From the NCBI GenBank assembly GCA_030141605.1, contig JAQGDQ010000162.1:186001-250000 (forward strand): DNA of 64,000 nucleotides, in the 5' to 3' direction. The notes beneath the pieces were generated by a model. It had not been told where the DNA came from. It saw only the letters and a list, made by a program, of their open reading frames with translations, and did not search any database. Origin of the DNA: Tubiluchus corallicola (Eukaryota > Animalia > Priapulida). The position numbers and the translations under genes were made by a program. Positions 1-64,000 of the stretch are shown piece after piece. The first letter of the stretch is position 1, and each line of letters starts with the position of its first letter.

Positions 1-343
1 GTTGTTTTTGTTTTTTACACTGTATTTTGTTTACGACTGTTGAGTAAACATGAACTTGTGTTGAAACATTATACATGTTGTGTCTGAATAAAAGCCATGT
101 CTTTGCTTAAGTGGATGCTGGCTGTTATTTTCATTTTAAGAGTTTGTTTTCTGCATCACCAAAAAGTTGATAAGAATTTGATTGCCTTCAGATGAAACAA
201 AAAAACATATTGAAATTGAAAAGCAATTAGCATTACTGTAGACATTGTTGTTGTAAGATATAAAATTACTATGATATAACATGATAACGTGATGTTAGAT
301 ATAATATGAAACGTGGCTTTACTTGATAAAAAATTTTCTACAG

Positions 344-3300
344 GTGTGCACATGCTTGGCAGTGTGCAATGTGGACGTTGATCCGGTTTTGCTTAAACCT
401 CGAGGTACGAATGTACGGCGGCAGTTCAAACCAGCCATCGCGGCTGGGTACAGCGATGGAAGCGTGCGCATCCTTGACCTGAACATCACGGATGTAGCCA
501 TGAAAATGAAGGTGCACAACGGATCCGTGTCGAATATAAAATACTCTCACGATGGTAAGTGAAACTGCTTTATTATTTCATATTCATAATTAGCGAGTGA
601 ATATTAACCATGCCTTGCTGCCAAAAGTAAATAAAACAGTAAAGTTTCTAATTTGATTATTTGATGCTGATTGTTTTTTCCTGTGGTAACGGGCCACCCA
701 CATGTAATGGTAACACGTTTTTGGCCGATACCTTGTGTTATTTCTGTGTTATCATATGCTTCACCACCTACCTACCCCTTATATTGACATTGACATCACA
801 CCGATGTAGCTTTTTGTACATTTTATTCTTCCTCCTCCCCAGTAGCATCACTTGTGTTAATTAACGGAAAGTCATCAGTGGTTTCTACTGGCATCAGTGG
901 TAGAGGCGGTGGCAGCCCCAGTTCGCTGAACTCCTTCTCATTGACCCATTCTGCAGATTCCTCCTCCTCATGGCCAGTTACGACCAGGTATTCCCTGTTC
1001 CACATCAAAGCATGAAGTCAGGTAATGATATCATGGCTGAATCACCTACCTATCTTACGTTATAATGGCATAATCAGTCTCCTGCCACCTACTTATCCTA
1101 AACTTTATACAAAAATATGTGGATGGCCCCTAAAGGCATTTGTAGTATTACAGTTTGTAGGCATATGTTTAGATTTAGATTTAGATTTATTTATTCATCC
1201 ATTTAGCACATACAAAGTTCTAAAATTACTAATTAGAAAGCAGCAGAAGAAATTAACTTATGAGCTATGCTCAACATGGATAAGACTAAATTAATTATAT
1301 TAAGAACAACAAAAAAAATATGTTAAATGAAGTGAAGAAAACAGATGTGAGAAAATGATAATGACGATGTTAATGATGTTGATGATAATGATGAGAACGA
1401 TGGTGATATTAATGCTGATGACAATGGTGATGGTGATGACAATGATAATGAATTGGTGCTAATGGTGATAATGCGCCAGGTTCGACCATATAAACCAAGT
1501 TAGCCATTTTTGCAGTGTTACGAAAATTGTGTTAACATATTGAACTATATAAAAATATAAAAATGTGTTATTTTCAATTACAGAAATTGACTAATTAGGC
1601 TCATACGACTTAAGAATTGATTTCTTAAATTTACGTTTGAATATATGTTCTGATTTAGCATTTTTTATTTCTAGCCAAAGTTTATTCCATAGTAAAGGCC
1701 CTGTGAATGTTAAATGATGTCTGGCTGTGTTTGTTCTGCAGTACTGCACTTTAAATTCATTTGACCTAGTACTGTGAAATTTAACATTTAATTGAACTGG
1801 ATTATTAAAAAAGATTGGATGTAGTTTTTTAACTGTTTTATACATATATATACCTAGGTTATAATTAACTAACTCATCAACTAATGTTCCAAGACATGCG
1901 ACTGGTAGGCAAAAACTTAATGATAACCGTATCAATATCTTCCTGATATTTAATGTAACGCATAATGATTTTTCTGTAGTATATGACCCTGTATCCTATG
2001 CATTCTCATGAGAGAGGATTTCATTTCAGGTTGTCACTGAGTTTTTGCTGTTTTGATCTAATCTGTTTGCATTCTGTTTCGGTACATGTCTATATAAATG
2101 GTTTAGTATGCTTTTGGTATCACATTCAAAGTGGACAGTTGTTAATCTAACAATTGTAACAAAAACGTTTCTGCCAGACCAGTTTTTTCTTGATGGGTAC
2201 TTGACTTGATGATAAGTTATTTAAGTTAAGAGTTAACTCCGGTCTCTTGAGTAACAAACAGTTTTATTTAAGTTGAGCTCTGCTATTAACTGCTGAATTT
2301 TGACTGGTAGAACGTCAGACCACATAAAATATTATGGTTTAACGATATTCAACAATTTTTGACTGACAACAAATAATGTTGGGGATATTTGTTGTTGGGA
2401 AACACTTAAGAATCTCTTATCTGTTTCTGAATTAGTGCCATATAAAGGCAATGTATGCCTTTACTACACTTTACTATACCATGCCTGGGGTCTAGACTAT
2501 GTCCCTCACCCTACATTCATAGAGATAAGTAAATAATGGAGTAATGTGATCCTGGCTACGACTTTTTCAGGCATAATCCTAATCGTTGGATCTTGTAACG
2601 GGAAAATTGCCATTTGTAATCCCTTTTCTGGACTGGTCAGCCGATATGTGACTGATCACAAGCGGGCCTGCATCACTGATATAGACTGTTCTTCTGTGAA
2701 GGTAATTGTCAGTACTTGGCATTTGTTCCTGTTATTTATGTTAACCTTGTTATTCTTTATATGAATAGCCTTTACCTTAATGTTGTAAAAATAAAGAATG
2801 TACTTCTCATTGCAATTATGTACAGTAAATAATAAGAGGTGTAAATTATTAGTGATAGTGTGAATAATAATATAATTCACAGGTGTTTTCTCAGTTTTTT
2901 ACCCGCTTTTTGCAGAATTCCCAGCTGAAACTAGGAAAGTTATCTGGTCTGTGGTTGGCAGCAAGTAACGATCAGCGTGTTAGTGTGTGGGCTGCTGATT
3001 GGACATGTAATAAATGCGAACTTATCGATTGGCTGACATTCCCTGCTGTGCCATCCTCTGATTATAAGGTTTGAAAATCCATATATATTGTAATAACTTT
3101 TGAATTAATCTTATTTTGCTAACAGCTTTTCAGAAACGTAATTTCCTTTGATATAGCACTAATTATACAGCTTATGATTCTACAATTTACCTTGCACATG
3201 TATTTATTAAAAAGGTGAGACAATCGCTATATTTTCAGGTAACTAGGATACCCCCTAGCCTAGCACGGTTTAGTCCTGTGGACTCGGGCATTATCATTTA

Positions 3301-4392
3301 CACCGGATTTGGGATTCAGAAAGCAGTTCAGATGTACAGCCTTGTAAAACAGCAGGTAAGGATTTAACACAGGTTACCAAATGTAATTAAAAAAACATCA
3401 CAAAGCCTTTGAAACCTGAAAATTTACGTACTCATATTTTATTTTAAGAATAATGTGCATCGTTTAAACTTAGCTCAACTCAGTAAAATTAATTTTGTTT
3501 TTTAAGATTGAGTTTATTCGTTTTTTGGAATTTTTTTTCTGTAACAAAAAATTGTTGAAAAATATTTTCGTCAGCAGTCAGTAAGCTGACATTCGTACTT
3601 TGCAAATACTTTCTTACATGTTTACACTTAGCATTACGTACCATTTGTTGCTACATGTATTGTGTTGACTTGATTTTGTAGCTGCTGAGAAGTGTTTCAC
3701 TTAGTGATTGGGCACAATCCATGGATGTCTCTCAAAATGGTGCTTTTCTGGCTGTTGGAACAATAGGTATTTTTCATATGTTTGGTGTTCCACAAACTGG
3801 GATTTAGCAATTAGCTATAGGGCCCACTGTTTTCGTTTGGGCTATTTGTTTAAGCTAGTTTGAATGTTATGATCAATGACAGTTTGTTTTAAACACTATG
3901 CACCTCCCCTTTTTCATTATTGGTGCGGTTAATGTGTTAGTTTTTCAGCACTACTGTATTGTTCCAAATTATTCTGTATTCATATCTTACAGTGAAAACA
4001 TAAGCTTGTATTTGTATCTGTATCATATCCGTGCCAGCTAAAATGAACACATGAGGTTAGTAGTCTAACTGAGTTTGTTTGTTTCAGTTTTGGCAGGTAA
4101 TAAACTTGTGGCTTCAAGTGTTTGTAGTACTAAAGTGAGTCATGAAGTGCAGTGGTCCTGCACACATTTGTATGGCTCCTATCTTGTAGCTGCACATTTT
4201 TCTAATGTTTGCTTGTCATTTTTAGGCCGCCTACTCAAGCTGGTTGACCTCTCATTTGGGACGTTTCAGGATTTTGCCACGCACACTGACATCGTTCGAT
4301 CTGTAAAGTTCTCGCATAACTCTGACTCACTCCTGTCAACAGCACAGAATGAAATACAGCAGTGGCAGGTGCTTGTTTCTCCTGCACAGTGA
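344..4392 (+). CDS. WDR90: WD repeat-containing protein 90, last six coding exons (5' part lies outside the window)
   Basis: GT-AG exons 344-554, 2571-2701, 2916-3068, 3239-3355, 3682-3766, 4226-4392 splice in frame. The translation has WD40 repeats (AAGYSDGSVRILD; LWLAASNDQRVSVWAADW..CELIDWLTFP) and a C-terminus GRLLKLVDLSFGTFQDFATHTDIVRSVKFS..LLSTAQNEIQQW that matches my recollection of the WDR90 C-terminus. Confidence 0.85.
1350..1475. repeat. Degenerate (GAT/AAT)n trinucleotide low-complexity tract
   Basis: Runs of gatgataatgatg/gatggtgat seen directly. Confidence 0.7.
1591..1935 (-). mobile_element. 3' fragment of a non-LTR retrotransposon (CR1/L2-like ORF2 C-terminus)
   Basis: Minus-strand ORF ends HSTRS...RTN...TFTGPLLWNKL...IKNAKSEHIFKRKFKK, typical of the CR1/L2/Jockey-group ORF2 tail. 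Confidence 0.7.
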
Positions 4393-5784
4393 TTATGTGT
4401 GCTAAAAGTCTTCTGTCTTTGAAGTACAAGAACAAGACGAACAGTGAAAAGCATTTAAAGAAATTTGCATTAACAGTGTTCCACAAGTGCTTGGTGTACA
4501 TATTTCATGTTCCTTCTATCTGGTTTGCTGCCAGGTTAGTTAGTGTTAATGTTAATGTCAATGTTAATTAGGTTGAGTGTAAATTCAGTGTTTCAAATAC
4601 TAAAGAAAAGGATGTGGAAATGGCGACAATTATTTTAAAACAGAAGACTTTAAACTATTATGTCTTACTTACTAAGGAATTCCGTCCAAGTCTTGTGCCA
4701 AATTTTATTGTACATTACTAGCAAAGGCCTGATCATTTACGTTTTTCTGTGTTATACTCAATATTTGTACTTGTTTATTTTGTGAAACAGTCAAATTATT
4801 TTATTTTGTCTATACAATGTTTGAGTTGAAAGATATTGTAAATATCATATAATAGTGAGGCAAACTCTGACGCCATTTGCCTTGTGTCAGAATCCAGTTT
4901 CACGTATGGAATTTCCACCATTTAGCCTGAAATTAGTCGATCGATGTTCGCGCTCATTTAGGTGTTTTCAGAAAAAACTTACATCGTTTTGTAGCTCAGC
5001 TCTTTCTCTCTCTGAAGAGCTATAAAACTTTTAAACATTCCCATAACATGCTCGACAAGCAATTTTTTCTATGATGTTTTGCAGAGTTTACAGCAATGAA
5101 ATCGGATTTTCTTATCTTTAACCTATGACCTCAGCAGGACCAGCTTCCACCAAGATCGAAGAAACTTATATCAATCGATTTGTCTCATCGAGATCTTTCT
5201 TATGACATATTACACGATACTGTTACTCAACGCTGGAAGCACTTGTGTCCCCGACCCCCTTCATTGTGGTTTTGTCTTCTAACTCAAAATTTTCCTGCAC
5301 GCAAGTGGCTCATATTCAGCCATGCAGAATAACGCAACTCCACCTAGCCACATACAAAAAATTGTGGCCCTAATTAAAAACTGTAGGAAGAGATCAAGGC
5401 TAACAAAAAAACAAGAAATCCTGCCTGCTCCGTGACCTTTGACCTGACGGTGACGGGTTACACAAAACAATCCACCTACCTGGGGAGTGTGTGCTGTGAG
5501 TTTTGTAAACCTAGCCCAGTGCGTGTGCGAGTTGTTAAAAAAACAAACAAGATTCATCAGGAAGTGCAATGTTTATAGCGCCTCCTGTTGTGTAAGATTC
5601 CTCTGTATGAGCTGGGTTTTCTAGCATCGTGCCATCTGGATCTGTACTTGACATTTTGTTTTATAAAATAAACAATGTAATGAATTATGTGTGCATGTTT
5701 TTAGGAATTCTTTTAGCTGTTCAGCAATGCTCTAGTACAGTAAGAGTGGGTAATTTATCTGGTCGTTGCTTGTCACATCTGTTG

Positions 5785-6118
5785 TAGGGGTGATCATTCT
5801 CTACTAGAAAGCGAATTCGAATCGAATCGAATTTGTGACTTTCGATTGAGTATGAAAGATTTTCGAACAAGTTTTCAAACCACTAGTAAAAAGTGGTCTT
5901 TCAAAGATCATGCATATTACTCGAATTTGTTCTGCAGTAAAACCATTATTAGTTTATTAAAAATTTTGTACAAAAACTGCAGCTAAATTATGCTAATTGC
6001 ATGCTGTTCAAACATTTTAATGATAAAGAATATGTGGCCGAAGTGGTGAATTGTTCGAATCAAATTTGAATTAAAAAGCTTGTTTGAATCGAATGCGAAT
6101 GTTCGATGCTCCCCCCTA
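5785..6118. mobile_element. hAT-like MITE
   Basis: Termini TAGGGG...CCCCTA, subterminal TCGAA repeats, near-perfect 8-bp flanking duplication (atctgttg / ctctgttg). Confidence 0.65.
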
Positions 6119-6362
6119 CTCTGTTGCAAATATTGAGTTATTTTTAATTATCCTGAATGCAAGTAAGCAAAGCAAATCATTGAAGAAACAGTAGATTATC
6201 TGTACCACTCAATGCTTTGACGTAAGCTACCCTGGCTGTACTCGTCACATTCACAAAAATTTTGTGAATCCCTTACGACAGTGTAATTAATAGCAAAGTG
6301 TTTATAAGTCATAATGCTGAAGCGCTAAAATTCGTGGCTATTCTATGTAAAATGTCACATGT

Positions 6363-8535
6363 ATGGCAGTATTGATGAGGACTGTCAAACCATTCATGAA
6401 CGGGAAATTAAGAAAGGAACTAAACTACAAGAACAATCCGAAACGCATTTGGGAAAGACAAAGAACTAAACGAAATTGGAACAAATATCGTGTTCAACGA
6501 AACAAGGTCACTGCCTTGAAAGGGCAGGCCATTACAAACTATTTTATTGAAAGGTGTACCGGGGGGCCGAAATCAAAGGACTTTTGGCCAACCATCAAAC
6601 CTTTCTTGAGTAAAAATTCAAAATCTGGGCAAGATATTTGCCTCCTGGAAAATGATTCTGTCGTATCTGACCCTAAGTTAGTCTGTGATTTGCTCAATGA
6701 TCATTTCTCTAAAGTAGCAAAGGACATCAGTACAGAACTTTCAGAGGACGAGATTCAGAATCATCCAAGTGTTCTGAAAATTAGAGAAAACTTGAAAGAC
6801 ACTGAAAATTTTGATTTCAAACCTGTTTCACAGGATCAGGTAAATAAGGATCAGCCTCAATTAACTGGTCTCATAAATCAGATGTTTGACTGTTTGATGA
6901 TGCGTTGAACAAGAAAAACTACCGTCCAGTCAGTGTTCTTCCTATAGCTTCAAAGGTGTTAGAGAGAGCCATGGTGGACCAGCTTGGCGACCATATGTCC
7001 CGACACTTTCACCCACTCTTGTCAGCCTACCGTAGAGGATACAGCTGCCAGTCGGCACTGTTAGGGTTAACCGAAAAGGGGAGGAAGGGACTGGAGGCCG
7101 GCAACTATGTTGGTGCAATCCTGATGGATCTTTCAAAGACTTTTGACAGCCTTCCACACAATTTATTGTTGGAAAAGTTAAGGTGCTATAATTTATCAGA
7201 AAATGCTGTAAATTCGATCAAAAGCTACCTTACTGACAGAAAACAACTTGTTCAGGTCAGGAACGTCCAAAGCTCACCCCTTCCTGTGGATAAAGGCGTT
7301 CCTCAGGGATCTTTAACTGGACCTGTACTTTTTAATTGTTTTATTAATGATATCTTCCATTTTGTCAGTAAATCCACCTTGTACAACTACGCTGATGATA
7401 ATACTGTTTCCTACTCCAGTAAATAATTTAATGATATGAAACAAACCTTAGAGGTTGAAAGAAACGCACTGGTCGACTGGTTTGCTTCCAACCAGATGGA
7501 ACCAAGTCCAGGGAAGTTTCAGGGGATTGTTGTGGGCAAAATTACACACGACCTGAAACCTACTTTCAACATCAAAGGAGCAGATATTGAATGTACGGAT
7601 GAGGTGAAACTTCTTGGTGTAAATATAGACTATCGCCTGAACTTTGACTCGCACATTTCAGCCCTGTGCAAAAAAGCAGCTAAACAGATTAATGTTCTAC
7701 GCCATATTGGGTGAAACTTGTCGGTAAAATGTCGAAAACTCATCTACCTTTCGTTTGTCAAGTAGAATTTTAATTTCTGCCCTGTAATCTGGCATTTCTG
7801 TAGTAAATCAAATAACCAGAAGTTAGAGCGTTTGAATTTCAGAGTGCTCCGTCTAGTTTATAATGATTTCGAAAGTACTTACGAAAATCTATTGTTTAAA
7901 GACAATTTTGTGTCTCTTCAACTTCAGAGACAACGACTCATTGCTATCGAAGTATTCAAGATTTTGTACAAAAACTGCCCGTCCTATCTCTATGGACTGA
8001 TAGAGGAACGAAAGCAAAACCGCGACTGCCTCAGGAAAATGAACACTGCAGAACACCCTACGTATGATGGTGTTACATATGGCAAGAAAAGTTTCTCCTA
8101 TTATGGAGCCACATTGTGGAATGAATTACCAAACTGTCTCCGAATGGCCGAAAATCTTGGGGAATTTAAACGTCTAATTAACTCATGGACTGGTGTATCA
8201 TGTAAATGTGCCATTTGTAAATTCAGCAAACTTCCCAATTTTGTTAAGTCGTAATTAAATGTATTGGCAGGAAAAAATTTTATTGTCCTAGATAGCTTTT
8301 TGTGTAAATTTTAGAAAATGTTACTGCCTAAAATTTTACTGTCTTCATGTAGTTATAAATTTTTCTTGTACCAATACCTCTGGTGGCATCCAAAAGATTT
8401 TAAGAAGTACATATTATTACCATGTTATCGCTCATATACATTATGTTTGATATCGGTTTACGAGCTTTAAGCTCATGTTTTACAAATATGTACTGTTTTA
8501 TATCATACCGATGAAAATAAATATTATCTTATCTT
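6363..8535 (+). mobile_element. 5'-truncated, disrupted LINE (CR1/L2 group) reverse transcriptase ORF2 with 3' UTR
   Basis: Consecutive ORFs 6363-6908, 6905-7426, 7436-7714, 7832-8254 carry RT motifs NYRPVSVLP, DLSKTFDS, GVPQGS..GP, YADD, VKLLGV. Stops and an internal deletion break the frame. Ends with AATAAA and a short (ATCTT)n tail near 8516-8535. Confidence 0.9.
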
Positions 8536-10137
8536 ACCATAATTCATATGTAGAAATGACATTATATTATTTTCACATCCCAAGTGATGGTTAAATGGTA
8601 ATACTGAGATTCGATTAGAAGAATATTTTTTGTTCACTGTCATCAAAATAGGTGATTTTATGTCATAATTAGTAATAATTAGGTCATGGTACACAGTACC
8701 AAAGTCCACAGCTCAGCCACCGTTCTGATATGATCATCATTAAATTATGACAATTACTGTTTTTCTTCAATAAAAGACGATTCATTATTTTTTCCCGTAT
8801 GTCTCTAAAGCTGTCCTTGTTTACTAAAAAGCTAATACTAGCGTAAATTACGTAATTACATGCAGCAGTTTGTGGTTTGCAAGATATGTGACCAGTGTGT
8901 CACGCACTCACGCTACTTTGATGTAACGGAAGTTTTAAAAGGTTTCCCATGTTAACGATTGCCGTTTTAGAGTTGTCATTTCTAAGTTGTAAAAATGTAA
9001 ATTGCTAAATCAATAAATGCATTAAATTTTAAATAAAATATGAAAAGCACTATAATAATATGTGAGTATAAGTTTGTGTTAACATTCAGTTTATGAATAT
9101 CTATATGCAAGAAAAAGAAAAAGGGGGTTCAAATTCCCCTGTTAATAAGGCCCCATTTGAAACTACTAGTACTACATATAATAATCCTAATTACTGAATA
9201 ATTGTACTGTTTTGTTTAGATTTTGCTATCCAACTTTATTATTTTTTGTTTTCAGTTCTTTTTGGATAATTTGTATCATTTATACAGTTATTATTATTAT
9301 TTTTTGTTTTTGGTATCTGTAGCCTCACCGTTAATTTTTAATATACCTAATCTATTTATAAGAAAGGGCAGGAGACTAGATGACCCCATGGTCCTTCCCT
9401 GCCCTGCTCCATGATTATAATTACTTTATATTTAAAAAAAAAATTTGATGTTAAACTAATTGGAGAAAATAAATGTTCTATGTCTATGTTTTAACTTTAG
9501 TTTTATACTTTGAAATCATTGGACACCCTTGGGGTGGCTGATTCGATGACTAATGAGTAATGCTCTTCGCCACTCCTTCCCATTTGTTTTTTTATAATTT
9601 ATACTCATTTTTCCATGTATTGTTCTTGGGATGAAAAATAAATGATTTGGTTTTGAATTGAATAAATTTACTGCTTTTTATTTTACTTAATAGTTGTAGT
9701 TGTAGATATGACTGGAGACTAGACATTATTTTATATTATATTATATATTATATTTCATTCGGTACGCCAATAGTGATACAGTATGTTGTAATGTTTACGA
9801 AATCTGGCAATGGCTACTCCTTGCTGGCATTTACTTCGTGAACTAAGGGAGTAACTCATTTTCTGTTACAGCTGGATTTCCCTCCATACTTTTAATAAAT
9901 ATCACGATACCAAATTAGCTGATGAATTTAACTTTAAAAATCTAAGCCCTTAAAATTTTTGAATTATACACAATTAAATTTAAATAAATTCTTGGAAAAT
10001 TGTATGAGACCAGGGCCTTAGTCAGATAATTCCTGATTAATATTGCGAGGGCCTATTTTAGTCTCAGGCCCCGGTCGAACAAGGGATATGGGGAGTGAAG
10101 TTCATTTCCTGTTACCGTTAGCTGTTACTCTATATTG

Positions 10138-10673
10138 CAGAGCTGCCAACTCACGCATTAGGTGTGTGTCACACGTATTTTAAGTGTTTCACACATGCAC
10201 ACGCATAAAATTTCAGTTCTCACACATTCCACAACTTCACACGCAAACTTGCAAATCACCTGGTTTGAATGGCTAACTTTGCCACTAGCACCCAGCACAA
10301 AGTATAGTAATGCTGTCAATAATACAATAGAGTTCATGAGTATCTCGATGGATTATACACTAAAAGATATTACAGTTATTGAAAATTAAACACGTTTGAG
10401 TGCTAAAGAGCTTTTTTCGAGTGTTTAAAAGACGCTATGTATATATAATGTATGGTAAACTCTAATAACAGCATACGAAAGCTCACTGGTACCCCAAAAA
10501 TTCTTTGATTTTTTTTTATTTTTTTGCCTCAATTTTTTGACAACTTCATTGTGATACCCTAAAAAAGCAAAAATTTTGGGGGCATAATTTGCCCCCCCCT
10601 CCCACCAGGGGCGAGACTAGCCCCCGGGATTTCTATGTTTCACACTCGTTTTTACTTCAAATGGTTGGCAAAT
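10138..10673. mobile_element. Degraded hAT (Tip100-like) non-autonomous element
   Basis: Starts cagagctgccaac and ends with complementary gttggca. No clean TSD seen. Confidence 0.4.
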
Positions 10674-10860
10674 AGTTCAAATGGATTGTTTAACCAAAAG
10701 TTATAACATCTAATATCAATAATCTCATTATATATCATGTAGCCTTTTATAACTATTTTATTTTCAGGATCATTTTTCTTAATTTTTCTTGTTTTAGATC
10801 TACATTAGTGATACACCATGTAACTGTGCTAGTTTTGTGAAAACGTTTGTTTATCCAAAG

Positions 10861-13800
10861 ATGGCTAGTAGTAGCCAAAAGCGCAACAGCTTCCGTTCTG
10901 ATTCTAGGACCACACCCGCCTGCGACACAGTCACTGTGGTTAGCAGTGACGACGAGCCCCGAGATGATTTTCTATTTAAAGAGCAGCAGCATCCTAACAC
11001 GGCACGTACATGTTTATTTATTTATAATACCATTAATACGTGATAATAATTTACTGACATTTCGATGTAAAGTGCTAATGGTGGACAATTTTATCAAATG
11101 CACGGCTAATATCAGTATAACTACGCATTTTCTTGCCTTTTGTTAGTTTTTTTCATTTCACAAGAGCAGTGGCGGCTCTTAGCTAAAATTGAAGGGGTTG
11201 CTGCTTCAGAAAATTTTTGCCATTGTTTTAATACTGTGTAAAACAAAACAAACATATGTAGTTTTAATGTTGTAATTTGTAATTGTAATTTTAAACAAAC
11301 AAACGTACGAAAGTTTATACATAAACTTGATGAAATTCTAAGCAGAAAAATATGTTTGCTTACTAATACTTACTTTGTCCCCAGTGGGAAACAATTGGGG
11401 TTGTGTTAAAAAATGTGGTGTTCTATGCTCAGTTCAAAGCAGGAATCTGGAATTTTCCTATAACGTACTGTCAGGTTTTGCCATTAAATATATCTACAAT
11501 TTGTTTATTATATTAGATAAAGTTTCTAACAATATAATTAAGTGTCCGAGTTGCTTGCATGTATTTTTCATGAATTTTGTATTTTTAACACCAGTTAATA
11601 CAGTCTAGTGTCTGTGTTCTAAATTATGTTTTCATGACTCACTGATTCGCATGGTGGTCCTACTTGTGCAAGTCATGAAAGCCATGTTGTTGGACAATGT
11701 TTCAGAGCCTTCAGAAAATGCATGAAAATGTGCTTGGCATGAAAGGTGACTTGGAATGGAGTTATGTCATGCTTTTCTAATTAATTTCACGTCTTAATTG
11801 TAATATAATATCGGTTGCGCATGCCTAACTTTTTTCAAATTTTTTTCCTATTATATTTTAGGTACTGGCTGGTCTGAACACGTTACGTCGAAGTGGAGCG
11901 TTCTGTGATGTTACTTTGTGTGTTGATGGTCACGAATTTCCATGTCATAGGTAAGCACATTTCTGTTCAGCGTTATGTTTGTGAATGTTCCAATTAAGTT
12001 ATCATCAGCTTTTCTAAAAGTTTGTTTAAGTTGAGTTAAGTTTACTTTTCTATAGTAGACTGTCCATATCTATATGTTCTTGCATGCTTTATAATAGTTA
12101 CAATTCTAACATCACATACCACTAAGATAATAAATTTACATAAATTCATAAAATGTACAAAGTGGGTCCAAAGTACATCAAAAAAATATAACAGTTAAAA
12201 CCATTGAGTTTTCAATTTAGATGAATATACTAAAAAACTTGCATTATGAAGCCAAAAAATCTCTAAGATGCATGCAAACATTTCATGCAAGTAAGTATTC
12301 AATTCACGATATATACAATTAAAACTATGAAATTACAAAGATGATATAAAACATTCTTTAAGAATCGCAACAAGCTTTCAAGAACAAGTGAGTTTTTAAT
12401 TTGGAGTTAAGTGTGTCAAAATTGGTGCACGCTTTTAATTCGTACGGCAGAAGGTTTCAATAATAAGGGCCATGTGCCCTGAATGATCATTTATGAATCA
12501 TAGTGAGTTTGAAAACAGGTGTTTATTCAGGTGCACTTGGGCACCAAGAAGAATCAATTCGATTTATCCATAATACATGGGAAATAACTAATCAGGTAGC
12601 CAATGTCCAGTTTGGTATTATTAAAGCTTCATTTTCGACTTTTTAATAATAGGCAAAATTTAACTAAATGTGTGTGAAATGTCCAAGTGGACACTGCTGA
12701 TAGCTTGACCAAAATCTTTTTTTGGTTTCAGGATAGTACTGGCTTCTTTCAGTCCGTACTTCCATGCAATGTTTTCTGGAGAGCTGGCGGAGAGCAGACA
12801 AGACAAAGTCACCATCAATGGCTTGGAAGCGGCCATGATAGAACTTCTCATTCAGTATGCCTACACATCAGAAGTTCACTTGACCAAGATGAATGTACAG
12901 TCACTGCTTTCCGCAGCTAACCTGTTAGAAGTGTTACCGGTCCGTAACGCCTGCTGTACATTCATGGAAAAAAACATGGACGAATCTAACTGTATCGGAA
13001 TCCATTGCTTTGCCGAGGTGCACGCTTGTTCAAGATTGCAGCTCAAAGCAAAAACGTTTATCCTGTGTCATTTTGTCACTGTAGCTCAGCATGAGGAGTT
13101 CCTCAGCCTTAGCAAAACGAAGCTGATCGAATTCATTAAAGACGATGAACTGTGTGTAGAGAGGGAAGAAGATGTATTCGATCTTGTCCACAAGTGGTTA
13201 CTGCACAGTCCAGAAGAGCGAAAGACGGAATTTTGCAAGGTCCTCGAGCACGTGCGCTTGCCATTGTGTAGTCCGTATTTCTTGCATGATTGCGTAAAAC
13301 AGTCGGAAGTGGTCATGACTTCCGCGGAGTGCCAACTGTTGCTGGAAGAAGCGATGAAGTATCACCTGCTTCCGGACCGACGGCACCACATGTGTTCTAC
13401 AAGAACACGACATCGTAAAAACTCAGGTGAGTGATAACTAGCATCCCTATTTCAGAGCTAAAGGTAAGCACAGGACCATTTTTCACGTCTTACCTCATTT
13501 TGAAGTACTCTGAAAGTATTCATTTAACACCAGTCACTTATCAAAATGCCATAGTGTTTCTGAAAATTAAATAATGGGTTGTAAAATTTAATTTCCAGTT
13601 TGCCAAGCCAGTTAGTGATGACATGAAAACTGAACGCAACTTTCCACAGCACATTCATTCCTCGAGCATGTTGTACGTGTTTGCAAAAACGAAAATTGAA
13701 ATGCAGTGCTACTGTACAATATTCAGTGTGAATTTTGCAGAACTTCACAAATCTTCAGTATAAAAATTTAAATTTGAAGTTAATGGTAATGCGTGAGATC

Positions 13801-16800
13801 TTAAACGTGTGCACTACGTTACAAGTGCACCGAGGGGTACAGTGCCTGTTTTTTGTGCAATGCGCAACTATTTAGTGAATGCATGTAACAGCAAAGAATT
13901 AAATATGTGGATACAAAATCAGATATCTGTTTTAATATTTCTTTCACGTGTATATGAATCATTCTTAAAAAACAATATTCCCTTTCAATATTTATAGGCT
14001 AGACTTTTTTGAGTCATGGTTTAAGGCTGGGTCCTGTTCTCCCTTGTAGTTTGTTGAGATTTTGTGCATGTAAAATCTTTAATCTTTATTCCAAGGAAAT
14101 TTGTTGTTAACTTAAAATAATTTATTTGTTTTACAGTGTATTAATTCAGGGGAAATTTTGCAAACAGATTTGTTGGATAGATAATTATAGTATTTTAACT
14201 GGGAAAATCAGAGTGAGCAGTTATTTAAGACCACTATTTGTACTTATCTATTAGTCAAGAAGAATTTTCAATATTTTTGCTTCACTGTGCACTCTGTGAT
14301 GTAAAGAAAACACAATCATGTGAGAAACGCTTGTTTTTACGTGATTTTTGTTGTTTAAGGTTATCACGAAGTTGTGATACTGGTCGGTGGTGAAGATGAC
14401 AAGGTAGTTCTTCGAAGCGTGGAAAGCTTTGATCCGGTGTCTCATCAGTGGAAGACTCTCACTTGCCTGCCATTTGCAGTTAGCAAGCACGGACTTGTTG
14501 TCACAGGTAGGGAAGCCCAGAATTGTCCAAAACCAGTTGACTTTTATTTTGGGGTATGCTAGTTTTATATCAAATGGGAACAAATTTTATTGCTTGAAGT
14601 AAGTAAGTAAGTTTATTAGTTTATCACCATTTTTAGCATAGCAAAATACATAACTAAGAGATTTATAAATCTATACAACATACAATATTATTACAAAGTG
14701 CAAAAGTAATTATTGATTAGTGTTGAAAGGGTGGCGAAAGAACTATAAGTTATCGAGGTCAGCCACCCTCTCAGAATTGTTACTAATATAATTAATTAGT
14801 TAATGCACATGTACAGGGTAATTAAAAATTATCAGATTTTGCATTTTACATCAGAAAATTGAACGTTATACGAATGTGTTAGTTTATAATAAAATAATGT
14901 TCAATAATGGGAAAGAAGAGACACACGTGACTATCTTTAAATAATAATTTAACCATTACGTATTTAAAATTAATGTTATGAGGACCTAGAGCCAAAGGAA
15001 GAAAAAAATTAATTTTCCAGAAAAAAATTTATTTTCCAATGAGAACGTTCGTGTGACTTGATGCACTAACATCAAAAATAACAATCCTCTCGGTCATCTA
15101 GATCAAGCAGCACTTTTACTTGTTTGAAATTATATTATAGGTGGTAATTACATATACCTGGCTGGTGGAGAGTTTCCGGACGGTTCTGCCAGCAAGAGTG
15201 TTTGGCGGTACGATCCTTGCTTGGATATTTGGCAAGAAATGTGTGAAATGAATGTACCTCGTTCAGAGCTGGGTATGTTAGTCTAGTTTGCAAGTCTTTT
15301 TTCATCATGTGATCATTAGGTAGTGATGTAGTTGCAAAGTCGTAATGATTTTTGGCGCTGGATATCAGCGCTTAAGATAACATGCAATGCGCAGATGTGA
15401 TTATCACACATCAGCTGTATAAGTTGTGGCAACTGAGCCTATTTTTTGCCGAGTCAAAATTATAGCTGATGTGACTGACGAGAAAACCCCATTTTTCTTT
15501 TTCCTATGTGTTTCTACATGTGTGTATGTGTGTGCGTGTGCGCATGCGTGCGTGTGCTTCATGCACAAGATGAGCAAAAACTTGATACCTACCTTGAGAG
15601 TCATGTTTCGTCAATCAGTCTAAATTGATATAGTGAATAATGCTTGTTTTTATTTCTCTTTTCGATCATTGCTGGCATTTATTGAGTTTTGACTTCGTAA
15701 ATATTGAACGTACAATGTCAGATACCAGGCAGCTACATCATAATTAGCAGCCTGTTATCTGGTGCATGTCAAACTGTTACAAAGCATTTTGGATTATTCA
15801 AACGGGGGATAGTTCAAACAGATAAGTGTGCCTGAAGAAATTCAAGTTCTGGCATGTTTGTCTGTACTTTTCATTTGAATTTTTGCAGGACTGGCTGTTC
15901 TGGACGGATACATCTATGCAGTGGGTGGATGGGAAGGGTCTCGGCGACTTGGTAGTGTGGAATGTTATGATGTTCGTGCAAACAAGTGGCATTTTATTTC
16001 ACCAATGAAAATGGCCGTTACAAGTCCTGCAGTCGTTACCCACAATTCCATTCTTTACGTGACAGGTACAGTATTTTATCTATTTTTAAAGGTCTTCCAG
16101 CTTCTGTTAGTTCAATATTATTTCTAGCAGATGGCGATATTAACAAGTGAATGCTGTAGCCAATTATGTGTAACGCGGTGACACCAACTGGCAAAAAAAT
16201 TTGAAACAATATGAATTTTTTTAATTTTGAATGCAAGTTTATACTTTCTATTATATTTTTGCACGTAGGTGGCGCTGTTTTGGAGGATGGCGATGGGATC
16301 GAACTAGTGCAGTCGTACAATCCCAGGACAGACACATGGACGGAGCTGCCACCTATGTTGATTGCACGCTCTGGCTCGGCTGCTTGCATCCTCGATAATC
16401 TAATCTATATTATTGGTAATGTGTTTTAGAAATTAAATTATGTACGTTTTTTACTAATATTCATATACATAATCATGACATTCAGTATAGCGTACAAAAA
16501 AATTATGTAAGCTGGTATATGCTGGGCAGTGTGAATGCCGTGAAGGCAAGGTCTGTGAAAGTACGCGTTGCGAAATTTGTACAGTTTGCATAGAAGTTCC
16601 GTTATTCTAATGTGTATAACTATGTTTATCTAGAAGTTAGTCATTCGATGAATTGTGATCATATTTAAAGTGCTTACATTGCCTTAAGCTATATGATTAC
16701 ACCTTAAAATGTAGATATGCATGTAAACCTGACAGCGTGTAGTAGGCTTATAAGTTAAAAAAGATTCTGAAGCACCTGGCAGGATAAATGTTAATATTGC

Positions 16801-18318
16801 ACGGAAACCGGATGATGCCATTGTTCATCTAAAATAAGCGCGCCCAAGCGTAATGTAATCACGACTTTAATTTCATTTTACTAATTACGCTAGATGCTTA
16901 TCACAATTTTGTTGCTGAAACTTTCTAATATAATTCCCAAATATTAAAATAAGGTCAGCTTCCTGAGAGACTAGCTTTTGCTTTAATAGGAGCATTTTAT
17001 TTATAACCTTGGTAAGAATATATTATTTGAATAACATGTTTTGTGGGAAAATATTTGACTGTTGAGCCTAGAAGACATAGAAGAGTTCCATGGCTAATTT
17101 AGATAGATGGTTACTTTATTTATATGACTGGAAAAATCCCAGCATAAATGGGTTTGAACCTAAAACCTCTGGATCGGCACCTTCTAGACATTGAGACAAA
17201 TTGCTGTTTGTTAAGTTAGCTTTAATGCCATTGTTTTTTTTTTGGTTTGCTCAGTGTCAAGAATAAAATTTCATAAACTGAATCTGGAACCCTATTCTGG
17301 TGTACGGAGCAACTAAACACTAATTTGGTTAAGGTGTAATGTTTGTGTAACATTTGATTTAATTTACAGGTGGCTGGCATGCTTCCACTGAAAATACCAG
17401 CAAAGTGGAGTGCTTTAATCCAGTTACTAAAGAGTGGAGTCCCCGGGCATCCATGAACGAGAAACGATATCGACCAGGAGGCGCTGTAGTAGACGGAAAG
17501 ATCTATGTATGCGGGGGTGAGGAAGGCTGGGACAAGTGAGTAGTTATAATTGTGGTTGTGTAATTGCTTATATTGGTCAGGATATCTAAGAGCAAAGTTG
17601 TGTACAGTCAAACTTTGTTATAATGTCCCCCTTTATAATACTAACTTCTCTTAGTGCCAACTTTTTGGCAAGACAAAATGCCTATATTTGCATAGACATG
17701 TAAGTATTAATGTCACCTCACAATAATATATCTCATTATAATGTCAAAGTCGCTTACCACCATCTTTTTCTACAGTCCCAAAGTGGCAGTATAAAGAGGT
17801 TCAACTGTATTTCTAAAAAATGATTCATCCTGAACTGATACAAATGTTGTAGAAATGTGATCGTCTGTTTTGTCATTAACTGGAAATTTGAAGATGCTTG
17901 ATAATGAAGAACCAGCAACATTGATAATTATTATTGTACAACATTGTAATAATAAACTAAAGGCATCATCATTGTCATTGTCATCATCATCATATCTGAC
18001 ACCTCCAAAAGGACCAATTCGTTGGTATTTGCAGACATTTTTATTCGATGGAAAATCAGGTGTTTCTTTTAATTTTTTTGTAGCATCAGCCATGTTAATT
18101 AGAGGGTTAAATAATACTTCGTTAAAAGTTTATTCATGTGCCATCGTTTAGTGTATGTTTTTGTTCATAGGTACCACGACACCATAGAACAGTACGATCC
18201 AGCAACAGATAGGTGGATCGTTATCGGTGAAATGCCGACAAGTCGGAGTTGGCTGAGTTGTGTTCCACTGATGATGTTCAAAGATGAGCCGGCAAGTCAC
18301 AAGTCTCATCGTGAGTAA
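10861..18318 (+). CDS. Kelch-like protein (BTB-BACK-six Kelch repeats; probable CUL3 substrate adaptor)
   Basis: Exons 10861-11001, 11862-11950, 12732-13426, 14360-14506, 15141-15272, 15889-16065, 16269-16415, 17370-17535, 18171-18318 join in frame. BTB (LNTLRRSGAFCDVTL..FPCHRIVLASFSPYFHAMFSG), BACK (NCIGIHCFAE..VRLPL) and GG-containing Kelch repeats are present. AATAAA near 19161. Exact KLHL orthologue not assignable by eye. Confidence 0.92.
13460..14045. mobile_element. Copy of the non-autonomous DNA element family also at 51655, 53582 and 59931 (Kolobok-like)
   Basis: Shares blocks such as aaaattgaaatgcagtgctactgta..atattcagtgtg and aaatgcatgtaacagc with the other copies. Ends approximate. 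Confidence 0.55.
17605..17807. mobile_element. Tc1/mariner-pogo (Tigger-like) MITE
   Basis: TA|cagtcaaactttgttata ... tataaagaggttcaactg|TA imperfect TIRs with TA flanks. Confidence 0.6.
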
Positions 18319-18900
18319 TTATGGCTCTTTCCCACGAGTGCTTGTGCCATTTAGCAAGTCCTAATGAGTTTCCGGTGAAAAAATGGAAAATCCACAATCC
18401 ACATGCTTTTCAGGATGTACAGTCAAACCTGTTTATACTGCTTACCTTGGGACTGCAAAACAGTAGGGGTTATAGTGAATTTGGCATTATAACAACATAT
18501 GTCTAGGCAAATATAAATATTTTGTTTTACTAAAGATTTGGGAATTCAGCAAGGTTTGCACCACAAGGGGAGGGGGGTGGGGTGTTGTAACGATGTTTGA
18601 CTGTACTCCAAGCTTGCAACTTCAAGTTGTCACTGTTAATTGTTGTGCAATCCCATGACCCTACTGTCAACTGTTTCCCATTCTCTAAAGCAGTTATTGT
18701 ATCTGATAACAATTAGAAGCTGTTCCTTGAATTAGCATTAAACCATTTTAACTTTCACACCGACTGTTTCGCTCATAGACACTTGTCGATTACTTTAATG
18801 ATTGGTGACATTTTCACTGGCTCTTGATGCAAATCCTGGAAACCTATAATCGGAGGACCAAGCTCTTCACTGTTGCCAAAGAAAAAGTTCTTTCTTGTTT

Positions 18901-19062
18901 AAAGCACCAATGTGTTTGTTTTTTGTGTGTCGGTTGTAATGTTGTTTAATTGATAAAGCACCAATGTGTTTATTTTTTGTGTGTTGGTTGTAATGTTATT
19001 TAATTGATAAAGCACCAATGTGTTTATTTTTTGTGTGTTGGTTGTAATGTTATTTACTTGAT
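18901..19062 (+). repeat. 54-bp tandem repeat x3 in the presumptive Kelch 3' UTR
   Basis: aaagcaccaatgtgttt(g/a)ttttttgtgtgt(c/t)ggttgtaatgtt.. starts at 18901, 18955 and 19009. Confidence 0.9.
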
Positions 19063-19852
19063 AATCATTGTTTAAACATTAATTTGTAATGCACTTGTTA
19101 ATTTTAATATGGCATTACGTTCTTAAATGTGATCTCATTGTTTTGCTGTTGGTTTTGTATAATAAAGTATTTATGGTTGCATTTGCTGATACGTTGTGTA
19201 TATTTCTCTACTTTACCGTACCATTTTACAATAACGTTTATTTGATCTTGGACAAAGCACAGCATTGAAGTTAGCCTAGCCTATTCATAATTGGGATAAA
19301 ACAGTTGTCAAATTTTTGATAACCAAAACGCCGAAGTAGCATCACAAATTAATGGAGCAGCTCGGCCAGAACTGGTATTACAGTGAAAGAAGGTTTAGTG
19401 TTGCTTTATGTCAAACTGTCATTCCATAAGCATTATGTGACAGTATGCTCTACAAAAAACAAAGGCATTGATTTGAGTCATTTTCGTGTTTTTCCAACGA
19501 AAAATTACGCAACACTCGTGCTTTACCGTATGCAAACGCTGATTTGAATAGTTTTTGTGTTTTCGGTTTGTCTAGCACAAAATGAAACTATGTATTGATG
19601 TCATGTAATTTTTATGGTCAATAAGGATTCAAGGTCAATCAACGAATTTTTAAATTAATGATGCAAAATGATATTAAACTACAAAAATAAAAAAACACCA
19701 ATGTTGGGCAATGATCTTAATGCCACGTACAAATATCTAATAAACACTAACTACGTACTCAATTTAGAAAAATTAACGTATTAGTAATTATTAATTAGGA
19801 AAATTAAGTATAATGACTGAGTCAAAAAAATATTTTGAATTTTACAATGATA

Positions 19853-22800
19853 TCATAATTGGTCTGACGAGACGCTCTCAGTCTGCAGCAAAACGTATTG
19901 ACTGATAAACTCATCAACTAGATCAGATCGCAATTGTTTCTTCGCTCTCCAGTGCAACTTCCCGCATCCCAATGGATTCCCGTCTGGATGAGTCATCTCC
20001 ATCTTGATGTAGTCGATCCAAATATCTAAAAAAATTATGTGCACCACTTAGAACATGGTTAAAACATGGTAAGTTTAATAAATATAAATAATAATTTAAT
20101 AAAGCATTAAAAGAAATTATTCAGAATTTGTGATGTTTTAATATAAGCTGCATGAAAATGGCTGCTTGTGAGCATCCAGTGTAAGAATTGTTACGAATAT
20201 TTTGCTGATGAATCTGTCGGAAGAGGAGATGTCTGTTACGATTCTTTTTGAAGCAAATGAGTGTTTAACTAGTGAAGAAATAATTTCTCAGTATTAAAGA
20301 ATTTAATAGGTACAAATTGGGTTTATAATGGGTAGTTTCGGATCTAGGAATGTCCCAGGTAATATTTGTAGAAGCAGCAGCAAAAATCGAAACAGGTGCG
20401 TCAATCAAACCGTTACAGGAATCACTAATGAGAGGTGAGCATCGTAAAAAAGTAGTGATCAAAAAAACTTAATGTGGTGCAGGCCTTTAATGAGCAACGG
20501 ATTTATCATCATAATCATAACATAACAGCAGTTTTGTGATTACTGTAGAGCAGGGGTGTCCAACCTTTTTGAACTGAGGGCCAAGTGTACAACCTTCAAA
20601 GTAGTCGCGGGCCGGATTAGCAATTTCACAACCACAAAAAGACAATGAAGCACAAAATACATTTTATGTTACATTTAAGCTAGAAGAGACAGTCTTGTAA
20701 GTTTATGCTTTTGAACAGTTTAATGTGAAATCTGGCACTGCTTTTGTTTGTTAATGACTGTGACCTTCATGGATTGTTGACGACCGGCAAATCTGATAGT
20801 TGAGTTACAAGTGCAGCTGTCTATTAAATTTTGACAAAATAAGAGAAACTTCGCGGGCCGGATAGAAACGCATGGCGGGCCGGATTCTGGCCCGCGGGCC
20901 GTATGTTGGACACTCCTGCTGTAGAGTATTGTACAATGGTTAAAACTTTTTCACATCTTTGGTTACAGCAGTGTATTTATTTATCATTCTTTATTTTAAT
21001 AAACAGCATTCTGGGATTACCACTAAAACATCTGCTCCCTTTTTAAATTATGATCTGGCAGAAAAACACGACAATTACCATCATCATCGTCACACTGTTG
21101 TAGTTGTTTTTGTCGTCATTATCATCACCATTATCAATATTACTGTCAGATACAGAAAAAAGTTTTTACGACCATCTTCATTTGTAAAGATGGTAATGAA
21201 TGGCCATCTTCATTTGCAAAGATGGTAATGCACGAGCATTTTCATTTGCAAACACACCGCCCTATAAACGAAGTTCCAGCACTATCTACTCACCTGTATT
21301 CGTCTCTCCAAATTCTGCCACTGCTGCTTCGTATACCTTGCGGAGTCGCTTGATGGATGGTTTAGGTAACGAGTTTTCGATGAAGATGTACTTTTGAAAG
21401 AAGCCACATGAAAGGGGACGCTGATTACATAACCTATAACAAAGTTATACAAAAACCAAATCTAAAAACTATTTATTTATTTAACAAGTTCTACACAAAC
21501 ACTATAATTAATCCATTATTACTCTGTTCTGAAGACTGATAGTGTTTAGCTAAGAAACCAAGAAATCCAAGCATTTATTCAAATAACAACGTAATACGGG
21601 TGCACACCTTTTGTATACACTTCTGACTTTTTGAATGTTGTTTTCAAATTGCTGAGCTGCCCACTGCAGATAGGATTCTTTCATTGGTACGGCAACTTCA
21701 GGGGCACCTACATTGCAGCCAGAGGTGAACAAGTTCTCGATAGCAAACTGCAAGTCATCTGTTGAGCCACATCCGCCGCCAGCGCACAAAGTCCATTCCA
21801 TTTGCAGCCACCAGAGAGGCAAAGAATTCTTAAAAGACATTTTAGTGTGTTACAAGCCAGACAAATAAAAAGCTGGACAATACCACCAGTTAATTCTGTT
21901 TCTCCCATGCTGGATTCAGATCTCAAGAGGTCGTAAGCACTGTAAAGGTTATGGTATCCCGTATATGTGTAATTCAGTTTAAAAACAATACTAAACTGTA
22001 AAATGAACTTTTATCTTTCTAAATGAACCAAAAAACTTGCAGTAACATTTATTTACAGTAAGTGCTAGCTCATCAGCTTTATACTGCAAAAAAAGTGAAA
22101 TTAGACTAAAAATACAGAGACCACTGTAAATCTTATAAAGGGACAGCTATTCAGCATATCTATATGCAAACTGAACACCAATAAACATAGAGCAGCTTGT
22201 TATAAAAAATCAGCATTGTATATACAGTCAACCTCGGATATAAGGAACACCTTGGGACCAGAAAAAACCATCCCTTATATCCGATGTCCCTTATAGCCGA
22301 AGTTGAGTCAGACCTGTATTTTTCTGTACTTTTACCCATATATTTATGGATTATTGCTACACATTCAGTGCAAACGGTTAGTAGGAAGCTCCTTCAGTGA
22401 TGTATGTGACCCTGGAAATCGAGCTGTTCGAAGGCCGAGTTTGCGAAAGATTGAAGTTGAAAATCAAGCAATTTCACAAACCAAGATGACAGGGTCCCTT
22501 ATATGCGAGGTAATTTACTTGAGTTTCTATTACCCGGGTTGTCCCTTATAACCGAAAGTCCCTTATATACGAAGATTTTTACATAGGAAAAACGTTACGA
22601 AAAATCGGGACCGGTGTTGGTTGTCCCTTATAAGTGAGTGTCCCTTTGAAGTGATTACCGAGGTTGACTGTAGTGAACAGACCTGATCCTAGCAAACAGG
22701 CTGCTCAGTAGCCAGAAGGCCGTCATATTGTAAACAAACAAAGAAACTGCCACACACATTCCTGGTATATTTGACTATGTGGAGTCCCTTTTCGCTCGAG

Positions 22801-25800
22801 GCCACAAGCTTAATCCTTAATCCAGGCTGGCTTCACCCATAGTAGCAAAGAGCAAACAAATTAGTGTAGAATTAAAACATGACAATTTGCGTTGAATCAT
22901 GAATATGCTCCCAAGTACCTGCCTTTATAACATTTCTGTCATTTTTACCCTGGACAGTCTTTATGCAACAGGATTGCTTATAAGCCCAGTTTTTTCCCTC
23001 GGACATCTTATCTGTGGAATTCTTTATCAAAAAACCTCTTTCCCTACTCTTTTCAACTGCCTGCTTTTAAGAAGAACATGAATAGACTCTTCCTACACTA
23101 GGAACTTAGATACAAGAAATTTATATTTTCTCTTCATAACTTCATCTCCTAGCTCACATAACCATCCGGTACAGTCTGGCAACTTTAGTGAGCAGTCAAT
23201 GTTAAAAAAATGCACAGAATGAAACTTTCAAATCTGATATGATTTAACAGATTTTGGAGATTCGCATTAAGCAGCGATTACTATCAACAACAGTGTTTGG
23301 AACATCCACTTTTCCCCTCATCTTCTTTTAATCTACATCTACTTTTGCATCATCTACACATAGGTATCATCTACTTTCTTCAGCTTCTACATGTATCTAC
23401 ATCTACTTTTATCTACCTAAATAAATAAAAACAACAGAGATTAAGCTATTATTAAACTCTGTCAGCTCCTTCATTTTACAACGTAAAACATTTGGTAAAT
23501 ATTGCAGATGATTATGTCACCGCATATGCAAAGAGATCTATGACTATCTGGCTGCATATGTGTGCAGAATGTGGGGCCACATTTCCCATACGATTAGATA
23601 AAATCATGGCGTTTTTCAGTTGGTAAGGTAGATACGAAAATATTATTATTACAAGCTATTTAATAAACTATTATAAGTTTTTGTCACTGCTGGTTTTCAT
23701 GTATTGCCATTACTTTTCCAAATTTTTGTTCATTCGTTTGTTTGTATTATAAAAAATGTCTAAGATTTCACTCATTCTGTTTGGGTACTGAATAGCAGTC
23801 ATTTTTGTATTTCGTTTGTGTATTGTGTATCGTGTACCATACACTGATTTTAAAGTTACTACCCAGGTATTTCTACACTCTACCTTTTCCGGAACTTTCC
23901 GGTGTGCTTCTTGGAAAAGTTTGCATATTTGCGTGGCTTCATCATTGCTGTGTATGTGAAACAATAACCGTTCTTTCCACAAATCAGCCGACTGCGGAAA
24001 TTTGTCAGAGCCCACCCGGGTGACGGTGTCCAGTTTTTCTACAAGTCCACACTTTTGTAGCAACTCCACCTGAAAAATAACACATATACTTACACATGTA
24101 GTATAATTAATTGCTGTTTATTGGCTAAATTGATAAAACACTCGTACAGTATGCATCGTTATTGACTGATAGAGTTCAATGAATCTAAATGAACTTGACA
24201 AAATTCAGATTAACTTTAAACACACAAGTTTACATACAATTTCTCAAATCAAATTGTTGATCGATGTGCAAAGATTATAGTAATTAAGAGAATTAATAGA
24301 TTTAATATAATTCTACCAAATAATAGTAAAGTCTACTTAACACTGATCACTGAGGCAGGAATGGGACCTAGCTAATTTCGAAGATATAATCCTTTTGATT
24401 CTCTATTTTTACATGAAAAAGTGTATAAGAATGTGGAAAAAACAGATATTGATTAAGTACGACTTGTAACTCTTTAATGTCAATGTCACTGGAACTTTTA
24501 CTAATAATATATCACTCTAATGAAACTTGAAAGTTTGAAGGAAAAGTCAAATTTTCTGGGAAGTCATACTTATTTTCATATGTGTGAAAAACGTTAGGAT
24601 TTAGCTATAATAGCATGATAAGTGCTACGTGTAATTGGCAAAATCACTAAACGTGGCGAACATTTCCATTTTTAACATTCATTCTTCTGCGAATGACGTC
24701 GTTTATCAATTGAAGAAAAGCGGCACACCTTCAAATTCTGTCAAAAGTAGAGAGAGAGATTAGAAAAAGAGGTGGCTAACTTTGTGATATTTTTGCATGA
24801 ATGTTAGGCAAGCTGCATGTACATTAGATAAGGTATGAGTTAGTTTAAGCATGGTGCGCTTACGGAAAGCCATGATGAGCCAAGAAAAGTCTCGAAGTTC
24901 ACTAATTACATCATAATTTTCAAGCGAATGGTGGCTACCATCACGTCTGAAAATTTTTATACAGTGACAGAGTATGAATTAACTTTATGCTTTATTAGAC
25001 AATCTTTTGCAAATTAGTGTGTTATATTTTTCTAAGTATAAGTGTTAAACAAAATGAACCCAACATGTTAAGTGATTGTCCGTTCGTTTATCTCAACATG
25101 TTAAGTGACTGTCCATTCCTTTATCACAACATGTTAAGTGATTGTCCGTTCCTTTATCTCAACATGTTAAGTGACTGTCCATTCCTTTATCACAACATGT
25201 TAAGTGATTGTCCGTTCCTTTATCTCAACATGTTAAGTGACTGTCCATTCCTTTATCGCAACATGTTAAGTGATTGTCCGTTCCTTTATCCCAACATGTT
25301 AAGTGATTGTCCGTTCGTTTATCTCAACATGTTAAGTGATTGTCCGTTCCTTTATCCCAACATGTTAAGTGATTGTCCGTTCGTTTATCTCAACATGTTA
25401 AGTGATTGTCCGTTCCTTTATCCCAACATGTTAAGTGATTGTCCGTTCGTTTATCTCAACATGTTAAGTGACTGTCCGTTCCTTTATCCCAACATGTTAA
25501 GTGATTGTCCGTTCGTTTATCTCAACATGTTAAGTGACTGTCCATTCCTTTATCCCAACATGTTAAGTGATTGTCCGTTCCTTTATCTCAACATGTTAAG
25601 TGACTGTCCATTCCTTTATCGCAACATGTTAAGTGATTGTCCGTTCCTTTATCTCAACATGTTAAGTGACTGTCCATTCCTTTATCGCAACATGTTAAGT
25701 GATTGTCCGTTCCTTTATCCCAACATGTTACGTGATTGTCCGTTCGTTTATCTCAACATGTTAAGTGATTGTCCGTTCCTTTATCCCAACATGTTAAGTG

Positions 25801-28800
25801 ATTGTCCGTTCGTTTATCTCAACATGTTAAGTGATTGTCCGTTCCTTTATCCCAAAATGTTAAGTGATTGTCCGTTCGTTTATCTCAACATGTTAAGTGA
25901 CTGTCCGTTCCTTTATCGCAACATGTTAAGTGACTGTCCATTCCTTTATCGCAACATGTTAAGTGATTGTCCGTTCCTTTATCCCAACATGTTAAGTGAT
26001 TGTCCGTTCGTTTATCTCAACATGTTAAGTGATTGTCCGTTCTTTATCCCAACATGTTAAGTGATTGTCCGTTCCTTTATCTCAACATATTAAGTGACTG
26101 TCCATTCCTTTATCGCAACATGTTAAGTGATTGTCCGTTCCTTTATCGCAACATGTTAAGTGATTGTCCGTTCCTTTATCCCAACATGTTAAGTGATTGT
26201 CCGTTCCTTTATCCCAACATGTTAAGTGATTGTCCGTTCCTTTATCTCAACATGTTAAGTGATTGTCCGCTCCTTTATCCCAACATGTTAAGTGATTGTC
26301 CGTTCCTTTATCCCAACATGTTAAGTGATTGTCCGTTCCTTTATCTCAACACGTTAAGTGACTGTCCGTTCCATTATCGCAACATGTAAAGTGATTGTCC
26401 GTTCCTTTATCCCAACATGTAAAGTGATTGTCCGTTCCTTTATCCCAACATGTTAAGTGATTGTCCGTTCCTTTATCCCAACATGTAAAGTGATTGTCCG
26501 TTCCTTTATCGCAACATGTTAAGTGATTGTCCGTTCCTTTATCCCAACATGTTAAGTGACTGTCCATTCCTTTATCGCAACATGTTAAGTGATTGTCCGT
26601 TCCTTTATCCCAACATGTTAAGTGACTGTCCGTTCGTTTATCTCAACATGTTAAGTGACTGTCCGTTCCTTTATCCCAACATGTTAAGTGATTGTCCGTT
26701 CGTTTATCTCAACATGTTAAGTGATTGTCCGTTCCTTTATCCCAACATGTTAAGTGATTGTCCGTTCCTTTATCCCAACATGTTAAGTGATTGTCCGTTC
26801 CTTTATCTCAACACGTTAAGTGACTGTCCGTTCCATTATCGCAACATGTAAAGTGATTGTCCGTTCCTTTATCCCAACATGTAAAGTGATTGTCCGTTCC
26901 TTTATCCCAACATGTTAAGTGATTGTCCGTTCCTTTATCCCAACATGTAAAGTGATTGTCCGTTCCTTTATCCCAACACGTTAAGTGATTGTCCGTTCCT
27001 TTATCCCAACACGTTAAGTGATTGTCCGTTCCTTTATCCCAACATGTTAAGTGACTGTCCGTTCCTTTATCCCAACATGTTAAGTGATTGTCCGTTCCTT
27101 TATCTCAACACGTTAAGTGATTGTCCGTTCCTTTATCCCAACACGTTAAGTGATTGTCCGTTCCTTTATCCCAACATGTAAAGTGATTGTCCGTTCCTTT
27201 ATCCCAACATGTTAAGTGATTGTCCGTTCCTTTATCCCAACACGTAAAGTGATTGTCCGTTCCTTTATCGCAACATGTTAAGTGATTGTCCGTTCCTTTA
27301 TCCCAACATGTTAAGTGATTGTCCGTTCCTTTATCGCAACATGTTAAGTGATTGTCCGTTCCTTTATCCCAACATGTTAAGTGATTGTCCGTTCCTTTAT
27401 CTCAACATGTTAAGTGATTGTCCGTTCCTTTATCCCAACATGTTAAGTGATTGTCCGTTCCTTTATCCCAACATGTTAAGTGATTGTCCGTTCCTTTATC
27501 TCAACATGTTAAGTGATTGTCCGTTCCTTTATCGCAACATGTTAAGTGATTGTCCGTTCCTTTATCCCAACATGTAAAGTGATTGTCCGTTCCTTTATCG
27601 CAACATGTTAATGATGTCCGTTCCTTATCCAACATGTTAAGTGATTGTCCGTTCCTTTATCCCAACATGTAAAGTGATTGTCCGTTCCTTTATCGCAACA
27701 TGTTAAATGATTGTCCGTTCCTTTATCGCAACATGTTAAGTGATTGTCCGTTCCTTTATCCCAACATGTAAAGTGATTGTCCGTTCCTTTATCGCAACAT
27801 GTTAAATGATTGTCCGTTCCTTTATCGCAACACGTTAAGTGATTGTCCGTTCCTTTATCCCAACATGTTAAGTGACTGTCCATTCCTTTATCGCAACATG
27901 TTAAGTGATTGTCCGTTCCTTTATCCCAACATATTAAGGGAATGTCCACCAATTTATCCTCACCCATTTTAAATACTGTTCTTCACTGAGTTTGTCTGCC
28001 CCTGACGCTCGCTCCAGCACTTCTAATAAACGATACAACCTCTGTTCAGATAACTTATCAGAACCCTTCAATTCTAATCGTTCTTCGATGGCTTTAATGT
28101 AAAATGACCACATTTTGGCAGTGTTGAGCTGTGAGATGGCATCCTCGTATAATTTAAAATATTTAGTTTCCAGCTTGTGCACTCGCGCATCTGTTAAAAG
28201 TACAAAAATCAGTTAACTAGTATCATAAGAATGTGTAGCAAAAAACCAATTTTTTTTACGTTAATAGAGAAAAGCTAGCAAAATGAAGTCTGAAGTTTTT
28301 ATTTCAAAAGAACATGAGTACAAATGTTTACAAAGAGCAAAATGTTTACAAAAAGTAGTAAACAAGCGAAAACCCGGGAAGCTTTTTTGGGAAATTCTCG
28401 TGATTTTATTAAATGCTTTATTTACAACGGCCTATGGTTCAAATACAGGCTCTATCCTGTTTTTTAGTTTTTTAGTCTGATGATTATTATTTTACTAAAT
28501 TTTCTGTGCTTTTATTATTTTTCATTTTTTGTCATATTCAATGTACTTTTAATCAATCAATGTGCCGTTGTCTTAAATATCTTATGAATTAATTTTTTTA
28601 GTAACTCCGATGATCTTTTATTTGTAAAATGCATTAAAAATATTCAATAAATTATTAAAATTATTATTGATTATTTTGTTTTATTTAAAAATCTAGTAAA
28701 TGCAGTCAAGCACAGTAGTTTCAACATTTTTCACCCTTTGAAGCCAATAAAATCAAAAATTCACTTAGCTAAGTCTTATGAATCCAAGAATTTATGCAAA

Positions 28801-31800
28801 AGAAAAGAAAGAAATCCTCAGCAAGTAGCAATAAAGTCTAGATGATTTTATTTCAATAGGTACCAGTACCTGATGTTTCACCCGATTGATTTATGCTGCT
28901 GGCAAGTTGCTCGTTTTCGAACCGACATCTCAAAATGGCATCCCAGCTTTCTTCCTTTTCCTTGTAATGTTCTTCAAGACTACAGCAAAGAATAAAAAGC
29001 CAGCAGAAGTTATCAAGGAAGCATTGATTTGAAACAGCATTAAACACAGAATCAACTGGCACTGCAAAGATTAGATAGCACAATTAAGCTTATTAGTTCT
29101 GGTAAATATAAGCACAAGGAACTATGTTTTAACACACAACAAAAAGTACATGTGAGCTTATTTAAAATTGATAATAAAATATGTTGAGTGTTAGTGCTAC
29201 ATTATTTAGTGGATAAGTAGAGAGTGATACAGTCAACACTGCGTCTAATGAATTTTGTAAAAGAGCTGGGATTATTGACTTAAAGAGAATAAGTGAAAAA
29301 CAAAAAAGAAGAAAACAGGGATGGCGAAGGACAAACGTAATTGGAGGAGCTAGTGAAAGTTGTAAGTTAATACCTTTTCAACAAATTATTCAGAATAGGT
29401 GATGAATGTGACCTTGGTCTCAAGTTACCACACAATGATAACGTCAAATATACATGTGAAGCTTCTGATGTTGAATGCTTTGTTGTTATTACACGTTATT
29501 GTTCTAGCAAACGGCCGTGTGTAGCACGTTTGGTAGTGCGACTGTGGTTGGGGCTTCAGCAGCTGCTCGCAGTTATGAAGCCTATTGTACTTACTATGTT
29601 ATAATGGCTTCTTCGTGCTCCTTCGTTGCGAAATCAAACAGATGACAGATTTTCAAAAATGCAACACAAAAATTCACATCGTCTGAAAACAACAAAACAA
29701 AACACAACTTAACAAAAGCGAGAAAACTTTCAAAATCCGAGTAACTAGAAACAGATAATGAAACTTTTACACAGCATATCAAAGTTGGACGGTGATTCAG
29801 CACTACAAGCACAAAGGCATTGGTAATGAGTAAAGAAGGAATTAATTCAAACATTAACATTTCATAGTTCACTTCTCATAATGCACTAAAAATTAGCAGA
29901 AACAAGCTGTGATATTGAGGTGTCCTCATGCACATGGTGTAGACTGACTAAACTGACATGCAGTGCTGACTAAAAACACAGTTCAAACAACAAAATAGTT
30001 TTCAGTAAAATAGTGTCACTATACTACCAACTTTTTGACAGCTGCCAATTTTTTTACAGCTGCTAACCTGATCTGAAGCTTAGATACTATATATCATTAT
30101 AATAAATGACTAAAGAAATGAAAGCATAAAAAATTCGAGGTTGGTATTTGTCTATTCTAAATGAATTAACTGTTTTAATGCTTCACTTTTTTAACAAGTT
30201 AACAAAACAAAAGCATATCATAACACATGTCAAGTGCTTTGAAAACTGCTGAGATCAAATTTTTGGTTTCGTTTGGTTTTAACGAACATAGATGTTCTTT
30301 ACTGTCCATTACTGTTCAGGTTTCCGTACCCTCATGTTCATTACCTATTGCCTCCATAGCTTGTTTATAGACAACAAGTGCAACTTTTCCTTGCAAGATG
30401 GCATCATAGGTTTCGTCCGTTTCTACTGGCTGTTCCGCGCCGAGCATCTGCAGCCTCTTCCGCATGCGATCCGATTCCATCAGCTCCAAACGATAGTACT
30501 GTAATAACAAGAAATATTGCTTTATGTCAGATATAATCTTTACTGACTACATGGCTATACAGCACATTAAGCCAATGACCAGTGTTACGGGACAGAGCTA
30601 AGGGAATATTTCCTTTCCTGTAAATGCAAACACAAGTTTAACTGTCGTTTACAGACTTCTCTCACATTTACAGGGTTCTCTAAAGTAATAAATGATAATG
30701 CATTACATTCGGGCTCATGTGTAATAACAGTTATACATTTTTTACTTTATTAACAGTGGCGTAGCGAGTGGTTTTGCTGGCCTGTGCGGTAGCCAAATTG
30801 GATGCCCTTTCCTTAAACGTAACACACTTTCTACCACTACAAACACATGTATAGGGAAGATATCTGTTTATATAAAGACTAAAGTATTTGTTCTTAACGA
30901 AAATATGAAAAACACTGAGCAATTAGATGTTTAACTTCCTGACTTTTCGAATTGCGAAATCCTTTACGATCTCTTCAACACCAAGTGATTCAGTGTATTC
31001 TGTTTCAAAAGAAAGAATTGCTAAGTTAGAGAGTCTTCATGATTGCTCAAAGTTAAGAGAAGATATTTCTTTATTACTTTAAACTTGAATTTGACATTCA
31101 GCCACAGTGACAGAGCTCGTGAGAGAAACATGGCTGCACCAGTGCGAAAACAATGATGATACAATAATAATTATTATTATTATGAGTTTATTTCGTATAA
31201 AATATACAGTTTACAAAGATAAAGATGTTAGTAAAACAGGTAATGCGATGTTAGTAAAGTAACATATCTACAGACATTCAACTTTATAATAACCACACAT
31301 TGTAGTTCCCTTGTAATTATATGACATTATACAGTGTTGTAAGGAACTATAATAGGTATTTTAAAACATAATCTTTGTACGAGTTCTTAAGAGTCATTCC
31401 GCGAGAAAACCATGCAAAAGTCAAAAAATAGTGGAAGGTGACAAATCACCGATTTTGTTCATATTCACAGAGTTGGATGATCCCCTCAGATGTACCCCAC
31501 AGCCAAAATATTAGATATCAAAAATGAGCCGTTTCGGAGATAGGCCGCCATTTTGATTTTTTTCGGATTTTGGCCATTTTGACGTAAAAAAATGACCTAT
31601 ATTTGTCACATCATTACAGGCAGTAAATGAATGATCCAGGACTAGTTGCTCTGTGGTATATATAGTAGGGGTCTTGCCCTATTGCCACATTGAGTTTGAT
31701 GAATTGAGATTCTCTTTCAGTAGGTATCATGAGCTCATGAAAGATGCGTGTCTGCTACAGTCTGAATGACACCTTGTTTTAAAATTCTCATAACTCCACT

Positions 31801-34800
31801 GGGGCGGGTATTTGAAGTATAATTAATATATGTTTATTTACAGCTTGACCAGGCATACTTAGATCATTAATAAAATTTTGGCCAGCTCGTCCATAAATTG
31901 ACGAGATTCGATCTTGAATGTGACATAAATCGGAAAAAAATTAGTACGAATTATTAATAATTCTGAATAAAAAATGAAAATTTCAAAAAGAAACGATAAA
32001 TTACAGTTTCTGTCTCTCTCTGTCTCTCTCTCTGTCTCTCTGTGTCTCTCTCTGTCTCTCTCTCTGTCTCTGTCTCTCTGTGTCTCTGTCTGTCTCTCTC
32101 TCTGTCTCTCTGTGTCTCTCTCTGTCTCTCTCTCTGTCTCTGTCTCTCTGTGTCTCTCTCTGTCTCTCTGTGTCTCTCTGTCTCTGTCTCGGTCTCTCTT
32201 TGTCTCTCTCTGTCTCTCTGTGTCCTTCTCTCTCTCTGTGTGTGTCTCTCTGTGTCTGTCTCTGTCTCTCTGTGTCTCTCTCTGTGTCACTCTCTGTCTC
32301 TGTCTCTGTCTGTCTCTCTGTCTTTCTGTGTCCCTCTCTGTGTCTCTCTCTGTCTCTCTGTGTGTGTCTCTCTGTGTCTCTCTCTGTCTCTCTCTGTGTC
32401 TCTGTGCCTCTCTGTGTCTCTCTCCGTCGCTTTCTGTCTCTTTGTGTCTCTGTCTGTCTCTCTGTGTCTCTCTCTGTCTCTCTGTGTTTCTCTCTCTGTC
32501 TCTGTCTCTCTCTGTCCCTCTTTTTTAACCATACCCTGCAAATAGAGGGTCCCTGTATGTATTTTATGTAAATATCTGTATATGCGTTCAATTTTAAATT
32601 TTAAATAAAGAATTATAATAATAATAATAATGTCCCTCTGTGTCTCTCTCTGTCTCTTTTTATGTCTCTGTCTGTCTCTCTGTGTCTCTCTGTCTCTGTG
32701 TGTCTCTCTCTGTCTCTCCATCTGCCTCTCTGTGTCTCTCTTTGTCTCTCTGTGTCTCTCTCTGTCTCTCTCTCTCTCTGTCTCTCTCTGTCTCTCTGTG
32801 TCTCTCTCTGTCTCTCTGTGTCTCCCTCTGTCTCTCTGTGTCTCTCTCTGTCTCTGTGTGTCTTTCTCTGTCTCTATGTGTCTCTCTGTGTCTCTCTCTG
32901 TCTCTCTGTGTCTCTCTCCGTCTCTCTGTGCCTCTCTCTGTCTCTTTCTGTCTCTTTGTGTCTCTGTCTGTCTCTCTCTCTCTCTGTTTCTGTCTCTCTC
33001 TGTGTCTCTGTCTCTGTCTGTCTCTGTCTCTCTCTGTGTGTCTCTCTGTTTCTGTGTGTCTCTCTTTCTGTCTCTCTGTGTCTCCATCTGCCTCTCTGTG
33101 TGTCTCTCTCTCTCTGTGTCTCTCTCTGTCTCTGTGTGTCTCTCTCTCTATCTCTATGTGTCTCTCTCTGTCTCTCTGTGACTCTCTCTGTCTCTCTGTG
33201 ACTCTCTCTCTCTGTCTCTCTGTGTCTCTCTCTGTCTCTTTTGATAAGGAGGTTACCATAGCAACACATAGTAGCAGCTTACTGTATATATTATCAATTA
33301 TTAGCTTATTATTATTTACTATAGTGCGACTTTTCATTGAATATTGGCGAATAAAAAATAGTCGTGGACGTCAAGAATTTGTTGTTGCCTTTTTGCTATT
33401 TTGAAAATTTGCGATTATAAGCGTCAGCGCCCTGATTCTCGTTAGAGTTTAGTTGAATATGGTAGTCGGTGTATATGCGTATATCTTTAAGAGACGGTGG
33501 AAACCTGGCGGTTAAATACAATATGAGCGAATGGCTTGAAACATACGTTACACAGAGTCCGAGGCAGGGTCGTACTGGCCTTTGCTGCGTTTCTTAACCA
33601 GTTTTTTTGTTAACGCCCGTTGTAAGTAAGCAGAAGTCTGGTTGTCGAAGTTGCCACACCAAGGTATTAGTAACTAACTAACTATTAACTTGAATTGATT
33701 TGAGGAAAAATATCAGGGACTGACAACTATTCGCCTGTTGAATACAAGACCACACAAAGCTGTGCGCGTTTTAAAAATTGGCTCGCAACATCTTATATTC
33801 GATGCTCACGGCGGTTTCAACACAATTTCACAAATAGTGCCTTGTCTCGCCTTGCCCGCCTTACTTTAGAATCTTGTTTAGCAAAGCGATACTAAACCTT
33901 TTTGACTGAAGTCTATTTTTCAGTCAAGACAGTGGGGCCCTCCCGAGGCCCCCGTATTGATCCACGGGCCATAGGTATATAGCCCGAGCACTTGTACACG
34001 AAACTGTTATTATGTACATGAAATTATTCCGTGTTTTATACAGATTATAAAAATCACTATGTTGTAATCGTCACAGGGGCCCTTCGAAGGGAATGCGGCC
34101 CCTGATGAGGGGCCTGGTTGCTAGGAGTGCCCAGGTTGTACACGAAACTGTTATTATGTACATGAAATTATTCCGTGTTTTATACAGATTATAAAAATCA
34201 CTATGTTGTAATCGTCACAGGGGCCCTTCGAAGGGAATGCGGCCCCTGATGAGGGGCCTGGTTGCTAGGAGTGCCCAGACATGTAAAGCCAGTCCATTAT
34301 TACTATAAACATTGACGTTGCTGCACTTTGTATCGATTCTAATGGCAACACCGTCATCCAAAGCGAATAGCTAAATATAGGTCAAGGTTGTGAAAATGGC
34401 AAAAAAGAGCAACTTTGGCTAAAAATTCTGGACTCTTGGGAGATCGCTGGCCAAAATTTTATTTCATGCATTTGTAGGACTAGTCAAGCTGCAAATAAAA
34501 ATATATTGATTAGTCCCCCAATACCCGCCCCAGTGGAGTTATGGGGATTTCAAAATGGCGTCTAAATTCAGCAGCAGCAGACACGTATCTTTTGCAATCT
34601 GATGACACCAACTGAAAAGGAGGTTCAATTTGGCAACGATAATGGTACGGTAGGGTAAGACCCCTACTATATATATCACCAATTAACTAGTGCTGGATCG
34701 CTCATTTACTGTCTGTAATAACGTGAGAAATAATGGGCAATTTTTTACGCCAAAATGGCCAAAATTCGAAAAAAATCAAAATGGCGGCTTTTCTCAGAAA

Positions 34801-37800
34801 CGGCTCATTTCTGAAATCTAATATTTTGGCTGTGGGGTACATCTGAGGGGACCATCAAACCCTGTGAATATGAACAAAATCGGTGATTTGTCACCTTCCA
34901 CTATTTTGCTGATTTTCTCACGGAATGACTCTTAACCTTTAATTTTGCATTTTCATTTAGATCTAGAGTACAACCATATTTAAATCTTAAATTTACTTGA
35001 CTGTTATTTACATAGTAGCATAGCTTTGGAATTCTCAATGTGCAAGAGTTTACAATTTTTCTCACAAAGTTTAATTTTCGACTATCTATTAAATAATTCG
35101 CAAGCATTGTGCCACAAAAATACATTAACAATTTGACGCTTTCATTTTGTCTAAAATCGAATATTTTTCTATAAGCAGTGTTCCATTTTACCCTAATGGC
35201 ATTAACTTCAGGTACCCATGTATTATTGTGCTTTCCGCTTTAAATTAAAAAATACCAATTGATATGACTGTATCAGGTAAACATATGAATGTACTAAAAA
35301 TGCAAAATATCCAGCCGGGTGTGTGATAAAAATCAATGTTTTCGTACGAATAGATGGAAAAAAAGTAGGCCTATCTTTATTGTTAGCCTGTTAACAGAAA
35401 TTATTGGCTGCCCTCTGCAGCCCACACATCCTATACTACATCACTGGTTCCCACAGTTATTATTTGACCCTCAATATTTCTGCAGTTCTATCATCGGTAT
35501 TATATGATCATCATCATATGTCCATTATGTCTAAGGTAGAGATTGGCAGACAGAATTCTAAAATAAAAGAACACGTAAACACAGCAATAATCCAGCAAAA
35601 AACTAGAGAGTGCTATGCCAGTAGCTTGTCAGGACCTCCATCAAGTAATCTATAGTTTTAACTATGCTAAAAAGTTATTGAGTACAAAAAAGTTCTCTAA
35701 CGAACTTTAACAAAAGTTCACTAACAAATTTTAACGTAATGAATGAGATAATATTATCTCAATTGTTTTCCTTTGTCATATGTAACCTACTACTTGTATT
35801 GGAGATTGTGTAAATGTTTTGACCTTTAGTCAACAAACTACAACTGCTTACTTCTAGCCACAGTTTCTCTGATTCCGAGTGAAACCTGAGAGCCCTCTGT
35901 AACAGCTGCCGTGCCGTTTCTATAGATTTCTGCTCTTCAAATTCCCATTTAGCTGCCAGTATCCAAAGCCCTAAGGTGTAAGATTAAAATAATTTTAAAT
36001 TCAATTTATATGCAGGCTGAATTTCTAACTCAACTACAGTAAGAAGCTTAATAGACTCACTTTGTGAGGAAAGTGCTTTGATCCAATTAACAAAACTGAT
36101 TCAATTAGCTTACTATGGAAGTATGAGTCATAGTCAAAAGTCATCATCTTAGTATGCATTGCAAAGGCTTTAAATGAATTTTACAAATGAATTAATGTCA
36201 AAGCTCCTATGTGCAAATCTGATTACTTCTAAAAATTACAAAAATTCATGCAAGGTCGGTTTCTTCGCGAAGAAGTTACTTGATGAAATTGTCATAATGA
36301 TAAAAACATTGAAAATCTGTTGCTGTAGGCTGCACATATTCACGCAAAATGCCTAGTCACCTAGTGCTTGAGCTGCAGTTGGTGATGACCTTGCTTGCCC
36401 TGTGAAAAGCAGTAAGAACTTCAAAAGCAATCTGCTCGGCAAGTGATTAAATGTTTAGCTTCCAGAAACAACGAGGTTTATTGCAGCGGACAAGTGCAAA
36501 TTAGCGCAAACGATAAACATACTGTACCTGCTTACAGACAAAGACTGATTCTACTTATATTACAGCGCACAAAATCAACGCAAAGATGACATAAAAGCAG
36601 TAAAACCTCTTTGGGCACACACAAGAATCTTATTTTAAGTACAGAAAGAAAATATTTGAGTCAATTATACAGAGTTATTTGAGTCACTTACCGACAGTTT
36701 TTAAGTATATTTGAATATAGCACTACAGAACAAATGCATGGTGCTGCAAAGCGGAGTACGCCACTAGCTGAAATAGGACACTTCCACTAAAGCACGTGCA
36801 AAATTTGCGGAAAAGCAGTGTCGTACATGGGCAGCACAAGTAGGGCACTGTCGATTTCTGTCGATAATCCAGAATTCTGACATAATAAAATATAAAACTA
36901 AATTTGTTTTGGAAAAAAGTAACTTTATAATAATGATGGATAGTCCTTGACGATTTACAAATGTATTTTTTACAATAATATCATCATTATTATTAGCTCC
37001 ATTGATATCATCATAACATTCAACTAAGTATCTAATGCTTTAGAGAGAGAAACTATGTAAAGCACATAGCTCGCTAACCCGTTTACTTAGTAGAAAACAA
37101 TTATTTGTCCAAGACATAGAGAAACGGATAACCTGTCTGTGAAGTGAGACAAAATAAAAATTGATATGCCTTAAGCGAATGTTGGAAACGTCTAAAAAGC
37201 GCGCTTATTCCACATCAAAAAAGATTAATATTGAAGTCGAATTTAATATTGGCCGCTCTACTAGCCTAGAATAAGATTCTTTTATTTTATCAGATGTATA
37301 ATAAATTATTCAACATGTATTGACGTTTTTAATTATTATTATCACATAAACAAGGACAACAGACGGTGCCAATATGCTTAACAGCTTAATTTGTGACCTG
37401 TCTCTAATGTCCTACTTCTTCTGCAGCCCATGTACAACATGTCCTACTTGGGCCAGCCTATGTATGAAAATTGTGATACTTCGGCTAGAGTCCTATTCCG
37501 CTCCCAACACACGGATTATATGCATGTGTTAGTGATGAAAATTGTGTTACTTCAGCTAGAGTCCTATTCCGCTCCCAACACACGGATTATATGCATGTGT
37601 TAGTGATGAAAATTTGTCATTTAACAGTGACAACTAAAAACCTGCAGTTTGTTTGCAAAAATGTGAACAGGTTATAAGCATTATTAGTTTTCAGGCGAGA
37701 AAAATACAAGTTTCGGTTTTAATTATAATTGAACAAATTGCAAAGTCTCAATTTCTGCTCACATAACTGGTTAATTACTGGAATGTTCAGATCAATTTAA

Positions 37801-40800
37801 GCTGTTTCAATTTATAACACACTTTGCAAGATATAACTTAATAATTAAATAGTATACAAATGTCAGATGGTGATCACACTGTTTCAGACAGTCATTCATT
37901 TATTCTCTTGTTCAATTTTTATTCATTCATTTCATCAATCAATCATATAATTATTCATTCATTAATTTAGTAAGTTAGATCATTAACTTATTAACACACA
38001 TTCACCCATTAAATCATTCAATGGCTTGTACATAAATTCACTTACTTTACTCATCCATTCATTCAGTCATCTATATACTCATTCATTCAATCATTTATTC
38101 ATTCACTACTTCATTTATTTATTTCTGAATGCACAAAAATGGCAAACTTGACTGGTGCATTTACAGTTTTCAACATATTCTCAGCTGGTTGGATTACCTA
38201 AACTCCTTGCAATTATTTTACAATAGAAAATATAAACTTACTTGGATCGCTGCTGTGTATTTGCAGCATGCGAGAAAACATCTGACCCACGTAATTTCTT
38301 TGACTCTGAAAAATGTATTGTTACAGCAACAACATGATTACAGTAGATTATTATTTATTTTGACAGGTAGGTCATAAATTACATAAAAGTATACACACAA
38401 TTACAAGTACATTTACAATTGTAATTACCAAAAAATATCTAAAAATAATAGAAGTACTACAATTACAGATGTGAAGCAATTCATTCAGTACATGTGTATC
38501 ATTTATACTTTTATTTTAAACCTGCAGTCAATTTTAGTTGTCTACAGCTCAACGTCCAAACGAATGTTAAACATATAGTTCTTTCCGAATGTGTTTAAAT
38601 ATTTCAAAATGTCTGAGTTCAAAATACACTTCACATAGAAGTTCTGTGAATTTTGTAGTTTAACAAATTGAGAGTAAGCTGAAGTACTAACTATAACACC
38701 AAAGTAAGGGATGTCGTAATCTAAACTCATTTGTCTAGCACTGCAATGATGATAAAATAAGAATAGTTTTCTAATACACTTATTGTAAGTAATTATACAG
38801 AAAGAAATTTCTCCATATGGATATATGCCGTAAATAAAAGTGCTATAGGTTTTGAAAAGTTTTTACTGCACAAAGTCAATGTATATCTGCCACAACGGCT
38901 GTGCACTGATTTGTTCACAATTTAATCAAACAGCCTCAATGATGACAAATTGATTGATACTGTCAGCCGCAGTGCTTTCAAAAAAAGTGCAAATCTCTCT
39001 ATGGTTCTTCAATGCAGCAACTCATTATGGCCTTTCAAATTAGCTTAGTTTTCCAAGTTTTACACCACCATAATCTTTTATTCATAATTTTGTATTAGTA
39101 GTTTAATCTTATACGTGGCAATCGACACATGAAAACAGAATTCCACAGAAAAGCAGTTACAGAGGCATCGTTATGGGACCAAGGACTGCTAAAAATATTC
39201 ACTGAACACTATAATATCAGAGATGGTATTTTTAGGAAACCAAATGTAAGGAAGAGCATGTGCGACAAACCGGGGACTAAATATGCTATTATTACTATAA
39301 AGACCAAAGTCTGTATAAAAACTCTCATAAACTAACAATGCGCATTATTTACCCTGCATTCTTTTTGATAAACTTATATGTTTGATAAGCCAAAACTAGC
39401 AACAAAAACAACATTTTCGCAATATACAAAAACCCGAAACTAAGTGTGAAACGTGAGGTGATTCGAATACATGAAAAATATAGCAGAACTTAGGCCAAGA
39501 TGCTCTTTGTTCGAGGGTTAGAAGTAAGCCATGGAAACCATGGGTTGTTAATTTACTATTGCACCTAGGACACAAGCACAATATACTGTCCCCAAAAGAA
39601 GCCAAATTGTGAAGAAACTTTCGTAAATTTCACCAAAACAACCTACCACTTTTTTGCAAAACTCGATGTGTGATAACCAGACCTTTACGTCATTCTTAAA
39701 ACGTTCCTGGCAAAACTGAAATGAGAAATCAGTTAGCTACTTTAAAATCACAAAATTACTGAAAGCAAGAGAGTCGATTATTGGAATTCTGAGAGTTAAA
39801 CAACAAGCAGCTTCAACTCGTATTATAGGTCACAAAATTAAGTATGTTAGCCGCTGCAAACGAAAAATGGTTTAAAGACAAAAACAGCTCATTAGTGATG
39901 GACGATTTGAAATTTTGTAATTTGATTATAAAGTTGTTCTTGTAATTCGATATCACGATCAGTCTTTTAGCAGAAATTTTTTAGAGTTCTAGCCAAATTT
40001 TTCAAACATTATAGTACTGAAATGTACCCTATATCTTCTTCACGGTATTTGTCGCTGTCTGCCATTATTGTACTCACAAACTATTTTTATAGACAAGCAC
40101 ATTTATTAACAATTCTATTATTACGTATGTCACCTGAAAATGAATTTGAAGATCTCAGTTTGCAATTCTGCGCATCGTGTAAGATGGGAAAAACAAAGAA
40201 AAAAGTGCAAGGATTCCGTTTATTTGTACTAAACACTGCCTTTCTGTCAGTGCATAACACGGATATTTTGCTCTCGATTAATTAAATTACTGCTCAATCG
40301 CCGATTATATTGATTTATAAATACATGGTTGTAATCTCCATTATTTTGATTGATTTCTTAATCACCCATCACAACAGCGCACCATAACTTAACCGTACTA
40401 CAAGCAAAGCAACAATTATGTGAAGCTGCTTCGCTTTGCTAAAAACTGAAACTTAGTATCTAAATACAAACAAAAACGACATACCGCAAACATGGGTTAT
40501 CTAGATGCCTTTGCAGACATGATAAAACCTATGTAACTAAAACTGTAAATAACTATATAGTAAAAATAATATTATAGACAATTATCGCAATTAGTGTAGT
40601 GTTTTAAGCTCTTACCCGAAATAAACTGTGAATTCTGTTAATGATGGGGTATTCTATCTCTTCTTTCTTGAAATGGTAACCAATTCTCTGTAAAAAAGCA
40701 AAATGTTGCCACAAATAATGATATTGTTTCCATTTCTGACATCACTTATTTACAATAAAAATTTTATGTAAAACGAGGTAAACAACAGAAATCTTCATAC

Positions 40801-43800
40801 TTCAAACAAGGATTTGAAAACCAGATTTCTAATTTTACAAACTGAGAAAAGTAAGAAAATTTAGTGACTGCTAGCTGCCAAAGCTCAATAGACAGGACCA
40901 AACCAATTTCATTTCTTTTTTTACAAAAGGAAATCAGATTCCAAGTGAGCTGCTTCTAATTACATAATCTGAAATCAAATTAAACCCTGACTATAATACA
41001 ATATAATTCACTTATGACGAAGCCTATTATAATGAGCCTCTGGTTATTACAAGAAAATTTCAAAGTCCCGCTAAATCAAAGGCTTAACTAATATATTTAA
41101 ACCTTATTTGTAGCGAACTCTGATATTATGAGATCTTGCTTATTACGAGAGAATTTTACCGCCCGGAGACTGTATTTACTCTGCATATAGCGAGCGTGAG
41201 TTCTAAAACAATGAGAAATTGGGCACCATTCACCAAGGACAATAAGGTCACCATACCTGATGGAGATTAATTTACTGATGATGCATAAAACAATGTGTAT
41301 CAAGTACAGTGCTAGTAGCTTCTGCAGCTAGTTGAACTGCTGTAATTGTAACTTAAAATCAGAATGAAGCAGGCCTAATGAAGCAGGCACAGAAAAAGAA
41401 ACAGTTTGTCAACACATTAACTTGAGTGATGTAGTAGAAGCCATTGCTAAACTTCAGCAATTTTTGTGTTTTCACCTGGCAACTGATAATGATGTGATCA
41501 AATACCTTTCAAAACTTGACAACTTCTTGAGTAAAACTGAAGAAATTGAATGTGAGCCAGGCAAAAAATAAACGAGTTTTTAAAAAACACACAGCCTTAC
41601 CTTGGAAAGTAGACAATTCCAAGACTTTTCACAGTTAAATTTTTAACAAAAGTACGATTTTAAACTGTGAGTTTACTTTAGGTAATGCATAGGCCAGCCA
41701 GATTGCAAGATTAGTTATTAACTAATGTAGGTTCATACAGAAATGTTCATAATCATAATTCGTATTCCATTGAACTTGCACAGCAAATTAAGTAAAAACA
41801 GAGATGTTTGTACCCACGCTAAGCTCAAACTGATAAAAACCAGTCGTGTTTTCCAGTTTCTACCCATGCAGGCATCCAAGATCACATCCAAATGATTGTG
41901 TAATACCCATGTAAAACATACTCAGCTATCAGCAGATGGCACAATGAAGAACATCACTGGTATAACTTAGAAAAGTAACTCACGCGACACTTTTGTGCAG
42001 GGATTTGCTAAAATACTGTAGTAATTCTAGAAATGTCACAGTTTGCACAATATATGTTTGCTCTTTTGTGATAAAACAGTTGTTAAACAGTAGCACTCAA
42101 TAAGAAAGTTATGCCAGGCTCAAAAGAAGATGTTCTTTTCATTGTTACATCTAACTGCCTTGTTAGCTTCATTTCTATCTTGTTTATACACTTAGACAGC
42201 TGATCTCGGCTATAACGAGACTCCGTTACAACGAGCAAATTTTCACAGTCCCTTGAAATTTGTTATAAGCAGATAATACTGTGTAAGCTTTTACAACATA
42301 AAGCCCTACTCTCATTATAAATATACAATTTATTTTACTATAAACTTACCGTAAAACTTGTTTCCTTTGCTTTATTAAATTTAAAGAACCACCATTTTTT
42401 AATTGTGCGAGAGACGAATGATGTTATAAGTACAGGATTTATAAGTCATGAGGTCATCAACGATCGATAACCAAAGATGCTTCCCTACACCTCGTACATA
42501 ATTCTCGCTCAGTCACACCAAAGGCGTGAAACGTGGCGATTTTTACAGCAATGTAGGTGTTCAAAAATCGCCAGAAAAAGGCAAGTTATTTAATTTATAA
42601 GTCTCTTTTGTTTAATAATGACTATGAATTCTTTGTGAAATCATAATAATGTGTCAAAAAAACTTCAACGTCTGTTGGGTTATATAGGCCTTTAATAAAA
42701 AAAATAAATATTTTCACTTTGTTATTACAACTTACGTAACTGTTATGCAGATCTGCCATCTCTAAATGACTAACCTTAAAATTGTCTTTATTCCAAATTA
42801 CAAAAGCAAATTACAGAAAGAATTTAAAAATGAAAATTTTAAATTTTAAAAGCTAATTTTGCTATATCTAAATTGAATGTGACATTTTCACACTTCGCCA
42901 GTTTATGGCACTAGGACTGGTATGTAATGTGACATTGTGTACTCCAGTGACATCTACGAACAAAACGTTTAAAACATTATCAGTCAGACTTACGAAAGAA
43001 ATATATGCAAAACATATTTGTAAAAAAAATATTGAAACAAAATTAAGCTGGTTTTTACCATTCTCCTTTTTCGTATCAATGCCAGAAATGTAATTTCATA
43101 CTGTGCATAGGTCAGATAATCTTCCTTTAGCTTTGTGCGCCTGCACAGTCGGTATTCAAATGCCCGTCGCTTCTTAATAACTTTTCTGAAACAATGTCAA
43201 CCCACAACATTAGAAATCTATACAAGGCACTATGTACAATTGTTACTATGGCTAAGCAATTAATTTGTTATATAGTTTTGCTATTTTGGCTAATGCATTT
43301 ATACTATTGATTACAATGAGAAAATTAAAAATATCACATAAAGAAAGTCTACATTGAAATTATGCCACTACTCAAACTAAAACGCAAATGTGATGGAAAT
43401 CTTTTCGACTGCTGTTATAATTGGGTGCACGTACACTGTGGGCAGTAAGCATTGTTTCATTGGTGGTTACGAAGTCAAGTCAGATAATATTTGGATCGAG
43501 CTGGAATGGAGCTGATTTGATAAAAGGTAACCCAAACTTTGTGGGATCAGCCATAGCTGGACCCTCTGTAAATGGCTATGAAAACATCGCAGAGCATGCT
43601 GCTGCATAAGAAAATGTTACCCTGCAGATGGTCGAAAGACGAAACACAAATGTCCATAGATGAAGCCACGGTTAATTCGGCAAATGCAAATTTTATTCTG
43701 TTTAGTTATATTGACAATAATGTTGCCTTCAAGGTATGGAGCTACAAAAAATACATTAAGAAATTTGTAACTTGTCATCTAATACAAAACCTAGAAAAAA

Positions 43801-45250
43801 AGTTGTGCAATGATAGCGATTTAATAGAGATAAAACTACCTACACTGGTTTACGGTTATCATAGAAGTGGCATGATGGAAACATAAATTCTTGCACCAAA
43901 AGTATGATGCTGGTGCTAGCTGCATCTCAGGGCAGAGGTTGCTACAAGTTCAACAAGAGGACATCATCTGAAGCTATATACGACAAGAGAAAGTAAATCG
44001 GTGCGACTCCACAGCTTTTCAAGCAGGGTCGTCAACACCTGGGACAGTCTGACAAATGAAGCACTTTGCATCTAGTATAAATATATTCAAAAATAGGCTG
44101 GATAAGCACTGGGCCTCGAGAGATCCGGTCTACAATTATAAGGCCGAATTGGGGCCTGAGAGATCTGGTCTACAATTATAAGGCCCCAGCTGAAGATTTG
44201 ACATCTGACATATATGCAAGATTTGGCTAGAAGTTTCTACTTTGTCAAAACATCCTAAGGTAAGGTAATCCTATTCCTGTAGGCTGGTGGAAAATCCTAC
44301 CAGCAAAACTGTACGGTAGAATAACTAGATACTGCTAAACAAATTTAGACTATGAAAGGCGGTGTTAATGATTCAGAACTGCAAATAATAATCAAAGCAA
44401 TTTATTTCGAACCAGTGCGATAAATCAGTTTTTAGAAAAAGTGTGTTAAAAATTAGAAGCAAAACAAAGCTGCGATTTTTAAGTAACAGAGTAGAACAAT
44501 GGAGGTAAACCAATGAAAGATGTTGTAGAATGTTCAGAAAAACAGTCAGCAAAAATACAGAGTAAAAATTAAAAACTGGTCACAGTCAAAGCAAGTTACA
44601 AAAATAAGTTTAAAGGAGATGACACTACAGAACATTTAATAACATGTGAAAAACTGAATGAAAGAATGGGTGCAAGTAATGCTGCAATTGATAATTTGCA
44701 TGTTGATAATACAGACAAGTTGAAGGAAGTAAATTTCAGAATTAACAAAGCCCTAAAAGTAAAAGATGTTGTTGGGAGCTGATTTTGAGATATAAAAAAG
44801 AAGACAGCATTACTAGACTAAATTCGGCCTGCATTGAAAGTAGGTGCCTTCCAGATTGGAAACCACTGATACAAGTCCCTATAATAGACAGCAAGGCAGT
44901 TCGCACAACTCCAGCATATGCAAGGTAACACACATTCTCACGGTAGACAGCGAGGCTCCTTGTGAACTGCTTTACATGGCAAAACAGTACATCGTGAACT
45001 GGTCCACCAGATGCAAGCGCGAACGTCCCTACAGTGTTTTTATCATTTGTCTGATCTATTAAATACGTTGGTCCGGCGCGACTCGTGCTCCCGTGCAAAA
45101 ACTGAGAAAGGACATCGATCAACTAAAACTAAGTAAACCTTTTAGACAGTAGACCTACTTTATTTCATCATCACTAAAAAGTCCTACGCGTTTTAATTGT
45201 TCCAACTCTGGGAGCATATCCTCTATGCTCTTTTGAACAAACTCGGCCAT
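19853..45250 (-). CDS. UTP6: U3 small nucleolar RNA-associated protein 6 homolog (SSU processome, HAT repeats), 14 coding exons
   Basis: Minus-strand exons 45250-45159, 43185-43059, 40687-40616, 39715-39647, 38305-38242, 35970-35852, 30498-30345, 29682-29595, 28979-28870, 28190-27964, 24069-23884, 21828-21608, 21433-21294, 20025-19853 join in frame with GT-AG ends. N-terminus MAEFVQKSIEDMLPELEQLKRVGLFSDDEIK, LWILAAKWEFEE..ARQLLQRALRFH and C-terminus IWIDYIKMEMTHPDGNPLGCGKLHWRAKKQL all match UTP6/HCA66 as I recall it. Confidence 0.95.
20551..20918. mobile_element. hAT (Charlie-like) MITE
   Basis: TIRs caggggtgtccaac ... gttggacactcctg, perfect 8-bp TSD ctgtagag on both sides, subterminal cgcgggccgga repeats. 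Confidence 0.9.
22225..22670. mobile_element. Tc1/mariner-pogo (Tigger-like) MITE
   Basis: TA|cagtcaacctcgg ... ccgaggttgactg|TA, with subterminal tcccttata repeats. Confidence 0.85.
25059..27937. repeat. 33-bp minisatellite, about 87 copies, in UTP6 intron 10
   Basis: Unit aacatgttaagtgattgtccgttcctttatccc repeated head-to-tail with a few recurrent variant positions and no unique spacers. Confidence 0.97.
32006..33240. repeat. Compound (CT/GT)n microsatellite in two blocks separated by an AT-rich spacer at ~32521-32630
   Basis: tctctctgtgtctctg-type runs seen directly; they explain the SLSVSL and RETER ORFs. Confidence 0.97.
33992..34278. repeat. 144-bp near-perfect tandem duplication
   Basis: ttgtacacgaaactgttatt...gctaggagtgcccag occurs at 33992 and again at 34136. 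Confidence 0.92.
36035..36710. mobile_element. Interspersed repeat (probable Tigger-like non-autonomous element); second copy at ~63170-63985
   Basis: Both copies begin gcttaatagactca(c/t)tttg..tttgatccaattaac and end gagtcaattat..gagttatttgagtca..acagt. Confidence 0.65.
37464..37612. repeat. 71-bp tandem duplication
   Basis: atgaaaattgtg..gctagagtcctattccgctcccaacacacggattatatgcatgtgttagtg repeated at 37464 and 37535. Confidence 0.9.
37890..38125. repeat. Degenerate (ATTC)n microsatellite
   Basis: Repeated attcattc/aatc/actc tetramers. Confidence 0.65.
40975..42281. mobile_element. Decayed pogo/Tigger-like element
   Basis: Subterminal ttataacgag-like repeats at both ends; 3' end cagtcccttgaaatttgttataagc..actg. 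Boundaries approximate. Confidence 0.45.
43870..44265 (+). mobile_element. CR1-like LINE 3' fragment
   Basis: Degenerate TRGH.LKL..., RVVNTWDSL, FKNRLDKHW coding remnants, followed by a short duplicated segment and a taagg repeat tail. Confidence 0.65.
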
Positions 45251-45623
45251 ACTGCTGCTGTCAAATTTTGCTAAAAATGAGTTATTTATATGGAGACTTT
45301 TAACTCTACAGAAGTTTCGAAAACGTGACTGCCCGCAAACGGAAGTCTTTCAACTGCTGTCTGCAACCAAAAACTAATCAAAGATTTCCCACATGTAAAC
45401 ATGTGGACCGTCACTTGCTCACGCGAGCTTACTAACATCGTCAGTATTATAGTGTTGGACAGTGTTAGGTCACTTTCTCGTAAGGTTTTCCTTTATGAAA
45501 AATTTTTTTGCCAGTAAAATAAATTTAACGTTGTTTGCCGTGGTTAGTTACTTTATACTATTTTATTTAATTCGCATTGTCTGGCAGTTTTGGTTTGGTA
45601 GTGGAGGTTTTGAATCTGAAGCA
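45251..45623. promoter_or_regulatory. Probable bidirectional promoter and 5' UTRs shared by UTP6 and the epimerase gene
   Basis: Divergent ATGs only 373 bp apart; ETS-like acggaagt at ~45339 and local CpG enrichment. Function is inferred. Confidence 0.65.
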
Positions 45624-48600
45624 ATGTCACAAGAACGTATATTGACTCTAAATGATGATACGTCGGCAACAGTTAATTTGTTTGGTGAGAAACATATTCA
45701 TATAATTTCATATTAGAATTTATAAACAAACAACTTCATATTAGAATTTTTAAATTATAATTGTAAGCATTTGAATTACTTAACAAGAATGTAATACTTT
45801 AAATATGTTTGATCAGAATTAAAGCTAGCCAGTAAAATTATGCAATAGGTACTAGGTACACGTGTGTATTAAAATTGTCTGTTGTTTATAGGTGCAACAA
45901 TTACGTCATGGATATGTGGTAGAAAAGAACTATTATTTGTGAGGTAATATTAAGTTGTTTTGTAGACTGTGCTTCACTGCTTAGCACTGTTTATCTATGA
46001 TTAAATGTACATTTTTTAAATTTCAACACCTTCAGCTTATTGGAATGTAATGTAATTCCTCGCTTAACGATGCTAATACCAGAAAAACGCGACTTCAAAA
46101 ATCATTGTTAAGTGAAGTCAAGACTTCCATAACAGTAATGTAAAAAAAATGAGATGTGTTCCAGAGACAAAATCAGTGCTGCTTAAATCATGGAATTATT
46201 CATATTTTCATATTTCTACTACCTAGTTTCTTTCTGTTTGCATGAAACTGCCCATTTTTCTTACCAATGCATGGCTAGTGGTTTTTTTTATTAACATTGA
46301 AGCCTTACGCATTTAGCAGTTAAACACTGCGTAGTAAAATCCAAGCCCTGGGTTTGCACTATTTTACGTTACTAGTGCATTTTTAGAATGGAATGGTGCA
46401 ATATATATTGTTTTAATGCCTCGTTTAGTGCAAAGTAGGAAAAAATCGTTGTTAAAATGAAATGTGCATTGTTAAGCGACATCGTAAAGTTGTCAACTGT
46501 TCGGTGTCATTAAAGCGAAACATCATTAAATGGGAAGTCGTTAAGAGAGGACTTACTGTAGCTGAATTGCTGGTTCAGGCCTGGATTTTGACCTTTGGGG
46601 CCCGAGACACATGGATATTGAACTACATGGCAAATAAGGAAACAAACTAAAATTAATGGATAGACAGCCCTTGCTGGGAAAAATATAGTTTGATTTCCAT
46701 GGAAGACTATAATTGAGAATAACATTGATTACATATTTCTGATGAATTCATTTGTAACTTCATTAGTTATTTTAATAACAAAACTAATCCATAGAATACT
46801 GTTTTGTGCAAGGGAAAGCTGGGGCCCACTTCTATGTTTACCCCGTCTTTATGTGATTCTGAACGTGTCCTTTCTAGAAATATATTTGAGCAGAAAGAGT
46901 TAATTGAGCTTGTAAGCAGAGAAGGTTACCTACTATGATTACATTATTCTGAGAGTCTAATTAATATTTTTACATGTTTTCCTGTAATAGTTGTTCTGGC
47001 TTGTTTTTCTATAAACGTATTTAATTATTATTTTTTACATATAATATGGCCTTTGGCTAACAAAGCTGTTTTTAGTTTGTGTTTAGTGACTGGGATTAAA
47101 AAACTGCGTGATAAACTTTGTGTGTCTGTTTTATATCTTTTGTGAAGCATAAACGTTCGTGATTAGTCTGTTATGCTAGCATGTGCGTTTTACTATATTT
47201 TTTGCAATTGTTATAACAGTATTATTGTGTGGTTTTGTAGTGTGTTGAACTATATCTAAAAACTTTTTTAAGCTGCCTAACTTTATTTGTTTTCCTTTTT
47301 GTTTTTAATTGCACTTCCTGTTTCAGCAAGAAATCTAAATTTGATGTTCTGCCTTTATACCATGGTGGAATTCCTATAGTCTTCCGTAAGTGTTTTGTAT
47401 TACTGCATGAAAACTGATACGACATTTTTTGTTCATGTTTTAGCTCCCAGTCTAAGTTTGATAACTCTAAAGCCATCCGAGGAGGAATTCCTATTGTATT
47501 CCGTGAGTCATTTATGTGTAACTGTTGTTTTAGAGGTCTTACTGTATAGAGGTGTTATCTCTTTGACTTTACAATGTTTTAGTACATGTACATGTCACCT
47601 TCTATAATTTGCTCTGTGATGTATTTTTTCTAATGAAGGGCAAGCACTACGACTGAGAAACATCGTATGTGTTAATTTTGGTGGTATCTGGATATGTATA
47701 TATATATAAGATTCGAGCCTACAGCTCTGATGACGGCACCATCTTTGGTGGTCTTGATATCGTGGGGGGGGGGCAAAAACCTCAAAAAATGGCCCTTTTT
47801 TGCCTGTTTGTTGCAAAATTTATATCTCTTATTTCTAGAGATTGGGAATAGGCCGTGGGTAGACCAATGGTGGGTATAGCAGGCTTATTTAGAATTCACG
47901 GCATAGTTACGACGTCCTGTAACGGGCGTTTTCTCGGCCCCAACTCCAGATTTTTTGGAAATTTTGACCGAATAGCCTATATAAAAATGTTCTATCAGCG
48001 CCTGATGGAACTCTTGGAAAGAGATATGTAGCTCTTTAGAAAGAGAAGGAACAGAGCTACATGGTGAAGTAGGTTGCATTTTAGAATGCCTGCTCCAAGA
48101 GGAGCTGTGACGAGTTGATTGGAGGTTCCATTTTAGGTGATTCTCGCGTAGAAAACTGCTGACATTTTGCATTGTTCTGACGTCATTCCATTGTACTCTG
48201 CTTATAACTTTGTAACTTTAATTCAGTAAAAGCTGCTGCTAGCTTTGCATTAGGTAAATAAACGAACATTATGTAGGATATTCGTGCATTATTTATTAGA
48301 AGTGGATTTATACGTAAAATATTAGTTGTGAAAATATAACATATTCTGACACTTACTGCATCAATGTTCAAATTCATGAGTAATTAGCTAATTCTAGTGT
48401 AGCTACATGGCAGTGTCACAAAATGTTGATTAACAACAAAAGCTAGTTGCAGCCTGGCGGGGGGCTTCTTGCTCATTGATAATGCTATGGAGTGAAAAAG
48501 ATAAATAAGTGCTGAAATAATGTTCTACGGTCTTTGCTAAATTCACACATTCGCACAACCTTCCAACTTTGTCCACTGATTCTTTGGATCTTCTGCCACA

Positions 48601-51600
48601 TTAGAGAGGCTCTAATTACACCATCCTTCACGGTACCACAGGTTGCCTGTTTTTCATAGAGCTATCAGGTATGAACTGGAAATCACTGCACCTTAGAACT
48701 TCTTGGTACGAGTTTGAAACTTGCCAGCTTGTCTAGCCGGAGCTAACTGTACGCAACTAGTAGATCCTGAACATGACACTAATATACCTATTTTCCAAAT
48801 GCATTAATGTTACTGTAGTGTTATTGAGCTTAAAGCCAATGTGGTAAACAGCTGGAAAACTATTAAATTTTTAATTAATTTTATTTAATTTTAATTAGTT
48901 GTAATTTCTTGCAAAAACTGTTTCTCCAAGCTAGCAAGACGGTGGATGTGTTTAGTTTAATTTTATTTAGTTAACTGTTTGATCTGTTTAGTTCGTTTGT
49001 ATTTTAAAAGTGCAGTTTGTGAATCTTGGTGCACAAAATTAGTAATATGTATACAAATAAAGGGGAAGAAAAGGCAATTTTAAAGAATGTCCACAAAGAC
49101 TTTTCATTCAAAGTCATATTACTTGCCTGTTTAAACGACTTATGAAGCAAAAAAAAGAACAAAAATGAAATTTATAATGTTTGAACGAAATGATAAAATC
49201 TCGCTGATTCACCTTCCCAGTATGCATCACTGACTGACCAAAAATATATTTTTAATCTTTCTGGCAAGATAAAGTAATTTAAACTTTTGTTAGTTAGCGA
49301 AGTGTGTGGCACAAATGCTCTGCTCTGATTATTCTTTTCTGCCTTTTTGCATGGTTATCTGAACTTGTGACTTATCCTCAAAACAGCTCTGCTTAACAGT
49401 CATTGCAGGAGTTTAAATTTGCAAATTTTGTACGGCATTAGTGCATTACTGCTAATACATATTCTGTCATCTTGTAAGTGATATGAAACTTCACAAATTT
49501 TTAGGCTTTAATTATGAAGAATGTTTTCTTGTGCTTTAATATATTACATATCAATGGAAACGTTTTCCTTTTTAGTAAAAGTGCAATTTTCTATGAGAGT
49601 TTGCACAGGAACTGATGTTTACATTGGCTGCTTGATTTTATCAGTCTTTCAACATCTGGCTCGATAATGCGTTGATAATCCATCATTTTTCAGCCCACTT
49701 TGGTGCTTGGTTGTCTGGACCTCAGCATGGCTTTGCTAGAAGTTGCATGTGGCGTGTAGAAGAGGAACCGCACAAGACTGAAGACGGGTCTGTAGTCGCC
49801 ATACTTTCACTGTCGGACAATGAAAAGACCAGAGAAATGTGGGACCATGGGTGAGTTGCAGATTTTGGCATTTCCTCCTACTTCTAAATCATTTGTGGGA
49901 ATACCTATTTTCCATTAGCAGAGCAGTCTGTGTGTTCATACGTTTCGTTCCATATTTCTGGATAAAAAGGTCCAGTATAAATGCAAGAAAGCCACACTGT
50001 ATAGAAAGCCTGAGAAAATTTTTGGGTCCTGTACCCCTTGTTTACACCTACACCTTCACTGGTTCCTGAACCATTCCGCTCAGCTAAATTAACCTCTATA
50101 CTGCAAAGGCAACTACTTTTCAAACTTAGAAATTTATTCTATAAGCTATTAGAGGTCTGTCAATGGGGAATCTCAGTCGACACTGTATCAAGACGTACAT
50201 TATCACTTCAATAAAGGCGCAAAAGCAATGCTAAATTTGAAAGCCTGAAAAAGTTTTGTACCTCTACTAGGACTTCACTCACCTCAGCCTAAACTTAAGT
50301 TTATTTTGCTGTTCTATAGCGGCACTCTCCATAAAACTTATGCTCTAGCACGCTTTACAATGATTATAATGCTAACTTCATATACCACTAAAATAATAAA
50401 TTATATAATAAAATTATAAAATGTATAAAGTGGGCAGAAAATACATCAAAAAAATAAAACATTACTGATTAACCAGCAAGTTTGCTGGGAAAATCTGGTG
50501 CTTCATGTTTTACTTTTTCAGATTCAAATTGAGCTATAAAATAACACTGGACAAGTGCAAACTTTCCACGGAACTTTCCGTTACAAATACAGGTAAGCAA
50601 AGTGTTAATACTTAGCAAACACTGAGCCAGGCTGTTTTCAGTTGGCACACTCTTACTCTAATCATTTAGCTATAGAACGTTCAAAAATTATACCTTTGTC
50701 AAGCAAATTGCTATTCGCTGCATGCTAAATGAAAACCTTATTCGTCTCAAAAGTTGTTTTTTCTAAAAGTGTGGCTTATCTAATAACATGGGGTTTGCTT
50801 GCTTTTTTACTTTCAACTTAATTAGTTCAATGATCCTACAAATGATGCTTAACTGGTAAACCATACAAACTGAGATACCACAATATGAAATTACTATGAA
50901 TTATTTGAATTATTTATTCTTAATAAAATGTTCAACACAACCATTTGAAACACAATAACAAAATATTTATAATTTAGTATAGTATAGTATTTTGACAGCA
51001 AGTCACAACAAACTAATTATATAGATTAGAATGAGGCCTCATGTTCGTGGGGGAGCACTTGGGCAACTGCCCAGCATGCCCAGGCATTAAGATGACCCTG
51101 CCTGTGTACACCGTTTTTACATGATCCTTTCTCAAGGATTTAAAGAGTCGAAGAAGTTGATTGTCCCATCTGGTGACTCGGTCTGCCACCTGCATGTTAG
51201 GACTTCATAGTGACATTTCTTCCACCAACCAACTGTGCTGTTTCCTTCATTGATCAGTTATTGTTAATTTTAGGTTCATCATCGTTTGCCTTTACCTGCC
51301 TGCTGCACAACTATTTCAACATTCCAGACATGAGCAAGTGTCAGATAATTGGTCTGAAAGGCACTTCCTACAAGGACAAGGTACAGATGTCATTTTCTTA
51401 TGGCTATTTCACCCCAACTAGCAACAGCTTTTCAAAACATATGTTGAATGCCTGATTGTTAAATTTTTGTTTAATTTTTATCTTAATTTACCTTGTGGTG
51501 CCATCTGTTGGCGTCTATATCAAGTGGTAACTAGGTGACTCTGACAGGTAGTGTAGTTAGCATCTGCATTTTGTTCAAGTCAGATGGCCATTTCACGATT

Positions 51601-54600
51601 TGAGAATATTTTATGTTCAAAGGTATCATGTATGAAATATGTTATCGTGGCCCATTAAAAGAAAACTGGACCCAATCTTAAATTATAGTAATTTTTATTA
51701 GTAGTTTTTTTTATTATTTTTCAAGAATGATTTATGCGAAAGAATTATTATCAAACAAATGCAATTTCCCATTCGCGCAGCTAGTTTTTCGCTGTTACAT
51801 GCATTTATTTGCTTACATGGGCACTAGCGCCTGCATCTCGGAAACGCGTTGCACAAAAAACAGTTGTTGTACCTTTTAGTTCATAGGTGTTTAGTTGTGG
51901 CATAGTGCACACATTCACGAGCTCATGTTTGAGCACAGTGGTAAATTTAAAATTTATCATGTGTTTGTATATCGCACATAATGTTGTATTGAGGCACTGT
52001 ACTTCAATTTTTGCTTTCGTAAATGTGGAGTTTGCCTATAAAATGTTTGTGCTATTGAACACTGGCAAACCATTTAACCTTCCCTTCTAAATTATAAAAA
52101 TTGATACCATTGTTTGGTTTATGCTTGCATAGTTTTTAGGGCTTATTTGTTTCTTTAAATGCCCAGCGATTTATCCATTGTTTTTGCCAACAAAATGTCT
52201 TGTATCTTTGATTTAGCTAAAATTCATGGAGTGAATTCAAGGAAAGATGGCCCAATTTAAGCTCATTAGATCAACTGCTTTATCGTGCATGCAAGTACTG
52301 GTAATGTCGCAACAATACGGTAGAGGATTTATATATCTCATTCTTTTAATTTGTAATAATCACATCAGGCATGTGGTGTAAAAATTACTGTCACTTTACA
52401 TTGCAAATAGCTAATGTGATGTAAAATCACAGTATTTCTTAAGAAAAGTAGGGGGCAGCTGAACAGAGACTTGGAAAGAATATAGTTTTGTTCTTTTGAA
52501 TTCCAGGTCAGGAACTTTGCAGAATTTGTTGAGGAAGGAGATTTTGTGACGATCAATGCCAACATTGATAAGTAAGTTTTTACGATGCATATTGCATGTC
52601 AGTTTGAAAATCTCTTTGTGGTGTTGTTTTTTTTATAACATTTAGATCAAAAGCCATTCTGCTTCTCGTGTTGCGGCCATAGTTATAGTTTACTGTTTAC
52701 TAGTGTTTAGTTTTCACGCACCATTTATGTGTGATTACATTTTATTTTATGCAGTGCTCACTTCCTAGGGAACATTGTACCCAGAATTTCTTCTTTTTAT
52801 GGCAAATTCAGTTTTTAAGAGATGCTCTTATCTCATTCTTGCAACCCCTCTATGTAAATGCAATGCTTTTTTATTAACAGTTGCTAGGTTGTACCTAGAT
52901 ACATCTTTTGTTATGCTGTAATATCTTATGTTAGCACCATAAATTATCTCTTATCTTTATCTTAATTTTGTAATGCGGTACTTAATTTTGTAATTTTGTA
53001 ACTTGTACATGTCAGATATAAATTTAAAACATCTTGCCAAAAATGGCCTCACCAGGTTAGGCAATCCGGTCAGATGAAAAAGCATTTAATTAGCAAGATC
53101 TACGAAGGCTCGTGGTCATAGTAGTTGAATAGTAATGTCTGTAGCTTGATGTTTTTTATATCTATGTCGTGCTCACAAACTTAGGTGCCATAAAGATTCT
53201 GCTCCAGGCTGGTCAAAATCATAGGTGCTGTTGCTTCAAGCTATATGTGCTATGCTTTGACCAATGCAACTTTTTTGTTTTGATTTGTTTTTAACTCTTT
53301 TTAGCATTTATGCCAACACCCAGAATGAGCTGTTGCTGAAAGGAGCTAGTAATGGTTGGAGTATCAAAATAACGAAATCCAATCTTCCTGACACTGGTAT
53401 GCACTGTAAACCAGCAATTTCCTTTCAGGAAATTATTTACACTTATTAATAATTGTGGTAGTTTTTCGCTGTATTGCCGCTTGTATATCAGTGACAGCAT
53501 TGCTGTAGCAAACCCCTGTGAATGGAATGAAACAGTTTCCTTTTTTCTTCTGTAATTTTCACACAAATTGGTGGTTATACTTTAAGGAAGGCAGGATGAT
53601 TTTTCATATGCTACCCCCATTTTCAAGTCTGATATAATGAATACATTTTCACACTATAGATACAGCAAAAGCGTGTCTGATATTTAATAATAGATTGAAA
53701 ACTTAATTTGATGACATCGAGCAAGTGCAACTATTGATGACATCACAAACTAACATAATCTTAAACAGCAAAAATATTCCGCGAGCGTGTTGTGCATGTT
53801 CGCAAAAATGAAAATTGAAGTATAGTGCTACTTTAAGATATTCAGTGTGTTGTACTAAAACTAAACAAGTTTTAAGTTAAAATTTCCAATTTACCACTGT
53901 GCTCGCTCATCAGCTATCAAACATTGTGTAGTTCGTCACAAACTAACACATCTGAACTGAGTGGTACAGCACCAGTTTTTTGTGTAATGCACTTCCGAAA
54001 TGCAGGTGCTAGAGCCTGTCAAACTAGCGAATGGCGAAATGCATGTAACAGCGTAGAACTAGTGGCGCGAACATGAAATTATGTTTGTGTGGTAATAATT
54101 TTTTCATGCAAGTCATTTTTGAAAAAACAGTGTGTTTCCTTTTAATATTTTAAAGAGTGGATTGTTTTGACGTATAGTTGAAGATTGGGTCTGGTTTTGC
54201 TTTAAAATATTTTGTATGAGATATGAACAGAAATAATATTATTTGTAACTAACTTCTAAACTGTAGTTCCTATTAAAAAATGTTTGGTATGTAGTGGTTT
54301 AATTTGTGACCGATGCATTAGTTTCCTGTTTAATTATTGTTGAGTATAAACTGTTGTCTTTATGTTTTGTGCTTTTAGCAGTGACGGCTTGTGCATAGGC
54401 ACTGTGGAACTTCAGCACCGCCTATTTTCACTCAATATAATCTTTACCAATTAGTATAAAAGTCTTTTTTTCTCTTTTTTATGTTTGTATGGAATCAGAG
54501 CACGTGATGATGGTGCTTTTTGCTTAACAGCCCAGCACAGCAGTGTGTTTGCCTGTTGTGTGCATGATTGCATACACACATGTCTGACATAAGATGCTGT

Positions 54601-55117
54601 ACACTGCACTGCTAGTGTCTGCTGTTAGGTTGAAAAAGTACTGTTGCTGACACGTTTGTTGTCAGTTGCCACGTGCTTAAAAAGTGTATACCAGCATATT
54701 CCTGAACTGCAACAATTCGGACTATTTATAAGCAAAAAATTTTTTATTTAGGAACTTTATCAAGTTTATGTATACATTTTTGTATGTTTGTTGTTTCAAA
54801 TTACAATTACAAATCAGAACATTAAAATTACATATGTTTAAAGGCTAAAAATTTTCTGAAACAGCACAACCACTAATTTTAACTACAGGCAAACACTGTT
54901 TGTGAGGCACACTTCTTGTACATTACAGGAATTAAACTTTCTTTTTGCAGTTGTGTGGAATCCGTGGGCAGATAACGCCAAGAAAATGTCTGACTTTGGC
55001 GATGAGGAATACCTAAATATGGTGTGTATCGAACCGGGCAGCGTGAGTAAGCCTACAACCCTGGCAGTGGGGAAGGTGTTCACTGCATCTCAGACGCTAC
55101 TGCCCTTAATGCAATAG
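45624..55117 (+). CDS. Glucose-6-phosphate 1-epimerase (D-hexose-6-phosphate mutarotase, YMR099C/YeaD-type aldose 1-epimerase family)
   Basis: Exons 45624-45684, 45892-45943, [47327-47385 or 47444-47502], 49694-49850, 50522-50592, 51274-51380, 52507-52571, 53305-53396, 54951-55117 join in frame. Family motifs GATITSW, KAIRGGIPIVFP.FG, PQHGFAR, LHNYF, VVWNPW, DFGDEEY..MVCIEPG are all present. Confidence 0.93.
46050..46558. mobile_element. Tigger-like MITE
   Basis: gtaattcctcgcttaacga ... tcgttaagagaggacttactg|TA imperfect inverted termini. Confidence 0.6.
47327..47385 (+). CDS. Epimerase exon 3a (variant, SKKSKFDVLPLYHGGIPIVFP)
   Basis: Polypyrimidine tract + tttcag acceptor, C|gtaagt donor, 59 nt, phases fit exons 2 and 4. 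Confidence 0.8.
47444..47502 (+). CDS. Epimerase exon 3b (canonical, SSQSKFDNSKAIRGGIPIVFP)
   Basis: ttttag acceptor, C|gtgagt donor, 59 nt, same phases as 3a, canonical family motif. Confidence 0.9.
51655..52090. mobile_element. Internally deleted copy of the Kolobok-like non-autonomous family
   Basis: Starts ttaaaagaaaactggacccaatc and shares ctgttacatgcattt..gcctgcat.tcgga blocks with the copy at 59931. Confidence 0.55.
53582..54205. mobile_element. TTAA-flanked non-autonomous DNA element (Kolobok-like), opposite orientation to the copy at 59931
   Basis: ttaaggaaggcag ... ttgggtctggttttgctttaa is the reverse complement of the ends of 59931-60858. Confidence 0.65.
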
Positions 55118-56460
55118 GATTCTGAATAGCACAAAGCTGATGCATTATTGACATTCCATATTTCACTGTACCGGTTATTGAAGCATTAGTCAAAATGTAG
55201 ATATGATTTTGTTTGCTTTAAACACACTGGTTAACTACCTCATTTGTGTTTGCATGATATGATAGACAATTGTAAACATTATGATGGTTCTTCAATATCA
55301 GTCAGCAGTGCTGTTGATGTTTTCTTATCTGTACTACGATGACATCGATGACGCAATCTATGCTACACTAGGAAAAGGAACATTCAAAGATGGTATAGTG
55401 TTCAATAGTATATAGTAAAGATGGCAGCATGTAATTAATTAAGAAAGAGCTGCTTGATTGACTTGCAGGACTTTTATTGTTATATGTAGTGGATGAGTAT
55501 CCTGTAGTGTCGGCTGATGTTTGTTATATGCACAGGGTAATTGCGCTGGGGGCCATGCTAATCTATGTATGTTGTGAATTGCTGTCAATAAATAAATACT
55601 ATACTATACTAACTATATTGGTTATTGTGTGAGAATCTCTGTCATTATGGTTTGCCAATTGAATATCATGCATGTTATATTGTTCAAACATTGGTGTTGA
55701 TTAATCGTTGTTGTAATGTTTTTTTAATGTTTAAACACTGATTGTCGTGGAGAATCAAAAAAATATTTTTATGTTTAACTTTATCGATCATTTACATTTT
55801 TACTTTTGTGAGTGGTTGTGTAGGTAGGGGCCCCCAGTGCACTGGTTTACCCAAGGGCCTATAATGAACAAGCACACTCATGTAACCTTTTGACAGTGTT
55901 TTAATAAAGCTCACAAGATTTGTTAATTCTCTAATTATATTTATATACATGCTGTTTATTTTTCAAATGTAATTAGAGAGTTTTTGTAGGACTAAAACAA
56001 TTTACAAAGCCCCTTGTTAAATCATAGTTGATTTGAAAATGATTTTATATATTTGTTTCCCAGCCCTTTTGGTCTCGTGTATATACGCAGATGAGCCATT
56101 TCATTCGTTTCCCCACTTGTGTCTCAGGTAGAGCTTTAAAAACTATTGCTTTTCCGATGTTTTAGAAGTGTTCAGTCCCCAAATTCCACATTGAACCAAA
56201 ATTTGCTAGATTTTATTCTAGCATACATTTGACAATTGTATTGATTTTATCAATTCACAAAGCAAGAAATCCAAGTGCAGCTTTAAAATGCCATCACCTA
56301 ATAAATAATAAGGGCTAAGCATTCAGCCAGGTTAGAATGAAACTGTGCTGCTCTTTTCAAACTATATTAGCAATGCTAGCCACACTAACATAATGAAGAG
56401 TTTTACCTACATTTTTCAATACATTAATCTAAGAATCTAGGTAGTCTATAACCCGCTATA

Positions 56461-57150
56461 TCACACTAAACTAACAGTTTTATTTTTGCCTACTACGAGA
56501 TCCATTGTTTTCAGTTTCTTTTCTATTGAGTTTTTTATTTCATCTGTTTCTTCTTTGTTTCTTGTAATCCATGCCACATCATCAGCATGCTGCATATAGT
56601 ATGCTGATAATGTACTATGCTCTACTATACTAGGCATAGTAGTAGACATACTTTGCAGAGAGCCATAACTGAATTCTTGTCTTACTTCATTTGGTATTCA
56701 GAATCGAGAATTGTGTAGTTTACTACGTCAGTAATTGTCAGTGATTCCGTCATCTTCATCATCTTTAGAGTCACATGTCGTTTGAAATGACCTTCCGATC
56801 ACCTTACTCCGTGCTGCCCTGTCTCCTGCAACCTTCCATGTCTCTGTATTTTTGATATCTAATGGTGTGTTGATAAGATGAAATTGGTATAAGTCAGCAG
56901 CTGTCCTCCTTGTGGTTTCTTTTCTTTCTGCAGTACTTCTTTGAAAGCTAACTTTAATGGACTGTCGCCTGGTTGTCGTATAACATGTCCTATCCATCTC
57001 AATCTTTTCCTTCTGATTTTGATTGTTCATTTCTCTGCTTTGACTTTATTGTACAGATCCTGGTTTGATATTTTCTTAGGCCATTTTATTCCCAGAATGT
57101 TCTTGTAGTTTCTTCTTTGAAATTCATTAATTTCTGATTCGTGTTGTTCT
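56461..57150 (-). mobile_element. Two older fragments of the RTE-like LINE family
   Basis: MQHADDVAWITRNKEETDEIKNSIEKKLK (56461-56720) and a 3' segment (56730-57150) parallel to the adjacent copy. Confidence 0.75.
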
Positions 57151-57302
57151 GAGTTTTTTTAACTCACTTTCAAAATTTTTGTTGGAAAGTTGAGCAATGT
57201 GTATTCAGAAGTTATAAATTCGAATTTGTTTGTGGTAAAGAATACTCACCCCTAGTCAGCACCACTTCAGTATTTTGGTACATCTGGCATCTGCCACAAA
57301 AA

Positions 57303-58890
57303 CTCTTCTTCTTCTTCTTCAATGAATCACTCGTCCAGGGACATGATTCTGCTCTCTCTACGCCAGGACTCCCTACATGCTGCAATGCCCCAAGGGGATT
57401 TATTTCTAAGGATCAATGCTGAAGTGTCCAAATCTTTCTGTGCAAAATCTAAGTATGTTAACATTTGTCCTCCTGCAAATTTTTTAGCTGGTTCTCTGGC
57501 TTGTTGAAGAGCTATCTTCACTGGAACATCATCAGTTAGTCTAAGCATATGCCCAATCCATCTTAAACGGCGTCTTTTTATTTTTCTTGTCCAAGGTTCT
57601 TCTTTTATTTTTTCATACAGATCTTTGTTTGAAATTTTCTTTGGCCATCTAATACCCAAAACCTTTCTGTAATTTCACCTTTGAAATACATCGATTTCAG
57701 CCTTTATGATTTGCTTTTAATGTCCAGAGCTCAGAGTTATACAGAAACACAGTTTCAACTAAGGCTGAGAAAACTCTAATTTTTGTTTCCAAAGATATCT
57801 TTCTATTTTCAAAAATTTTTGTAAGTTTCGAGTAAGCTGATAATGCCATTATCTTCCGTCTTAGTATGTCGTCCTCTGTTGCCAGCAGACTACCGAAATA
57901 CTTGCATCTTTGCCATGATTCATCACCATGGCGTGTTATATGAAACTCTTCAGTTTTATTTTTGTTTACAACGAGATCCATTCTGTTCAGTTTCTCCTCT
58001 ATTGAGTTTTTTTATTTCACCTACTTCTTCTTTGTTTCTTGTAATGCATGCCACATCATCAGCATACTGCATTGATATCGTAGTTGACTTACTTTGTAGA
58101 GAGCTGTAACTGTGTTCTTGTCTTACTTCATTCGGTATTAATTTAGGAACAAGAATTGTGTAGTTGTGATCATCTAGGTCTTTCAATGGTATAACTTTGT
58201 CCTCAGTGAGAGCTATGGCAAGATATAAAGTAAAAAGTACAGGGCTTAAACAGTCACCCTGATGTACTCCTTTGTTTGTAGAAAATGGCTGACTCAATTT
58301 CCCTTCACACCTGACTTGAATTAATAGATTTTCTAACATTATACTTATGATATATATTTCATCAGGTTCAAGGATTTCCTCCAGACAGCAAAGCAGAGTT
58401 TTTCTCCGAACGCAATCAAAGGCCTTTGACATATCGATCATGAGGATATATATTGAGTAATCAGCAGAAGAGATGGCTTTTTCAGCTAGTAATATACAGG
58501 CTTGTACTAATTCAGTAGTATTCCGCCCTGGTTGATATGCTGCTTGGCTTGTTGGAATGTAAGTGTGTAACCTGTCATAGATCCTAGTCAACATACAGAT
58601 AGCCAAAATCTTCCTTATTTGTGTAAGCAACATCAATGGTCCAAGATTTTCTATAGGACCTCCTTTCTTGCCTGGCTTGGGTAAAGGGATAAGTATTCCT
58701 TTTTGAATATCATGTGGAAATGTGTCTGTTTTGCAAATATTGTTTAGAATTTCAGCAATTTCTGCATATAAATTTTCTGATCCATGCTTGACTAACTCAG
58801 CATTTAATTCATCAGCGCCGGGGTTTTGTTATTTTTCAATGATTTTGCCGCATGCTTTACTTCTTCTTTAGTAAATGGAACTTTCATTGG
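57303..58890 (-). mobile_element. 5'-truncated, frameshifted RTE-clade LINE
   Basis: RT motifs IDMSKAFDCV, GVHQGDCLSP.LF, MQYADD, KYFGS, FLYNSELW, and RTE-type tail IRWPKKISNKDLY..IKRRRLRWIGHMLR, followed by a (GAA)n 3' tail at 57303-57320. Confidence 0.9.
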
Positions 58891-59985
58891 ATAGTGAGTC
58901 CTTTTAACCCCAGGTACAAAAACTCGGCACGTGGCCAAAGGGCGATCTGTTAGTTAAAGTCGATCAGGAAAGATTTGCCCTATTGAAAAAAACAAACACG
59001 CCCAAAGTCATTGTATTAAACACACGCTTCCATCCACTTTGAATCAGTTTGTGTTTTTCAAATATCTATTTGCTTCTTGAGATATTTTGTCATGGCATGC
59101 TAGTTTCCCGCAAAATTCCTAGAGAGGTCTAGATAGCTGATAGTTTGTGAACTCCACTTAAGAAAAAGAAGTTGAATTTAATTGAAAAAAGAAGGTAGAT
59201 TTTGACTTGAGTAGGTAGACTGTACGTCAGCATGTGTAACGTGGGCTACTAAGACTGTTAATTTGTGATTTTATTAATTGAGTGTTTGTTTGTTTTTGTT
59301 GAAGAGAGGAAGAACCATTTCGTTAGTTAACATAATGGCTTTGAAGTTTGGCAGAAGAATTCTGAAGGCAATTTTATCACCCAATTAATTCTGCATGCTA
59401 CATTAATTAGGCCTACCTTTTTTAGGTTATAATACATGCGTTTTTTAACAGACCTTTTGTTTATTGTTTTGCCATCTTATGATCTTAAAAACGTATCACT
59501 GCCCCGCTTGCGGCAAAACATATTTTTTGCCACGCAATTTTGTAATTTCTGAGTATTTTTTCATACAAAGAATTCTCATTATAAAAAGTATGGATAATAT
59601 TCTGCTGCTAGGTATCAAAATAAATAGAGAAGCTCAATGGAGCGTTCAGATTATTTACTGGCTGTATGTCAGGCTCTGAGTTCTTTATTGTCTGTTGCAA
59701 TGGCTTGTTCAATTGCACATATAGTGAAAGCATCTGTTGTTTATTGAGCAGAATTTGTAGTGAAATTAGCTTTAAGCAACCTTTGTTATTTTATGATTTT
59801 TTTATGAAATGATATGGTGTGCTACATGTTACCGAAAAAAAAGTAACATGCTGGCATAGATGTGTTAACTAGTCTATTTGTAACTATGTTACTTTTCACT
59901 GCCACTTACATTTACATTTAAGTATTTTTCTTAAAGCAAAACCGGACCCAATGTCAAACTGTAGGTCAAAACAATCTCTTTAAAA

Positions 59986-60295
59986 CATTTATAGTTAAAA
60001 ACAACACAACTATATTAAAAAGTTAAAATCATGCCAAACGTTTCGACAAGCTGCAGCTGTAATGATCAGTGGTAAATTTACAAACATACAACCAGTTTAT
60101 ATAGGTAGATCCTCTTACGCATGCATAATAGGCTCTGCCTTTATAAACGGGTTGTATGTTTGTAAATTTACCACTGATGATTACAGCTGCAGCTTGTCGA
60201 AACGTTTGGCATGATTTTAACTTTTTAATGTAAAAGTTTTAATAAAGTTGTGTTGTTTTTAAAAATAAATGTTTTTAACGCCTGTAATAAAAATA
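59986..60295. mobile_element. Foldback insertion, probable Penelope-like element terminal repeat relic
   Basis: Inverted arms of >100 bp around ~60120, direct repeat ctctttaaaa at 59976-59985 and 60296-60305, hammerhead-like core followed by AATAAA. Confidence 0.7.
60171..60209 (+). ncRNA. Minimal type I hammerhead ribozyme-like motif
   Basis: CCA-CTGATGA-ttacagctgcagcttgtc-GAAACGTT-TGG: both core boxes, stem I CCA/TGG, hairpin stem II, palindromic AACGTT in place of stem III. The usual G-C pair closing stem II is missing. Confidence 0.55.
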
Positions 60296-60897
60296 CTCTT
60301 TAAAATATTGAAGGGAAACATACTATTTTTTTTTCAAAAATGACTTATATGAAATGATTGTTACCACACAAACACAATTTTATATTTGTACCACTAGTTG
60401 TTTGCTGTTACATGCATTTCCCCATTTGCTAGTTAGACGGGCAGTAGCACCTGCATTTCGGAGAAATGCATTGCACTAAAAATGGTGTTGTACCTCTCAG
60501 TTCAGATGTGTTAATTTCCGACGATGTACATACGTTCGACGGCTCATGCGTGAGCACAGCGAGTGGCAAATTTGAAATTTAAATTTTTATCTTAAAATTT
60601 GCCTAGTTTGTGTCTTTTTTGTGCCTAGTTTCAGTACAAAACACTGAATATTTTACAGTAGTACTGCACTTCAATTTGCACTTTAACAAACATGCGCAAC
60701 AGCCTTGTGGAATGTTTTTGATGTTGAAAATTATGTTAGTTTGTGATATCATCAATAGTTGGGCTCGCCTGTTGTTAATTAAAATTGTTTTAAAGTGTAT
60801 AATTTTATTTGACTTGGAAATTGGGTAGCATATAAAAAATCTTTCTGCCTTCCTTTAACTTGTTTATTTGTACCACACAGGTTGCGTATGTTGAAGG

Positions 60898-61166
60898 ATG
60901 GGATTCCGGAAGAAATTCCTGCCAAAAACGATCAGCGACTGGATTCCTTTTGCAGGCTTTCTAGTTTTCACATTTGCCGTGTATGTGTTTGAGGTGGCTT
61001 ATGTTCTACCGGCAATTTACCCCACTTATAGCACTTTTACTTATTTTCACTGCATTGTGGGGACATTCATTTACGTCAATGTGGTTTTGAATTTCGCCAT
61101 GCTGGTTTTGATTGATTCGTCTGCATCTGGTAAATTTTTGCCAACTGTCTTAAAGCCCGAGTGGAG
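60898..61166 (+). CDS. First coding exon of a probable DHHC palmitoyltransferase (ZDHHC24/22-like); remainder beyond the window
   Basis: Acceptor cacag at 60880, donor AG|gtaggt at 61166. Two hydrophobic helices (FEVAYVLP..H..VG.FI..NVV.N..ML..IDSS) ending LPTVLKPEWR resemble the segment just before the Cys-rich DHHC domain in invertebrate ZDHHC24-like proteins. The DHHC motif itself is not in the window. Confidence 0.65.
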
Positions 61167-63169
61167 GTAGGTGCCAGTCTTAGCATACGATTTCTTTTGC
61201 ATTCATAGTTGTAGTTTATCACTTTTCCTCTTACCCCTTGTGACCCTTGTACTCGATTGTTGAGATTCAGCAGCAGTGAAGAAATTAAGAGCAGTTATGT
61301 GCAGTACAAAAAGCAACGATTGGTGCATTTCAACTTACGGCACTGTTATGTTAACAACAAGCATTCAGTTAAATACATGCTGAGGGCCTGAACACACAAG
61401 CTGTGAGCCAAGAAAACTGGGGTTTGCCGCACAAAATTTTTTTGCTATTAGGCCGACAATAGAAATACTCCTGTTTCCGTCTAACAGATTTAATTTAAAA
61501 TAACACGCAATAATTATTATAACATCATTCTTTCGGGGAACGAGGATGCGGCCATGTTTTTCTACAGCTAACTCTCGGCCAGGGTTGCCATTTTGTATGA
61601 TGGTCATTGTATTGGAAGCTAAAATGTATCGAATTTTCTGCCAAGTCGGTGTATTAACGGCCGAGTAGTGTTGCTGTTTGTACCATAATTATCAGAACAT
61701 GATACAAAAGAGACTATACAATAATTGATAATTATACAATAATTTAGTAAAGCGAAACTAAAAAAACAAAGCGTGAAAAACTTTGCACTGAAAAAATTTA
61801 AAACATTACTGCTTACCCGTAGAAAATAACCAATCTTTGATTGCAGTTGTCAGCTTAGGTAAAGTGCCAAGCACTATTAATGCAGGGATCAGGGGAATCA
61901 AATAATCTATGTTATCCTTTTTGTGCATTGTAAAGCTTTACAGTCTGTTTATTCATATCTTTTTTATTGGCCTGCAATCGGGATTTTAAATGTTCGTAAA
62001 CAATTTCATTTGGATAATTAACTTCTTGGTACAGAACTCATAGAACTGCACAGCAGGAGGGAATGTTTAAATTTTAAATTCTCTAACAATGGATATCCTA
62101 TTACAAGTAATGCCTGCATTTTCATTGTTGGAACCGAGTAGAAATATTAGGCTCGGATAACAAACAATGTGAGTAATTTCTTGGGTACCCGGGTACCCAA
62201 TGCAAACCTTATTCATAGTGATGTTATGCATCATTTTTAATTCTTTCAGCTAGTAGATTTGCGCAATACTGTATACAATATGTGTGTTTATGTTTAACTT
62301 AGTAACCTCTAATTCGGTTTAAGCTAGTGCTTCTAACGGCTTGTTATAATCATTATCTTATAAATTTTTTTATAGAAGAGATTATTGTACAATGCATTTG
62401 AAGTCGTGAAGTGCGATATAGTTTGTTTTATCAATAATAAAGTCATAGTAGTAAAAGTCAAGTGTGGTGACTGTGGCTTACAGTACTAAAAAGCCAAGTG
62501 CGGTGGCTGTCAGGGGCGCCGGATCCACGGTTGCAGCGGCCCCCTTTGCCCTTTCCCAAGGGGGGGTCAACTCCGGAGCAGAACTTTGCCGTTTTGATGG
62601 AGAAATGTGTGGTTATCCCTGATTACCCTAAAGAGTTTATGTGAACTTGTAAACGGTCCAGTATTGATAAACCCACATTACATACACATGCTTGTGCTCA
62701 AAATGTTCCCTTTTCGTAAATGCTGCTCTCCATCTGTAATTTGCTGCCGGTGCCCCTGCTGGCTGTTTTTTTCAGTAAATCATTTAATAATGTAAAAAGG
62801 GCATCAGTATGTAAAAACAGTGGTTCAGTAAAGTATGTGTAACTCACACTAGTATAGCTCGAATTCTTGTTTATTTCAAACAGATTTCATTGGACAGATT
62901 TTTCCCTTTCTTTTTTCCTATTAATAAACATCGTATAACTCGAAATCTGTAATTTGAATTATCACGTAGCTCAAACCAAATTCCCAATACAATTCTTAAG
63001 ACTTTGATTGAATTTGCCTCGCCTATTTCAAACAACCTCTCAAGTGAGAAGTGTGTGTAGTGTGCATAACATCAGGATTTTAGCTGCCAGTTTCAGCAAG
63101 AATGCTAAGATTTCTTGTGTTTCCTTAGCAGAAGGGTGCACACAAGATGGCTTAACATGGTTTAATGTA

Positions 63170-63985
63170 GGCGCCGCTTAATAGACTCATTTTGGGACGG
63201 AAATGTTTTGATCCAATTAACCGACTGAACCTATTAACCAATGGGTGTAGTAGTACTGGTATGAGTCATCAGCTTACTATGCACTGCAAAGCTTTTTAAT
63301 CAATTTTAGAAATGAAGTAATGCCTAAAGTCCTTTGTGCAGCTAAAAATTAGCAAAAATATTTTAAAATATTAATGTATATAAATGAATTAGCAATAAAT
63401 TAAAAAGTATACTTGTCTAAATCACACAAGTCTGTTTATTTGCAAAAATTACAAAAATTCCTTTCAAGTCGTCTTTTTCATTTTATCGCGAAGAAATTAG
63501 CTCACAAAGTTCGCATAATGATAAAAACGTTTGAAAACCTGTTGTTGTGTGAGGCACAAATTCTCATAAAATACTTAGTGCTTCATGTGCTTCAAGTGTT
63601 GGTGGTGCCCGTGTTTCTTCGCAAGTAGCTTCGTCTGTTGTTTCGCCTAAGCTGCTGCTTGCTACCATTGTGACATATTTTCTGTACTGCACCTGTGTCC
63701 CTGGCATAACTGCGACATCTCACTTCTGGGATTACGAGATTAATTACAGTGGTCGGACCGGTAAAAGCAAACCATTAGGCTACGATATTAGCGTATGATA
63801 AACGTTCCTGCTTACAACAAAACAGTGCTTAACATGATTGTGTCTATGTGTATTAGATGACAAAAGCGAACTAAGATGATATAAAAGTCATAAAAGTTTA
63901 TTAGTCATACGAAAGTGTCTTATTGAAGCAAAAATATAGTCAATTATGCGGAGTTATTTGAGTCAATTACTGACAGTCTTTATGT
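63170..63985. mobile_element. Second copy of the interspersed repeat at ~36035-36710
   Basis: Shared terminal and internal blocks (atgagtcat, gcgaagaa.tta, ataatgataaaa..ttgaaaa.ctgttg). Confidence 0.65.
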
Positions 63986-64000
63986 ACATTTGAATAGAAG

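What the first reader, a model, noticed from the sequence alone, without database searches (positions are those of the whole stretch)
47327..47502. Tandem mutually exclusive exons that swap the phosphate-binding arginine of a hexose-6-phosphate mutarotase
Seen in sequence: two adjacent 59-nt exons have identical splice phases and good splice sites, encoding SKKSKFDVLPLYHGGIPIVFP (3a) and SSQSKFDNSKAIRGGIPIVFP (3b). Including both, or neither, shifts the frame. Shared residues differ at synonymous sites (AAA/AAG, GGT/GGA, ATA/ATT, GTC/GTA), as expected for an old duplication with both copies under protein-level selection. Established knowledge: in yeast YMR099C-type hexose-6-phosphate mutarotases the Arg of RGGIP helps bind the substrate phosphate, while the catalytic His/His/Glu (here QHG, LHNYF, CIEP) lie in constitutive exons. 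Inference: splicing toggles between a canonical G6P mutarotase (3b) and an isoform with a remodelled phosphate pocket (NSKAIR to VLPLYH) that may prefer unphosphorylated or other sugars, or be pH-gated through the His. I do not know of this switch being described.
Basis: partly seen in the sequence, partly recalled or inferred. Interest (0 to 1): 0.88.

Follow-up and report, generated by a model that had tools for sequence, protein, structure and literature searches.

The report
Twin exons swap mutarotase clamp arginine
An invertebrate glucose-6-phosphate mutarotase gene carries two intact copies of one small exon, only one of which can give a full-length protein per mRNA, and the derived copy puts histidine in place of a nearly invariant arginine that likely grips the sugar's phosphate, so one gene likely makes two enzymes predicted to differ in sugar preference.

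Summary
Exons 3a (47327-47385) and 3b (47444-47502) are 59-nt paralogues with the same phases in a G6P 1-epimerase gene. Either alone gives 276 aa; both, neither or intron retention give early stops. One contig of a probable RNA run lies on 3a and ends exactly at its donor; its partner exon was not shown. 3b is the canonical copy: its Arg aligns to yeast Arg57 and is Arg in 257 of 261 homologues with a residue there, His in none. 3a rewrites six loop residues, including Arg to His, while catalytic His/His/Glu and the second Arg stay in shared exons. New here: the same Arg-to-His change recurs at separate places among bacterial relatives that keep their catalytic residues (110 of 110 motif hits). 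This argues against a dead enzyme but does not identify a substrate. Mutually exclusive splicing is likely; a substrate shift is plausible and untested; pH gating has no support. No relative with the exon pair was found. It is a new case of a known kind (coq-2-like active-site exon switch).

The parts
45624..45684 (+). coding exon 1 (ATG)
   Evidence: open spliced frame; aligns with homologues; a contig covers 45481-45637
45892..45943 (+). coding exon 2, ends in phase 2
47277..47326 (+). 3a acceptor region: CTAAC branch-like site (A at 47280) and long pyrimidine tract
   Evidence: consensus scan; function inferred
47327..47385 (+). exon 3a, derived copy (His form)
   Evidence: a contig lies on 47332-47385 and stops at the donor
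47346..47363 (+). rewritten block, codons 45-50 (VLPLYH); His codon 47361-47363; possible micro-inversion core 47349-47359
47386..47443 (+). 58-nt intron between the twins, shortest of the gene's nine introns (next shortest 207 nt); branch-like A at 47417 (32nd nt); in-frame TGA 47415-47417
47444..47502 (+). exon 3b, canonical copy (Arg codon 47478-47480, yeast Arg57 equivalent)
49694..49850 (+). exon 4: Gln68, His69 (49726-49728), second clamp Arg73 (49738-49740)
50522..50592 (+). exon 5
51274..51380 (+). exon 6: catalytic His145 (51306-51308, yeast His159 equivalent)
52507..52571 (+). exon 7
53305..53396 (+). exon 8
54951..55117 (+). exon 9: catalytic Glu249 (55031-55033, yeast Glu264 equivalent) and stop codon

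Best explanation
Exons 3a and 3b are intact tandem duplicates that are likely spliced mutually exclusively, giving a canonical hexose-6-phosphate mutarotase (3b, Arg50) and a likely still active isoform (3a, His50) whose phosphate clamp is predicted to be weakened, which would shift its preference away from sugar phosphates towards less charged sugars. Shown: the anatomy, the frames, the residue mapping, and a contig that leaves 3a at its donor. Inferred: exclusion is enforced by the 58-nt intron, whose branch-like A lies 32 nt from the 3a donor (under the ~50-nt steric limit reported for vertebrates), with nonsense-mediated decay removing transcripts that include both exons or neither. Inferred: catalysis survives because His69, His145, Glu249 and Arg73 are in shared exons and the swapped block is a loop. 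Untested: the substrate change itself.
For: Frames and splice sites. A contig of run X1 (RNA by the tool's guess), 164 nt, depth 15.9, lies on 47332-47385 with 3 other letters, stops at the donor, and its other 110 letters lie on neither the intron nor 3b (bin depths match this one record). Both copies look constrained: 4 synonymous differences in the 11 shared codons (about 7.7 synonymous sites); 3a keeps the family's commonest residue at 9 of 19 positions, 3b at 13 of 19 (my count). Arg50 is yeast Arg57 and Arg73 is yeast Arg86 (counted by hand); they are the only invariant arginines of alignment A2; a two-arginine clamp holds sulfate in the yeast enzyme (PMC10666784). The block is a loop in an AlphaFold model of the homologue P0206 (pLDDT 90.6; TM 0.88 to 2ciq). 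His at this site is compatible with an intact catalytic set: 110 of 110 bacterial motif hits are family members; of 81 distinct ones of 200 aa or more, 81 keep both His, 77 the Glu (4 gaps) and 72 the second Arg. They fall at several separate places of a quick tree, apart from the window's protein. Like 3a, His-type bacteria often lack the Lys/Arg three residues upstream (present in 27 of 95, against 27 of 33 Arg-type; not independent samples).
Against: The exon joined after 3a was not displayed, the three differing letters were not listed (so the His codon in X1 is unseen), and X1 is only guessed to be RNA, shares 0.00 of the sampled words and differs by about 6-8% from the window. No relative with the exon pair or an animal His form was found: 0 of 343 proteins hold HGG[IV]P, and the closest homologue is only about 52% identical, so conservation is untested. 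In 10 of 10 His-type bacterial genomes no Arg-type copy was found (22 distinct loci: 20 His, 2 Thr), and in 6 of them the His form was the only copy found, so His forms may simply do the ordinary job. Gene neighbours of 32 His-type loci (115 ORFs) show no common pathway. The rewritten block may come from one accidental micro-inversion (8 of 11 match, p 0.03-0.05 post hoc), not from stepwise selection. The ~50-nt steric limit is from vertebrates; many invertebrates splice introns near 60 nt (recalled).
Confidence: 0.5

Rival explanations
1. Both exons are used, but the swap is nearly neutral: His50 with Arg73 still binds the phosphate and both isoforms are ordinary hexose-6-phosphate mutarotases.
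For: His-type enzymes were the only family copy found in 6 of 10 bacterial genomes searched; the second Arg is kept in 72 of 81 His-type proteins; their neighbourhoods point to no special sugar.
Against: Arg is kept in 257 of 261 homologues with a residue there and in 36 of 36 loci from phylum samples not selected for His, so His is rarely tolerated. 3a also changes Ile49 (Ile or Val in 261 of 261) and Lys47. Those genomes may be incomplete.
Confidence: 0.17
2. 3a makes a catalytically poor isoform that serves to turn activity down or to do a non-catalytic job such as binding a partner.
For: Five of the six block residues of 3a occur in 0 of 146 homologues; most animal homologues lacking this Arg have also lost catalytic residues; the yeast protein forms a complex with Trz1 and Nuc1 (PMC10666784 passage).
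Against: All catalytic residues are shared and intact; bacterial His forms keep them; skipping exon 3 altogether would already switch the gene off through an early stop.
Confidence: 0.14
3. Replacement in progress: 3a is the working exon of this lineage and 3b is a minor or recently silenced leftover.
For: A contig shows 3a in use; 3a has a CTAAC branch-like site and a long pyrimidine tract; some bacteria appear to manage with His forms alone.
Against: 3b has an open frame, consensus splice sites and the commonest family residue at 13 of 19 positions, despite about half of the synonymous sites having diverged between the copies.
Confidence: 0.13
4. 3a is a decaying pseudo-exon or an assembly artefact.
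For: A six-residue block is rewritten, possibly in one mutational event; no orthologous pair was found.
Against: Synonymous divergence excludes a haplotype duplicate; the frame, both splice sites and the GGIPIVF strand are intact; a contig from a diverged individual or relative keeps 51 of 54 letters and stops at the donor.
Confidence: 0.06

Closest known systems
Yeast YMR099C hexose-6-phosphate mutarotase (PDB 2ciq/2cir/2cis; G6P 1-epimerase, Pfam PF01263) and bacterial YeaD
   Same: Same fold (homologue model TM 0.88); same His82/His159/Glu264 and Arg57/Arg86 positions in isoform 3b.
   Different: The yeast entry has one Arg form; here a second exon offers His at the Arg57 position plus a changed loop.
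coq-2 exons 6a/6e of helminths, annelids and molluscs (PMC7434440; abstract and results section 6 read)
   Same: Homologous mutually exclusive exons, one pan-eukaryotic and one derived, that swap conserved residues near the substrate of a metabolic enzyme.
   Different: coq-2 is conserved across phyla and its substrate change is shown; here only one lineage is seen and there is no assay.
Homologous MXEs that switch ligand or catalytic residues, e.g. fly CRMP (His/Gly zinc ligand) and CG42249 (PMC7954323, passages read); KHK-A/C and ACOX1 (recalled)
   Same: Short duplicated exons with fewer than 10 variable residues clustered at a functional site.
   Different: No mutarotase or epimerase word occurs in that paper's main text; its supplements were not consulted.
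OGDH exons 4a/4b (PMC7969005, passages read)
   Same: A branch point closer than ~50 nt to the upstream donor is proposed to enforce exclusion.
   Different: OGDH uses mapped distant branch points; here the whole intron is 58 nt and the branch point is only a consensus match.
His-type YeaD homologues of Kiritimatiellae, Chthoniobacterales, Chloroploca and others (found here)
   Same: His at the Arg57 position with the catalytic residues kept.
   Different: Separate genes, not splice forms; independent of the animal change on the tree; substrate unknown.

Membership tests
G6P 1-epimerase / YMR099C-YeaD (PF01263) | Sequence match to the family | tested here: met
   Exon 9 reaches the Pfam cut-off (27.1 bits), exon 4 E 0.0023; exon 9 hits 2ciq at E 3.3e-7; about 50% identity to named animal G6P epimerases
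G6P 1-epimerase / YMR099C-YeaD (PF01263) | Catalytic His, His, Glu | tested here: met
   His69, His145, Glu249 align to yeast 82, 159, 264; their catalytic role is recalled
G6P 1-epimerase / YMR099C-YeaD (PF01263) | Two-arginine phosphate clamp, isoform 3b | tested here: met
   Arg50 and Arg73; clamp described in PMC10666784; naming Arg57/Arg86 as the clamp is recalled and inferred from invariance
G6P 1-epimerase / YMR099C-YeaD (PF01263) | Two-arginine phosphate clamp, isoform 3a | tested here: not met
   His50 replaces the first Arg; 3a should not be filed as a canonical G6P epimerase
G6P 1-epimerase / YMR099C-YeaD (PF01263) | Mutarotase activity on hexose 6-phosphates | not testable with these tools
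   needs an assay
Homologous mutually exclusive exons | Tandem homologous exons of like length and the same phases | tested here: met
   59/59 nt, 11 of 19 identical residues, phases 2 and 1
Homologous mutually exclusive exons | Only single inclusion gives a full protein | tested here: met
   stops at codons 99 and 53, and in the retained intron
Homologous mutually exclusive exons | Transcripts for each exon, never both | tested here: inconclusive
   one contig on 3a ending at its donor and not continuing into 3b; one run only, partner exon not shown
Homologous mutually exclusive exons | Pair conserved in related species | tested here: inconclusive
   no close relative in the databases (best about 52%); no His or twin form among 343 proteins
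Substrate-switching MXE (coq-2 type) | Isoforms shown to prefer different substrates and to be regulated | not testable with these tools
   needs kinetics and RNA-seq
Galactose mutarotase GalM (free sugars) | 3a loop resembles the GalM pocket at this position | tested here: inconclusive
   profile comparisons with E. coli GalM, YihR and YphB gave no reliable alignment over the motif

The most novel reading that the evidence does not exclude
A regulated splice switch lets one animal gene make both a sugar-phosphate mutarotase and a mutarotase for free or differently charged sugars, and the His form marks an undescribed specificity class of the YMR099C/YeaD family that arose repeatedly, including an expansion in polysaccharide-degrading Kiritimatiellae; the animal copy may have been born in one micro-inversion.
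Probability: 0.3. Interest if true: 0.8.

Novelty: new member of a known kind. Interest (0 to 1): 0.58.

Why it matters
The two isoforms differ only in 8 residues of one loop, so they are a natural control pair for testing what the arginine clamp contributes to specificity in a family whose role in animals is barely studied. G6P changes anomer by itself with a half-life of about 6 s, much faster than other hexoses (PMC5902678 passages), so an isoform tuned to slower sugars could matter more to flux than the canonical one (inference). The same assay would give a function to about a hundred His-type bacterial relatives. If the swap is neutral, it is only a lineage-specific curiosity.

Tried and rejected
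No whole genome is held for the window, so paralogues elsewhere in it are unchecked. Run search: no RNA holder listed; only X1, found by species label. In X1, exon 3b, exon 2 and most of exon 1 had no cover and no joints were listed; contigs show presence only, so this says nothing on 3b. The laid stretch (45300-48700) does not include exon 4, so the 3a-to-4 junction could not be read. Word-based searches with exons 4 and 9 alone found nothing (8 candidates each). The 3a peptide matched no PDB sequence at E 10, while 3b matched 2ciq at E 0.051. An ESM Atlas search with exon 4 added only an aldose-epimerase-like cluster. A His-motif scan of metagenomes gave 0 family members among 120 loci (34 of 64 parts scanned). 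Listed members of 30 clusters (at most 15 listed each) showed no His form; the only tandem repeat of the motif was an identical exon 2+3 repeat in Lingula P0210. A compensated-frameshift origin of the block was rejected (p 0.66-0.73). GalM, YihR and YphB comparisons were unusable. An RNA fold of 47150-47700 showed no clear docking-selector pairing and had no shuffle control. Bacterial gene neighbourhoods were inconclusive: scattered glycoside hydrolases, a PfkB kinase and a sugar transporter, with no base rate measured. The careful animal tree did not finish; only the quick tree was used. Graille 2006 is not held. pH gating: no evidence either way, set aside.

Full report
Gene and observation. 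The window is intron-rich animal DNA of about 35% GC. A nine-exon gene runs from 45624 to 55117 on the + strand. With exon 3a (47327-47385) or 3b (47444-47502) it gives an open 276-aa frame; with both it stops at codon 99 and with neither at codon 53. Keeping the 58-nt intron between the twins preserves the frame but meets TGA at 47415-47417. The twins share 11 of 19 internal residues; the best other stretch in the window reaches 7 of 19.

Family. Exons 4 and 9 match Pfam PF01263 and exon 9 matches yeast YMR099C, PDB 2ciq. A HMMER search with exon 4 gave 89 relatives, and a profile search gave 3951 hits at E 1e-40 among 7995 scored candidates, of which the best 120 were listed. The closest are about 50-52% identical. 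A quick tree puts the protein on a long branch (0.65) beside an annelid protein and one unnamed protein at SH-aLRT 88, which is weak; the careful tree did not finish. Counting along the yeast alignment, Arg50, Gln68, His69, Arg73, His145 and Glu249 correspond to yeast Arg57, Gln81, His82, Arg86, His159 and Glu264. PMC10666784 (passages) states, citing Graille 2006, that a sulfate in the yeast active site is held by a clamp of two highly conserved arginines. The original paper is not held. That the clamp is Arg57/Arg86 is my recollection, supported by these being the only invariant arginines in a 40-sequence alignment.

What the swap changes. Among 274 distinct homologues of 200-420 aa, position 50 is Arg in 257, a gap in 13, another residue in 4 and His in none; position 49 is Ile or Val in all 261 with a residue. 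3b is therefore the canonical copy. 3a changes six consecutive residues, five of which occur in 0 of 146 homologues, and keeps the flanks. In an AlphaFold model of homologue P0206 (mean pLDDT 90.6; TM 0.88 to 2ciq) this stretch has no regular secondary structure. The window's own spliced isoforms were not modelled. At DNA level 16 of 18 positions differ in the block against 9 of 41 outside. An in-register inversion of 47349-47359 matches 3b at 8 of 11 (p 0.030 by shuffling, 0.046 against intron sequence, post hoc); a compensated frameshift is not supported. The remodelling may thus be one event and not gradual tuning. The 11 shared codons carry 4 synonymous differences over about 7.7 synonymous sites; over the whole exon pS is 0.70 and pN 0.36. 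This fits an old duplication with both copies constrained, with the caveats that the sample is tiny and the shared codons were picked afterwards.

Transcript evidence. The run search listed one run, X1, by species label only, with RNA as a guess and 0.00 of the sampled words. Laid on 45300-48700, 14 of its contigs mapped and 8 were shown. One, 164 nt long at depth 15.9, covers 47332-47385 with 3 other letters and stops exactly at the 3a donor; its remaining 110 letters do not follow the intron or 3b (the bin depths equal this one record). The simplest reading is 3a spliced to exon 4, which lies outside the laid stretch; the loose letters and the three differences were not displayed. Another contig covers 45481-45637 with 13 differences, so X1 is a diverged individual or a close relative. 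This makes a pseudo-exon unlikely but gives no isoform ratio.

Likely mechanism of exclusion (inferred). The 58-nt intron is by far the shortest of the gene's nine (next shortest 207 nt). Its branch-like A is the 32nd base, below the ~50-nt limit for simultaneous U1 and U2 binding cited for OGDH, tropomyosin and actinin (PMC7969005 passages). That limit is from vertebrates. Escapes carry early stops far upstream of later junctions and would be decay substrates.

Is His compatible with function? A pattern scan of bacterial and archaeal genomes for His in the YeaD version of the motif gave 110 loci, all family members. Of 81 distinct proteins of 200 aa or more, all keep both His, 77 keep the Glu (4 gaps) and 72 the second Arg. 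In a quick tree with 25 of them, His forms sit in a Kiritimatiellae-rich clade, a Chthoniobacterales clade, an Actinomyces-labelled pair and single Chloroploca, Phycisphaeraceae, Methylococcus and Sodalis rows, all apart from the window's protein, which groups with animal Arg forms at 99. Support for deep forks is poor and no clade test was run, so the number of origins is open. His is rare: 36 of 36 loci from phylum samples not selected for His (225 genomes besides the four centres) have Arg. The scan asked only for His, so it cannot say that His is favoured over other replacements; two Thr forms turned up. In ten His-type genomes no Arg copy was found, four had 3-5 matches and six had one; these genomes may be incomplete. 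Neighbours of 32 loci gave no common pathway. So His forms look like live enzymes, but their substrate is unknown and they may simply replace the Arg form.

Comparison with what is known. It works like coq-2, where a derived exon swaps conserved active-site residues and changes the substrate (PMC7434440: abstract; section 6), and like the ligand-residue switches listed in PMC7954323 (passages). Isoform 3b meets the sequence tests for a G6P 1-epimerase; 3a fails the two-arginine test. Searches pairing this enzyme with mutually exclusive or alternative splicing found no report of the switch: searches gave 0 papers, and searches gave 6 each whose listings concern other subjects (not read). Searches gave no residue-level account of the yeast site. 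The library lacks most subscription journals, and supplementary MXE lists, which might include the fly orthologue CG9008, were not consulted. An earlier AI note on twin exons in an arthropod GALE (e1-7594056) is a parallel lead only.

Verdict. The pair is real and probably a functional mutually exclusive exon pair that toggles a clamp arginine. The substrate shift is the best reading at about 0.5 and is directly testable.

Noticed in passing
L124-L233; L237-L256: His-type (and two Thr-type) YeaD homologues with 3-5 matches per genome in Kiritimatiellae-like assemblies, some within very long open frames (up to 1760 aa between stops) that may be fusions; I found no description, but did not search the literature for them specifically.
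   Followed up: partly
window 51306-51314 and 52567-53310: The shared exons carry HNY instead of the usual HTY (Asn in 14 of 274) and Asp-Asn instead of Asp-Arg (Asn in 5 of 274), features also seen in divergent amphioxus and unnamed paralogues, so even isoform 3b may not be fully canonical.
   Followed up: partly
P0183, P0162 and relatives: Aphid homologues replace the second conserved Arg with Met or Lys, and most also replace the Gln: another natural change in the same pocket.
   Followed up: no
P0210 (Lingula anatina, MetaClust): Identical tandem repeat of the exon 2+3 peptide; may be a genomic duplication or a model artefact.
   Followed up: no
window 25059-27947: 33-bp minisatellite, about 88 copies at 93% match, with long open frames on both strands, lying between two UTP6-like exons on the - strand (23713-24117, 27937-28212).
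   Followed up: partly
window 12709-13434: BTB-BACK (kelch-like) exon on the + strand.
   Followed up: no
window 6351-8254 (+) and 56728-58828 (-): Two broken non-LTR-type reverse transcriptase elements (RVT_1 hits at 6890-7423 and 57959-58828).
   Followed up: no
window 4069-4392; 32009-33239; 60895-61170: WDR90-like exon; 1.2-kb TC-rich microsatellite; an unassigned hydrophobic ORF with no Pfam hit that may be the first exon of the next gene.
   Followed up: no
window 47698-47761 and 47985-48288: Intron pieces covered by several X1 contigs with loose ends, probably dispersed repeats; no second copy within the window.
   Followed up: partly
L203:4524-5240: Sodalis yeaD beside gapA with a lone Arg-to-His change and a short 238-aa frame; possibly a decaying endosymbiont gene, so not every His form need be functional.
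   Followed up: no
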